Assembly (NCBI GenBank): GCA_002269645.1 | Contig: NIVC01000405.1 | Span: forward strand, 314,173 to 378,172 | Source: Macrostomum lignano | Taxonomy: Eukaryota | Length of the DNA stretch: 64,000 nt | Direction: 5' to 3' | In this document: positions 1 through 64,000 of the stretch, one piece after another | Layout of the letters: each line of letters begins with the position of its first letter | Position numbering within the stretch: position 1 is the stretch's first letter | Made by a program: the position numbers and the translations under genes | Notes under the pieces: generated by a model | What the model was told of the DNA's origin: nothing | The model's database searches: none | Seen by the model: the letters and a program-made list of their open reading frames with translations, nothing else

Positions 1-341
1 ATATAGGCCACATAGGTGATAATGCTCAGCTTCTCGGGTGTAGCCATTTCCTCCGCATCTAGCAAAGCCGGTATGCCAATAGTTTCGGCAATACGAAATG
101 CCAATTGATTATTTTGAAGCCAATTATCAGCTTTAAGCGAATGAAAATCGATAAGCTCGGGCCTGTACCGATGCAGGATCGCGCAGAATGCTAATCCGTC
201 TCGGAAACTGCTTGTAAAATTGGTCACCTTCACGCCCGGATATCCGTCTGTCTGGGCCTGGCACCAGCGTAGCAGGCTTTGAATCTTGTCCGCTGAAGAC
301 GGACTCGAAGCTGACACCGTTGTGGAAGCTCTGCCAGCCAT
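1..341 (-). CDS. N-terminal calponin-homology (CH) domain protein, MICAL-like/EHBP1/smoothelin type; runs off the window edge
   Basis: Hand translation of the minus strand from ATG at 341: [113 protein letters not shown]. This is the type-2 CH signature ([29 protein letters not shown]). Probable 5'UTR intron at about 353-409 (GTATGT donor, CAG acceptor). Confidence 0.85.
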
Positions 342-496
342 TCGATTGTCATCTGGGATCATGAAGAGTTGTTTATGGGGGAATATATAAGCGGATTTAG
401 TTACATACCTTTACTTCAAACTATTTAGCACATTTCCAACTTAACGGACCGAGTAGTCGATGAGAATGAGAATCATTGGAGCTGAGTGGCAGTTAG

Positions 497-840
497 ATAT
501 GAGGGATCAGAGAGGGTAAATGGCGGTTCAATATGAGGGATCAGAGAGGGTAAATGGCGGTTCAATATGAAGAATCAGAAAGGGTGAATGATGGCTTAAT
601 TTAAGGGATCAGAGAGGGTAAATGGCGGTTCAATATGAGGGATCAGAGAGGGTAAATGGCGGTTCAATATGAGGGATCAGAGAGGGTAAATGGCGGTTCA
701 ATAAGAAGAATCAGAAAGGGTGAATGATGGCTTAATTTAAGGGATCAGAGAGGGTAAATGGCGGTTCAATAAGAAGAATCAGAAAGGGTGAATGATGGTT
801 TAATATCAGGGATCAGAGAGGATAAATGGCGGTTCAATAT
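497..840. repeat. Minisatellite, 34 bp unit ATATGAGGGATCAGAGAGGGTAAATGGCGGTTCA, about 10 copies with a variant unit
   Basis: Tandem periodicity read directly. Confidence 0.9.
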
Positions 841-1310
841 TACGCAATAAATCTGAGAATCAAGAAGTAAGAATCAAAGGATTAAGATGACGATTCTAAT
901 GTAAGAATTAAATATTTGACAACTTTCCAAGCTTTTGCTAACAATTAAATACGAGCGTAATAATAACATTAGTAGCTGCAACGTCAAGCAATTCTGTTCT
1001 TTTCCAATATAATTAATATAATAGCCAGCATTGCCAGTCACGTGACATTCAAACAGAGCGATAATTAGGCAATGTTAACAAAAAACAGTAGCAAAAGTAT
1101 AATGTAAATTGTTTTTTCAGAACTAAAATTAACATAACCGAGAAATCAATCATAGTAAAAATAAAGCCACGGCTGCAGAACTCGCATCGGGTGGTCGGAA
1201 CCAGAGTTACAATGGGAAAGAAGGCTTAGAAAGGAAGCAAAATTCTACTTTAAATGTGAAAATAAAGCACAATAGCGACAAATTAAATTTCCCCAAATTA
1301 AACTCGTTTT

Positions 1311-1830
1311 TATGAGACTCATTTCTTAGAATAGACCCGTTGCTACTGCTTTGAGACTCATTTCTAAGAATAGACCCGTTGCTATGCGACTCATTTTTAA
1401 GAATAGTAGACCCGTTGCTATGCGACTCATTTCGAAGAATAGACCCGTTGCTATGCAACTCATTTCTAAGAGTAGACCCGTTGCTATGCGACTCATTTCT
1501 AAGAATAGTAGACCCGTTGCTATGCGACTCATTTCGAAGAATAGACCCGTTGCTATGCAACTCATTTCTAAGAGTAGACCCGTTGCTATGCGACTCATTT
1601 TTAAGAATAGTAGACCCGTTGCTATGCGACTCATTTCGAAGAATAGACCCGTTGCTATGCAACTCATTTCTAAGAGTAGACCCGTTGCTATGCGACTCAT
1701 TTCTAAGAATAGTAGACCCGTTGCTATGCGACTCATTTCGAAGAATAGACCCGTTGCTATGCAACTCATTTCTAAGAGTAGACCCGTTGCTATGCGACTC
1801 ATTTCTAAGAATAGAACCGTTGCTATGGGA
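1311..1830. repeat. Minisatellite, 33/36 bp units (GACCCGTTGCTATGCGACTCATTTCTAAGAATA) with a 102/204 bp higher-order period
   Basis: Direct periodicity; the ORF-track translations repeat as 12+11+11 aa blocks. Confidence 0.92.
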
Positions 1831-1943
1831 CTTTTCGCTATGAAACTGGTTTCTAATAATTTTTAAGAAAGCATTTTAATAAAGCCCTAGGTTTAAACGA
1901 ACACAATATTTGCCGTAGTAGTTCATTATTAATGAATAGATTG

Positions 1944-2429
1944 CTAAGCCACCAATACACCGCCCCCAGATCCGCTGTCTCCATCGGGCTTGTTGCTGCC
2001 GCTGCTGCCACCGCTACCGCCTGCGGCAGCCGCATCGCTAGGCCGTTCGCCAGCCAGCCGGATTCCGTGCTTCTCTTTAAATTCGTTCAATTCGCGGCCC
2101 TTGTCTTCTAGGCGCTGTTTCATCTGTTCAACAAGAGCCAGCATCTGTTCCCGATTGGTAGACAGAGTTGGCAGGACTTCCCCGGCTGTGCGTTCAACTA
2201 ACACGCTGCCAACCATGCGATAGCACTTCCTATCTGGTTGGACTTTCTCTAACACGTCAATAACTAGGCCGAATTCGCGGGCCTCCATCTCCATCTGGTT
2301 GATTCGCATACCAATTTGACGCTGCTCTTCGCGCAGCACGTTGAACTGATTGACAGCCTCTTGTACGTTTTTTTTGCTAGGCGCGGCACCACTGCTGCCG
2401 CTACTGTTGCTAACCGCAGATGTTGACAT
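1944..2429 (-). CDS. PFDN2: Prefoldin subunit 2, intronless CDS
   Basis: FNVLREEQRQIGMRINQMEMEAREFGLVIDVLEKVQPDRKCYRMVGSVLVERTAGEVLPTL...KGRELNEFKEKHGIRL matches the prefoldin beta/PFDN2 pattern (RKCYRMVGGVLVERTV.EVLP.L). Confidence 0.95.
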   Translation of the reverse strand: MSTSAVSNSSGSSGAAPSKKNVQEAVNQFNVLREEQRQIGMRINQMEMEAREFGLVIDVLEKVQPDRKCYRMVGSVLVERTAGEVLPTLSTNREQMLALVEQMKQRLEDKGRELNEFKEKHGIRLAGERPSDAAAAGGSGGSSGSNKPDGDSGSGGGVLVA

Positions 2430-5004
2430 ATTGGATATTTTTAGAGCTAGTTTAACCTCTCTGCAATTAGGGTATAGTAAAAAAATATTACAATATAAGA
2501 AATGTTGCAGTGCATGTTTTGCTACTAGTTAGTAGTATCTAGTATGAGCTAACTTATTTTATTTCTTTCACGATTCGTTTCTTTTATGGACTAAAAGCAT
2601 ACATGCAACATTATATTGAGAAGCAGAGAAGGACACGCAATAAATATGGATTCAATAATTTATTCACTTATTAGCTAATTTAAATGCCATTTCAAGGCAT
2701 ACCCAACCCAGGATGCTTTCGAAACAAATATGCCATTTTGCAAGCATCAAAGAAGTGCAACCTTTAAACTTCTTGAGTACAGTTCTAAAATGCTCAAACT
2801 TTCGGCAGGCACATTCACATGGTATTTCTGTGAAACTTTATGCATCAATAAAACAAACATAAAAGAGAATGTAGGTCAAATTTAAACTTATTTAAATAAT
2901 CCTGCTGTCCACAGAGAATACAATCTGGAAACTTTTGCAACACCCCTCATATATCAGTAACTGGGTGTTTGCTGTATAAATAAGAACAGTTACTAAAAAT
3001 ACCACAATTTATTCAAATTATTGCCAACATTCCTGTCCTACTTCTAGACATAGTAAACATCTTGCTTTGGTCTAGAATCAACTGAATCGATTTGGTTGCT
3101 ATTGACAAGCAAATAACATGAAAAGCTCTTCCAATCACTGTGTACTTCAGTGCAGCAAATTGTGGCAAATGCAAAGTAGCATGTGAAGGCTAATATTATA
3201 TGTTTAAACAGGCTAGCTGGGCCAATAAAAAAAGTAAGTTTCTGTTAATAGAAAGAGCAATATCTGGGATCATGTCTAGCCCAAATTTAATATCCAAAAT
3301 GATGTTAAATTTTGACAGCTAAACATGCACAATCATTGACCAGATGGTTCTTGATTCCAAGTTTTAGAAGCTATTAGGATGATAAGTTGGATGCCAAAAA
3401 ACACCAGCAATTCAATAGTATGAGTTCAATGGGATTATGGGAAGGCAATTGACATCCTACACTATTGATAGGAAAGGTGTGATCTTTACTAGTGGCTATG
3501 CGGAAAATACATCCTATCAATCTGATGACAACATGTAAGACTTGTTAATCATCCACTGAAGGATAAAGCCATATCTGACATTGACAAAGCAGATTTTGTG
3601 GCAACATTTTTAATACTATTATATAGTGTGCAACTATTTCTGTTTGTTGCTTTTTCAAATCTATGGTCAGACCTTCACAATAAAACATGTGGCTTTTAAT
3701 GATATAAGTTCATAGTATAAAACTGTTTTGCAATTAGACCCCTATAGCCTAAGCTAATACTTAAAAGGGAAAGGACTTATGGGAATATCCATCTCTTGTA
3801 AATACTACTATAAGAGTGCAAGCTAATGGACTATCTAAATTTTCTAGTGTGGATAAATGACACATTCAGCCTTTCTAGCCTATAGTACTTTAAAGTGGCT
3901 AGTCAAGACATTCATCAAAAGCATCAAAGCTAGCTACACTTGCCAAGCTTATTACAAGATAACTAGATGAGTTTTGGCTACATAATGGTTTACATTTATA
4001 TTTAGATGACACAAAAACTATTTTTTTCTAGTAGTAAAGAAGCCTTCATAAGTAGAATTTAATATATTTTTACAATATTTTTTTTATTTTTGACTTTTCA
4101 TACCAAAACTTACCATTTTTTATGAAATTAAATACTAGCTAGTGCCTAGGCCTAGGCAAAACTATAGTGAAATAGTAATATAATTGCAAGGCCTATAAAA
4201 TAAAATTAGATAGGAAGAGAAGCCTTTAGTTATATCAGAAATAGATATGACTTCTATATAGATAGCCAACTTAGGGAAAATACAATTATTTATATATAAT
4301 AGAAGGAACATATATAGATAATAAGGTAAATAATAAGAAGCCTTGTCTATTATATCATTCTTTTAATAAAAATATATTTATATATATTTTTCTCTTTGTT
4401 ATATAGTTTTTTTGTTGAATTTTAATTCTATATAATTTTATTGCAAAGTCAGTCTAGATGCATTTAGGAAAAATCTACTCACCTATTTATACTAAAATCT
4501 TCTTTCTCTATGTATTGCATATTGGCCATTGTTATGAAAGCATCTAATATCTACCATAAAATTGGAAATGTGACTTTGGTATATTTTCTTATGATAATAT
4601 ACTATATATTTTGCAACTTAAAAAATGTCTATGGTCTAGTCCAATCCAAACTTCTATGGTCTTTAACAAGTTAATAAATAATTAATAAATAGAAATAAAG
4701 TCTTAAGTTTATCAGCTACAGTACTTAACTTTTTAATGTCATGGCTGGACACTCTCCTGCATCATTGTTTATTGTTCTTCCTGCACAAGTGCATCCAGCA
4801 TTGGCTTTGTGTGATATGGAAATAACTATGTGAGACCTTGCTATGATGACAGCTATAATATGCAATCTAATATCATCAAGGTGATCAGTTCATTGATAGT
4901 TATGCTTGGGTCTATCTTGGTTGCCATGCCTAAGTCTTAATCTGGAGATTCCTTTAATGAATGGAACTTGACAATTGCCTACTTTTGTATATTGTATGCC
5001 GAAT

Positions 5005-5206
5005 CAGTAGCTCAACTAGAAATTTTTCAAGGGGGGGGGGGGCGGGGGCAGATTCTGAGGGTAAAGTCTAGGAGGGGGGCAGTGGAGGGGTGCTCTGTGC
5101 CTTTGTTTTTGGCGAAAATTTGCTTTGTCTCTCCTTTGATTTTTTTCAGTCCCCCACCTAAGGGGGGGGGGCGACTACCCCCGCCCCCCCCCTGGTTGTG
5201 CCACTG
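5005..5206. mobile_element. Old hAT-like MITE (about 200 bp)
   Basis: Imperfect TIRs CAGTAGCTCAACTAG / CTGGTTGTGCCACTG (11 of 15 match), degenerate 8 bp flanks TGCCGAAT vs TGCCAACC, and G/C-run interior. Confidence 0.45.
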
Positions 5207-6210
5207 TGCCAACCAAATACAAGTTTTTTTTAGATTCAAGCATGTCAAATATGTATACCAATGAACAATAAAAGGATAAATGCATGCTAGAAAAATTCTG
5301 GCATATAGGACAGCTCCTAGCCCTAGGTCTACTCAAGAAATAAAAATGTTTATGAATATCAACAGAGCTATAAAGAAATGCAAGACATAGGCCTAGGCCT
5401 ATCCAAAAATGAACAATGGGTCACCTGGACAATGAACAATGCCATAGCCTAGCTCCCTCCTATCAAAAGCAGTAGGCCCCTACTAATTTTCATTTTTGTA
5501 CCTCCTATCCTCGTTATGTATTTTTCAGTAAAACCTTGCCTTTTAAATTTTTTAGGAAACGCAGGCCTAGTTTCCTCCTTAATCACAATCACAACGCTGC
5601 AACACGCAAGTTCAAACGGCGACCACGTTTAGATAATGCTAGACTAGATAGATTAATAATGATTTGACACCTCACCTAGAGACAAAAACTCATTATTGAT
5701 ATGTAGGATTATTTTGCTAATATTAAAAATATGACGCTTTTAATTTCGTTGATGGAAGTCGAGCTCGTGTCGCTGAGTGTCAGAAGACTTATCAGTCAGT
5801 CAATTAAAAACTTGCATTTCTTAAGAATTTTTATGATGTTTTGTTAAACACTGTTGTAATGCAAACTCTAATACTTTTGCCAAAAATTCTAACAATTAGG
5901 TCAGAAAGTGATATATGAGAACGCTTGTTGAAAATTATCTTCAATATTTCTGTAATTTTTTATTATACTGTAACTTTAAAAAATTAAATATTTAAAATTG
6001 AAGATTTGCACAACAAATTTCAAAGTTTCAAAGTTCGTTTTTCACGCTTTGAAATATTGCGCGCTTGCAAAATACTAGATATCTTTTTACAAAAAACGCT
6101 CTTTCAAATACCTTAATAATTTTACAAATATCGTAACTCGCATCGTAACTCGTGTAAAAATTTAACCTTTTGAACAAATTTAACTTTTTGAACTTAATCG
6201 TAATTAAACA

Positions 6211-6296
6211 ACTAATGCTAAAATAACTTAAATACACAGAAATATACTGGCCAAACAGGCTTCTTGCCTGAGCCAACTTACTACTACTACTACTAA
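6211..6296 (+). mobile_element. 3' tail of a SINE/LINE-like dispersed repeat ending in (CTA)n; second copy at about 51765-51877
   Basis: TAAATACACAGAAATATA[C/T]TGGCCAAACAGGCTTCTTGCCTGAGCC followed by a CTA microsatellite at both loci, with a small AGGC-TTCTT-GCCT hairpin before the tail. Confidence 0.55.
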
Positions 6297-7816
6297 AAAA
6301 TTTTAAAATATAGTTCTCTATCAGTTAGTTATAGCTTCTTGAAAAAAATTGCTTTATGCAAGCAAAACTTCTTTCGCAGTGTCTGCGGCATTGTGAAAAA
6401 GGTTTTAGCTACAAAGTGTGTCAACTTACTAACTGTAGTTTTCCTACTTTTTTGCGTCGCCTTGCCCCTGATAAAAACTTTTAATCATTATTTGTAAAGA
6501 TTAGGCCTAGACCGCCTAGGGGCCTAGTCTAACTAAGCTAAGGCTTATTTCTACATGAATAAAATGCACTTGCTATTGTGACTGTATAAATAGGAAAATG
6601 ATAGTTTATATGCTCAGTGTGTAAGAAACTATCGGAGCATAAGCTTTTAACCTAATGTAGGCCTAGGCCTAAGCTGGCTAAGCATATTTATATATTTATT
6701 TATACCGCGCACCATATATATATATATATATATAGGCCTATATAACAAAACTATTGTTTTTATAGTTGCCATTCCATAGGCCTGCCTATGGTATGGCCAA
6801 AAATAGGCCATATGTATGGCAATGGCAACTATAATCATAGTCAGGAAGGTGGCACAGTGTGTGCTAGAATAATTTTTGGGAAAAGATCTATGTGCCATTT
6901 ATATACCTTAGTTTAGATTGTATATTATTATTATGTCTAATAATATACAGTGGTAGTTTAATATTAAAAAAATAAAACCTTATTTCTAATGTCATGGTTG
7001 TCATAGTATACTAAATGACCTTCTTTGACCTTTTATCCTTTTATCACGAGTATAACTTTTGTACTAGTGCTATGCCTTTATCATAGTATACTCGAATGTT
7101 CTTTCAATGTAATAACTGTATATTCGAATCTTTCTTAGAAACTGAATCTACGCGAACGCCAAATAATAGTTTGTTTTAATGCGCGAAATAAATTGGAGAA
7201 TTATTTTTTTGTTTTAATCGTATGTGGGGAAAATCACTATATATAGGAGCGGTTTTGCGACAAATATACTCTAACTGTCTTTTACTCGTGAGCAAATAAT
7301 TGCGAACAGAATAAGCAGTTCAATCTAAACCATTTCAAAGTCTTTGAGCTAAATAGCGACTTATTTATTTGCAAAACCTGTGAAACGATTCTAAGAAATT
7401 TGCTAAGAGAAGGGAATTGGGACTAATTCTTGGAGATATACCAAGAGAGGCGCCGTGACCCTCTAGTCTCGGTGAACGCCCGATTAGGACTATTCACTAA
7501 TACATATACCAGTACTAGACCGCTCAGGCCATAAGCTACTAGAACGCTACCAGAAAGCAAGCCATAAGCTACCAGAAACGCTACTAAGAACGCTACCAGA
7601 AACGCTACTAAGAACGCTACCCAGAAATATTTAAATGAAATTCTAAGAAATAGTTAGGGAGTAAAAGCAAGTATAATCAGGATAACTGTAGTTGGCAAAT
7701 CGGTGGGATTAAAATTGATAAAGTAAGAGGTGAAAGGCCTGTAACAACTTTGGTGGCAGCTCGTAGGATATTTAATAAACACTAATAGTTAGAAGTTTAG
7801 AAAGACAGAGCCAAAA

Positions 7817-8979
7817 GGCCTGTCACACTTTGGCCGTCAACTTTTCTGTCAACTTTTCCGTTAACTTTTCCGTCAACTTTTCCGTCAACTTTTCCGTTAA
7901 CTTTTCCGTCAACTTTTCCGTCAAGTATTCCGTCAACTTTTCCGTCAACAATTTATTGTTCTGAAAAAACATATGTGACTTTCTCAAATACTAATAGGAT
8001 CGTCATGCGAGTAGCTCTTTGATCATTTATTGTGTTTGCATGCTTATATATATCGATGAAAAAACAAGCCTGCGTTAGTAACAACGTACATATCTTTTCC
8101 ATTTTCCCTAGTACCAGCGCTTTATTTCACAAAGATAAATCGATGAACAAGTGCAGATGTTGTAGTGCAGGTAGTGCAGCAATACCAATTAAATTCTGGA
8201 ACATGTCACGCTGGAAATTTTTGGGTGTGTTTTTTTATTTCTAATTTATACATGTACATGTGTATATACTCAACAAACTTAAAGCATGTATAAGGAACTA
8301 AGGAAACTGCACTTATGCAAAAAATTAACACTTTCCATTCAGAGTACACAAAAAGTTTGATAGAATATATTTTACGGACTTGCATAAATGTTGATGAAAT
8401 AGAGCCTCTTCACGGCAATCGGTTCTAGAACCAGAATAAATTCGAGTTCTAGAATCAGAACCAGTGTGAAATGAGGAGCTTCGAACCCATTTTATGTTTG
8501 ACAGTCTTTACAATTAGATTTTTTCGTTCTTTGACTTCGTTTCCTCTTGGATATGACAAAAAAGGAATAATTATGTAACAATAATAAAAAATTGACGATT
8601 TCAAATATATTTTACTGTTAAAGTGTAAACATGACAATGGTTCGAGAAAATTTCTCGAACCATATTCTAGAACCAGAACCATGTTCCGGAACCGGTTCCG
8701 TTTTTCGAACCGGCGATATGAAGAGGCTCATATAGTTAACGGAAAAGTGATGAGATATTTGGCGGAAAAGTTAACGGAATAGTAAACGGAAATGTTGACA
8801 GAAGAGTTAACGGAAAAATTTATCGGAATACTTGACGGAATAGTTAACGGAAAAGTTAACGGAAAAGTTGACGGAATAGTTAACGGAAAAAGTTATTTAT
8901 CCTACTAACACGAAAAGTTGACGGAATAGTTGACGGAATAATTAACGGAAAAGTTGACGGAAAAGTTGACGGCCAAAGT
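7817..8979. mobile_element. Foldback-type non-autonomous DNA element with TIRs built from 12 bp tandem subunits
   Basis: The left array (TTTTCCGTCAAC)n at about 7827-7950 and the right array (GTTGACGGAAAA)n at about 8733-8979 are inverted. The outer ends ACTTTGGCCGTCAAC / GTTGACGGCCAAAGT match. The right end appears clipped and no TSD was found. Confidence 0.65.
8402..8729. mobile_element. 328 bp MITE, PIF/Harbinger-like, nested in the foldback element
   Basis: Perfect 11 bp TIR GAGCCTCTTCA / TGAAGAGGCTC, 3 bp direct repeat ATA on both sides, and subterminal TTCTAGAACC repeats. Confidence 0.75.
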
Positions 8980-10789
8980 TATACTCGTCTTTTATCCTTT
9001 TACCTTTTTAGGCCCCCATAGTCAAGATGATGTACATTACGCCGGACTTTTTTTTGCGTACAGTTGGCATAAAAAATGAGGCAAAATATATTTGGCGTAC
9101 CTTTTGGAGTGATGCCGTGGCGTAAATACGCCAAGTAGCATATGCCAACTCCAACCTTCATGCCAAAGTTAATACTAACAATTGTTGGCATAATGCCGTA
9201 ACCTGGGAATCTTATTATAAAACCTTAAAAACCGTAAAACTCGTAAGATGATTAAGTTCATAACTATTTGTGATTTATAAAAATTTAAAATTCCATGCAG
9301 ACTAATCGTGTAATTTTCTAAAAAAACTTAATCAAAAAAATGATTTTTGTTGGCATTATCTGTAAGCCAATTTACTTTGAATTAAAACCACACATTTGTT
9401 AAATAATTTATTTGAAGAAAAAGAAATTTTTGTAACACGCAAAAAAGGTCATTTATTGTCGCAAAGCCTAGAAAACCTGGCAGAAGTTCCTAGGACCTTG
9501 GCGTACGTTTCAGTATGAAGTGGTATAGATTTTTTAGGGGACTTTTTTATTCCAGCATATACCATGACATGATCCTGACTATGGCTAGGCCCCTATCATA
9601 GTAGTACACATTAAAAATGCTATGTATAATATTAATATAGAAATGATGGCCCCTAAGTACATTTTTGCTTAGGCCTAACCTTTGTTGCGCATCTGCGCAT
9701 TTTATACATTGAATATTGTAGGGACTAATTGGGCAATTCCATGAGTAGGTTATTACTAGATCAAAAATTAAAACTTTGTTGACTATTAACAATTTTGTTT
9801 TTAAGTTAAGGCCTAGTTAAGCATACATATATTTTATATAGGCTCCTTTTTATATTTCTCAATAGTTAGGCCTACTTATTTTCATTTGAATATTTGCTTA
9901 GGGAATAAAATATAATTTTATTCCCTAAACATTTGGTAAACTGATTGATCTGGCTAGCTAGCAAAGGGCCTAGCCAAGGAACATTGCAAAAGGGCTTACC
10001 TGAAAAGACTCAAGAGCAAGTAATTTGCACATAGTACTAATTAGATGACAAGGTATTAAGCCTTAATATTAAATACAGTTATTAACTTAGTTAGTATTAA
10101 ATATAGATATGTTACCAACAAGTAGCACCTCCCATTGCCGCATTGGGATCAAAAAATATAATACATGTTTTATAATAAACTAAATATAATATCTCTTTGC
10201 AATAGGCCTATACCTCAGTAGTCCCTTATAAGCTTTGACATATCAGTAATTCCTCCCACAAGCCTTAACATTAACTTCCCCCTTGATATCTCAGCAATGC
10301 TTCCTTTAAGCCTTGAAATCTAAAAAAATCTGTCAACCTTCTAACCTTAACCCTAGCCTAAACCTAACCCTTCTTAAGTTTAGGTTTAGGAATGATTTAG
10401 GAATAGATATTAAGGCGCATGACCAAGATGGCCACACACCAAGATGGCCACAGCTCTGAATGGCTGCTTGGATAGGAATAGGTCTATATATTTCCTCATT
10501 TCCTATTGGCTGTGATTGGGGTAGGGTATGATGTAGCTTCAAGTCTCGGAGAAAACAGATTTCGTTGGTGAAATTAGACTAAGTAAAACAAAAAACACTT
10601 CCCTTTACAGCAGGTATTACTACCTACTAAAGCTATAGTAGCACTACTAGCACAAGACATTTAATTTTTGTATCATGGATAATAGTTTCAAACCTATCTC
10701 AATATACTAAAACTGACGTGTTGTTTGTATATGTTAAAAGTTAAAGGCAGAGGGTAAAGTTATTAGTTATGATAGAAGTAAGCAAAAAT

Positions 10790-13280
10790 TGGAGTGCCCT
10801 CTTGTCTCTCATCTTTTCTCTCATCTCAGCCCTCTCGTCTCTAATCTTTTCTCTCTCTCATCTCTGCCCACTCCTCTCTCATCTCTTGCCCTCTCCTCTC
10901 TCTCATCTATTCTCTCTCATGTCTGCCCTCTTCTCTCTTTTCTCTCTCATCTCTGCCCTCTCCTGTATCATCTTTCTCTCTCTTATCTCTGCCCTCTCCT
11001 CTCATCTCTTGCCCTCTCTCTCTCATCTATTCTCTCTCTCATGTCTGCCCTCTTGTCTCATCTTTTCTCTCTCATGTCTGCCCTCTCCTCTCATCTTTTC
11101 TCTCTCTCATCTCTGCCCTCTCCTCTCTCCTCTCCCCACCTCTCTCCTCTCCTCTCTCCTCTCCTCTCTCCTCACCTCTGCTCTCATCTTCCTTTTCCTC
11201 TTCATTCTCTTCTCCCTTTCCTCCTTTCTCCTCTCCATTAATCTCCCTTCTCCTCTCTCTCCGCTCGTATTTAATCTCTCCTCTCATCAACTCTCTTCTC
11301 CTTTATTCCTTCGCCTCTCCTTTATCCTATGCTTGTATTTCTCTTCTCTATTCCTTACCCTCTCTCCTCACCTCTGGCCCGCTCTGTCATCAGGACTCCT
11401 CGCTTCGCTTTGGGGGCCAACGAAGCGGACTAGAAGGGCAGTCATGAGCTGGGTTCTCAATCGAGGTAAAAAGTTTGCCAACCCCTGCACTAAAAGCACC
11501 TGGCTTAGTCACATTAGATAAAAACTACATGTATAGTGGAATGGGATTGAGAACAACGTGAACTAGCCTCTCTACTCTCAATCTCTCTACTCTCAGCCTC
11601 TATCTACTCTCAAACTCTCTATTCTCAGCCTCTCCACTCTTAGCCTCTCTCTACTCTCAGCCTCTATCCACTCTCAACCTCTATCCCCAGCCCCTCTCTA
11701 CTCTCAGCCCCTCTCTGTTCTCAGCCCCTCTCTGCTCTCAGCCTCTCTCTACTCTCAGCCTCTACTTTCATCTTCTCTCTCAGCTCAGCTTATATCTAGT
11801 TCTAAAATCTGAAGCCATACTCAAACAAAAACTTGTCTTTCGAAAACATGTATCGTCAAAATCTCTGGCCTGCTGTCTCTCTATGTCCCTCATATCCTTT
11901 GAAACTTCTATCTTCTCTTTTGTTTCCTCTCTCTCTCTTCTCTCTCTCTCTCTCTCTCTTCTCTTCTTTCCTATCTCCTCTCTCCCATCTCTCTCGTCGA
12001 TCTTCCCTCACCTCTCTTCTCTTTCATCTTTGCTCTCTCTTCTCATTTATCTCTGGTCTCCACTCTCTCCCCTTAGGAAAGAAGGAAAGATAGGAAAGAT
12101 AGATAGCAAACATAGGAAAGAAGCCTATGTTTGAAAAAGTGCCCGACTTGTACCAGCTGAGGCCAGCTAGAAGGCAACGCGGGAGAGATATTGTTGTAGA
12201 ATATCCAATCGAGAATATGCCCACCCACCTTCTGGTGGATGGGGGGGGGCAGTGCGCTGTCTTTGCTAAGAGCCAAAAACTATTCTAAAAAAATCACTGG
12301 AAGGAGCGTGGAGGAGTTAGTCTCCCGTTCGACCCCCGCTGAGTGGCAGAATGGTAGTCAGCCGTGATTGCTTAATCCCCTCCCAATTAGCGTATTGAAA
12401 GTTTGCTCGTGTTGCCCCGTTGGATACCGCTTTTCGCTTATTTACGTGCGCTTTCCATTATATTCAAACTATGTTGTGACTCCGTGCTCATGTGGCGATG
12501 TTTAAATATTTAGGATTTGAGCTCGAACTTTGAGCTAAAATTTAAGCTCGTACGGTATGTGTTTATTCCCTATAAGTCAATAATATCTTGGAAACCGGAA
12601 AAATTTCTATGGGTCTGCCCCGCAGGAGGTCCTGCCCCGCTGTTTAAAATTTTGTAGGAACAATGGAAGTCTGGGACTGTTGAAATTAGCACATTTCAGT
12701 TTGATTTCTCGTGTTTGTTCGCACCTCGTAGGTCAGTGCGAAATTCTCAATTCTCTCTCCTCTATCATCTCGACCCTCTCTCCTATTATTTATTTCCTGT
12801 CTTATCTCCTCTCTCTCATCTCTCATCTGTACTCTCCTTTAACATCTCTCCTCTTTTTTTCCCAACTCTCCCAACTCTTCTCTCAACTTTCTCCCCTTTA
12901 CTCTTTCACCTCCCCTCTCTACTCTCTCCTCCCTCTCATCTCTCCTGCTCTCCCATATCTCTTCTCCTTTCTACTTTCTCCCTTCTCCATTCTTCTATTT
13001 CCTCTCATCTCTTCATCTCTCCTCTTCATCCCTTCCCCTCTCTTCCTGTCCTCTCGATTCTCCCCCTTTATTCTCCTTTCTCCTTCACTCCACTTCTCTT
13101 CCATTGTCTCTCATGTCTGCTCTCACATATTTCTCTTCTCTCTCCACTCGTCTCTATAATCTCTTCCCTCTCCTCTCTCCTCTGTTCTAGCTCTACTGTT
13201 GCATTTCTCGTCTCTGCTTTCTCATCTCTCCTTTCTCCTCTTTCATCTCTCCTATGAGAGATAGAGATATCCTCTTCTCT
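10790..13280. repeat. Several CT-rich low-complexity tracts (about 10790-11380, 11560-11790, 11880-12070, 12740-13280)
   Basis: Almost pure C/T plus strand; ORFs over it are Leu/Ser-only artefacts. Confidence 0.85.
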
Positions 13281-14406
13281 CTTCTGTTTGTATCAGACTT
13301 GTATCTGTACATGTATTTAGAGGTTCGGCTTATTTTGACGAGATTTCAGAATTGTCAGACTTTGATTGAAGCCTTGCGTCTCTTGGGTATCAGTACTTGC
13401 TGAAAAATACATGCATCTCATATCTGTGCAAATTTGCCGCAGTGCATAAAGAGTACAAATGATATTTACATAAATAAATCTGAGGCTTCATGCTAAGTGC
13501 TGCATGCAAAGTCACTATATTGAGTTATTTATTTACGAGCCAAATTGTTATCATGGTTACCAACCATAGCAGTTGGCTAAAAATGTTAAAACTGAAAAAA
13601 GATTGCAACGAAAAATAACGATATGGCTGATTTTGAGGTGAGCTGTTTTATATAGATAGATTTTTATCTCCACGCAAGCCAGTCAGTTATTTAGACTGTA
13701 TTTATGACTTCCAATCGTATCGTATCAGTATAGGCCAAGATTGAAAAAAAAGTTGCTCTAGGGTTGGCTTGAGTGTAACGATCCGTGAGGCATCACCACC
13801 ACTAGGGGAGCAGTGTGAGGACTGTTTGACCATAAATATTAACTCTTTGCTCATTCAAGCTTGAATTGACAGCAACCCCGCCTACCTTTTGTATTCAACT
13901 TAAACAACAGAATACGGCTCGTATGTAAACTCAATACAAGTGGAAATAAAAAAAACTGCATCAGTTGCCACCCATTCACGATATTTCAGTTATTTAAAGA
14001 TTTCTAGATACCAACGGATTGACAGCAGTTTGTAGCAATGAATAAATTGTTTTTCTATGAAATCTTTCATCAGGCCTGTTCTCCGAACGTGGGTGCAAAA
14101 GGTATCTCATATCTGCATTTTAATAGCTCGTATACGTAGCTCATATAATATCATGCATAATGATGGGGATGATGGGATGATGATGAATTACGGAGGCAGA
14201 AGTGCACTGAGTCACACATACATGCAGTGACTAGCCCAAGTAAAGGCTGCTTGCTCTGTAAGTGCGACGCAATGAACCCCCCCATCCCAAATTTGAGCGT
14301 AAAACAAAGTGTAATATCTGGCAAGAAATGTGCACGGTGATTCTTAAATATGCTCCAGGGCTATATTGGGTGCAGCAACTAGGTAAGTGCGGATTTTTTG
14401 GCTTTT

Positions 14407-15161
14407 TTAACTCGTTATGATCTGAAATGGCAATAAGGTACGTGTGGCATGGATAGATGACAACATGCCCTTTGCTCCCTCCTTTACGTCCTTTGCTGCC
14501 TTTCTCTTCTGAGCTGGCCGATCAACTGGATCGCACGTGTGCGGAGCAAGGGCTTCTATGGTTCCATCAGCACGGCGGACTGCGGAGCCATGACAGTGCA
14601 GTGATAAACGCTTAGTGCAGCGATAGTACGTGTTGCCATTTCGCCGCGTTTTTTCATCCATCAGATGGCCAAGGTCTCGTTGGTCTTTTCGTGACTGCAT
14701 CCTGCACCTGTAAGAATCTCAAAGGGCTGGGGAGGTGGGCTGCGGGGCGGTGCAAGCTCTGCTGGAGGAATTTGAATGGATTCTTCCAGAGCTGGATCAG
14801 GGTCATTGAAATCTGGATACTGGTAAAGAAAATTTTCTGCTTGTGCCAGAATCAGATGCACTGGTTCTGGATTTTCAGCAGGCAGAGGAACAGCCGCTGG
14901 TCCAGAATTCGGGGCTTGTACATGTACCACTGCAGCATCTGCAGCTTGAGACACTGCTAAGTTACCTGTAGGAGCCTGTCTATTGCATTGATTGCAAAGC
15001 CAGAAAAACTCACCGACATTTCTCATTGCAGAATACTCATCGATTGTGACGCGACTATCACATGCACGGTGCTGCCAATTCAAGCATTGAGAACACTCAA
15101 TTGCTTCTTGTCCATCGCAAACTGGCTGCAGACAGACCACACATGGATATACGCCTGCCAT
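14407..15161 (-). pseudogene. Frameshifted transposon gene remnant: PHD finger followed by a FLYWCH/WRKY-GCM1-like zinc finger
   Basis: 14661-15161 encodes CVVC...IECSQCLNWQHRAC...WLCNQC (C4HC3 PHD). 14407-14700 encodes TYYRC....CHG........HTC (FLYWCH-like). The two are in different frames with no intron-sized gap near 14690. Confidence 0.7.
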
Positions 15162-16499
15162 TTTGTATCTAAGTGCTTAGACTGCTGTCAGTGAATGAGA
15201 CAGATGAATTTTGAACAGGGCATGAAATTTACCCAGTTTTTATCCCTTTAAACAAGTAAATTAGTCTCGACCAATAAGAGAAATGGAAAAAAGCTACACC
15301 AGATTTTATATGAAGAAGAGATTTGTTTAATGCGAAATACGTTTACACCTCTTAGGGCCCTACTATAAGTAGGAAATTAAGACTCGTAACCATTTTTGTC
15401 TTTAGCCCTGCAATATGCTAATAAAATCTTGACTGCCTGTCTAAACCCCCCCCCCCATTGCAACCCCACATCTCCCCACCCGAAGCTATCCAATAGTAAA
15501 CCAGCTGTCATTTTCCGTGACCCCCACCTCAGCTGTGGCCATCTTGGTGTGTGGCCATCTTGGTCTTACACCGATATTAAGTATAGTATGTACTATATAG
15601 TAGAGTAAATAGTATATAGTATAATATAATATAATAGTATTTAATATAATTAATTGCCATTTACCCAAAATGCAAAATTTTAAATTCAAAAGCAAGTAGA
15701 GTCAAGGGCCCTAAACAAGTATGATCATTATAATTCAGACCATTGTCTATTGTAGGACCTGCTAATCCATCATTCTTTAGATTGATCCTAAATATGTTAT
15801 GACTTGATACAATTCAGAATGCAATTTGATATAATCAATAAACATTTAGCAACACTCCAGCAATATCTAAATAGGCAATGATTAATTAAATATAGGCTAT
15901 ATACATAGGCTTCAGCTCCACATGGGTTGTTGCCATGATATATAGACACAGTCAGTATGGTTGTATTCCAATTTTATAAACTTTATTGATTGCTCGCATT
16001 TAAGGCTACAACTGTTACACTATGACTATCACCATTGAATAAGTTGAATAAAATAATCTAGACAAGCAAATCATTCTATTCTTTGTGTTTTACAGTAGGT
16101 ATACATGTTATCTTTTAGAAAAAAACCATTTTAGATGCTCAGTCAACCAAAACTTTTTGGGAATTCAAAAGCATTTTTTGTCTCCATATGGGCATGTTTC
16201 TGTGGCTACAATTGTCACACCTACTAAAATGTGCCTCATTCAATTTCAAATAAAAAATATAGTTCCAAAAACCTTTTTTCTATAAATTACAATGTAGACT
16301 TGTTATTTAAGGACCACAAAACTAGTACAATTTTTTATATTACAATTCAACATTATATTCTAAAACCTATGATCATCATACTTGTGGTTGTGGACATATA
16401 TGCCCAACCTCAAAATTTCACCCATCTGGTGCAACTTAGTTCCTCTTGATTGCAATTTAGTTCCTCCAATTGCAACTTAATGTTCATTTTGTATATGAG

Positions 16500-16670
16500 C
16501 TTTTTTGCCTTTTTCTCTTTTCTTCTTTTTCTCTTTCTCACCTTTCTTTTCCTTTTCTCTTTTTTCTATCCTCTCTTTTCCTTTTCTCTTTTCTCTATCC
16601 TCTATTTTCCTTTTCTCTTTTCTCTATCCTCTCTTTTCTTTTTCTCTTCCTTTCCTTTCTTTCTTCCCCC
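16500..16670. repeat. CT-rich low-complexity tract
   Basis: TTTTCTCT-type repeats. Confidence 0.75.
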
Positions 16671-17508
16671 AATTTTTTGTTTTTTTTGAATTTTCAATTT
16701 TGCAACTTACCTTGGCCAATGGCCATTTTACCTATTTGGTTTAGACAGGTTGGACGGATATTAGGCATGTATGCTTATGGAATTGCCTAGTCCATAGTCA
16801 GGATAGCATATCTGTGCCAGAATGAATCCTCTGGCTAAAAAATGCTAACCCAAAAATATAGATGCAGTATTAATTAGTTGAGAAGGCATTTAGCCTTAAT
16901 GAGCCAGTCAGTTACTTTTGCCATTCATCCAAAATTGCATTAACTTTTGTTTTAGTATTTCTTTCATAGGTAAGTTGTATTTTTGGTCAAAAAGTAGGTC
17001 ACATGGCCAGTATAAATCAGAGAGACTATGCATGTATGTCTAGACTATAGCTTTTAATATATTAAATAAGTCTACTATAAGAGGAAAGGAGAATTTAAAG
17101 TACTAATTAAAAAAAGATAGCAAAAAATAATATAGTCTTCCTATGAATTTTAGGCTTATGACTGTCTTCTGTAGGCATTATGACAAAAGTTTAGGCTTTT
17201 TTGGTATATTAGATTAGTTTTTAACAAAACTCAAATATATACTAGATAAAAAGGTAAAATGGCTTATTAGACAAATAAATTGGTTAAATAAAGAAGTTAT
17301 AAAAATGTGTTTTTTGGCAAAAAATAATTATAGTGCTTAATAGGCAAAATGTTGTGTATTTCATTATAGACATTTTATTCTCATACTTTTTCAGAGTAAC
17401 TGGTCAGTGTACCTATTATTACACGCAGTAATATACCAGAAGTCCTGTGGCTTCAGAAAATAAATAATTCAAACAGATTTTCTTTTACAACAGCTTTTAA
17501 CTAAAAAT

Positions 17509-18599
17509 ATGGAAGCAGCAACCAATGGCATTAGTCAGGCACCACCTATGCAGGAAGAACAGCAACAACAGGCGCAGTCAGTTGTTGTCAATCTATCTGG
17601 TAATAGAGTTGGCCTAGTGAAAGAAGTAGTTAGCAGTGGTGGCCAGACTATCTTCATGGAGCGTCGAGGCCCCGTGCCAGTCACTGTGTACCAATCTGCG
17701 TCTAATTTAACAGCTTCAACTCCGTCCACTAGCTTGAGTGCTACAAGCCGACCATTTACTGCTACAACAGCTACTAATATAATTGTTGTTAATAGTCGCG
17801 ATTCAAAGTCCTCTTTTGCCACTACTGCTAGCAGTAGTAATATCAGCAGCGGCGGCGGAATTTTTGTCTTATCAAAAGATTATTCTTCATCTTCAGCGAA
17901 GCCGATTGTTGGCAATCAGACGCGATTGTTTAGCGTATCGGCTAGTGCAACAACTGCGGCGCCTGTTGTGCTGCCGGCTGCCGCTCATGCGCCTTCCAAT
18001 GCTGGCACAGCAAAGCCTACTATCATTATTGGCGGCCAAAGGGCTGCTCAGTTTAATCTGGCTGGTACTAGGATAGTCAGTCCATCAACTGGTTACCTGC
18101 AAAGTCAACAGCAGCAGCAGCAGCAGAGTTCTCAGATGTTGCAACGGCTGCGACCACCGTCTCCTCTAAAGGTTCTTCAGGCTTCGTCCCAAGGAGCGGC
18201 AGCAACCGCTGGTATCGGTAATCGTTCATCCAAGGTGCAACCGTCTTACCTGCCGCCCGCACTGACGTCGTCCTTATCTGTTAATGTTGCTAATCAGCAG
18301 CAGCAGCCGCCGCCGCTAGCAGCAAATGAAGTTATAATTGGCGATGCCGTGGCTGCCGATTCAGTCCATTTGGCTAATTCGACGAGTTCGCCTTCGCAGC
18401 CAACGCAGTCTAATTTGATAACTAGTAGACGTAAACAGCGTCTATTGGAAGGCCACGGCACTGTCGCTGTTCCTAATGTCTCCAAATTTACTCCTACTAC
18501 TACTACTAGCAAAAGTAGTGCAGGAAGTGCAATCTCTGTTCGTTGTATTTGTCAGTACACGCACGACGACGGCAATTGTGTACAGTGTGTCGCTTGTCA
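17509..18599 (+). CDS. KMT2E: KMT2E/SETD5/UpSET-family gene, coding exon 1 (low-complexity N-terminus, first half of PHD finger)
   Basis: Ends VRCICQYTHDDGNCVQCVAC, then a GTAAGT donor at 18600 (phase 2). Confidence 0.85.
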
Positions 18600-18669
18600 G
18601 TAAGTTTTACGGCACTTAAATTCGTGTTCTTTGAGTATATTAGGTGAGGCTTCTCTTAAGTAGCCGAGG

Positions 18670-19130
18670 TCTTTTGAGTAACTGAGGTTTCCCTTGAGTA
18701 GCTCAGGTATCCCTTGAGTAGCTCAGGTATCCCTTGAGTAGCTCAGGTGTCCCTTGAGTAGCTCAGGTGTCCCTCGAATAGCTGAAGTGCCCTTGAGTAG
18801 CTGAGGTGTCCTTTGGGTAGCTCAGGTGTTATCTGAGTAGCTCAGGTGTCCCTTGAGTAGCTCAGGTGTCCCTCGAATAGCTGAAGTGCCCTTGAGTAGC
18901 TGAGGTCCCTTGGGTAGTTGAGGTGAGGTGTTTCTTGAGTAGCTCAGGTGTCCCTCGAATAGCTGAGGTGTTCCTTGAGTAGCTGAAGTGTTCCTTGAGT
19001 AGCTGAGGTGTTCCTTGAGTAGCTGAGGTGTTCCTTGAGTAGCCGAAGTGTTCCTTGAGTAGTTCAGGTGTCCCTTAAATAGCTAAGGTGTCCCTTTAAT
19101 AGCTGAGGTGTCCCTTGAGTAGGTTAGGTG
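18670..19130. repeat. Intronic minisatellite, 20 bp TTGAGTAGCTCAGGTGTCCC, about 22 copies
   Basis: Direct periodicity within intron 1. Confidence 0.9.
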
Positions 19131-19382
19131 AGGTGTTTCTTGATTATCATATATTAAGTGAAGTGTCTTTCGAGTAAGTGAAGTATGGTCAGGTGCGAGG
19201 TATGACTGGGAAAGGGAAAGTCTGAGTTTGGTGAGGTGTTTACTCGTATCTTTGCAGTAGTAGAGTTGCTAAAGTGTCTTCTGAAAAGGTGTGCGACTTT
19301 AAAATCGATTAGTTAGCCGCACTAAATTCGCCTGTCACATAAAAATGTACACCCCTTGTCTTTACTCATATCTTCCGCGCAG

Positions 19383-19552
19383 CGTATGGCAGCACGTTGA
19401 CTGCATGATGTTAAGAACTGCCGAATCGGAGTCGCTACTAAGCTATCAGTGCGAGCAATGCCAGCCAAAGCCTGTGAACGTTTCTAGGGCGATGCGACTG
19501 CAGACTAGAAAGTTGGATAAGCTGCGCGAAATTCGCAGCCAAGCTGGACTCG
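19383..19552 (+). CDS. KMT2E: KMT2E-family exon 2 (second half of PHD finger)
   Basis: CAG acceptor; splicing gives CVACHVWQHVDCM...YQCEQCQPKPVNVSRAMRLQTRKL; GTGAGT donor at 19553. Confidence 0.88.
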
Positions 19553-19889
19553 GTGAGTTGCCGGTGAGATTCTTCCTTTAGAAGAAAAAGTACTCAAGTT
19601 TCTTCCTTATACTAAGCTAAGACCCCAGAAGCATCGCTGAGATTTCTCTGAGACTCCTTTTAAACTATCGACAACAACTTATAATTTGAAGCCTATTCAT
19701 AAACAGCCGTGAAACGCCCTATAGACATTTATAAACAGCCCCCAAAACACCTTATAATTATTAATAAAAAGCCACGAAACACTATAAGCTAGCTCGTCAA
19801 GATCCGCCTGAAACACTTCATAAATAAACGCACTACAAAAAGTCTGAAACACACAATAAGGACACTAAAAACAGTCTGTAACACACCAT

Positions 19890-20135
19890 AAATACATTCC
19901 AAATAGTCTAAAACACACCATAAACACACTAAAAACAGTCTGAAACACACCATAAACACACTACAAACAGTCTGAAACACACCATAAACACACTACAAAC
20001 AGTCTGAAACACACCATAAACACACTACAAACAGTCTGAAACACACCATAAACACACTACAAACAGTCTGAAACACACCATAAACACACTACAAACAGTC
20101 TGAAACACACCATAAACACACTACAAACAGTCTGA
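19890..20135. repeat. Intronic minisatellite, 32 bp AAACACACCATAAACACACTACAAACAGTCTG
   Basis: Direct periodicity within intron 2. Confidence 0.9.
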
Positions 20136-20167
20136 ACGACTTGTCTACATTTGTCCAATCTCACTAG

Positions 20168-21183
20168 ATTCATATTCAAAACAAAACATTCCAGCGCCTA
20201 AAGCTAGTCCGTCTCTTTCAACCAAGAAGACAGCAGCTCAGGCCGCTATAAGTTCAACTCGTCAGCCAATCGCGGCGGCAAAATATCGCGAAGCTCGCGA
20301 GCCAGTCTACTCTGATCAGTTTAATCGCAGATTTGCTCGCCTCATGCTAGCATTGTACGGCTCGGCTAATGCCAGCGTGCCATTGCGGCAGCAGGATGAT
20401 AGCTGCGCCAGCGACTATAGAGAGGATCCTACTGAACTGCTACTGGCGCAGCGTTGTCGGGTTGTACAGCCGGGCAGGCTGGAAGCCACTCTAAGCCTGT
20501 CGCCAGGCGATCCAGTTATCGAATATCGCGGCCGCGTCTGCCTACCGGAAGAACTTCCGTCGTCGTCTCTAGGCAGTAGATTTGTACTTTATTACGCCGG
20601 TTTCGATTCGAATTGTTGGACAGCGACTCAAACTGAATCGAACTCTATCTCCAATTTGCCATTGGTTGCTATAGACGCTAGTAACCTTGGCAACGATGCT
20701 AGATATGTTAGACGATCGTGCAGACCGAACTGTTCGGTGCAGCATCTGGTATTGGACGGCCGGCCGCACCTAATACTTATAGCTAATGAAAGGCTAAGAC
20801 CCGGAGACGAATTAACGTTACCATTCGATTTCGACTATCAATTGCGTAAAAGTCCAGTAGCGTGCGCCTGTTCCAGACCGCACACGTGTCCTGTTAGACT
20901 GTTCTTTCAACGATTGCAGCAGCACAGCGCCGCAGCTGCTGTTGTTGAACAAGATTCTCAACCGGACGATGACGACGTCGGTGATGAAGAGGGGGACAAT
21001 CAGTCGGTGTCTTCGACAACGTCAATTTCGACTGCAAATCGTTCGTCTGCTACTGAAGCTTCCCGGTCTAGCGTTGCCGGGGCGTTTGACGATTTAATTG
21101 GCGATATACACGCGTCGGCTAGTAAGAAACGGGCTGCGACTGGTGCCGCTTTTAAAAAGCCCGGCTCTGGAGGGAAAAGTCGT
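20168..21183 (+). CDS. KMT2E: KMT2E-family exon 3 (SET domain + post-SET)
   Basis: VIEYRGRV...FVLYY...IDASNLGNDARYVRRSCRPNC...GDELTLPFDFDY...CAC. The RRSC motif is typical of KMT2E/SETD5/Set3. Acceptor at 20167 and GTAAGT donor at 21184 keep frame. Confidence 0.92.
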
Positions 21184-21289
21184 GTAAGTTATGTTATTGG
21201 ATATTCCACTCATACTGCATAGACACCTGATAAGCTCATAACTTATACTAACACACTTCATTTCTTGAGCATTAATCTACTCACTCAAA

Positions 21290-21810
21290 ATGCTCAAATT
21301 GGTCATTAACCTACTCACTCGGGATACTCAAATTGGTCATTAACCTACTCTCTTGGGATACTCCAATAGGTCATTGACCTACTCACTCGGGATACTCCAA
21401 TAGGTCATTAACCTACTCACTCGGGATACGCCAATAGGTCATTGACCTACTCACTCGGGATACTCCAATAGGTCATTAACCTACTCTCTTGGGATACTCC
21501 AATAGGTCATTGACCTACTCACTCGGGATACTCCAATAGGTCATTAACCTACTCACTCGGGATACGCCAATAGGTCATTGACCTACTCACTCGGGATACT
21601 CCAATAGGTCATTAACCTACTCTCTTGGGATACTCCAATAGGTCATTGACCTACTCACTCGGGATACTCCAATAGGTCATTAACCTACTCACTCGGGATA
21701 CGCCAATAGGTCATTGACCTACTCACTCGGGATACTCCAATAGGTCATTAACCTACTCACTCGTGTTACTCAAATCGGTCATTAACCTACTCACTCAAGT
21801 ACTCCAATGA
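21290..21810. repeat. Intronic minisatellite, 34 bp GGTCATTAACCTACTCACTCGGGATACTCCAATA, about 15 copies
   Basis: Direct periodicity within intron 3. Confidence 0.9.
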
Positions 21811-22238
21811 GTCATACATATTGACATATTCTATGGTCTTCGATCTTGTCCTTCTATCCATTTGTATATATTACCCTGTCAACTGTATAAATTTCCACTG
21901 ACAGACTCCGCTGTTGAATACTGATTTGCAGAAGGCCAATCGCAGCATATCCTTTGATACGCCAGCCTCAACCTCAACCAAAGTGCACAATCGTCAGAAT
22001 TCTCAGCCTGAAAAAAAGACAAAGAAAAATACCTCAACAACAGCTGTAAGTCGTTATTCTTAAGTATAGAAAGCTTTAACAAATATAGATGGTCTTAAGT
22101 CTGTTTGATGCGCGCAAATTTGCTCAGAAATATTCAACTACTTTGTAGTAGTATATGTAGCATTTAGTCATAGCCAAATAGGTGAGAGAACTACAGTACT
22201 TCCTACTTGTTAAACCATATTCGCATGTTCATATCAAG

Positions 22239-22331
22239 GCTCGCAGCATCTCAGTTGACCAAGCCAACGATGCAGCAGCAGCAGCCTCACCAACTACTGC
22301 TGATGCTCAGCAACAGGGCTCGTCTAATTTG
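22239..22331 (+). CDS. KMT2E: KMT2E-family exon 4 (93 nt)
   Basis: AG/GTGAGT-bounded, phase 0 on both sides, encodes ARSISVDQANDAAAAASPTTADAQQQGSSNL. Confidence 0.65.
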
Positions 22332-22699
22332 GTGAGTTTAATGTAAATACATTAAAATATAGCTAACAATAAATTGTTACATCGCTTTTGACAACTTATT
22401 CGAATGGCGATATTGTTTGTTGGCATTTCGTCAGCAATCTCTACTGTCGCTGTTTCGCGTTTGTTTAAAAAGCAACATAAAAAGGCAAACGTGCTAAGAT
22501 AGTCTTTACCAATCGTTGTTGTCCTATACGCTATAAGCTTTCATACAACAAGCGAATGACAGACTTTCACATTTTTATGCCTTTTCTGGTATCATAAACG
22601 TTTAGGTTTTCTATATATGCATTGCACCTGCATTTCAATGGCCCCGATTCTTCAGTGGTTAGCTACAATCGGATGTACAGATCTAGACTCTAAAGTATA

Positions 22700-22970
22700 A
22701 ATATGCAATCTAAAGTACAAATATACACCCTAAAGTACAGTGTAACCGTAAAAGTACAAATATACACCCGAAAATGTAGGTATATACCCTAAAGTACAAA
22801 TATACACCCTAAAGTATATGTATAACCGTAAAGTACAAATATACACCCGAAAGTATAGGTATATACCCTAAAGTACAAATATGCACCCCAAAGTACAGGC
22901 ATACAGCCTAAAGTACAAATGTGCTCCCTAAAGTACAGATATACACACTAAAGTACAACCATACACAAGT
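22700..22970. repeat. Intronic minisatellite, 20 bp TAAAGTACAAATATACACCC
   Basis: Direct periodicity within intron 4. Confidence 0.85.
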
Positions 22971-23101
22971 ATACATCCCTGAGCTGCGCCCTAATGTACA
23001 CTCTAACTCTAGCTGGGCAACTACCGTACTAGCTTGAATCTAGCAGCAATCTTACTCAGAGCAATTTTGTCAATTTTAATCCCAAATCATTCCCCACTCA
23101 G

Positions 23102-24121
23102 GACCGGGAGGAGCGCTGGATGCAGGCCATGCTGAAGCGCATCGAGACCATGGAGAAGCGTCAGCGTGCAGCCAAGCGCCAACGACAGAGAAGCAGCGAG
23201 CAGAAGCAATCGCACTCTGCTTCGTCACCTTCGGTATCCGTAGATACTGAAGAGGCCAAAGAAACTCTTGCCGCAGCCGCCGACACGCAGTCGAAGCCTG
23301 AAGATGCTGCTGTCGCGGCTACGGTGCCAAAAGAGTCGCCGAAGTCGAAGAAAACGCCAACAAAGCATTCGGCTGGCAGCGGCGGTCAGCCAAGTCGCAA
23401 GCCGAAAAAAGAAGAAATCAGTTTTGACGAATTTGTTGAGAAATCCTCGTCGCATTCTCCGGCTGATGGAGATGAAGCTGAGCAAACTGAATTATCGACC
23501 ATAGCAACGCCATCAAAGCGACCGAAGAACGCTGGTGTCGCTTCATCCAATTCGTCGCCATTGAAATCGCCGCAGCCGCAGCAGCCTCAGTCGGCAGCTT
23601 CAACGGCAGAATCTGCGTCACGTAATCCGGCTGAATCTCGGGAAGACCGCCTATTGCAGATGTACATCAAGCGTATCGAACAGATGGAACGTCGCGCGGG
23701 CGCTTCTTCGTCGAGGAAACGACAGAAATCATCAACTGGAGAAGGTGGCGGAGCCAGTTCCACCTCGCCTTCGCCAAAGAAGCCCCGGCCAACTGCTGAC
23801 AATGCCCAGAATTCCCAACCTGCTCAACAGGGAAAGCAGCGCGACTCCACTAACGGGGCTGGCGACCAAGCCGATGACGACAATTCGTCTTTAAGCTCGT
23901 CGGATGACGATACTATGAACTTTCTTGACGACGATTTGATTGCTAGAGAGAGGCGAGAACGCCGGGAGGCAAGGAAATCGCCAAGGCACCGGGTGTTCCA
24001 TTCGCCGCCTCCTCAGCAGTCTAAATCTTCTATGTTGTCGTCATCAGCTATGACGGCCGCGAGCAGTAGGTCGCCTATGAAAACGCCGACTCGTTCAGCC
24101 GCTGAAGAGGCATTGGTGTCT
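23102..24121 (+). CDS. KMT2E: KMT2E-family exon 5
   Basis: CAG acceptor; starts DREERWMQAMLKRIETMEKRQ (family REERKMEAI-like helix); GTAAGT donor at 24122. Confidence 0.85.
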
Positions 24122-24295
24122 GTAAGTTCACAAGTAGAGGGAAATTATTTTTCTAGTTGCGTACTAGATACAAGATAAGATACCATTTTATAAAAGATAC
24201 CATTAGCATCATTAGCACCATTAGCACCATACCATCATACCATACCATACCATCTTTTATATAGATATAAAAGATACCACTTAATATATCAGGGC

Positions 24296-25720
24296 CTGCA
24301 CGCTTTAGAGTCCATTCCTGCACGCTTTAGAGTCCATTTCTGCACGCTTTAGAGTCCATTCCTGCACGCTTTAGAGTCCATTTCTGCACGCTTTAGAGTC
24401 CATTTCTGCACGCTTTAGAGTCCATTTCTGCACGCTTTAGAGTCCATTTCTGCACGCTTTAGAGTCCATTCCTGCACGCTTTAGAGTCCATTCCTGCATG
24501 CTTCAGAGTCCATTCCTGCCCTGCACGCTTTAGAGTCCATTTCTGCACGCTTTAGAGTCCATTTCTGCATGCGTCAGATTCCATTCCTGCACGCTTTAGA
24601 GTCCATTCCTGCACGCTTTACAGTCCATTCCTGCACGCTTTAGAGTCCATTTCTGCACGCTTTACAGTCCATTTCTGCACGCTTTAGAGTCCATTTCTGC
24701 ACGCTTTAGAGTCCATTCCTGCATGCTTCAGAGTCCATTCCTGCCCTGCACGCTTTAGAGTCCATTTCTGCACGCTTTAGAGTCCATTTCTGCATGCGTC
24801 AGAGTCCATTTCTGCACGCTTTAGAGTCCATTCCTGCACGCTTTAGAGTCCATTCCTGCATGCTTCAGAGTCCATTCCTGCCCTGCACGCTTTAGAGTCC
24901 ATTTCTGCACGCTTTAGAGTCCATTTCTGCATGCGTCAGATTCCATTCCTGCACGCTTTAGAGTCCATTCCTGCACGCTTTAGAGTCCATTCCTGCACGC
25001 TTTAGAGTCCATTTCTGCATGCGTCAGAGTCCATTTCTGCACGCTTTAGAGTCCATTCCTGCACGCTTTAGAGTCCATTCCTGCACGCTTTACAGTCCAT
25101 TTCTGCACGCTTTAGAGTCCATTTCTGCACGCTTTAGAGTCCATTCCTGCATGCTTCAGAGTCCATTCCTGCACGCTTTAGAGTCCATTCCTGCACGCTT
25201 TATAGTCCATTCCTGCACGCTTTAGAGTCCATTTCTGCACGCTTTAGAGTCCATTCCTGCACGCTTTAGAGTCCATTCCTGCACGCTTTAGAGTCCATTT
25301 CTGCACGCTTCAGAGTCCATTCCTGCACGCTTTAGAGTCCATTCCTGCACGCTTTAGAGTCCATTCCTGCACGCTTTAGAGTCCATTCCTGCACGCTTTA
25401 GAGTCCATTTCTGCACGCTTTAGAGTCCATTTCTGCACGCTTCAGAGTCCATTCCTGCACGCTTTAGAGTCCATTCCTGCACGCTTTAGAGTCCATTCCT
25501 GAACGCTTTATAGTCCATTCCTGCACGCTTTAGAGTCCATTTCTGCACGCTTTAGAGTCCATTCCTGCACGCTTTAGAGTCCATTCCTGCACGCTTTAGA
25601 GTCCATTTCTGCACGCTTTAGAGTCCATTTCTGCACGCTTCAGAGTCCATTCCTGCACGCTTTAGAGTCCATTCCTGAACGCTTTATAGTCCATTCTTGC
25701 ATCTTAGGGTACATTCCTGC
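24296..25720. repeat. Intronic minisatellite, 22 bp CTGCACGCTTTAGAGTCCATT(C/T), about 64 copies
   Basis: Direct periodicity within intron 5; units decay at the right end. Confidence 0.95.
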
Positions 25721-26050
25721 AAAATTTAGAGTATATTCCTCCACAGTAAAGTTCATTTCTGTACACAAAGGTGCGGCAGTTTAAAAAATGTTTAGACTGG
25801 GAGAAGGCAGTCATTAATCTGCATGTCCCATGTACACTGGAGTAACAAAAGCAACGTCGATTGCGAGCGAGTCTCTTATCAGGAAATGGCAATGGAATAG
25901 CGCTCCTGGTTTTATTATCGTCAGTGTGCAGAAATTATTCTGTAGGTTAAGCAAAGTGGCGGCGGTTAGTACGCGGTTAGTCACCTAATTGAAGTCAGGC
26001 ACCGTGGATATTTAGCTAAGTAATAATAATAATATATTTAATTTTTACAG

Positions 26051-26623
26051 TCATTCGCCGCGCCAGCTGAAAAGCCGCCAGCTGACGAGCCGCAGTGCGA
26101 TCGGATTATCTACACAGAAGATTGCGTTGATCCATTTGCTAAGCATATGCGAAGGCAAGCGTCTGAGCCGGCCAGTAGTTCAATAGATTTGCAGACATCG
26201 TCATCTTCCATTGCCTCCTCGGCCGCTGCCACCGCTACCACAACGTCAACATCGGCTAAGAAACGTTGGCTATCCAAAGCTATTAGAGATTATAGCGAGG
26301 AGGCTGGGGTATCTTCATCTGTCAATAATAATACAAATAATCTGAGCTTATCTCCGACCATGCCGCCGCCGCCGCCTCCTCCGCCGACGCAGCCGCCTGC
26401 ATTGACTTCGCCCGAAGAGATGCCGTTGAAAAAGCGACTAAGGGCTGTCCATTCTTGCGAAGAAGCTTCATCAGTGCCAGCCGCGGAATCGAATCAAGTT
26501 CAAGCGCAGTCGGTTGTACTTTCACCCACATCTAGCGCCAATCAGTTTTTAGCGTCAAGTAGTTTTGTTGACAATCAAACTGATTTGCAACTGTCAACTG
26601 GGGACAAGTCAACGGTTGCTATG
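26051..26623 (+). CDS. KMT2E: KMT2E-family exon 6
   Basis: ACAG acceptor at 26050, GTAAGT donor at 26624, phase 0; contains AKKRWLSKA and PLKKRL motifs. Confidence 0.8.
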
Positions 26624-26769
26624 GTAAGTTCTGCGGTATGGTAGTGAGTCGCATGACAACCCCCTAGTCCAGCTTCTCAGGCTCACAGGTTCACATACCG
26701 CATTCTGTTGTACATCAGGTGTTCCGATGTACATCCACTGTCGTAGCCCCTCTCTCACACACACTAAAT

Positions 26770-26991
26770 AAGCCGATGCTTAGAGCTAGGCGAAGCATCC
26801 GGATGCAGCGAGGAGGCGTTGCCCCCCCCCCATTTTGCTAACCCCTAGCGACCACGGGCTGCTAATCCGGTGGTGCTGGTGTCCGCAGCGCGGTCCACCT
26901 CCGGAGAGTCCAGGAGGTGGATGGTCGCTCGCCCGGTAGCCCTTAGGTAGCGGACGAGCTGGCAGAGATTCTCGGGCCTGAGGCGAAGCAT
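26770..26991 (-). mobile_element. 3' end remnant of an RNase H-type non-LTR retrotransposon (I/Loa/R1 group)
   Basis: Minus translation LRPENLCQLVRYLRATGRATIH...; shares motifs (GGATGCAGCGA, AATCCGGTGGTGC, ATGGTCGCTCGCCC, AGAGATTCTC) with the longer remnant at 52155-52810. Confidence 0.55.
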
Positions 26992-27125
26992 GTCGTATTA
27001 TTAATTAATATATAATTATAACATAAAAGACATATAATTAATGTCTTTTTGTCATTGCCGCCAATAATCTCAAAAGCGACTTCTACTACAATGTACATAA
27101 CTGGGGACATCATTAATTATTTTAG

Positions 27126-28359
27126 GACGAGAAGACCGACTCGTCTGCTCCGATTGTTGATGACCAGCCAGCGGATGTTTCTGCGGGCCAGCAGCAGCCG
27201 CCGCCGCAGCCGCCATCGCCGCCGCCACCTCCGCCAATGCCTTCGTTGCCGCCTCCGCTGCCGCCGTTGCCGCCACTGCCTGCTCTGGCTTCGCCTGGCA
27301 GCCTGCCGCCGCCGTCCTCCTTGCTGCAGTCACCGCCGCTGCCTCTGCCGACACAGCCGCCGTTGCTGCCGCCGCCGCCTTCGCAGCCGACTTCGCTACA
27401 GCTGACTGACGAAGCTGGCGAAGGTTCAGACGGTCAGCCAATCAGCGTAGGCGGAGGCCAACCTCGAACGCCTTGCAGTTCACCGCCTCCAGCTGTTGAT
27501 CCCGCTGCTACTGCTACTACTGCTGCATATAATAAAGCAGTAGATAATGCAAACGAATCCGAAACTAAAGTTAATAATAGTGCAAATCTAACTAGCTGCG
27601 ATAAGGAGGAGCAGCTATATGAAACCGAAGTATTAGATGAAATCATTGACGAAGAAGACGAATATTACAACGTTGATGATCGCGACGATAATTCCTGGTC
27701 GGCCAATCGGCCGAAAACGCCGGACACGGAGCCGCCCGACGATGAGGACCAATCGGCGGCAGCTGCCGAAGTCGAAGCCGCCAGCGCGTCGTCTGTTAAC
27801 GCTGAAGACACGGTTAGAGAGATATTGAAACGCGATCAAGAGATTCGCGATATGCAAGAACTAGCGGCTTTGGAGCGTCGGAAAACCAAGCTGATGTATC
27901 AGCTCAGGTATGTCGAACGGCAGAAGAAGCCGACGCGACATCACAGCGGCAGCGGCGGCAGCGGCGAGGCCGCCTCGAGTTCAACAAGTCGACGAGTGCA
28001 AGTTGTGCAACCGCTGCAGCAGCAGCAGCAACAGCAACAGTTGGCAAAGCAAAAGCAACAACTGCCCTCCTCTTCTGCTGCTGCTGCTTCGGCGGCTGCT
28101 TCCACTACTCGAGCTAAGCAGCCTCCGTCAAATTTAGGCGACCTTCAGCAGATGCTAATGAACACAATTAACAAGTTAAACGAGCAGCTGCACGCTGTCG
28201 TTGCTAGCGGAAGCGGTGCGACCGCTTCGAGTCGGTCTGCTTCTTCCGGTGCCGCTTCGTCTGGCACTGCTAATGCTGCTGTTGCTGCTGCTTCGAATGC
28301 TCCGTCTACTAGCGAGGCTGAGAAGCCTACTGGAAGTGGCGCAGCTCAAAAATCTACTG
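27126..28359 (+). CDS. KMT2E: KMT2E-family exon 7 (Pro/Ala/Ser/Gln-rich, coiled-coil segment)
   Basis: TAG acceptor at 27125 in frame with the 27237 ORF; GTGGGT donor at 28360 (phase 1). Confidence 0.78.
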
Positions 28360-28444
28360 GTGGGTTCAGTTTAAACTATTTTTTTACCATGACTGTCTCG
28401 ATTTACCAAAACCCGCAGCTTAAGCTCAGGCCAGTTGGTCAGTT

Positions 28445-28990
28445 GTTTGGCCAGCCTCCCAGATCCTCAGTTGCTGGGCTACCATCCTCCCAGATCCTCA
28501 GTTGCTGGGCTACCAGCCTTCCAGATCCTCAGTTGCTGGGCTACCAGCCTCCCAGATCCTCAGTTGCTGGGCTACCAGCCTCCCAGATCCTCAGTTGCTG
28601 GTCCAGCCTCCCAGATCCTCAGTTGCTGGTCCAGCCTCCCAGATCCTCAGTTGCTGGTCCAGCCTCCCAGATCCTCAGTTGCTGGTCCAGCCTCCCAGAT
28701 CCTCAGTTGCTGGTCCAGCCTCCCAGATCCTCAGTTGCTGGTCCAGCCTCCCAGATCCTCAGTTGCTGGTCCAGCCTCCCAGATCCTCAGTTGCTGGTCC
28801 AGCCTCCCAGATCCTCAGTTGCTGGTCCAGCCTCCCAGATCCTCAGTTGCTGGTCCAGCCTCCCAGATCCTCAGTTGCTGGTCCAGCCTCCCAGATCCTC
28901 AGTTGCTGGTCCAGCCTCCCAGATCCTCAGTTGCTGGTCCAGCCTCCCAGATCCTCAGTTGCTGGTCCAGCCTCCCAGATCCTCAGTTGC
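28445..28990. repeat. Intronic minisatellite, 28 bp CCAGCCTCCCAGATCCTCAGTTGCTGGT, about 19 copies
   Basis: Direct periodicity; the same unit recurs at 32205-32585. Confidence 0.95.
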
Positions 28991-29061
28991 GGGGCCACCG
29001 CCGCCACCCTTTCAGACCCTATCGTATCTAACCAACAAGACATTCCTCTATCCATTTCCAG

Positions 29062-29156
29062 GCTGTCAGTCGCACAGCAAAGACTTCCCAGTTCGCGGCT
29101 ATTCAGGCATCGGTCGCGACGAAACGAAGGCTCGACCTCGTATGCCGCCGCAGTGA
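29062..29156 (+). CDS. KMT2E: KMT2E-family probable last coding exon
   Basis: CTAAC branch-like motif and TTTCCAG acceptor; phase 1 join gives GCQSHSKDF...PPQ-stop; AATAAA at 29229-29234. Confidence 0.55.
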
Positions 29157-29879
29157 GCGAAATCCCTGTGCGTCATTGCCTGCCTGCCCGTAATTGTGAA
29201 GCCATTATTGTTCCGAGTATGTAGAGTAAATAAAATACTATTTGCGTTTTTACTGTGCTGCTTATGGTTAAAACATGACTCCGCGGTAGCGCTTGAATGA
29301 AGCATACGCCTCGCCTGTACAATGTACATTCTGGTTTTGATCCTCTGTCCCTCCGTCTCATACTACTGTTTATTTTGCGTGAAACTCTACATGTACAGTT
29401 ATATACATTATATAATTAATTCTCTTGAATCATTCTCCATAACAAACTTCATTAATTAGCATTAACTATGAGTGAATCCCGTGTACCAGATGTACGTATA
29501 AATTCAATAAATTTCTTTACACATTTGCTAGGATGCACAGTAAATAGGGGCAGCTATGCGAGCGGTTTATTTTCAACAATTGTATAATTGGTATGCAATT
29601 AATAGATAAATTTTATAGTAAGGATATTAATCGGTTAAACCAAACCAGCTGTTTCTAAAAGGGAATTTTTTTGTTTCTGTTGCGAACTTAACATATTTAT
29701 TATGATTATATTTATGAACTTACCACCCGTAACTCCCTGCTTTGTAATTACTTAATTAATTAAATAAACTAATTCTAAAATGTAATCTGTTTCCTTATTT
29801 GTAAATTGTCCTCATTTGTCCTCATCCTGTGCTTTCTTTTTGCATTTTTATACATCTGCTTAGCTAGTTTTATCTTATT

Positions 29880-30298
29880 CAGTGTCTATCTGTCTACTGG
29901 TTATATCTCTCACCAGTGTCTATCTGTCTACTGGTTATATCTCTCACCCAGTGTCTATCTGTCTACTGGTTATATCTCTCACCCAGCGCCTATCTCTACT
30001 GGTTATATCTCTCACCCAGTGCCTATCTCTACTGGTTATATCTCTCACCCAGTGCCTATCTCTACTGGTTATATCTCTCACCAGTGCCTATCTCTACTGG
30101 TTATATCTCTCACCCAGTGCCTATCTCTACTGGGTATATCTCTCACCAACGCCTCTGTCTCTACTGGTTATATCTCTCACCCAGTGTCTATCTTTACTGG
30201 TTATATCTCTCACCCGGTGTCTATCTTTACTGGTTATATCTCTCACCCGGTGTCTATCTTTACTGGTTATATCTCTCACCCAGTGTCTATCTTTACTA
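29880..30298. repeat. Minisatellite, 33 bp CTACTGGTTATATCTCTCACCCAGTGCCTATCT, about 13 copies
   Basis: Direct periodicity. Confidence 0.9.
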
Positions 30299-30486
30299 CG
30301 ATGTCTTTAGGACTGTATGTAGTTTCTTTTCAATGTTTTTTTAACTAACTACTCAAGGTTGTATATATATATTTGTGGAGTGCAGTGCAGTGCACAGTTG
30401 AGACTCTTGATAGGTCATTGCTCAGCCACTCCCCTCCCACTCATCCGACTCATTCATCGGTCTATTTGACGCGAGTCAGCCCTTCC

Positions 30487-30510
30487 ATGGCATTTCTCTT
30501 ACCCAATTTC
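30487..30510 (+). CDS. Possible first coding micro-exon (MAFLLPNF) of MAPEG paralog A
   Basis: ATG with a GTAGGG donor at 30511, phase-compatible with the acceptor at 30766. An internal ATG at 30776 is an alternative start. Confidence 0.35.
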
Positions 30511-30766
30511 GTAGGGTTATAGCTAATTCCATTGGCTAGTGGGCTCACTTTTATCTCCTCTCGGTTCTCTGAAGCTTCTTGTCATCTGCGTTCTTTTTAT
30601 TCTTTCGAAAGCAGCCTTTCATTTGCACGTACGAGCTACGTTTCTCTGAAAAAAGGGTGTGTCAGTTTATCAATTCAACGTAAACTATTTGTCGTTCATA
30701 CTAATGTGATTAAATTTACTATAACTAGGAGCGTATTATTTTAATTTTCATATCTACATGTCTTAG

Positions 30767-30873
30767 CCTGATGCAATGATTGGCCTACCGCGGCACTACG
30801 GCTGCGTGATTGCAGTTGGTAGCGCTGGTGTCCTGGTTAATATTGGACTGGCAGCTGCTGTTGTTGCCGCTAG
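30767..30873 (+). CDS. MAPEG (MGST3-like) paralog A, exon encoding TM1
   Basis: PDAMIGLPRHYGCVIAVGSAGVLVNIGLAAAVVAAR aligns by eye with LPKDYGWVVLAGTGGFVVNMHLARQVGLAR of the neighbouring MGST3; GTGAGT donor at 30874. Confidence 0.75.
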
Positions 30874-30964
30874 GTGAGTATAGCTCACCTTTTTATTTGC
30901 ATTCACTTCTGGACATCCCTTAATTTTGGGTGGATACGCGTGTGCAGCTTTCTTCCAGACCTTT

Positions 30965-31700
30965 CCTTTGATTCCCAGATCCTCATGTTGACCTTTTTAT
31001 TGGTTCCCAGTTCCTCATAATGACCCTTCCATTGGTTCCCAGATTCTCATAATGACCTCATGTTTCATTGGTTCCCAGATCCTCATAATGACACATTGAT
31101 TCCCAGATCCTCATGTTAACTTTTTAATTGGTTCCCTGATCCTCATAATGACACATTGATTCCCAGATCCTCATGTTAACCTTTTAATTGGTTCCCTGAT
31201 CCTCATAATGACCCGTTGATTCCCAGATCCTCATAATCACCCATTGATTCCCAGATCCTCATGTTGACCTCATGTTTCATTGGTTCCCAGATCCTCATAA
31301 TGACACATTGATTCCCAGATCCTCACGATAACCTTTTAATTGGTTCCCTGATCCTCATAATGACCCATTGATTCCCAGATCCTCATAATCACCCATTGAT
31401 TCCCAGATCCTCATGTTGACCTCATGTTTAATTGGTTCCCTGATCCTCATAATGACCCATTGATTCCCAGATCCTCATAATCACCCATTGATTCCCAGAT
31501 CCTCATAATCACCCATTGATTCCCAGATCCTCATGTTGACCTTTACATTGGTTCCCAGATCCTTAAAATGACCCATTGATTCCCAGATCCTCATGTTGAC
31601 CTTTACATTGGTTCCCAGATCCTTAAAATGACCCTTCCATTGGTTCCCAGATCCTTTTGTTGACCTTTCCATTGGTCCCCAGAATCCCGGACCCTCATGT
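30965..31700. repeat. Intronic minisatellite, mixed 28/32 bp units with core TTCCCAGATCCTCAT
   Basis: Direct periodicity. Confidence 0.9.
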
Positions 31701-31731
31701 TGACCTTATTAGTACTTTGCTTGCATTTCAG

Positions 31732-32104
31732 ACGCAGATACCAAATAAAATTTCCCAATATGCACCAGCTGGATGCTCCCGACTTCAACTGGGCTGTTCA
31801 GGTGCACCTGGACTATTCTAGCGAGGCGGAATTTTTCTATTTCACTTTGCTGACTGGCGGCCTCGACTCTCCGCGACTGGCTGCTTTGGCTGGGCTGGCA
31901 TTTCTACTGAGTCGGTCTGTTGCTAGGCAGCAGGTTGCTGCTCGTACCCGTACCGCACAGGCCGTTGGCAAGAGAGAACAAGTTTTTTCTCGAATTTTTT
32001 CAGCCGAGTTAGGCACTGGCGAATGGTCGCAGTTTAGCTGGATTGCATTTGGGATTATGCTGTATACTTCCTGCGCCTCTGCCGTGTCCCTGCTGCGCCA
32101 GTAA
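31732..32104 (+). CDS. MAPEG paralog A, last exon (divergent, GSH motif degenerate)
   Basis: TTTCAG acceptor; RRYQIKFPNMHQLDAPDFNWAVQVHLDYSSEAEFFYFTLLTGGLDSPRLAALAGLAFLLSR aligns with [62 protein letters not shown]. Confidence 0.8.
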
Positions 32105-32204
32105 CCACTTGCTTACTGCACGTCAAGCTGCACTTTTAGCTCGGCACCGTCTTTATAGATATCCATGGCTCAGTGTGTGGCATTATCTACGCCATGTGGA
32201 AGAT

Positions 32205-32585
32205 TCTCAGTTGCTGGGCCAGCCTCCCAGATCCTCAGTTGCTGAGCCAGCCTCCCAGATCCTCAGTTGCTAGGCCAGCCTCCCAGATCCTCAGTTGCTG
32301 GCCCACCCTCCCAGATCCTCAGTTGCTGGCCCAGCCTCCCAGATCCTCAGTTGCTGATCCAGCCTCCCAAATCCTCAGTTGCTGATCCAGCCTCCCAGAT
32401 CCTCAGTTGCTGATCCAGCCTCCCAGATCCTCAGTTGCTGATCCAGCCTCCCAGATCCTCAGTTGCTGGTCCAGCCTCCCAGATCCTCAGTTGCTGGTCC
32501 AGCCTCCCAGATCCTCAGTTGCTGGTCCAGCCTCCCAGATCCTCAGTTGCTGGTCCAGCCTCCCAGATCCTCAGTTGCTGGGCCA
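32205..32585. repeat. Second array of the 28 bp CCAGCCTCCCAGATCCTCAGTTGCTG(G/A)T unit, about 13 copies
   Basis: Same unit as 28445-28990. Confidence 0.93.
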
Positions 32586-33149
32586 GCGCGTGCCACACTT
32601 TGATAGCCTCCAAAAATTTTCATGCAGGCAATGCTTCTCAAATGACCGAAATATTACTAAGTCATCATACGGGTTGTAGCCTAGATTACAAGAACTGAGC
32701 TCAGTAAAACAATGTTTTTTGACGGATGCTTTGTTTAGCTAGTTTTTTAAATGAAAACTACGTAGTCTTGAAGTTTTTGCACAAACCAAAAATTCTAGTC
32801 ATTAATTTGCTAATTTCACTTTTCTGATGCCCAAATCCGTATTCGTAATTTGCTACTGCGTTACGGTGTCTTTAGTAGTATTACCAGATTTTAAACTGAA
32901 GTTGTTTTTAAACGAGCTTGAGTATTAATTGTTAAGTCATCATTATTGCTGTTGTTAATCAGACTAAAATTCTTGTTAAAATTTTATCTTTCTACCAAGC
33001 ATTTTTACTATGTCTATTGTGATTTCTTGCCTATTTAACTTTCACTACCTTTGGTACTTTCAGCTTTTTCATAGGCTGAACATATAATTATCCATACCTC
33101 ACTCATTGCCCCTATCCCACTCACAGAATCGCCCCAATTTCACTCATGA

Positions 33150-34500
33150 AATCGCTTCTACCACTAAGAATCCCTCCTCCCCACTCATAGAATCACCCCT
33201 TAGCCACCCATAGAATCGCCATACACCACCCATAGAATCGCCATACACCACCCATAGAATCGCCATACACCACCCATAGAATCGCCATACACCACCCATA
33301 GAATCGCCATACACCACCCATAGAATCGCCTCAAACCACCCATAGAATCGCCATGAACAGCTCATAGAATCGCCTCAAACCACCAATAGAATCGCCTCAA
33401 ACCACCTATAGAATCGCCATGAACAGCTCATAGAATCGCCTCAAACCACCTATAGAATCGCCATGAACAGCTCATAGAATCGCCTCAAACCACCCATAGA
33501 ATCGCCATGAACAGCTCATAGAATCGCCTCAAACCACCTATAGAATCGGCTCAAACCACCCATAGAATCACCATAAACCACCCATAGAATCGCCATGAAC
33601 AGCTCATAGAATCGCCTCAAACCACCTATAGAATCGCCATGAACAGCTCATAGAATCGCCTCAAACCACCCATAGAATCGCCATGAACAGCTCATAGAAT
33701 CGCCTCAAACCACCTATAGAATCGCCATGAACAGCTCATAGAATCGCCTCAAACCACCTATAGAATCGCCATGAACAGCTCATAGAATCGCCTCAAACCA
33801 CCCATAGAATCGCCATGAACAGCTCATTGAATCGCCTCAAACCACCTATAGAATCGCCATGAACAGCTCATAGAATCGCCTCAAACCACCTATAGAATCG
33901 CCATGAACAGCTCATAGAATCGCCTCAAACCACCCATAGAATCGCCATGAACAGCTCATAGAATCGCCTCAAACCACCTATAGAATCGCCATGAACAGCT
34001 CATAGAATCGCCTCAAACCACCTATAGAATCGCCATGAACAGCTCATAGAATCGCCTCAAACCACCCATAGAATCGCCATGAACAGCTCATAGAATCGCC
34101 TCAAACCACCTATAGAATCGGCTCAAACCACCCATAGAATCGCCATAAACCACCCATAGAATCGTCATAAACAGCCCATAGAATAGCCATAAACCACCTA
34201 TAGAATCGCCATAAACCACCCATAGAATCGCCTCAAACCACCTATAGAATCGTCATAAACCGCCCATAGAATCGCCATGAACAGCTCATAAAATCGCCTC
34301 AAACCACCTACAGAATCGCCATAAACCACCCATAGAATCGTCATAAACAGCCCATAGAATCGCCATAAACCACCTATAGAATCGCTATAAACAGCCCATA
34401 GAATCGTCATAAACAGCCCATAGAATAGCCATAAACCACCTATAGAATCGCTATAAACAGCCCATAGAATCGCCGTAAACAGCCCATAGAACCGCCATAA
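33150..34500. repeat. Minisatellite, 22 bp monomers (ATAGAATCGCC core), about 60 copies, with a 44 bp dimer in the centre
   Basis: ATAGAATCGCCATGAACAGCTC alternates with ATAGAATCGCCTCAAACCACC(T/C). Confidence 0.93.
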
Positions 34501-34536
34501 CCAAAATTCGCACATTGCAGCCAATCTAAATTCGCC

Positions 34537-34812
34537 ATGCGCTTCCTGGACGCAATCAACGCGGTGAACCCGCATCTGCAGAACGGCCTGCCCAAAGACT
34601 ATGGCTGGGTTGTGCTAGCCGGCACGGGCGGCTTCGTTGTGAACATGCACCTGGCTAGGCAGGTCGGTCTGGCTAGGAAAAAGTTCGGCGTCGAATATCC
34701 CACAATGTATAGCGACAGTTCTAAGGAGTTCAACTGCGTGCAACGATCGCACCAGAACTATTTGGAGAACGCGCCTTTCTTCTACTTCCTGCTGGCTTTC
34801 GGCGGCCTGCAG
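34537..34812 (+). CDS. MGST3: Microsomal glutathione S-transferase 3, exon 1
   Basis: ARKKFGVEYPTMY...FNCVQRSHQNYLE is the MAPEG/MGST3 motif; GTAAAT donor at 34813. Confidence 0.92.
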
Positions 34813-34909
34813 GTAAATTGTGTACCAATTTTCACCTTGATATGTAATTAACTAGCCATGACAGTAAGGTGTTCTGCTACACTGTCCTCGTGCTCGTCTT
34901 TAGTGTCCA

Positions 34910-35120
34910 CCTCAGCATTAGTGTGTCCACCTCAGGATTAGTGTGTCCACCTCAGGATTAGTGTGTCCACCACAGGATTAGTGTGTCCAACTCAGCATTA
35001 GTGTGTCCAACTCAGCATTAGTGTGTACACCTCAGGATTAGTGTGTCCACTTCAGCATTAGTGTGTCCACTTCAGCATTAGTGTGTCCACCTCAGGATTA
35101 GTGTGTCCACTTCAGCATTA
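34910..35120. repeat. Intronic minisatellite, 20 bp CACCTCAGGATTAGTGTGTC, about 10 copies
   Basis: Direct periodicity. Confidence 0.9.
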
Positions 35121-35307
35121 GTGTGTCCCTCTCAGAATTCAATTAGGTATCAATTGGTCGTGCAATTCGCGCTTAATCAGAGCCCAAACGGCCAAGGCAC
35201 AGAGAGTGTACATATCTGAAGATGAGAAAGTCAGGGCGCCTTGAGCTATAAACTTTTAGCTGTTAATAAATTAATAAAACTACTGTATGTATAACCCACC
35301 GATGCAG

Positions 35308-35496
35308 GCCCCCCGCTGCTCGGCCGCCTGCGGCGCTCTCTACCTACTCGGTCGGATCGCGTACGCTCGCGGCTACTCAAGCGGCGATCCTAAGAAACGC
35401 ATGCGCGGCGCTTTCGGCTATATTGGCCTGCTGGGCCTCCTGATCAACACCCTGCTGCTTGGCGGCCGCATGATCCGGGCTGGCTGCGGTAAATGA
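35308..35496 (+). CDS. MGST3: Microsomal glutathione S-transferase 3, exon 2
   Basis: GCAG acceptor; [32 protein letters not shown] matches the MGST3 C-terminal half. Confidence 0.92.
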
Positions 35497-37054
35497 GAGT
35501 TACCATTATAAATAGATCTTATTCATTCATCCATTCACGCTATCCAACTTTGAAATGGTTATCTCTGACTAATAGCAATTGGTTGTCAAGTGCTTAGAAA
35601 AATATAATCATTTATATGTAGATTTACAGCTGTAAAGAGAAGTGTGAATTCGCCATAGGATAACAGAAATTGTAGAATTAAACTGTTCCTTGCTAAAACA
35701 AAATACAGTTATGTGCGCAACAGCTTACTCTCTTGTTGCAAAATATAAACAGTAACCAAGTATTGAATTTTTTTAAGTGTCCTTTGTTTAAAAAATCATT
35801 TTTCCTACATTTCGTTATATAAATTCGCTACTTGGCTACTCTTTGTATTCGTCATACGAGTAGACTATAACGAAAATAACGTATTTTTGCAAGAAAGTTC
35901 AAATTTACATTCTGTTGTGTTCTGCGCTCCTGCGAAGCTGACTTGGGGTTTACAACACAGTAGAATTTCTGAATACCACCTGTTATCTACGCGCAACTTT
36001 AACAAATTTTATTTTTATTACAACTTCCTAGATTTAGTAAAACCTATCATTTTCACTGTCACTATCGGATCCAATAAAATAAATAAATAATCATACAGAC
36101 ACATGTCTGACAATTGACAAACCAACTGTGTTGAGTAAAAGAACTATATGTATAAAAGCGTTTGATTTCAATTTTTTACTTTTAATTTGCTTTTATTAAT
36201 ACACGCCTAGGGATGCTTTTTAAATCATGCTTTCAAAGAAAAATAATTGAATATTGCCAGTACTCGTATATTCCACAAGATTTACTGTCCAATCAATTCA
36301 GAGTGGTCGATAAATTACTCGTATTGGCTACTAGCTGTAGCAAATATTACACTATTGTGTAACAGCTAATTGAATACATCGAAAGGGCGAGTTTTTAGTA
36401 AGTACTAGTTACTCAATCCTGAATAAAAATTACGTTTATACGGTCCAGCTACAATCGAGTTAATTGCTGGACATATTGTGCTGAAATAATACGGTAATTT
36501 AATTGCACAATTAGTTGTGAAAGCTGAATAAAAAAACAATACTAGTAGCATATCGGATTGTAGCACAAATCACTTCGATTACGAGGATTTAAAATACGAG
36601 CTACGTCAGGGCACGTGAAAAATGGCAAACAAGCCAGTATGCAATAGGTTTTAATAAGTTGTACTGATCGAAATTATGTTAAATAAGATAATTAAGAGGG
36701 GATCAAAATAACTTTAAAACTTAATCCAATAAGATTAGGCTCTAGGCTAGGCTCTCCGTAGCATACATACTAGTCTATTAGGACACTCGTCTAGTGCTTG
36801 ACATTGTTTCGTATATAGTTATATAGTAACAAGTCTCCCATTTGAGAAGATCATGATTAAAAAAGAACGTTCAACCGTGAACTATTTCCAAGTTCATCTA
36901 ATTTCGATCATGCCATACTACGAGTAGCATAGGTTCTGATTTTGCTATATAAGACAGCGCAACTTTAGTTATACGAGCTATAGACTAGCAATCTAGTGCC
37001 CCCCTTCGGGGCGCCCAAAGCAAGGGACAAAAATTATGTGAATCATATTTGCCT

Positions 37055-37310
37055 TGACACCCCAGCAATTCCTCGCGTAATCCTTACCTTCTAAACAATT
37101 TTCCCAGTAAGCCTTTGACCTCTCAGCAATTCCTTGCGTAATCCTTAACTTCTTAACAACTTTCCCAGTAAGCCTTTGACCTCTCAGCAATTCCTCGCGT
37201 AATCCTTAACTTCTTAACATTTTCCCAGTAAGCCTTTGACCTCTCAGCAATTCCCCCGTAAGCCTTGAAATCTCAGCAATTCACCCCGTAAGCCTGATCG
37301 ACATATCAGC
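37055..37310. repeat. Short tandem array, about 59-60 bp unit (CCCAGTAAGCCTTTGACCTCTCAGCAATTCC...); related degenerate copies at about 10225-10320
   Basis: Direct periodicity; AAGCCTTGAAATC and GACATATCAG are shared with the 10.2-10.3 kb region. Confidence 0.7.
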
Positions 37311-37610
37311 AATTTCCCCTAGTAGCAAGCATCCCCCAATAGCAAGCATGCATGCCCCTGATTGCTAGCACCCCCCAAATAGTAACCACCCCCAGATAGC
37401 AATCTAGTGCAACTAATTCACTGGAAAATACATTAGAGACTTTAGAGTGATGCACGATTGTGAGTTGCGAAAAAGCTTTGTCAAAACATTCTGATCGACG
37501 TCGCAAGTTTTTTCGTTTTTTCTAAAATCAATAACATACCGACATAATTAAAAAAAATTTTTTTCTAAAATCAATAACATACCGACATAATTTAAAAAAA
37601 AATTTATAGT

Positions 37611-40600
37611 TTAACGAAACTTCCTAGCCATCCAGTTATGGAATTGATGTATCTTCTTTTTAACAGCTGAAACAATCGGCTTGTTAATGTACTTCTGGTA
37701 GCGCTCGTACACCCGTTTCTCATTGTCTACGATGCTGTTCAGTATGGTGTCGTCACGCAGGCTGCCTGTGCAGACGGCCAGTTCCCGGATGTCCTGCAGC
37801 TGCTGCATCCTTTTCGCATAGCCTGGGCGCCGGTTCATCCTCTCCGACTCGATCAGTTTGTCGATGTAGTCGACTTCACTTAGCGGGTCCGGTTTCAAGG
37901 CGATTTCTTTCAGCTTGTCGATGCACTCCTTGCACTCCACAATCAGTTCAACTAAGGTTGACTTTTTAGCCAAATAATCCTCGTAAACCTGCTGGACCAA
38001 CTGTTTGGCTGTAATCATCTTGCCGGTAGCGTCCTGATAGCGAGCCATCAGTTCCTGTGAAGTTTTAGTTACCACCTGGCTCTGGATCTCAATTCGGTAA
38101 GGCATGTTGCGGTGCATGGTCCAATCACATGCGCCGCGGCACACGTGGCACTTGCCGTCTGTCATGGCTGCACACCTTGATTTGTCCTTGTCCTCCGGAA
38201 TTTTGCACGGATAATGGCATGTCCTGTTGCAAGTCAAACAATTCGTGATGTAGGTACCAGCTGGTATGTCTACATGAACGGCCTTTTCTTCTTTAACGGA
38301 GTAAGTGAAGTCTTTGTTGCGTTTGATGTCAGCTGAGTGTCTCTTAATCACGTCGATCTCAGCCTCTAGGCGGTTTAGTACTCCTAGACTCAGGTCTATT
38401 TGAGTTTTTATTGCTACAATTTTCACCTGTAGTCGCTCCCGCGCTTGAAGAACATCCTTTGTCAGAGTCAGGCTTTTAGCTTGCATGCCCTGAACATGCT
38501 GAAAGAAGTCCTTGAAGCTTTCCATGCCCATATCCCAGAACAACTTATTGAAACTGCCAGCCATACTGACACCTTGCGACTTCATGGCGAAAACAGCCGA
38601 GTTGTTGAACTTGATGTGCATATTGTAGGGAATTTTGGCTTCCTTAAGTGACTCCAAGACCGGTGGTTCATTGGCATCCGCAAAGGTCACAAGAATATAG
38701 ATGTTACCGCCGACGTCTCGTCCGAACAGAGACAGAATCGAGTCAAAGACGTACCGCTGAGTCGGCGTCAAACGAGAGACACTAGACGGCACTACAAAGC
38801 CGACTGCATCCAAGTGATCGATGCCACCGGGAGCGGAGAAGAATGCTCTAATTCTGTCCACAATCTTCTGGTCGTTCACGATGCCCTCAGTATCGCCAAA
38901 CCCGGGCGTGTCTACCAAAGTAAACGTGAATGGATGACGAGATCCTTCGTGTCGGTGAAACGTGTAGGAAGTGACCCAGAGTCTGGCTAGCTGACTGAGA
39001 TTGGCTGAGCTCCTTCTCTTTCGGATCAGCGACAATGCGGAGTCGGAATTCGTCATCGTAATTCACACCGAACAAGTAATTCACCATTGAGTTGATCAGA
39101 GTGGTCTTGCCAGACCCCGTCTCTCCAACGATCATAATGACTTTTTCTTCCGACTGCTGAAAAGTGTAATAGTCAGAGCAGCCTCTGTACTCCATTCCGC
39201 GCACTTGATTTGCGACATCGTTCATCGTTCGGTCCATTTGCAGTTCGTACACGGCTGGCACACTTTTGGAATCTTGGTCGGTTACTTGAGAGAACTGCAA
39301 TGCTGTGTACTTTGCAACTTCTTGAGCCGAGTAGTCAGCCTTGACTGCGTAAGGGTCACTTGGTTTGCCTGCTGTCTTGTCCGAGTACAGTGAAGCTGCC
39401 GTTACGATGTAGTCTCCATTGCCATATATAGGAACAGCAACAACTGTGTCAGTTGATTCGAAGTTTCTGTCGCAGATGAGAGCTCCTGATACTCCATCCG
39501 TAACTCTAACTCGATACCCAACGTGATTGGAACTTTGACCTGAGGATTTGCCTTTGTGTAGTTTAACTTGAATAGCAAACGGTGAAATCGCTTTAGCTGA
39601 GCTGATTGTGAGCGCGTCAGTCTCCAAAGTCTCAACTGGCTCTAGGTTAACCAATTCGCCATAGCCGAGCTCACGAACGGTTGAATAGCTGACGGAGTAC
39701 TTCGTTTTTGGCAGAAGAGCTTTCAAATTTAGCATTATCATTTGTCTATCGTCAAAGTCGCATTCAATCCCTTCAATGCGATTTGATGTAGCACAGCGCC
39801 AAGTCACAAGCACGCTCATTACAGGGTTGTCCGCACTGTTAAAAGTGGGCTTGCTAACTAGTAATTCAATACAGTCGCTCGATACACTGCCTACTTCAAC
39901 TGTAACTGGAATCAGGAATGAATCAATGCTAGATAGAACAGCGCGTTGGTCTTTTAGAATGCAAAAGCGGCAATCAAAGTGTTCCATTTCTTCGTGAATT
40001 ACTTTCCAAGAAAAGATGAAATCTTTCCGTCGTTGATTAGCAATTTGAAAATTGTGTAACCTCGACAGCTTGCTGCTTAGCATTTTCAGCATTAGTTGCA
40101 TATCGAACTGTTCTAGAAAAGCTTCGATAGCTAGGGGCTTAGGGGCCTGCTTTGGAAATAGTAGTCTGACTTGGCACTCTAGCCGACAATCTGTGTATTC
40201 AATTGATTTCCCAACGTCATCGATGCGACGTAGAACTGACAAAACTGCGTTCAATTCAGGCAGCCAATCAATGGACGCCTGTCGAAGAACAAGCTTGCTC
40301 AGCTTCTTTGCATCACGATAGTTTGACTTCAGCAACTGGTGGTTGATTATATACTTGTTCTCAGTAACTTGCATGACTGCTATTAAAGTGTTACGCAAGA
40401 AACTAGCATCCTTGAGCAGCTCATCAGCAATTATCGTTACAAGGATACGTAAAGTGGCTCGAGTTTCGTACAATGCTGCCAGAACGCTACTAATCTGCTG
40501 ATTAAGATGAGTCTGCTTCTGGTTCGCGATGTTGTTTAGCCTAAACAAAGCTGTTGTGCAGCTGTCACTGTTGGCAGCTTCGGCTTGTACAAGACGCTTA

Positions 40601-40685
40601 AATTCGTCTCAGTCGCAATCTTTTGTTTGACCATTTGAAGCAAATGCCTTGATGCTTGTGGATTGCGCCTGTGACGGGTCAGCAT
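37611..40685 (-). pseudogene. FN3 repeats + septin/AIG1-like P-loop GTPase + Cys-rich + coiled-coil protein; one frameshift and one in-frame stop
   Basis: G1 GETGSGKT, G2 SQT, G3 DTPGFGD, TFAD and KFNN motifs, NCLTCNRTCHYPC...CHVCRGAC. The two track ORFs join across an extra C at 38979 (AGC CAG ACT C TGG GTC). Extension to the acceptor at 40686 passes a TGA at 40609-40611. Confidence 0.8.
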
Positions 40686-41886
40686 CTGAAAATTTTCAAA
40701 CGTTTAAATGATTACTTGTTGCTGGGAACAAGACATTGTTTTTACGCCGGTACTAGACTGACTGTCTCAGGGGCATTGTGTTTTAATTAACCAATGAAGT
40801 TTTAGTGCTTGTATTTATTTTATCATTCTTACCTGACTGTATAACACTACGTGTAACAGAGATGATAAAAAGATTATTAAAACCAATGAGTCGAGCTGTG
40901 ACATGCATTTTTACGAGTTTTAGGTACTTTGAAATGTACATAGAATAAAAACTTTATACAGAATCTAATTTTCTAAACAGAAAGCTTTATAGATGAGCAT
41001 TGGCTTTGCCTTATCAAAAGCAATAACAATTTTTGTGCTGAAATAATGAAAACTCCTATCTCTGTAGTATATTTTATCAAAAAATTCGCCTCCTAAAATT
41101 TTCAAGAAGCTTAGTTTCCCGTCCTTCTACTTAAGTCGTCCTTGAAAAAAATGCCTAACCATGTCGTAATTCAGATAGATTAATATACAGGTTTCGTGGG
41201 TCACTTTTAGTCACTAAAAACCTAATCGTTTTTTAATTTCCTACATTGGTGCGGCCTAACACCAGAAAAAACAGACAAAACTTTACAGGCTTACAGTTCT
41301 GTCCTGATTGAGTTACAGAATTTACGACTTTAGGAGTTACAAACATTACATTTAGACAGAGAAAATAAGTAACTGAAGAATTGTGCCAAGTTTGAAGGCA
41401 ATCGCTTCACGTGGAATGGCAGCCGAAGGTCAGTCAGTTTTAAAACAGATTTTACAAACTGGCCAGATAAGAGAAGGGAAGTGAGGCGGAGGTTGGGGTG
41501 GTTGCCTCGCTGAATAAAACAAAACTTTAAAAGTGCACAGCGACGTTCAGAATTAACATTAAAACGCAAAATTTTACACGATTGCGTCATAATAGCTGAT
41601 TAATATTGTTGCGTCAGAGTTGAATAGCATTGGTAGAAGTGGAGCAACGCTATGGAGGATTTAGTGAAAAATGCACTTTTAGCAGTTTCCTGCTTTAGGT
41701 ACAAATAGGAAATTTTAAAAAGCCGGGAGCCTTCTTCATGGTGAGTTTTGGGTGGGTCTAAACTTTGGTATAATTAATTTGTGTGAGCCATTTAGGAATC
41801 CATTGCAATGTAATTTGTACACAGATAGACAGTTTAAATTTTATATTTATAGACTTGATAGGCAAACTAGGTAGAAAAGAACTCAC

Positions 41887-42352
41887 CATCATTTGTAAAA
41901 CCATAGACCACAAAGCCTTCGAAAACCTCAACAATAGTGTCTGGAGCAATGGTCTCGTGCTCATGCTCTTCACCATCAATTTGAAGCAGACTTCCATTCC
42001 TGCATAAAGCTCCAAAGACAATGTACTTTGGAAATTCATTTCTTTCCCAAAGAACTTGTAGAATAGCAGACACAGTATATGATTTAGGAAACAGGCTATA
42101 AATTAGATTGATAGCCTGGAAAGGCGATAGTCCAATGGCTGCAATGTCTTCAAGAAAAGTAGTTCTTTGAATGCATAGCACTAGTTTTTGATCTGACTTT
42201 TCCACTGCAAACTTTGTTTTGGTTGATAGCTTTGGAAATGTGTCATCCCAAAAACTATACTTTAGTCCAACAGATGGTATTTGTTTGCTCAATGTTTGAA
42301 TCAATTTGAATGATTTTTCAGCCAGAGCCATGGTAGCATTCAAAGATGCTAG
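41887..42352 (-). CDS. Probable upstream exon of the FN3-GTPase gene; domain not recognised
   Basis: TTTCAG acceptor and GTGAGT donor bound a 466 nt open exon; its phase-1 end matches the phase-1 acceptor at 40686 (G|AT). Confidence 0.55.
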
Positions 42353-43135
42353 CTGAAATATTATATTTATGTTTAGGTTTTATGATTCAAATGATAGATA
42401 TAGCTTATATTAAGAGAAAAAATAAAATATCAATAAATAGTTTTAGATTTAAAGTACTTCATTTCATAAAATAATTTCCAGCTATCTACATTATTGCTAT
42501 GCAAAATTTATATTGACTAATTATTGGATATAAACAAAATGAGCTCTTGGACTATATTTTAAGCTATATACCTAAAAGCCATTTCAATTAGCTAGAATGT
42601 GTTAATATGAGCTTTATAAATTTTATAGTCTTAATTACATTAAAAATTTCTGCAAGCAAGGATCTATTGTTTAAATAGAGTATCGAATTGTTGATTGGCT
42701 CCTTTTAATTAATAATTTAATTTTATCATCTCAAAACATTCCCTAAGTCTAAGATACATTTAAAAAAAATTTTCCAGATGGTAATTAAATTAGTATAGTA
42801 TAGCTAGAAGCAAGCATAATTGAGATTATAAAAAATAACGTAAATATGTATTGACACGCTGTTCCGTTCATACACTGACAGTTTTTCACTGAATTAACAT
42901 AATCATAAAGTGCAACTATGCGTCTGTTGAGCATTCAACTTGACTCAGATGAGCCAAAAGTCAAAAACGCAACTACATGTATTAAAATTAATAAAATCAT
43001 GTCTCCCAATATACTTATTTGCCATAAAGCAAAAAATAAGATTAGGAAACACGCTACATAATATGGTAATAATGCAGAAAGAGCAAGACTTTCAACATGG
43101 TAAACTACGTTAAGTTCCTGATCGATGGCTCGATA

Positions 43136-43818
43136 ATGTGTGGGTCCCCCGACAGATATTCACCAGACAGATATTTTTTTCTTCGGGCAGATAATTCAAA
43201 CAAAAAATGAATTCATGTTTTGGGATACATTCCTTACTCTGACGCCATATTCAGCTTTAAAAATTTGTAAGCAGAAGTTTTCTGTCCCAAAGAAAAAAAT
43301 GGCATGAATGCAGTGTGTCAAAAGACGAATTCATTGGCACCCCTTAAAAACACATTTTGGAAGCAAATATCTCGGGAAATACAAAAGGGAATCATGTGTC
43401 TAAGATGTCATTGCAAAGCTGAGACATGCGTCAAGAAGTGATAAAAGTTTCAGAGCAAATGATTAAAGCATTGAGACGTAGCGATAAATCAAACTTTTTG
43501 TTGATCAACGATCTTCAACCAAGATAAACCATAACTTTGATTTATCGCTGCGTCTCAACGCTTTAATCATTTGCTCTGAAACTTTTATCACTTCTTGACG
43601 CATGTCTCAGCTTTGCAATGACATCTTAGACACATGATTCCCTTTTGTATTTCCCGAGATATTTGCTTCCAAAATGTGTTTTTTAGGGGTGCCAATGAAT
43701 TCGTCTTTTGACACACTTTGCATTCATGCCAATTTTTTTTTCAGGGCGGTGCGGGCGGTGCGGGGCGTGTTTTAGGGAGACCCCTGTCTGGTGAATATCT
43801 GTCGGGGAACCCACACAT
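43136..43818. mobile_element. 683 bp near-palindromic MITE with 9 bp TSD (Mutator-like)
   Basis: TIR ATGTGTGGGT(C/T)CCCCGACAGATATTCACCAGACAG at both ends; TSD GGCTCGATA at 43127-43135 and 43819-43827; inner arms about 43290-43494 and 43537-43738 are also inverted. Confidence 0.88.
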
Positions 43819-44819
43819 GGCTCGATAGTACTAGTAACTGTCGATCAGCTTGACGATATTTAAAAAATGAAAACGAAAATCGAAAAATTTTGAAGTTATT
43901 ATAAACTATAAAATTATAAGATGCATTTTCTTCTTTGGCGTTTTAAAAAAAAATTTCATACAGGGTAAGATTTTGTATCGAAGAACTAGCCTATTTTAGC
44001 ATATCATTTGTTTAACTTGAAAAACGTAAAATTTTCCCTTAGAAACATGTTATACAATTGTTATACATGTTATATAAAAGTAAAAATAAAGCTGAAATTG
44101 CCAATTGGCGAAGGTGACTTTTGGCTTTATATAATATCATATGCAACTATACTCAGCAACATCGAAAAGTCGCCATCACAGAAGATTCCATCTGTGGTTG
44201 CCACTTTGAGAGTGAAAGGTAATAAAGTTTCTCAATCTTTGCGAGTGACGCAACTTTATAGCTACGCCGCGGCAGTCTTAAGTGGGGGGAGCGGTGTGCG
44301 AGGGTTGGACGAATTATATATAATAATTATCGGACGATCAGTTTTCACGTCTCTTTTATTTCAGAAGAGTCCAATTAAGAGAAAACAAGCTCACTAGCTA
44401 CAGTATCTACATGTAGTTGGCGCATTTAGACGCATGAAGCTGAATACATGATTTATGAAAATGCGTTGCAATGCAATATACATGTATTCCAACTCAATTA
44501 TTCGAACCATGTAAATTTTAACATCTCAAGCTTTACTTAAAAGGTACTTTTTAAATTTAAATACCTCCAAAGAAATGCGTATTTCCTTTGGTTGTTAGAT
44601 TGCTGCGAAGACCGCAGTGGAGCTGAAGATACGCGAGTATTCCTCTCAGGGCTGCTAATTGACAGAAAAGATGACGTGATCAAAGCAGTTAGCAAACGGC
44701 CGACGAAATAAAACAACCATGAGAGTACTCGTACTACATCCCAAAGACTTGCTTCGGTCGACAGACTTTTGTACCTCATGATTAACGACCAGATAAAGAA
44801 TCCAGCTCATGGCTGCAGC

Positions 44820-45219
44820 CTGGATGAGACAGAGTGGAAAGGAAAGAAATTATAGACGATTAGAAAAGGAAGGAATGGCGAGATAGGGGATGAGAGAAAA
44901 GAAATAAAAGAGTGAGAGGAGATGTGAAAGAGAAGTGAGAGAATAAGAAAGAAGAGACGAGAGAGACGAGAGACAAAGGGAGAGAGAAGTGGAGTGAGGA
45001 TAGAGGAGAGAACAGGGGAGAGAGAAACGCGATGAGGTGAGAGAATAGAGGGGAGAGAGAAAAGAGGAGATCGAGAGGAGAGAGTAGATAAAGGAAAAGA
45101 GAGATGAGAGAGAGCAGAAAGACGACAGTAGAGATGAGAGAGTAAAGAAGAGAAAATAGAGGGGAGGGAGAATAGAGAAGAGATGTGAGAGTTGATAGAA
45201 GAGACAAGAGACAAGAGAT
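44820..45219. repeat. GA-rich low-complexity tract abutting the large inverted repeat
   Basis: Almost pure G/A. Confidence 0.8.
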
Positions 45220-48200
45220 GTGATGAGGACGCACTTTTTCCCAAATCCCGCGCTAGCACATGGGCTTTGAACTTACTAGCCTACTAACAGTGGGCGAGGG
45301 GTATTTTTATCCTTTTTCTGCGAATAGTCATAGAATCTATACTAGATATAATGTCTGGCCATACTAGTAGTCATAATAACATAGGCGCAGCTTTTTGGGT
45401 CGTAAATCATCGCTTTCGAAGCTGGTCTGACAGCCACCTGCGCCTCACTCAGTGTTGAGACGGGCGCCAGATGGTCTGAGAGGATGCGGGCGGTAGCTTT
45501 TTTCTCATCATTTTGAAGGCCATCAAGATTTATGAGGTCAGAGCCTATTGTTCGGATTCACTCAAGCGTGTGACAGCTTTGACAGCTATGCGTTTTACCC
45601 CTAAAAGTACTTTGGGATTAGTGATTAGCAATTTCGCTTCATTATCTTCACTTTCTATTTAATAAGAGCTTTCTAATGTATATTTTTTCATTAATTTCTG
45701 TCAATCCTACGCGAAAAGTCATAAATCATTTTGTTGCGATTTTGAGTGATTTATGGCCGCACCTGTCATCTTTTTACGACCCCGTGAAACTGATAGGATC
45801 TCTCGGTCACGTGATTCTGGGTAGCAACAAGCTTAGCCAATCAGAAAATTCGGCGCTCATTTTAACAAAACGGCTCAGCCAATCAGAATCGACGTGTTCC
45901 ATTATAACAAACTGCGGTCCAGTTGGCGGCTATTTAAACCGGAGTTTTTGGCCCACTCGGACCTCATCCTGGCTAAGACTTGCGCCAACCTCCTGGGGCT
46001 TTAGCCTAGCTTGAGACATCCCGGAGCGCGACCGTCGTTTCTTGATCCCCGGATTGCGACTTCCCCCCATCATCATCAAGGACGAATCCCCCGGTCGACA
46101 GCAGCGAACATCAAGCGAAGATCATCACCTGCTAGCTATCAGCGAAGATCGTGACAGCATCATCCCGAGTCTACAGCTACAGAGCATCAAGCCGATTCGG
46201 TCACTGTGGATTACCTGGTCTCCGGCTGTTGAGTTTCTGATTGGTTGGGTGAGAGGCTACCTAGACTTGCTTGATTGGTTGATCCCCTATCTGTCCCCTG
46301 TTTCAGTAGCTGAATTAGGCGCACACTTTTGCTCATTTTGTTCAGTAGTGCTGTTATTGAGGCAGAAATCACTTATAATACTGCTAGTAGTCTGAAACTC
46401 CAATTCAATCTGAGGTGTGAAGAGATCTAAGGAGAAGGTTAAATCTAACAGTTATTTTTATCGGTTTTATTTCTTTGTTCGCCGATGGCTCAGATGAGTA
46501 GCTAAGCTAGTAGGCGCCGGTCACAGTGGACCAATGGCAAGGCAGTTCTCAGTCGATCAATCAATCAAATCAGTGAGCAAAACTGCCAGAAGTGCAGAAT
46601 CGGCGCCAGAGATGTACTTTGTGCACTCTAGGTTAGCCAAGCGGCTCGGGTAATGAATCATGCGGTCTCTGAAGTTCGAGTTAGTCTATCATCAGCGCTA
46701 TAAGAGGCTTGTTGGCGCGTTGAAGGTCAAAAGTACATATCTTCGTATTTAGCAATGTAATAGTACATGTAGCTACCCCATAGACTCGCCACTGCAAGAA
46801 TCCCCTGCACAAGTCCCCTCTGTACCTGCATGGCCAATGCGATCTAGTCCCAGCCGTGTCCCTTATCATCGGCTATGACTTCGAGATTGACATCAAAAAG
46901 ACACTAGTTGGCAGGTAGTGCAAAGCCCCTTCTAGTCGGAAGCCCGATTTCGAGAGTCCCGGTGTGGTGAGCCAGGGCGCACGGGCTGGTGGCAGCGAGT
47001 TAGCTTAGTCTGCGGATTAGCTAATTTCTACCTTTAAAATTCTCCCTGCTTGTCTCTCGCTGTCCCTTTCTTAGCTATAGGACCTAGACTGCTCGCCACA
47101 CGATCAAGCTACCATGGGGCTGACCATCTGACAGGAGTGGGGGGCCAGGACTCTAATTGATTCATTTCTGAGACCTGAGGCCCGAAGGCTTCCTCACAAG
47201 GGGCCTGAAAGGTCGAAACCCCTCATAAAGGAGAAATATGACTAATATATGTAAGTGAAAATAAATTGATATTATTGAAGTACTCGCTGGTTGCTTCCCG
47301 GATTAGGCCCTTGCGGATTACCTTAAGTCTCGAGCCTCTTCAGTGGGAAGTTCTCTTAGCTCTCTCAGTAGCGTAGGTAGTGCTGCCACCAGTTCCTTCA
47401 GGTCTCAGCCTTCGGTGAGGTGAGCTTCCCGTCGGAACGAAATAATGAAGTCAACGAACTCAGCACCAGGTGCAGATATGCAGTTCAACGTACAAGGCGT
47501 CTCGTCAGCAGCACCTGCCGGGCTTGGATGGTACAGGGAGGGCTGAGTTAGCCTCTCGCAGGCTTGGGGTGTGCTTTAGTAGGGTCTCAGTCGGACCAAT
47601 AAGAACAGATTCAATAAACGCAGTCGGGCGCTCAGTCAGACGCCAACGCACACAGGTCTTAGAACTCGGGAATCAAGAACTGACACTAAGCAGAAACTCC
47701 TTGACGGAAACAAGGGGGAGAGGGGTCCTATTTATAGCCGGAAAACACCCGCGCACAAGACCTCGTGACTTGTTCTATTTTTAGAACTGACGTCACTCGA
47801 GAGTCTCGGGCAGGGTACAAGCGCGCGGAAGACCTCGTGACTTGTTCTATTTTTAGAACTGACGTCACTTGAGGGTCCCCGGCAGAGTGCACATGGCTGT
47901 GACTCAGTTGCTATTTTTAGCAACATGAGTCACTCCTCTCCTTAGAGAAGGGAGGGTACCGAAAGCATGTGACTCATCCGGTAAACAGGGCCAGCAAGTG
48001 CAGTAAACATGTTTACTGCACTTTAAGACTCAGAGAACGCAGAAACTGTCATGTGACCAGCTCACAAGACAGGGAGACAGAGACTGACGAAACAAGGACA
48101 GCCCGCAACAGAGAAGTTGCGGGCTGAGAAACGCAGGGCAACACGGGCAGAAGAAAGGGAGGGGGCAGCAACAGACAGCCAAGAGGAGGGAAGCGGGAAG

Positions 48201-48244
48201 CTGACTAGCGGCAGACAGCAACCCAGGGCGAGGGCGAGGGCAAG
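45220..48244. repeat. Left arm (3.0 kb) of a large inverted repeat
   Basis: Reverse complement of 48537-51514, checked at both ends and at many internal points. The ORF track shows mirrored identical ORFs (47470-47784 +/48997-49311 -, 47732-47926 -/48855-49049 +). Confidence 0.95.
45732..46450 (+). mobile_element. LTR-like segment (TGTT...AACA) with two CCAAT boxes and a TATTTAAA box; mirror copy at 50331-51032 (-)
   Basis: Inverted TGTT/AACA termini, AGCCAATCAG twice, TATTTAAA at about 45931. No TSD found. Confidence 0.4.
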
Positions 48245-48505
48245 TCGTTATATATTTTTTGTTTCTAAATAGACTTGGAAAGTAATTTGAGAGGACAGGT
48301 CTGTAGGTTTTTTTGAATAAGGTAAGCGCTTTTGTAGTATTTAATATTGGTGCTGGTTGTCTAGCTTTCGGCTTAGTTCTCTTTCTCTATATATGTGCAG
48401 GTGCTTTTTCACTAGAAGTTTCTCATTGTTAAAGCTTAATCGGGGGGTTTATTTTTGAATAGTATAGTATAGATAGAATTAATAATGTAGTGATCCGCTA
48501 GTTAA

Positions 48506-49531
48506 TGTAAGGCGTCCCACTTTGTCAGCAGTTTCCCTTGCCCTCGCCCTCGCCCTGGGTTGCTGTCTGCCGCTAGTCAGCTTCCCGCTTCCCTCCTCTT
48601 GGCTGTCTGTTGCTGCCCCCTCCCTTTCTTCTGCCCGTGTTGCCCTGCGTTTCTCAGCCCGCAACTTCTCTGTTGCGGGCTGTCCTTGTTTCGTCAGTCT
48701 CTGTCTCCCTGTCTTGTGAGCTGGTCACATGACAGTTTCTGCGTTCTCTGAGTCTTAAAGTGCAGTAAACATGTTTACTGCACTTGCTGGCCCTGTTTAC
48801 CGGATGAGTCACATGCTTTCGGTACCCTCCCTTCTCTAAGGAGAGGAGTGACTCATGTTGCTAAAAATAGCAACTGAGTCACAGCCATGTGCACTCTGCC
48901 GGGGACCCTCAAGTGACGTCAGTTCTAAAAATAGAACAAGTCACGAGGTCTTCCGCGCGCTTGTACCCTGCCCGAGACTCTCGAGTGACGTCAGTTCTAA
49001 AAATAGAACAAGTCACGAGGTCTTGTGCGCGGGTGTTTTCCGGCTATAAATAGGACCCCTCTCCCCCTTGTTTCCGTCAAGGAGTTTCTGCTTAGTGTCA
49101 GTTCTTGATTCCCGAGTTCTAAGACCTGTGTGCGTTGGCGTCTGACTGAGCGCCCGACTGCGTTTATTGAATCTGTTCTTATTGGTCCGACTGAGACCCT
49201 ACTAAAGCACACCCCAAGCCTGCGAGAGGCTAACTCAGCCCTCCCTGTACCATCCAAGCCCGGCAGGTGCTGCTGACGAGACGCCTTGTACGTTGAACTG
49301 CATATCTGCACCTGGTGCTGAGTTCGTTGACTTCATTATTTCGTTCCGACGGGAAGCTCACCTCACCGAAGGCTGAGACCTGAAGGAACTGGTGGCAGCA
49401 CTACCTACGCTACTGAGAGAGCTAAGAGAACTTCCCACTGAAGAGGCTCGAGACTTAAGGTAATCCGCAAGGGCCTAATCCGGGAAGCAACCAGCGAGTA
49501 CTTCAATAATATCAATTTATTTTCACTTACA
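48506..49531 (+). mobile_element. LTR-like segment (TGTAAG...CTTACA), 1026 bp; mirror copy at 47250-48244 (-) lacks the first 31 bp
   Basis: 6 bp inverted termini, 72 bp-spaced enhancer-like direct repeat, TATAAATA at 49045-49052. No TSD or PBS identified. Confidence 0.5.
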
Positions 49532-51514
49532 TATATTAGTCATATTTCTCCTTTATGAGGGGTTTCGACCTTTCAGGCCCCTTGTGAGGAAGCCTTCGGG
49601 CCTCAGGTCTCAGAAATGAATCAATTAGAGTCCTGGCCCCCCACTCCTGTCAGATGGTCAGCCCCATGGTAGCTTGATCGTGTGGCGAGCAGTCTAGGTC
49701 CTATAGCTAAGAGAGGGACAGCGAGAGACAAGCAGGGAGAATTTTGAAGGTAGAAATTAGCTAATCCGCAGACTAAGCTAACTCGCTGCCACCAGCCCGT
49801 GCGCCCTGGCTCACCACACCGGGACTCTCGAAATCGGGCTTCCGACTAGAAGGGGCTTTGCACTACCTGCCAACTAGTGTCTTTTTGCTGTCAATCTCGA
49901 AGTCATAGCCGATGATAAGGGACACGGCTGGGACTAGATCGCATTGGCCATGCAGGTACAGAGGGGATTTGTGCAGGGGATTCTTGCAGTGGCGAGTCTA
50001 TGGGGTAGCTACATGTACTATTACATTGCTAAATACGAAGATATGTACTTTTGACCTTCAACGCGCCAACTAGCCTCTCAAAGCGCTGATGATAGACTAA
50101 CTCGAACTTCAGAGACCGCATGATTCATTACCCGAGCCGCTTGGCTGACCTAGAGTGCACAAAGTACATCTCTGGCGCCGATTCTGCACTTCTGGCAGTT
50201 TTGCTCACTGATTTGATTGATTGATCGACTGAGAACTGCCTTGCCATTGGTCCACTGTGACCGGCGCCTACTAGCTTAGCTACTCATCTGAGCCATCGGC
50301 GAACAAAGAAATAAAACCGATAAAAATAACTGTTAGATTTAACCTTCTCCATAGATCACTTCACACCTCAGATTGAATTGGAGTTTCAGACTACTAGCAG
50401 TATTATTAAGTGATTTCTGCCTCAATAACAGCACTACTGAACAAAATGAGCAAAAGTGTGCGCCTAATCCAGCTACTGAAACAGGGGACAGACAGGGAAT
50501 CACCCAATCAAGCAAGTCTAGGTAGCCTCTCACCCAACCAATCAGAAACTCAACAACCGGAGAGACCAGGTAATCCACAGTGACCGAATCGGCTTGATGC
50601 TCTGCAGCTGTAGACTCGAGATGATGCTGACACAATCTTCGCTGATAGCTAGCAGGTGATGATCTTCGCTTGATGTTCGCTGCTGTCGACCGGGGGATTC
50701 GTCCTTGATGATGATGGGGGGAAGTCGCAATCCGGGGATCAAGAAACGACGGTCGCGCTCCGGGAACCAGAAGTTGCTTGCTGGGCCCGAGCAAGTTGGA
50801 GTCCGAGCGGGCCAAAAACACCGGTTTAAATAGCCGCCAACTGGACCGCAGTTTGTTATAATGGAACACATCGATTCTGATTGGCTGAGCCGTTTTGTTA
50901 AAATGAGCGCCGAATTTTCTGATTGGCTAAGCTTGTTGCTACCCAGAATCACGTGACCGGGAGATCCTATCAGTTGCCACAGGGTCGTAAAAAGATGACA
51001 GGTGCGGCCATAAATCACTCAAAATCGCAACAAAATGATTTATGACTTTTCGCGTAGGATTGACAGAAATTAATGAAAAAATATACATTAGAAAGCTCTT
51101 ATTAAATAATCACTAATCCCAAAGTACTTTTAGGGGTAAAACGCATAGCTGTCAAAGCTGTCACACGCTTGAGTGAATCCGAACAATAGGCTCTGACCTC
51201 ATAAATCTTGATGGCCTTCAAAATGATGAGAAAAAAGCTACCGCCCGCATCCTCTCAGACCATCTGGCGCCCGTCTCAACACTGAGTGAGGCGCAGGTGG
51301 CTGTCAGACCAGCTTCGAAAGCGATGATTTACGACCCAAAAAGCTGCGCCTATGTTATTATGACTACTAGTATGGCCAGACATTATATCTAGTATAGATT
51401 CTATGACTATTCGCAGAAAAAGGATAAAAATACCCCTCGCCCACTGTTAGTAGGCTAGTAAGTTCAGAGCCCATGTGCTAGCGCGGGATTTGGGAAAAAG
51501 TGCGTCCTCATCAC
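48537..51514. repeat. Right arm (3.0 kb) of the large inverted repeat
   Basis: See left arm; 292 bp unique spacer at 48245-48536. Confidence 0.95.
48758..49052 (+). promoter_or_regulatory. Putative U3-like enhancer/promoter: Fox-type palindrome, 3 AP-1 sites, 2 CRE sites, TATA box
   Basis: 28 bp perfect palindrome 48758-48785 containing GTAAACA/TGTTTAC; TGA(G/C)TCA at 48805, 48849 and 48875; TGACGTCA at 48914 and 48986; TATAAATA at 49045. Confidence 0.5.
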
Positions 51515-52154
51515 TTTCAAATATTATATTTTATACAATTTTGTTATCACCTGATTAATATCTATATAATTTATTTTTATAACCTATGGGCTAAACTGTT
51601 TTGCGCAATATCGCCAACTACATACATTATTTCACGCAATACTTGTTTAACTCCTTGCTTTTTCTTTCACTTCGTTAGTCGTCCAAAATTTCGTCAACAA
51701 CATTTACGCGTTCTTTCAAATACCATATTACTAAACTCGTACAATCGTAATTACATGTAAATAACTAATGCTAAAATATTGCCTTCTGTTCCTGAAGTAA
51801 TCTTAAATACACAGAAATATATTGGCCAAACAGGCTTCTTGCCTGAGCCAAACTTACTACTACTACTACTACTACTCAATAGCATATCCAATAAAAATAC
51901 TACTTAGCAGCTTTAGGACTGATACTATTCTTTCTTATGGTTCAGTTCCAGTCGAATCTGCTTGGTCCGAAATTTTAAGGGTTCAAAAAAAAATAAAAAG
52001 TATTTATTTGCGTTTAAGTTTAATCATTGTCCATCTCTGCTGATTTTACACGTACGGATGCACAGATAATTTATGTACGACATAGATGTAGAATGTACCT
52101 TTGAAGCCCCCTATTTTATCAAGAATTGTTGACTTACATTGACAATTGACTTAA

Positions 52155-52810
52155 TTAATTACATACAGGAGGTTCCGAGCAGGATGCAGCGATTGGAGGC
52201 GCGCGTTGTTGCCCCCCCATAATTAATACCGCATAGTGCTGCGGTGTCGCGCAGGGAGATGCCAATCCGGTGGTGCCGGTGACGTGCCGCGATCGTCCTA
52301 GAGAGTTCCAGTGCAGGAGGGTGCACGGATGCATGGTCGCTCGCCCTCTGTAAGCTTTGGGATCAGACGAGCTGCATGCAGCCATAGGCAGAGAGATTCT
52401 CTAGTCTGAAATTTTTAACGTCGGAGAGGTCTGGTTTTGGGCCGAGGTAGGTGAGCCAGTCCTGAGTAAAGCCGGGCATTCACAGACGAAGTGCTTCGCA
52501 TTCTCGACACCGGAGAGGCAGAATGGGCATTCCTCGCTACACATTTTTCCCTAGAGGTGGCGATGCCGGGCAAAACAGCCATGACCCGAGAGGCGGGCCA
52601 TGGGCCGGTCACCGCTCTTGATGTCCCTATGGTTGAGACCAAGCAAGGCCCTGCGAAGGGCGGGGGGAGGGCAGGGGACAGAGGACAGGATTGCCGGCAG
52701 TCGGGGGCGTTAGCCCACCTGATCTCCGGTGCTCTGAATTCACCGGCCGTAGGGCAACCAGTAAAAAATCCGGCCGAGCCAGTCTTGGCCAAGCGATCGG
52801 CCAACAAGAA
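52155..52810 (-). mobile_element. Degenerate 3' part of an RNase H-containing non-LTR retrotransposon (RNase H end + CCHC knuckle)
   Basis: ADRLAKTGS (RNase H C-terminal motif) and, in another frame, LSGHGCFARH...ECPFCLSGVENAKHFVCECPA...YLGPKPDLSD. Confidence 0.7.
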
Positions 52811-54124
52811 TGTTGTATACGCGACTTTAAGTGTTAAGAACTTAACTTACGGTTTAAAGAATGTACATGAGTAGTATTTGAATCCTTTCTTTTGGACGCC
52901 TAGGACTTCCTTCATTTCAATACACGCACGTACATACGATTTGTACAGCTGTCACGTTGTTGATGTAGTGGCTATGGCTATCGCTAGGACCCTTAAAAGG
53001 GCCGTTTTGACGAGAGTTGCCGTAAGTCGTAGTCCCAAAATGAATCGAAGTCAATTCTTGTAAAGCGGGTTGTGTAGCGGAGCACTTGGCGATAAAGGCA
53101 GGAAACTGCCGTAGTTGATTTATTGTTGAGATCAATATTAGGACTGGTTACTGACAATATAAAACTTATAGCGTTATGGGCACTGGCGGCTGCAACAATG
53201 GTTTTGAAGGCAATAGAATATGAAGTCAGTGGCAGACGAAGGATACAATGGCGACGCAACGCGGTGAGTAATGGCGTTGAGCACAGTGAAGGCGGTGAGT
53301 AGCAAGTAGACAGGCAGATGAGTAGTGGCGAGATTGGCGTTAGCCGTGGTGGCACACAGTGAAGTAACAGTGTAAACAGGCTGGCCCAAACAGAGGGGCC
53401 GTGGCGAGAGATAAGGAGGCTTGAGGCAGCCAGACAGTCTAGACAGGGGGGCCGCGAAGACAGAAGGGACGCGATGGCAAGAAGGTGAAAAACCCCCCAG
53501 CCCGCCGCCAGGCGGAGGCTAATAAAGGAGCGCAAAGGGTTAGCATAAAACACGGAGAGTTATCATTGGCTGGCGGGGGAACTTGAAATTATCGATCGTG
53601 CAAGTTTTCTACGGTCGCGCGAAAGGATAGCAAAGTACGTGGTGAATTAGCGATTGACACAGATTCGTTGCGCGCTACTACAAGTAAACGTTAGAATAAA
53701 CGATTGGAAAATTTAAAATGAGAAACTGCAGAGAAACTGCAATCCAACGGCCCTTTTGAGGACACACCCCAAAATGACAACGTCACACAGCGGTTAGGGC
53801 TGGTGGAATATATATTTTGTGCTGTGTAAAAGTGTAATAATAATACTAATTAAGACTTTTAACACTGAAAATAATTAGAAAAAACAACTAATTACACAAG
53901 AGTTTACCCTTTACAATCAGATACATTTTACGAATGTACATGTAAATAGAGAATAAAAAGAATATATATGTAGTAACTTGTTGAGTATTCAGTACGCACA
54001 GGAACGCATCATAGTATATCTACATGTAAATGTGAACGTACTTTAAAGCGCGCACTTAAAATAAATAGACATCACTTACAACAACAACAACAACAGAGTA
54101 CGCTGCCAGTTCACAAAAGCAGCG

Positions 54125-57100
54125 TCAGATGGCGCGCTTCAAAGCTTGGGCGCGAACAAAAGCCGCACCGCCGGCAGAGTCCGGGGCGCCGGCGTCAGCC
54201 AGCAGACAGTCGACGTAGCGCCGAGTCTTCGCCTGTCCCCGCCGGTAGGGTGCCTGCAACGTAAGTAGCAGCACCTCCTGCACCGGCTCCGGACAGTAGG
54301 CCTCGGCGCGGATGACGTGGCCTGCCAGCTGGAGTCGCCGACGGCGCAGCAGATCGCTAGGACGGGCCAGGCCGGCGCGATGATAGAGCGCCGTGTTGGT
54401 GACTCGCTCGTTGCCGATCTTGAAGGCGGCGCGCAGCAGGCCAGCGTGCGCCGCGTCGACTTGAGCCTCGAGCGAGTCTGTCAGCGTCCAGGTCTCGGCG
54501 TTGTATAACAGGACGGTCTCGATCACCGCCTGGAACAGCGCCGCCCTCTGGCGGTCCGGTAGGGCCTCGGACTGCAGGACTGACCTTATAGAACGAAAGG
54601 CAGCCCAAGCAAGTCCTCGGCGACGCCGCAGATCCTCGCGGACGTCGGGAACCAGACCGCCGAGGTAGACGAACTGCTGACATCTTGGAAGCTCACTCGC
54701 CTGTCCGTCAGCGCCTCGGCAGAAGATTGCAGCCTCGGTGTCGTCCGGCACGCATAGCACGACGGTCTTCTGCGTGTTGACCACCAGGCCGACGCTCGCC
54801 GCAACGGCAACCAGCCTATCCAGCTGTCGTTGGGCGCCCTCGACGGTCGAGGACAGCAGGGCGAGGTCATCGGCGTAGCCAAGCACGCTGAGCCGTCTCT
54901 CCGGTTGGCGTCGACCCACGCGTCGCCGCAGCAGGAAGCCGTCGTCGTTGGAAGGCAGAGCAGTCCGTAGCACCCAGTCAAGCACCAGAATAAATAGGAA
55001 CGGCGCTAGCGTATCTCCCTGGAGCACCCCGGAGGATGTCTCGAAGAAATCCGATAGGCCGTCCGGTGTTGAGACAGCAGCCGTCGTGCCGTGGTACAGC
55101 GCCATGACAGCAGAAATCAGCAGCTCTGGCACGTTGTACGCACGGAGCACCTCTGGGAGCGCGTCCCTCACGACCGAGTCGAAAGCCTTCCTGAAATCGA
55201 CGAAGATCAGGATCAGGGTCAACTGGCGGATGCGCGCCTCCTCGATGACTCGTCGAAGAGCCAGGATCTGCGTCACTGTGCCGCGATGGGGCCGGAATCC
55301 GTTCTGCTCAGGTCGCAGGTACGGGTCCAGCACAGGCTGTAACCGCGATAGCAGCATGCGGTTGAACAGCTTCGCGGCGCAGGACTGTAGGCAGATGCCT
55401 CGATGCTCCTCGAGCTTGGTGGTGCCCGGCTTCTTTGGAATGGCGACGATGTGCGCCGTGGTCCATTCGTTTGGCGCCACCTCACCGAAAAGCACGCGGT
55501 TCATCACTCTGGCGACCTCAGTGGCCACGCAGTGGATCCGCAGCGCCTCGGTGGGCACCTCGTCCGGACCAAGCGCTTTGCCGCCTGGCGACTGCCGAGC
55601 GAACTTCACAACGTCGGCTGTGCTGACTGGGGCAACATTGAAGCTCTCCTCCGCCGGCAACGGCGTCTCCGGCGGCAGCCTCAGATTTTCTGGAAGCGGA
55701 GGGGGCGGCGCGTTGACAATGGCGGCGAAGAACTCGCGCAGCTCGTTCCTGCGCTCATCCGGAGTGTCGCCTGCCAGGTTGAGCGCGATGCGCCGCTTTC
55801 GCCCCGTCAGAGTGTTGATGGCGGACCAGGCCACGCGCCCTCTGGCATCGGGCCCTGCGGCAGAGACGGCTTGGATGGCGTCATCGACAGCGGACTGCTG
55901 CCGCTGCAGGTAGACAGCCGCCAGAGCCTCCTCCGCCTCGCGAGTTGGCCGCCCACTCAGTCGGAGCCTCTCCAGATCTTCCCTCGCTTCGTCGATCGCG
56001 GGGTCGTCCTGCCAGACCGGCTGCCCGCGCTGGGCCGGTCGCATCAGCGGGACTGCTTGCTCCGCAGCGGCTCGAACTGCAGCGCTCACCTCCGCGTACT
56101 CGGCTCCTCCACGCTTGTCGCCCAGCGCAGTGACAAAGGCACCGGCAAAGCGACGTCGCGTCTCGGCGTCCCTGAGCGCGCGGTAGTAGCGCCGCGGTGG
56201 CCGCTTTGGCGGACGGTAGAGCGGGTCCCGAAGCCGAAGGTCGCAGATGAGCAGCCGATGGTCGGACCGCAGAGCCAGCGGCGTAATGGTGTGGCAGTTG
56301 GTGACGCGGCGGCGCTCACGAAAGCGCACAAGCACGTGGTCGAGCTGTGCCAGCCTCCGCGTAGCGTTCCGGCCGCGCGCGTTCCGCCGCCTCCGCTTGC
56401 AGCCCACGAAGGTCGCGAGCCTGCCCGGTGACTTGCGGAATCTGGTGTTGGCCGACACCATGTCCTGTCTCTCCAGGAAGTCCTCTAGCGCTCCGGTGTT
56501 GCCGTTCTCGCGCGCTGTCACAAACAGCGATCGCTCGGACCTACGCAGAACTGCGTTCAGGTCTCCGAGAATGACCACTGTGTCACGTTGCGCCATCTCC
56601 TCCACCCGCACCGAGAGTTGCTCGAAGAAGGCCTGAGCCTCATCGGAGCGGGTAGCAGGCGGCGCATACGCGCAGAACAGGCGGGTGTTCCGGCCGCGAA
56701 GCCGGACGTCGACCCGAAGCAGCCGAGAAGACAGGGAGATGCAGCGACAGCTCTGCTGCAGCCTCGGTCCGATCAGCGCTCCAACTCCTCCACGGCCTCG
56801 CTCATCCGCTGAGGTGTACCAGAGTGTCCAACCGGCGCCCAGGTCCTCACAGTGAAGTCCGGGGTCGGCTCTGATAGACACCTCCTGTAGTGCGATGACA
56901 TCACAGCTGAGGTCGAGCGCTAGCCTCGCCAGCAGCCCTCTCCGCCATGTGGCCTTGAGAGTGCGGCAGTTCAGCGTCCCGACCCGAAGCGTGCCCTCTG
57001 GTACGGCTGGGGCTCGATGCTGGTGAGCCTCATGGTCCCCGGCGCCACCCGGAAGATCCAATTGGGCCAGCGCAGCAGCAGCTCGGCGGGCGGCGCCACG

Positions 57101-57241
57101 TTGCCGACCTCGCCAGTTTCGCTCGCGACGGCGTTCAACTCGCCGACGCGCGCTCCGCTGCCCTCGCTTGGTCCTGCCGCATTTGGCCGCCGCAGCAGTT
57201 AAGCGCGGCTCTCCACTCTCACCACGAGGAGGTAGCGGCAT
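54125..57241 (-). CDS. RTE LINE ORF: APE endonuclease + reverse transcriptase, 1038 aa, uninterrupted
   Basis: EN motifs GTLNCRTL, IALQEV, CAYAP, GDLNA, LDHVL, SDH; RT motifs QNGFRPHRGT, FVDFRKAFDSV, GVLQGDTLAPFLF, YADDLALL, FVYLG. Confidence 0.96.
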   Translation of the reverse strand: MPLPPRGESGEPRLTAAAAKCGRTKRGQRSARRRVERRRERNWRGRQRGAARRAAAALAQLDLPGGAGDHEAHQHRAPAVPEGTLRVGTLNCRTLKATWRRGLLARLALDLSCDVIALQEVSIRADPGLHCEDLGAGWTLWYTSADERGRGGVGALIGPRLQQSCRCISLSSRLLRVDVRLRGRNTRLFCAYAPPATRSDEAQAFFEQLSVRVEEMAQRDTVVILGDLNAVLRRSERSLFVTARENGNTGALEDFLERQDMVSANTRFRKSPGRLATFVGCKRRRRNARGRNATRRLAQLDHVLVRFRERRRVTNCHTITPLALRSDHRLLICDLRLRDPLYRPPKRPPRRYYRALRDAETRRRFAGAFVTALGDKRGGAEYAEVSAAVRAAAEQAVPLMRPAQRGQPVWQDDPAIDEAREDLERLRLSGRPTREAEEALAAVYLQRQQSAVDDAIQAVSAAGPDARGRVAWSAINTLTGRKRRIALNLAGDTPDERRNELREFFAAIVNAPPPPLPENLRLPPETPLPAEESFNVAPVSTADVVKFARQSPGGKALGPDEVPTEALRIHCVATEVARVMNRVLFGEVAPNEWTTAHIVAIPKKPGTTKLEEHRGICLQSCAAKLFNRMLLSRLQPVLDPYLRPEQNGFRPHRGTVTQILALRRVIEEARIRQLTLILIFVDFRKAFDSVVRDALPEVLRAYNVPELLISAVMALYHGTTAAVSTPDGLSDFFETSSGVLQGDTLAPFLFILVLDWVLRTALPSNDDGFLLRRRVGRRQPERRLSVLGYADDLALLSSTVEGAQRQLDRLVAVAASVGLVVNTQKTVVLCVPDDTEAAIFCRGADGQASELPRCQQFVYLGGLVPDVREDLRRRRGLAWAAFRSIRSVLQSEALPDRQRAALFQAVIETVLLYNAETWTLTDSLEAQVDAAHAGLLRAAFKIGNERVTNTALYHRAGLARPSDLLRRRRLQLAGHVIRAEAYCPEPVQEVLLLTLQAPYRRGQAKTRRYVDCLLADAGAPDSAGGAAFVRAQALKRAI

Positions 57242-57260
57242 TTATCTGCACCGTGGTGCA
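57175..57260 (-). ncRNA. HDV-like self-cleaving ribozyme core at the RTE 5' end (P1 5' strand not found)
   Basis: Minus strand: TGCCGCT (P2) ACC (P3) TCCTCGT (L3) GGT (P3) GAGAGT (P1 3') GG (P1.1) AGA GCCGC GC TTAACT GC T GCGGC (P4) G GCCAA (J4/2) ATGCGGCA (P2, one bulge). Confidence 0.7.
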
Positions 57261-57367
57261 AATAAATTAAGACGCAAATAAATTAAGACGCAAATAAATT
57301 AAGACGCAAATAAATTAAGACGCAAATAAATTAAGACGCAAATAAATTAAGACGCAAATAAATTAAG
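57258..57367. repeat. 16 bp tandem repeat GCAAATAAATTAAGAC, 6 full copies plus a partial, at the LINE 5' end inside the TSD
   Basis: Direct periodicity. Confidence 0.92.
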
Positions 57368-57622
57368 AAATTATCACTTAAAATGTAAGCATACAGTACA
57401 TATAGAAATTAAGAAATTTCATTTCATCTCCAAGGTGCATGCATCAGCGCGGAAGGATTTATTTGGCTTGCAGGTTAAATTCTTCCAGAAATTTGCCCTT
57501 AAGTTTGCGCTTCAGACTTGACTGTGGATGCGAGAAGAATTTTTTGCTTGCTTTTACGTACATGCATATTACGCCAACGCTGATGCCTGTACAATGTACA
57601 TGTAACTAAATTGCATTGCACT

Positions 57623-58213
57623 AGAGGCGCCAGCACCAGAGGCGCCAGCACCAGAGGCGCCAGCACCAGAGGCGCCAGCACCAGAGGCGCCAGCACCAGA
57701 GGCGCCAGCACCAGAGGCGCCAGCACCAGAGGCGCCAGCACCAGAGGCGCCAGCACCAGAGGCGCCAGCACCAGAGGCGCCAGCACCAGAGGCGCCAGCA
57801 CCAGAGGCGCCAGCACCAGAGGCGCCAGCACCAGAGGCGCCAGCACCAGAGGCGCCAGCACCAGAGGCGCCAGCACCAGAGGCGCCAGCACCAGAGGCGC
57901 CAGCACCAGAGGCGCCAGCACCAGAGGCGCCAGCACCAGAGGCGCCAGCACCAGAGGCGCCAGCACCAGAGGCGCCAGCACCAGAGGCGCCAGCACCAGA
58001 GGCGCCAGCACCAGAGGCGCCAGCACCAGAGGCGCCAGCACCAGAGGCGCCAGCACCAGAGGCGCCAGCACCAGAGGCGCCAGCACCAGAGGCGCCAGCA
58101 CCAGAGGCGCCAGCACCAGAGGCGCCAGCACCAGAGGCGCCAGCACCAGAGGCGCCAGCACCAGGGCGCCAGCACCAGAGGCGCCAGCACCAGAGGCGCC
58201 AGCACCAGAGGCG
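57623..58213. repeat. Near-perfect 15 bp minisatellite (GGCGCCAGCACCAGA)n, about 39 copies
   Basis: Direct periodicity; one unit near 58163 lacks a base. Confidence 0.97.
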
Positions 58214-58233
58214 GTGATATGTGATACGTGAAA

Positions 58234-58653
58234 CTAATTGAGAAAAACAGTTTGCATCGATAGGTTTCTTACCGATGTACTTATCACGCCAGCCAACTTG
58301 CAGTGCACTGTTCTCGACTGCACCAGCGTATCCTTGTGCTCGATAACCAATCGGACTAGCAGATCTTCACGGTCCTCTCGCGCCTTGCAATGCTCAATTA
58401 ACAAGTCAATCTCGCTAGCGTCCATCTCAGCGTCCAGCATGTCCGTGAACCAGCCGCGAATGCGTTTCTCTTGATTTTCGTCCGGCACTTCTTCGGACAG
58501 GCCACAGTCGCTCAGCAGCTGCAGATAGAGACTCTTGGCTAGAGCGTCGAAGTTTGCAGCGTAGAAGTCGTCGTACCGGAGCAGACGCCTCGGAAACTGG
58601 ATGACGCCAGTTGGCAAAAAGTCAAATCGGAACGGCAGGGCGTGTGGTGCTTC
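58234..58653 (-). CDS. Ankyrin-cGLR gene, probable last exon (may instead splice out at GTAAGA, 58272)
   Basis: CACAG acceptor at 58654, phase 0 with the preceding exon; open to the stop at 58234. Confidence 0.6.
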   Translation of the reverse strand, partial: EAPHALPFRFDFLPTGVIQFPRRLLRYDDFYAANFDALAKSLYLQLLSDCGLSEEVPDENQEKRIRGWFTDMLDAEMDASEIDLLIEHCKAREDREDLLVRLVIEHKDTLVQSRTVHCKLAGVISTSVRNLSMQTVFLN

Positions 58654-58859
58654 CTGTGATGAAATATTGGTTTTGATGGTGTTGAGCATCAACCATGTAG
58701 CGCATCAACTCACTGTACGGCACTGAACTACTCTGTAAGGCCCTGTTTGGACTGAACCGCTGGGACGGCTGGGCGGTCACCATGGCGCTCACCATAGCGC
58801 TCACCAGGCTATTGCTGCTTCGCTAGGCATCGCTACCTCCAGGGAAAATCCTTAGTGAG

Positions 58860-59070
58860 GAATGAGGAAATGCCCTTTTTACCTCCCCGGTGCTGAGAAT
58901 GTCGAGCACAATTCTTCCGTGAATGCCCTGCCATTAGCTCGGCCCAAAACCGGATCTCTCCGACGCGTTCAGATCAAAGAATTTCTGCCAGCACCAGCAC
59001 TGCGGACACAGGACCTACCGGATCTTCCCGCGCGACACCACAGCACCAGCTTCAAGTTGTTACCATGCAG
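58860..59070 (+). mobile_element. Third remnant of the same RNase H-type non-LTR family (CCHC knuckle region), inside an intron
   Basis: GAGGAAATGCCCTTTT...CGTGAATGCCC...CTCGGCCCAAAACCGGATCTCTCCGACG resembles the reverse complement of about 52420-52540. Confidence 0.6.
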
Positions 59071-59403
59071 GGGTTGGCGGAATAGGCGTCAACCACCCCG
59101 CTGCTCATACGAGCGTAGCCCCTGCAGCTACGAGTATGTAAGATGAAGCATTTACTCTAGCTCGAAAAATAGCCTTGAACGTTTTATGGCCTAATCTCAA
59201 TAATGACATGTCAATAAGGCATGTAGCTTTGTAGCATGTAGCATGTAGCATGTAGCTTTGTAGTAATAAGGCATGTAGCATGTAGCTTTCCCTCTTAAGC
59301 GTACATGTAAAAAACAATTTCAAGATTAATTCGTGACTACTTAGGCTCTAAACAATGAATGGTACACTGAATGGCAACTAAAATTTTGCTTGAAATTAAT
59401 CAC

Positions 59404-60246
59404 CTGGACAAAGCAGAACCGCCACGCCGAGTCATTTTTTAGCAGACAGTGCTGCACAGACGATTCGCTGTGCATGCTAAAGCTGCTGTAGTGCAGAGGA
59501 ATGCCACGCAGCGGCCGATGACCAGATAGAAGCAGCTGAGACAGTTTCTGCAGCGCCTCGCCTGGCTGATTGAATCGCATATAGGCCAGGGCGGCGAGGC
59601 ATTCGCGCGTCGTGCGAGCATAGTCAGGCAGTTGCTGGATGTCGTTCAGTAGCGCGTTCAAATTTATCCGACAGTGGACTCCAGCCCCGACAGATAATTC
59701 GCGAAGGAAATGCCGCACACGCTCGTGCAGCTCGTGGTACTTCGGCTGGGCGGTAGGCTTAGATTGTGGCGGCTTCTGTCGGGCGGAGTCCTTAGAGCCG
59801 AGAATCTGTTTAATCTGCTTACTGCGAGGTAGCAGCATAAACGGATGATAATCTAGTGCCGCGTTGGGCCTCAGCGGCTGCAAGTGACCTAAAAACTCAG
59901 TGAGAACTTGGTCAAGGCTATTCCTGACATCTAGAACCGCTCTCAGAGTAGGTCGCTTGTCATCTGCGCTGCTCGGTAAATTGTTCGACCGCTTCAGGTA
60001 CAGTGGTGAATCGTTGAAGAAGAAACTATGCATGCCGATTCCAGGACCAGTACGTCGCAGGTCCTCAGCTAGCTTGTCCAACGCCTCAGCCGTTAGTTCC
60101 GGAAGTCGTTCCGGTCGCCATTGGTCCGGCGGTGTCTCCCGCAACATGCGAAATGCGAGAGTCTTGGCGTGGAATGATTTTAATTGTCCGCCACGTTTGT
60201 TGATGACCCGTTTGAATAGGTACTTCAGAATTGTGTACAGTTGACC
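59404..60246 (-). CDS. Ankyrin-cGLR gene exon: Mab-21 C-terminal helical domain and tail
   Basis: GQLYTILKYLFK...LKSFHAKTLAF...WRPERL...LDKLAEDL...HSFF matches the Mab-21/cGAS C-lobe pattern; CAG/GTG boundaries, phase 0. Confidence 0.8.
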
Positions 60247-60340
60247 CTGCATAAAGTACAGAGATTAACTGCCTAATTTCAGGAATTTAGAGAGCATAAC
60301 TTTATGCACTGTTAGACAGAACATGTACTTTAATTTTTAC

Positions 60341-60639
60341 CTGTACATCGGTAAAGCTGCGTACTAACAACAGTTCCAACCATTTAGTGCTGATCCGCAA
60401 CTGCTTGCCTTCCATATCCGGTAGGGATGCACCAACAAGTGGACAAGCGTTGGGCAGCTCTGTCGCTTCTCTGAGCTGTTTAAGTAGCTGGGGAGATAGG
60501 TAGCTTGGAGATTCAAAAATGTCTACTTTGGGATAGGCGCAACAGCAGTACATCAGAGCCATGTCCATCGCGGGACGCCCCAGACAGCCGTATTGGGTGC
60601 GTGCCGGATGAGCCGCTGCAATGATAATTGACATTTCTT
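60341..60639 (-). CDS. Ankyrin-cGLR gene exon: third catalytic Asp strand and CxLV...RIS...E motif
   Basis: AMDMALMYCCCAYP...ACPLVG...LRISTKWLELLL; phase 1 acceptor at 60640, phase 0 donor at 60340. Confidence 0.8.
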
Positions 60640-60738
60640 CTAAGGTATTTAATAATGTATATACTTGCTGTTAATTTTGGTTTAAGTATTCAAAAGTACA
60701 AGCTGAACTTTAGTTCAGAAAATTATAGAGCAACTCAC

Positions 60739-61154
60739 CGTAGCCAGAAAACCAAACGTGCCCCTTTTCGTACTTAAGAGTTGTCTTATCCTCGTTTTCA
60801 GTGTTTGCCGCTAACTCATCAGCCCTTTCGTCGCTAGTTTCAGCAGCTGATTTGTTAATGCTCTTCACACCGACATCACTGTTGCATTGGCACTTTCCCG
60901 ATAAATGATACAACCGATCGTCCACGTATTCCGATATGTCGATATCCGAGTCTTCGTCCACTCGACCACCCAGTCGACAAACTGAGCTGCCCCAGCCTTC
61001 GGCGAAGCTGCCGCACAGATGCAACCGCTTGGACGATTCATTATTTGAATAGTTACTTATGAGTCCTTGCAAGTGATCGGCAACGGCAGCTTGTAGCGAG
61101 GCTCGACCATAAACGAATCCAGAATCGACCAGAGCTTTGTGAAGGCGAAGACCG
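60739..61154 (-). CDS. Ankyrin-cGLR gene exon: nucleotidyltransferase signature
   Basis: GLRLHKALVDSGFVYGRASLQAAVADHLQGL...LCGSFAEGWG...DEDSDIDISE (hGS...DhD); phase 2 acceptor at 61155, GTGAGT donor at 60738. Confidence 0.85.
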
Positions 61155-61705
61155 CTTTGTAAAGTAGAATTTTGGATGCAGAATAAAATTTATTATTGAA
61201 GTGATTCATGTAGTTTATCATGTGGCTAGATAGAAAAGAGGTTGTAAATACACATATAAACAATTAAATGCGTCAACGCATTTGATAAGATACGAGCGTT
61301 GAAATCTTGTATCAAGATATGTACATGTGTGACGGTGTCCCTTCGGTCGTTATTATATTTGGGGGTTAATCACTTTCTGTAATCATTCGGGACATCTATT
61401 AAAGTGTAATTTAACATCTGCTCACGCTGCTTAAGAAAGGTTTGTAAGAGTAGCGTAGGAAATTGGCTGACATTTGTTTTACCATTTAAGTTTTGCAACT
61501 ATACGAGCTATAAACATTGAATTAGAACTCAAATTGCATTAACCTGAGTCATTTAGGCTTTAAGTGCTACAGCCCTACGATCGCTGGAAGTTCAGATAGT
61601 CACATTTAGCGTTAACTTCCCAAGTCATTCTTGCCTATGCGTTGGCTTTGTTATTTCGGTATTCGTCACACATGTACTATACACAATTCTAAACATTGCT
61701 CTTAC

Positions 61706-62520
61706 TTGACTTTGGTGCCAGAAACGGATGTGAGTTGCTTTGGTTGAGATATTCTGTCTATTGGGTCGCCGTTATTTGACGGGTAATCGTCTGCTTCTTG
61801 AAAGCATTTCAATAAGGGTGCCATGTAGCTGCTGGGAAAGTCGAAGCAATGTTTAACAAGTCGTTGCGCACAATCTATGTGCTGGAACAGGACAGCTACG
61901 TCTAGCGACGTCAGCTGATGCCGATGCTCTATTTGCAAAGGATCTGCCCCTTCCGACAGCAGTACACCGAGCGCTTCCGCGCGTCCGCACATTGCCGCCA
62001 GGTGGAGCGGCGTCCAGCTGTCTGCCAGTGGTGGAGCGACCATCGCTCCGGCTTTCAGCAGGCAACGCACGACTTCGGCGTCTCCAGTCCAAGCCGCGGC
62101 GTGCAACGGCGTCCAGCCACGGCGAGCTTTGGCCTGCACCGGAGCGTCAGTTTGGGCCAATAGGACTTTAACAACGTCTAGTCGGCGAAGCCGACAGGCA
62201 ACATGAAGCGGCGTCCAGCCGTCGTTGGACATTATAGATTGGGAGGCGCCATGCTCAAGTAGCAAGCGTACAACACCTAAATGGCCGCGGTGCGATGCGT
62301 AATGAAGCGGCGTAACTCCCTAAACGCTATCGCGAAGATTTACAGTGGCTCCAGCTTCTATCAGCGCCTTAGCAGCGTTGCCATGACCGCTGTCTGCCGC
62401 GTGATGCAACGGTGACCAGCCCTTGGTATCCTGCAGGTCCAGATTGGTGCAAATGGACTTCTTGGCCAGTTGCGAGACCACCGACTCGTGACCGCGACGG
62501 GCTGCGGCGTGAATCGGTGC
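61706..62520 (-). CDS. Ankyrin-cGLR gene exon: about 7 ankyrin repeats; in-frame TAG at 62320-62322
   Basis: APIHAAARRG, WSPLHHAADSG, VTPLHYASHRG, WTPLHVAC, WTPLHAAAWTG, WTPLHLAAMCG, LTSLDVA; TTTCAG acceptor at 62521, GTAAGA donor at 61705. Confidence 0.8.
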
Positions 62521-62593
62521 CTGAAATGTACTTTAAGATAAGGTACATGGATCAGGTACCTGCAAGTTATGGAAACTCACAATCAAAACTGAC

Positions 62594-63164
62594 CCATCCT
62601 AGTAGATTGCGAATGTTGACGTCGATGTCTTCTGTTTTGAGTAAGATGCGCACTGGCTCCGGAAGCCCCAGTGGGCTGCGACGTGCAGCGGGTAGACTGT
62701 CGATCATCCACCGCACTGACCGTAGCTCCGCCGGACTTCAAGAGTTCACTAACCAGATCGGCTTTGTTTTTCTCGCATGCTGCGTGTAGCGGAGTTCGAC
62801 CATCTCGATTTGACAAGTCCACGATTGCGCCAGACTTCAGCAACAGTTTTGCTGGAGTTAGCTGGCCTCTCAGAGCTGCAAGGTACAATGGAGTGGCTCC
62901 GTCCTTGTCGCGGGCGTTCACCGCGAAGGCTCTGTTGATTCCATCGCGTTGAAACAGTTCAAGCAGCTCCTTGACTGCTTCACTGTTGCCTAGTAGAGCT
63001 GCTTCGTGTAACGGCGTGCGATTATTGAAATCATTGCGACACTTCTGCAGCTGCCGAGGGTTTAACATAGGCAGAAGGTTTTTCAGCTGGCTAATTTGAT
63101 TCTGTTGAATGGCTTTTAGTATGGCCTTGCAGATCGACATCGAATGCAAAATGTCGTGCTTCAT
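62594..63164 (-). CDS. Ankyrin-cGLR gene, first identified coding exon: about 4 ankyrin repeats; two 1 bp deletions near 62661 and 62691
   Basis: RTPLHEAALLG, ATPLYLAALRG, RTPLHAAC. Adding one C at each of two C-runs restores STPLHVAAHWGFPEPVRILLKTEDIDVNIRNLLGW, which joins the next exon. The start codon is uncertain. Confidence 0.72.
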
Positions 63165-64000
63165 ACTTTCGCGCCTTTTTTCAGAGCATTCTGCATTCAA
63201 TAGTGGGCTTAATATGTTCCTTTACTGCCTGTTCTAGCAGCAAAGCTGCGTACTGAATTTGTACACACCCTCAAAGCGTTCTCTAATAGCATAGGTCGGA
63301 CCACACCAACAAGAAGAATGAGCACGTACTCATAATTAATGCACGGCTTTTTGACGTAAACCCTACCCCCTGTAGGAATTCTCAACACTTTATAGCCAAC
63401 TACAAACGTATCACATTGCACTGTACAGGTCAATTTTGATCCACACGGATGCATGACTCATACCAAACGAACGGTGTAATTAGGAACGAAAACTATCCTA
63501 CAACTTGGTGTCTAATATTTTTTTGTAAATCAGCTATAACAAGCAATTAGCCTACCCATTGTATTATGAATTACGAATTTGAGCAGAAACTCAGAAAGAA
63601 GACGAAAAACTGCTGTTGCTATAGAAAATAATAAACTCTGATTTGATCTCCTTGAATACTTGTGCAAGCTTGCCTGTTCCAAAACGAACGTACAATCGTA
63701 CAATGAGCAGCATATGTTAGAGTTTACATCAGGAAATGAGTGGACAACATGTTGCTGAGTGTATTAACTTTTGTCAATTATGAGTTGCTTCCTTTAAAAT
63801 TATTAATATACGAGGAGTGTCCCAAAAGTAGTTTTAACTAGATTTGACTTAACTGGTCATTGGTCTCAAGTTCAACGGCTAAAGTGGATTTTATAGCAAC
63901 AACAGTTAAATATGATGCGAAGCACCGAAAAATCTTTATTTTTATTTCTACTATAAGCTTCAGCCAAATCGAAGTGTACTTAGTCGTGTGGACAAGAACT

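Follow-up and report, generated by a model that had tools for sequence, protein, structure and literature searches.

Background

Only a minority of cGLRs, which form a major family of innate immune sensors, have a known activating ligand. They have been lost in most flatworms; the free-living Macrostomum lignano, unlike most flatworms, has expanded ankyrin-fused cGLRs to dozens of genes. ANK-cGLRs were named as a domain-architecture class by Li et al. 2023 (PMC9980059), who suggested that their ankyrin repeats act in protein-protein or protein-ligand interactions. In the portions of the supplementary tables covered, that study lists M. lignano cGLRs bearing Ank_2, including PAA68216.1 (Table S2), and five M. 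lignano cGLRs cloned for a biochemical screen (Table S3 #89-93); none of its 15 active enzymes came from the phylum of M. lignano. The parasitic flatworm Schistosoma mansoni is without cGAS and STING (PMC10855445).

The locus described here is likely a maintained, though truncated, member of the three-module ANK-cGLR expansion of M. lignano. The preliminary description of this DNA knew of no characterised example in the lineage, a claim of novelty that falls away since both the class and M. lignano members of it are already in Li et al. 2023. The protein encoded at the locus, PAA83814.1, was not found among the portions of the supplementary tables of that study that were covered, and the gene can be regarded as a new, possibly truncated, member of an already catalogued type.

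Gene structure

The window, that is, the whole stretch of DNA analysed, is the final 64 kb of M. lignano scaffold NIVC01000405.1 (100% identity to the scaffold end), and all coordinates are positions within it. The feature under study is the annotated gene BOX15_Mlig026362g1, which lies on the minus strand and encodes the 822-aa protein PAA83814.1. This protein was reproduced exactly by joining 62232-61706, 61154-60739, 60615-60341, 60246-59404, 58653-58273 and 57245-57219 (-). The annotation was based on RNA-seq and transcriptome assemblies. The ankyrin and NTase exons share this one transcript-based gene model, which supports the proposed fusion of the two over separate genes.

Six phase-compatible exons encoding about 1,100 aa had been proposed. 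Canonical AG/GT borders were present on all six, but the joined exons do not form a single ORF, being interrupted by two frameshifts and an in-frame TAG. Exon 1 as first proposed (62594-63164, -) starts with ATG, ends at a GT donor and lies outside the deposited CDS; it encodes an N-terminal cap, ankyrin repeats 1-4 and the first residues of repeat 5. Exon 2 (61706-62520, -), bounded by an AG acceptor and a GT donor, encodes ankyrin repeats 5-11 followed by the linker that leads into the NTase domain. The coding sequence of PAA83814.1 begins in the 3' part of this exon (62232-61706, -), with the start ATG of the deposited protein (MSNDGWTPLH...) at 62230-62232 (-), 88 nt downstream of the TAG. 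Exon 3 (60739-61154, -) encodes the N-terminal lobe of the NTase core together with an acidic insertion unique to BOX15_Mlig026362g1. Exon 4 as annotated (60341-60615, -) carries the third catalytic Asp, D332, at 60565-60563 (PAMDMAL); its acceptor had earlier been placed at 60639, and the annotated position 60615, a shift of 24 nt, is favoured by paralogue alignment (...GHVWFSGY/AAHPAR aligns with GYASKPSK and GFASSPAR of relatives).

The family-specific C-terminal helical domain is split between two exons: exon 5 (59404-60246, -) encodes its first half together with the Mab-21 C-terminal helix bundle (GQLYTILKYLFKRV...LKSFHAKTL...DQW), and exon 6 as annotated (58273-58653, -) its second half. 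The exon 5/6 junction (FCFVQ/EAPHALPFRFDFLP) agrees with paralogues (DSAWKFCF...F.FLP). Left unspliced, exon 6 continues in frame to a TAG stop at 58236-58234, which had been taken as the end of the gene; in the annotation it is instead spliced from a GT donor at 58272 to a terminal mini-exon (57219-57245, -; INAATSSW*), and the deposited CDS stops at TGA. The 3' end varies between gene models, those from the older ML2 assembly using an alternative downstream exon (57462-57521, -; SSLKRKLKGKFLEEFNLQAK). Immediately downstream is a full-length non-LTR retrotransposon (LINE) that extends into the annotated last exon, the mini-exon overlapping the start codon of the retrotransposon ORF.

Lesions in the 5' part of the gene

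The frameshifts were located in exon 1 by three-frame translation and piecewise reconstruction. The first is a CCC run (62690-62692, -) one base short for ...DDRQS-T-PLHVAAHWG, and the second a CC run (62661-62662, -) one base short for ...HWG-F-PEPVRILLKTEDIDVN. The TAG (62320-62322, -) falls in exon 2, inside ankyrin repeat 7 (NLRDSV*GVTPLH). An alternative genetic code for this TAG was considered and rejected on inspection: under the standard code, both the adjoining LINE ORF and the long exons give normal translations, the unspliced frame of exon 6 is closed by a TAG, and the deposited CDS by a TGA. Because the two frameshifts and the nonsense codon interrupt the frame, a 1,121-aa product requires three repairs. 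About 7 of the 11 ankyrin repeats lie upstream of the stop codon, and the deposited protein begins just past it, retaining about 4. The most likely product is the deposited 822-aa protein, in which about four ankyrin repeats are followed by a linker, the cGLR core and the C-terminal domain. The copy at this locus is divergent and probably truncated.

It is conceivable, if rather unlikely, that errors of assembly or polishing close to the scaffold end account for all three lesions and that the true product is the 1,121-aa protein with 11 ankyrin repeats. Each frameshift is a C homopolymer one base short, the typical PacBio consensus error, and the lesions lie within 1.3-1.7 kb of the scaffold end; these interruptions aside, the upstream repeats fit the ankyrin pattern perfectly, and long ankyrin arrays are normal in the paralogues. 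However, Illumina DNA and RNA-seq reads had been used to polish the assembly, the TAG arises from a substitution rather than an indel, and the annotators' ORF begins downstream of it. The database also holds no high-identity protein model spanning the upstream repeats: a search with the repaired N-terminal ankyrin region for an intact allele or paralogue returned generic ankyrin proteins (best 43% identity) and no near-identical model. An exact look-up of the frameshifted exon-1 ORF in public assemblies, with two possible starts, found neither on record and so did not independently confirm the lesions.

The lesions, the LINE immediately downstream and the chimeric last exon also fit a decaying copy, and we considered whether the whole locus is a pseudogene, made redundant by recent polyploidy and still transcribed without giving a functional protein. 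The frameshifts and the nonsense codon, all in the 5' third, the retrotransposon overlapping the annotated last exon, the inconsistent 3' end and the extensive duplicated sequence in M. lignano (PMC5730564) all point this way. Decay of the whole locus is nonetheless unlikely, since the lesions are confined to the initial quarter of the CDS (all three within coding nt 1-847 of 3,366; P ~0.016 if randomly placed), while the coding sequence after them is open throughout for about 2.5 kb with all catalytic residues intact, the gene model derives from expression data, and the ML2-assembly copy differs at 1 of 405 residues. A maintained but truncated gene is the reading adopted below.

Domain architecture and predicted fold

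The conceptual (repaired) product contains 11 ankyrin repeats, including the two that carry lesions, in agreement with the earlier count of about 11; they are tandem repeats of ~33 aa with the TPLH helix-turn-helix signature. Precomputed Pfam matches on PAA83814.1 were to Ank families only (Ank_2 and Ank_4), and in PADLOC and NCBIfam, searched for bacterial CD-NTase (CBASS) models, matches were confined to the ankyrin part of the protein.

The NTase core motifs GSFAEG...DSDID and AMDMAL and the Mab-21 lobe motif LKSFHAKTL, all named in the preliminary description, are present, and the catalytic triad and activation loop are complete (LCGS-X20-DIDI-X81-MDM). G224-S225 is encoded at 61012-61007, D246 at 60946-60944 and D248 at 60940-60938 (-), all in exon 3. 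The protein retains an intact Mg-binding triad (D246, D248, D332) and an intact GS activation loop. Li et al. 2023 define cGLRs by a G[S/G] activation loop and an [E/D]h[E/D]-X50-90-[E/D] triad; here, G224-S225 is followed by D246-I-D248 and, after 81 residues, by M-D332-M. A stricter motif (h[QT]GS, with X8-20 before [DE]h[DE]h) is not matched, as L-C-G-S has Cys in place of Q/T; the spacing of 20 between GS and DIDI is at its upper limit. The strict motif is found in just 8 of 146 family sequences, and M. lignano proteins accepted by Li et al. (VMGS, ILGS, VFGS) likewise lie outside it.

The AF2 model (pLDDT 84.3, pTM 0.85) places strand beta1 (220-223) before the GS loop, and the DxD opens a strand at 246-260. 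In Foldseek searches of the PDB, the best match was Cv-cGLR1 (8gjw; E 4.6e-7, prob 1.00, TM 0.56 on target, 376 columns), human cGAS was also matched (5vdv; TM 0.52, 395 columns), and DARPins superposed on the N-terminus at ~1 A rmsd. The predicted fold is cGAS-like, as had been proposed, and by structural homology the model falls with cGLRs and CD-NTases. Sequence matches in the PDB needed a six-sequence family profile, which recovered cGLR1 (8gjy, 5.6e-9), cGAS (~2e-4) and MAB21L1 (0.028); phmmer with the NTase and C-terminal part as a single sequence gave only a chance RecR match. The profile alignment sets the third Asp on VDLVPA of 8gjw, and sequence profiles align only the third-Asp strand and the helix bundle to cGLRs. 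Since only the helix bundle aligned (72.8% probability) when the family profile was compared with that of a coral cGLR by hhalign, the N-lobe match rests on Foldseek, motif spacing and secondary structure. The core isoelectric point of 8.46 is just below the >8.5 that Li et al. 2023 link to nucleic-acid sensors and therefore leaves the ligand class undecided.

Paralogues, C-terminal domain and candidate mechanism

Relatives comprised 119 representative proteins, and the 77 of them matching at E<=1e-10 exclude a chance match; the nine clusters sampled at E<=6e-8 were all from M. lignano. The motif GS[FY][AS][DE]xW[GAS] occurs in 92 of 146 family sequences and is followed in nearly all by SD[IV]D, with ankyrin motifs upstream in most of the long sequences among the 92. 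Among 44 aligned members, the G is conserved in 41, the S in 39, D246 and D248 in 38 each and D332 in 34. The family layout is ANK, cGLR core and C-terminal domain, and the family is a large lineage-specific expansion of dozens of genes in M. lignano. PAA68216.1 represents the nearest paralogue cluster, and the nearest relatives outside Macrostomum are bivalve, brachiopod and cnidarian cGLRs, one of them named by NCBI 'cyclic GMP-AMP synthase-like receptor 2'.

The further C-terminal region, earlier put at about 300 aa, is a helical domain of ~250 aa conserved in paralogues. Profile search of the PDB and Foldseek against viral models gave no match to it; the strongest Foldseek match in the PDB had an E of 0.2, and the similarities there were weak and TPR-like (NprR/Rap, TM <=0.42). 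A database profile search returned four M. lignano fragments only, its word filter having evidently missed the full-length paralogues. This domain, for which these searches found no structural relative, is the sole unexplored feature of the protein and does not seem to have been addressed before; the tree sequences of Li et al. 2023 (PMC9980059) were trimmed to the cGLR domain.

The BOX15_Mlig026362g1 protein would make a nucleotide second messenger from NTPs once a ligand switches it on, and the ankyrin array, and perhaps the C-terminal domain, may serve as ligand-binding, partner-binding or regulatory modules. The preliminary description saw in the ankyrin array a possible sensor or autoinhibitor that takes over from the nucleic-acid-binding surface; most of that array, about seven repeats, is upstream of the stop codon in this copy. 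It seems improbable that the Macrostomum ANK-cGLRs form a separate branch of cGLR signalling, in which a protein or other non-nucleic-acid ligand would act via the ankyrin array, a receptor other than canonical STING would respond and the C-terminal domain would add a new module for regulation or effector coupling. It is very unlikely indeed that the protein is a scaffold of the Mab-21 type without catalysis, comparable to MAB21L1/2 or MiD49/51, with an NTase fold that serves only for binding and ankyrin repeats that contact other proteins. In favour of this, no M. lignano cGLR figures among the active enzymes of the published screen, and the family profile weakly matches MAB21L1. Against it, the GS...DxD...D triad is complete, not the incomplete active site of the MAB21L1/2 type, and is retained in ~80-90% of paralogues, cGLR and cGAS outscore MAB21L1, and Li et al. 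2023 (PMC9980059) predict no functional active site for the Mab21L1/2/3 genes of their tree.

The opportunity for discovery lies with the published family rather than with the BOX15_Mlig026362g1 locus. Ligand and receptor discovery is practical in M. lignano because it is a transgenic, RNAi-amenable laboratory animal.

Comparison with described cGLRs and Mab-21 proteins

The closest described proteins are the M. lignano ANK-cGLRs of Li et al. (PAA68216.1, PAA86972.1, PAA45980.1 and PAA68676.1), which are from the same species, have the same three modules, share the GSxxEGWG...SDIDx motif with BOX15_Mlig026362g1 and are 30-35% identical to it over the core and C-terminal domain. The present protein differs from them in forming a divergent branch (~33% identity to the nearest cluster), in a unique acidic, disordered N-lobe insertion of ~27 aa (271-297) and in the lesions that sever most of its ankyrin array. 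The ANK-cGLR fusions in Fig. 4C of Li et al. 2023 likewise join a cGLR core to ankyrin repeats; these are from a different phylum, and their likeness to the M. lignano fusions is one of description rather than of demonstrated common origin. Cv-cGLR1 of Crassostrea virginica (PDB 8GJW) and human cGAS share the bilobed cGAS-like NTase fold, the GS activation loop, the three-acidic-residue active site and the C-terminal helix bundle with its ...YH.KT...W motif, whereas sequence identity to them is ~15% and the M. lignano protein has extra N-terminal ankyrin repeats and a C-terminal helical domain. The developmental proteins MAB21L1 and MAB21L2 share the Mab-21 fold with weak profile similarity (E 0.028); in contrast to them, the M. 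lignano protein retains the triad and has extra domains.

Gene model and exon structure

The minus-strand gene BOX15_Mlig026362g1 was correctly recognised in the preliminary description as an ankyrin-fused cGAS-like receptor (ANK-cGLR): it is a real gene of an expanded family, and a cGAS-like fold, the active-site residues and the ankyrin repeats are carried together by one transcript model. For the nucleotidyltransferase (NTase) and C-terminal portion of the conceptual translation, the sole strong match was an M. lignano "Mab-21 domain-containing protein" (98% identity), in whose 90% cluster sits PAA83814.1 (822 aa), encoded on scaffold NIVC01000405.1 of assembly GCA_002269645.1 (Mlig_3_7). 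Window positions 47219-64000 agree with this scaffold at 100% identity. The deposited protein was reproduced exactly from minus-strand exons 62232-61706, 61154-60739, 60615-60341, 60246-59404, 58653-58273 and 57245-57219. Mlig_3_7 was annotated from RNA-seq with StringTie/TACO and a de novo transcriptome (PMC5730564), and the junction between ankyrin and NTase exons therefore rests on transcripts; assignment of the two parts to separate genes was considered and is not borne out.

The six exons proposed from the sequence have AG/GT borders in 6/6 cases but cannot be joined in a single reading frame, and two of their boundaries differ from the annotated mRNA, in which exon 4 starts at 60615 rather than 60639 (the shorter form is backed by paralogues) and exon 6 ends at 58273 and is joined to a mini-exon further 3'. 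In models from the older ML2 assembly, an alternative exon at 57521-57462 takes the place of this mini-exon. Two frame switches lie within 30 nt of each other in exon 1: the CCC run at 62692-62690 and the CC run at 62662-62661 both lack one base that a continuous ankyrin repeat would require. Exon 2 contains an in-frame TAG (62322-62320) within ankyrin repeat 7. After three conceptual repairs, a 1,121-residue product is obtained with the 11 ankyrin repeats previously counted. The start ATG of PAA83814.1 lies at 62232, 88 nt past the TAG.

State of the 5' end

The 5' end of this copy is damaged or truncated. All three lesions fall within the first 847 of 3,366 coding nt (P about 0.016 for random placement); the other 2.5 kb of coding sequence is open, and the catalytic residues are all in place. 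We favour a gene that is truncated but maintained. A young pseudogene is a less probable reading. Also less probably, the lesions are assembly errors: each frameshift is a base missing from a homopolymer, 1.3-1.7 kb from the scaffold end, which speaks for this reading, whereas Pilon polishing of the assembly (PMC5730564) and the TAG, a substitution, speak against it. With the scaffold end close by, exon 1 may have a poorer consensus than other parts. A search with the repaired N-terminus and look-ups of the exon 1 ORF in public assemblies found no independent sequence separating the three readings.

Scaffold NIVC01000405.1 of this free-living flatworm stops at window position 64000, on the upstream side and 836 nt from the first ATG of the gene, so the promoter region may be incomplete.

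Nucleotidyltransferase fold and active site

A single-sequence search of the PDB found nothing. A family profile, built from PAA83814.1 and five literature M. lignano cGLRs, matched cGLR1 8gjy (E 5.6e-9), cGLR1 8gjw (6.4e-5), many cGAS entries (about 2-7e-4) and MAB21L1 (0.028), and aligned the third catalytic Asp onto VDLVPA of 8gjw. The fold is cGAS-like: an AlphaFold2 model computed with a 44-sequence family alignment (pLDDT 84.3, pTM 0.85) had Cv-cGLR1 8gjw as its top Foldseek match in the PDB (E 4.6e-7, prob 1.00, target-normalised TM 0.56 over 376 columns), human cGAS 5vdv had a TM of 0.52, and designed ankyrin proteins could be laid over the N-terminus of the model to within about 1 A.

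The active site reads LCGS-X20-DIDI-X81-MDM. Over 44 aligned paralogues, the residues are retained in 41 (G), 39 (S), 38 (D246), 38 (D248) and 34 (D332), counts which argue that catalysis is kept up within the family. The computed pI of the core, 8.46, does not discriminate between a nucleic-acid ligand and one of another kind. An acidic insertion, NKSAAETSDERADELAANTENEDKTT, lies in the N-lobe (window 60800-60880; residues 271-297 of PAA83814.1); it is lacking in aligned paralogues and predicted to be disordered (pLDDT <50).

Family and C-terminal domain

When the 405-aa core was used in an exhaustive HMMER search, 119 proteins, each representing a 50% cluster, were matched, of which 77 reached E<=1e-10; the clusters sampled at E<=6e-8 were M. 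lignano in 9/9 cases. Many relatives are 900-1,500 aa long and carry long ankyrin arrays ahead of a common GSxxEGWG...SDIDx motif; weaker matches were cGLRs from bivalves, one brachiopod and one sea anemone. The gene is a divergent member, its nearest cluster being PAA68216.1 at about 33% identity.

The C-terminal region, previously left unassigned, proved to be conserved across the family (RLPDCA..ARE.L.AL..LKFG ... DSAWKFCF ... NFDAL), which confirms the exon 5/6 junction, and had no significant structural match. Modelled alone, the domain is mostly helical with a small sheet (pLDDT 87.7); its best PDB structural match was a weak TPR-like likeness (E 0.2, TM <=0.42), viral models gave nothing significant, and no PDB sequence match was found. 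Among 266 gathered proteins, a local C-terminal profile matched 74, those sampled by name being M. lignano, and matched neither named non-Macrostomum cGLRs nor generic ankyrin proteins. Against the database, the profile recovered only four M. lignano fragments, the word filter evidently bypassing full-length paralogues. This family-specific domain is the unexplored element of the Macrostomum ANK-cGLRs.

UniRef names on fragments carrying the domain (P0004, P0005, P0129, P0273 and P0276) are unrelated ("MRP-S28 domain-containing", "DNA primase", "F-box protein", "Terpenoid synthase") and probably arose as artefacts of ML2 gene models that were fused or partial.

Genomic neighbourhood

Directly 3' of the cGLR gene lies an intact non-LTR retrotransposon ORF (54125-57241, minus strand, 1,038 aa, GC about 63%) with an exonuclease-III-like endonuclease and a reverse transcriptase, whose start codon falls within the annotated last mini-exon of the cGLR gene. 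Between exon 6 and the retrotransposon are 39.8 perfect tandem copies of a 15-nt unit, GCACCAGAGGCGCCA (57618-58213), and 6.9 copies of a 16-nt repeat (57258-57368), both spliced over in the annotated mRNA. An inverted duplication with arms of about 3 kb (45220-48244 and 48537-51514; 97.6-100% identical, 292 nt between inner ends) could be a true palindrome or a long-read assembly artefact.

Two overlapping long ORFs in different frames (37611-40548, minus strand, 553 and 481 aa), seemingly one gene, carry a Walker-A P-loop, GETGSGKTTLINS, with a Cys-rich stretch 3' of it; searches gave generic ATPase P-loop matches only and no PDB relative. A large multi-exon plus-strand gene (17509-29224) contains a PHD-like Cys/His stretch and, by sequence reading, a SET-domain-like exon (20344-21222), and ends in a tandem protein-coding repeat, PRSSVAGPASQILSCWSSLPDPQLLVQP (about 28.4-29.2 kb). 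Low-complexity tandem repeats at 1207-1866 and 10769-13257 give long artificial ORFs in several frames, GC skew is strongly negative at 10-14 kb (-0.45 to -0.2), and a prefoldin-like ORF was read at 1944-2429.

Proposed mechanism and comparison with known cGLRs

By analogy with cGAS and cGLRs, ligand binding would reorder the GS loop, the enzyme would make a dinucleotide, cyclic or linear, from two NTPs, and this signal would be read by a receptor. More speculatively, the ligand might be bound, or the enzyme kept off, by the ankyrin array or by the C-terminal domain.

The novelty first attributed to the locus does not hold. Li et al. 2023 (PMC9980059) defined cGLRs, 87% of them stand-alone enzymes and some with tetratricopeptide or ankyrin repeats, and named ANK as an architecture class; nematodes and most platyhelminths had Mab21-like proteins only. 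The tables of that study include Ank_2-bearing M. lignano proteins, among them PAA68216.1 (domain table), and five M. lignano constructs, #89-93 (screen table), so the kind was already known and the lineage already represented. PAA83814.1 does not appear in the portion of the supplementary text covered here (PMC9980059). The 15 active enzymes came from insects, anemones, molluscs, hydras and corals (PMC9980059), and therefore include no flatworm enzyme.

The locus is thus one further, unusual member of the known ANK-cGLR kind. PAA83814.1 fits the published cGLR definition in its triad and spacing but has a Cys in place of Q/T ahead of GS, a deviation common to most family members, catalogue-accepted proteins included. 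Its modelled cGLR core resembles Cv-cGLR1 (8gjw) and human cGAS (5vdv), from which the protein differs in carrying N-terminal ankyrin repeats and an additional C-terminal helical domain.
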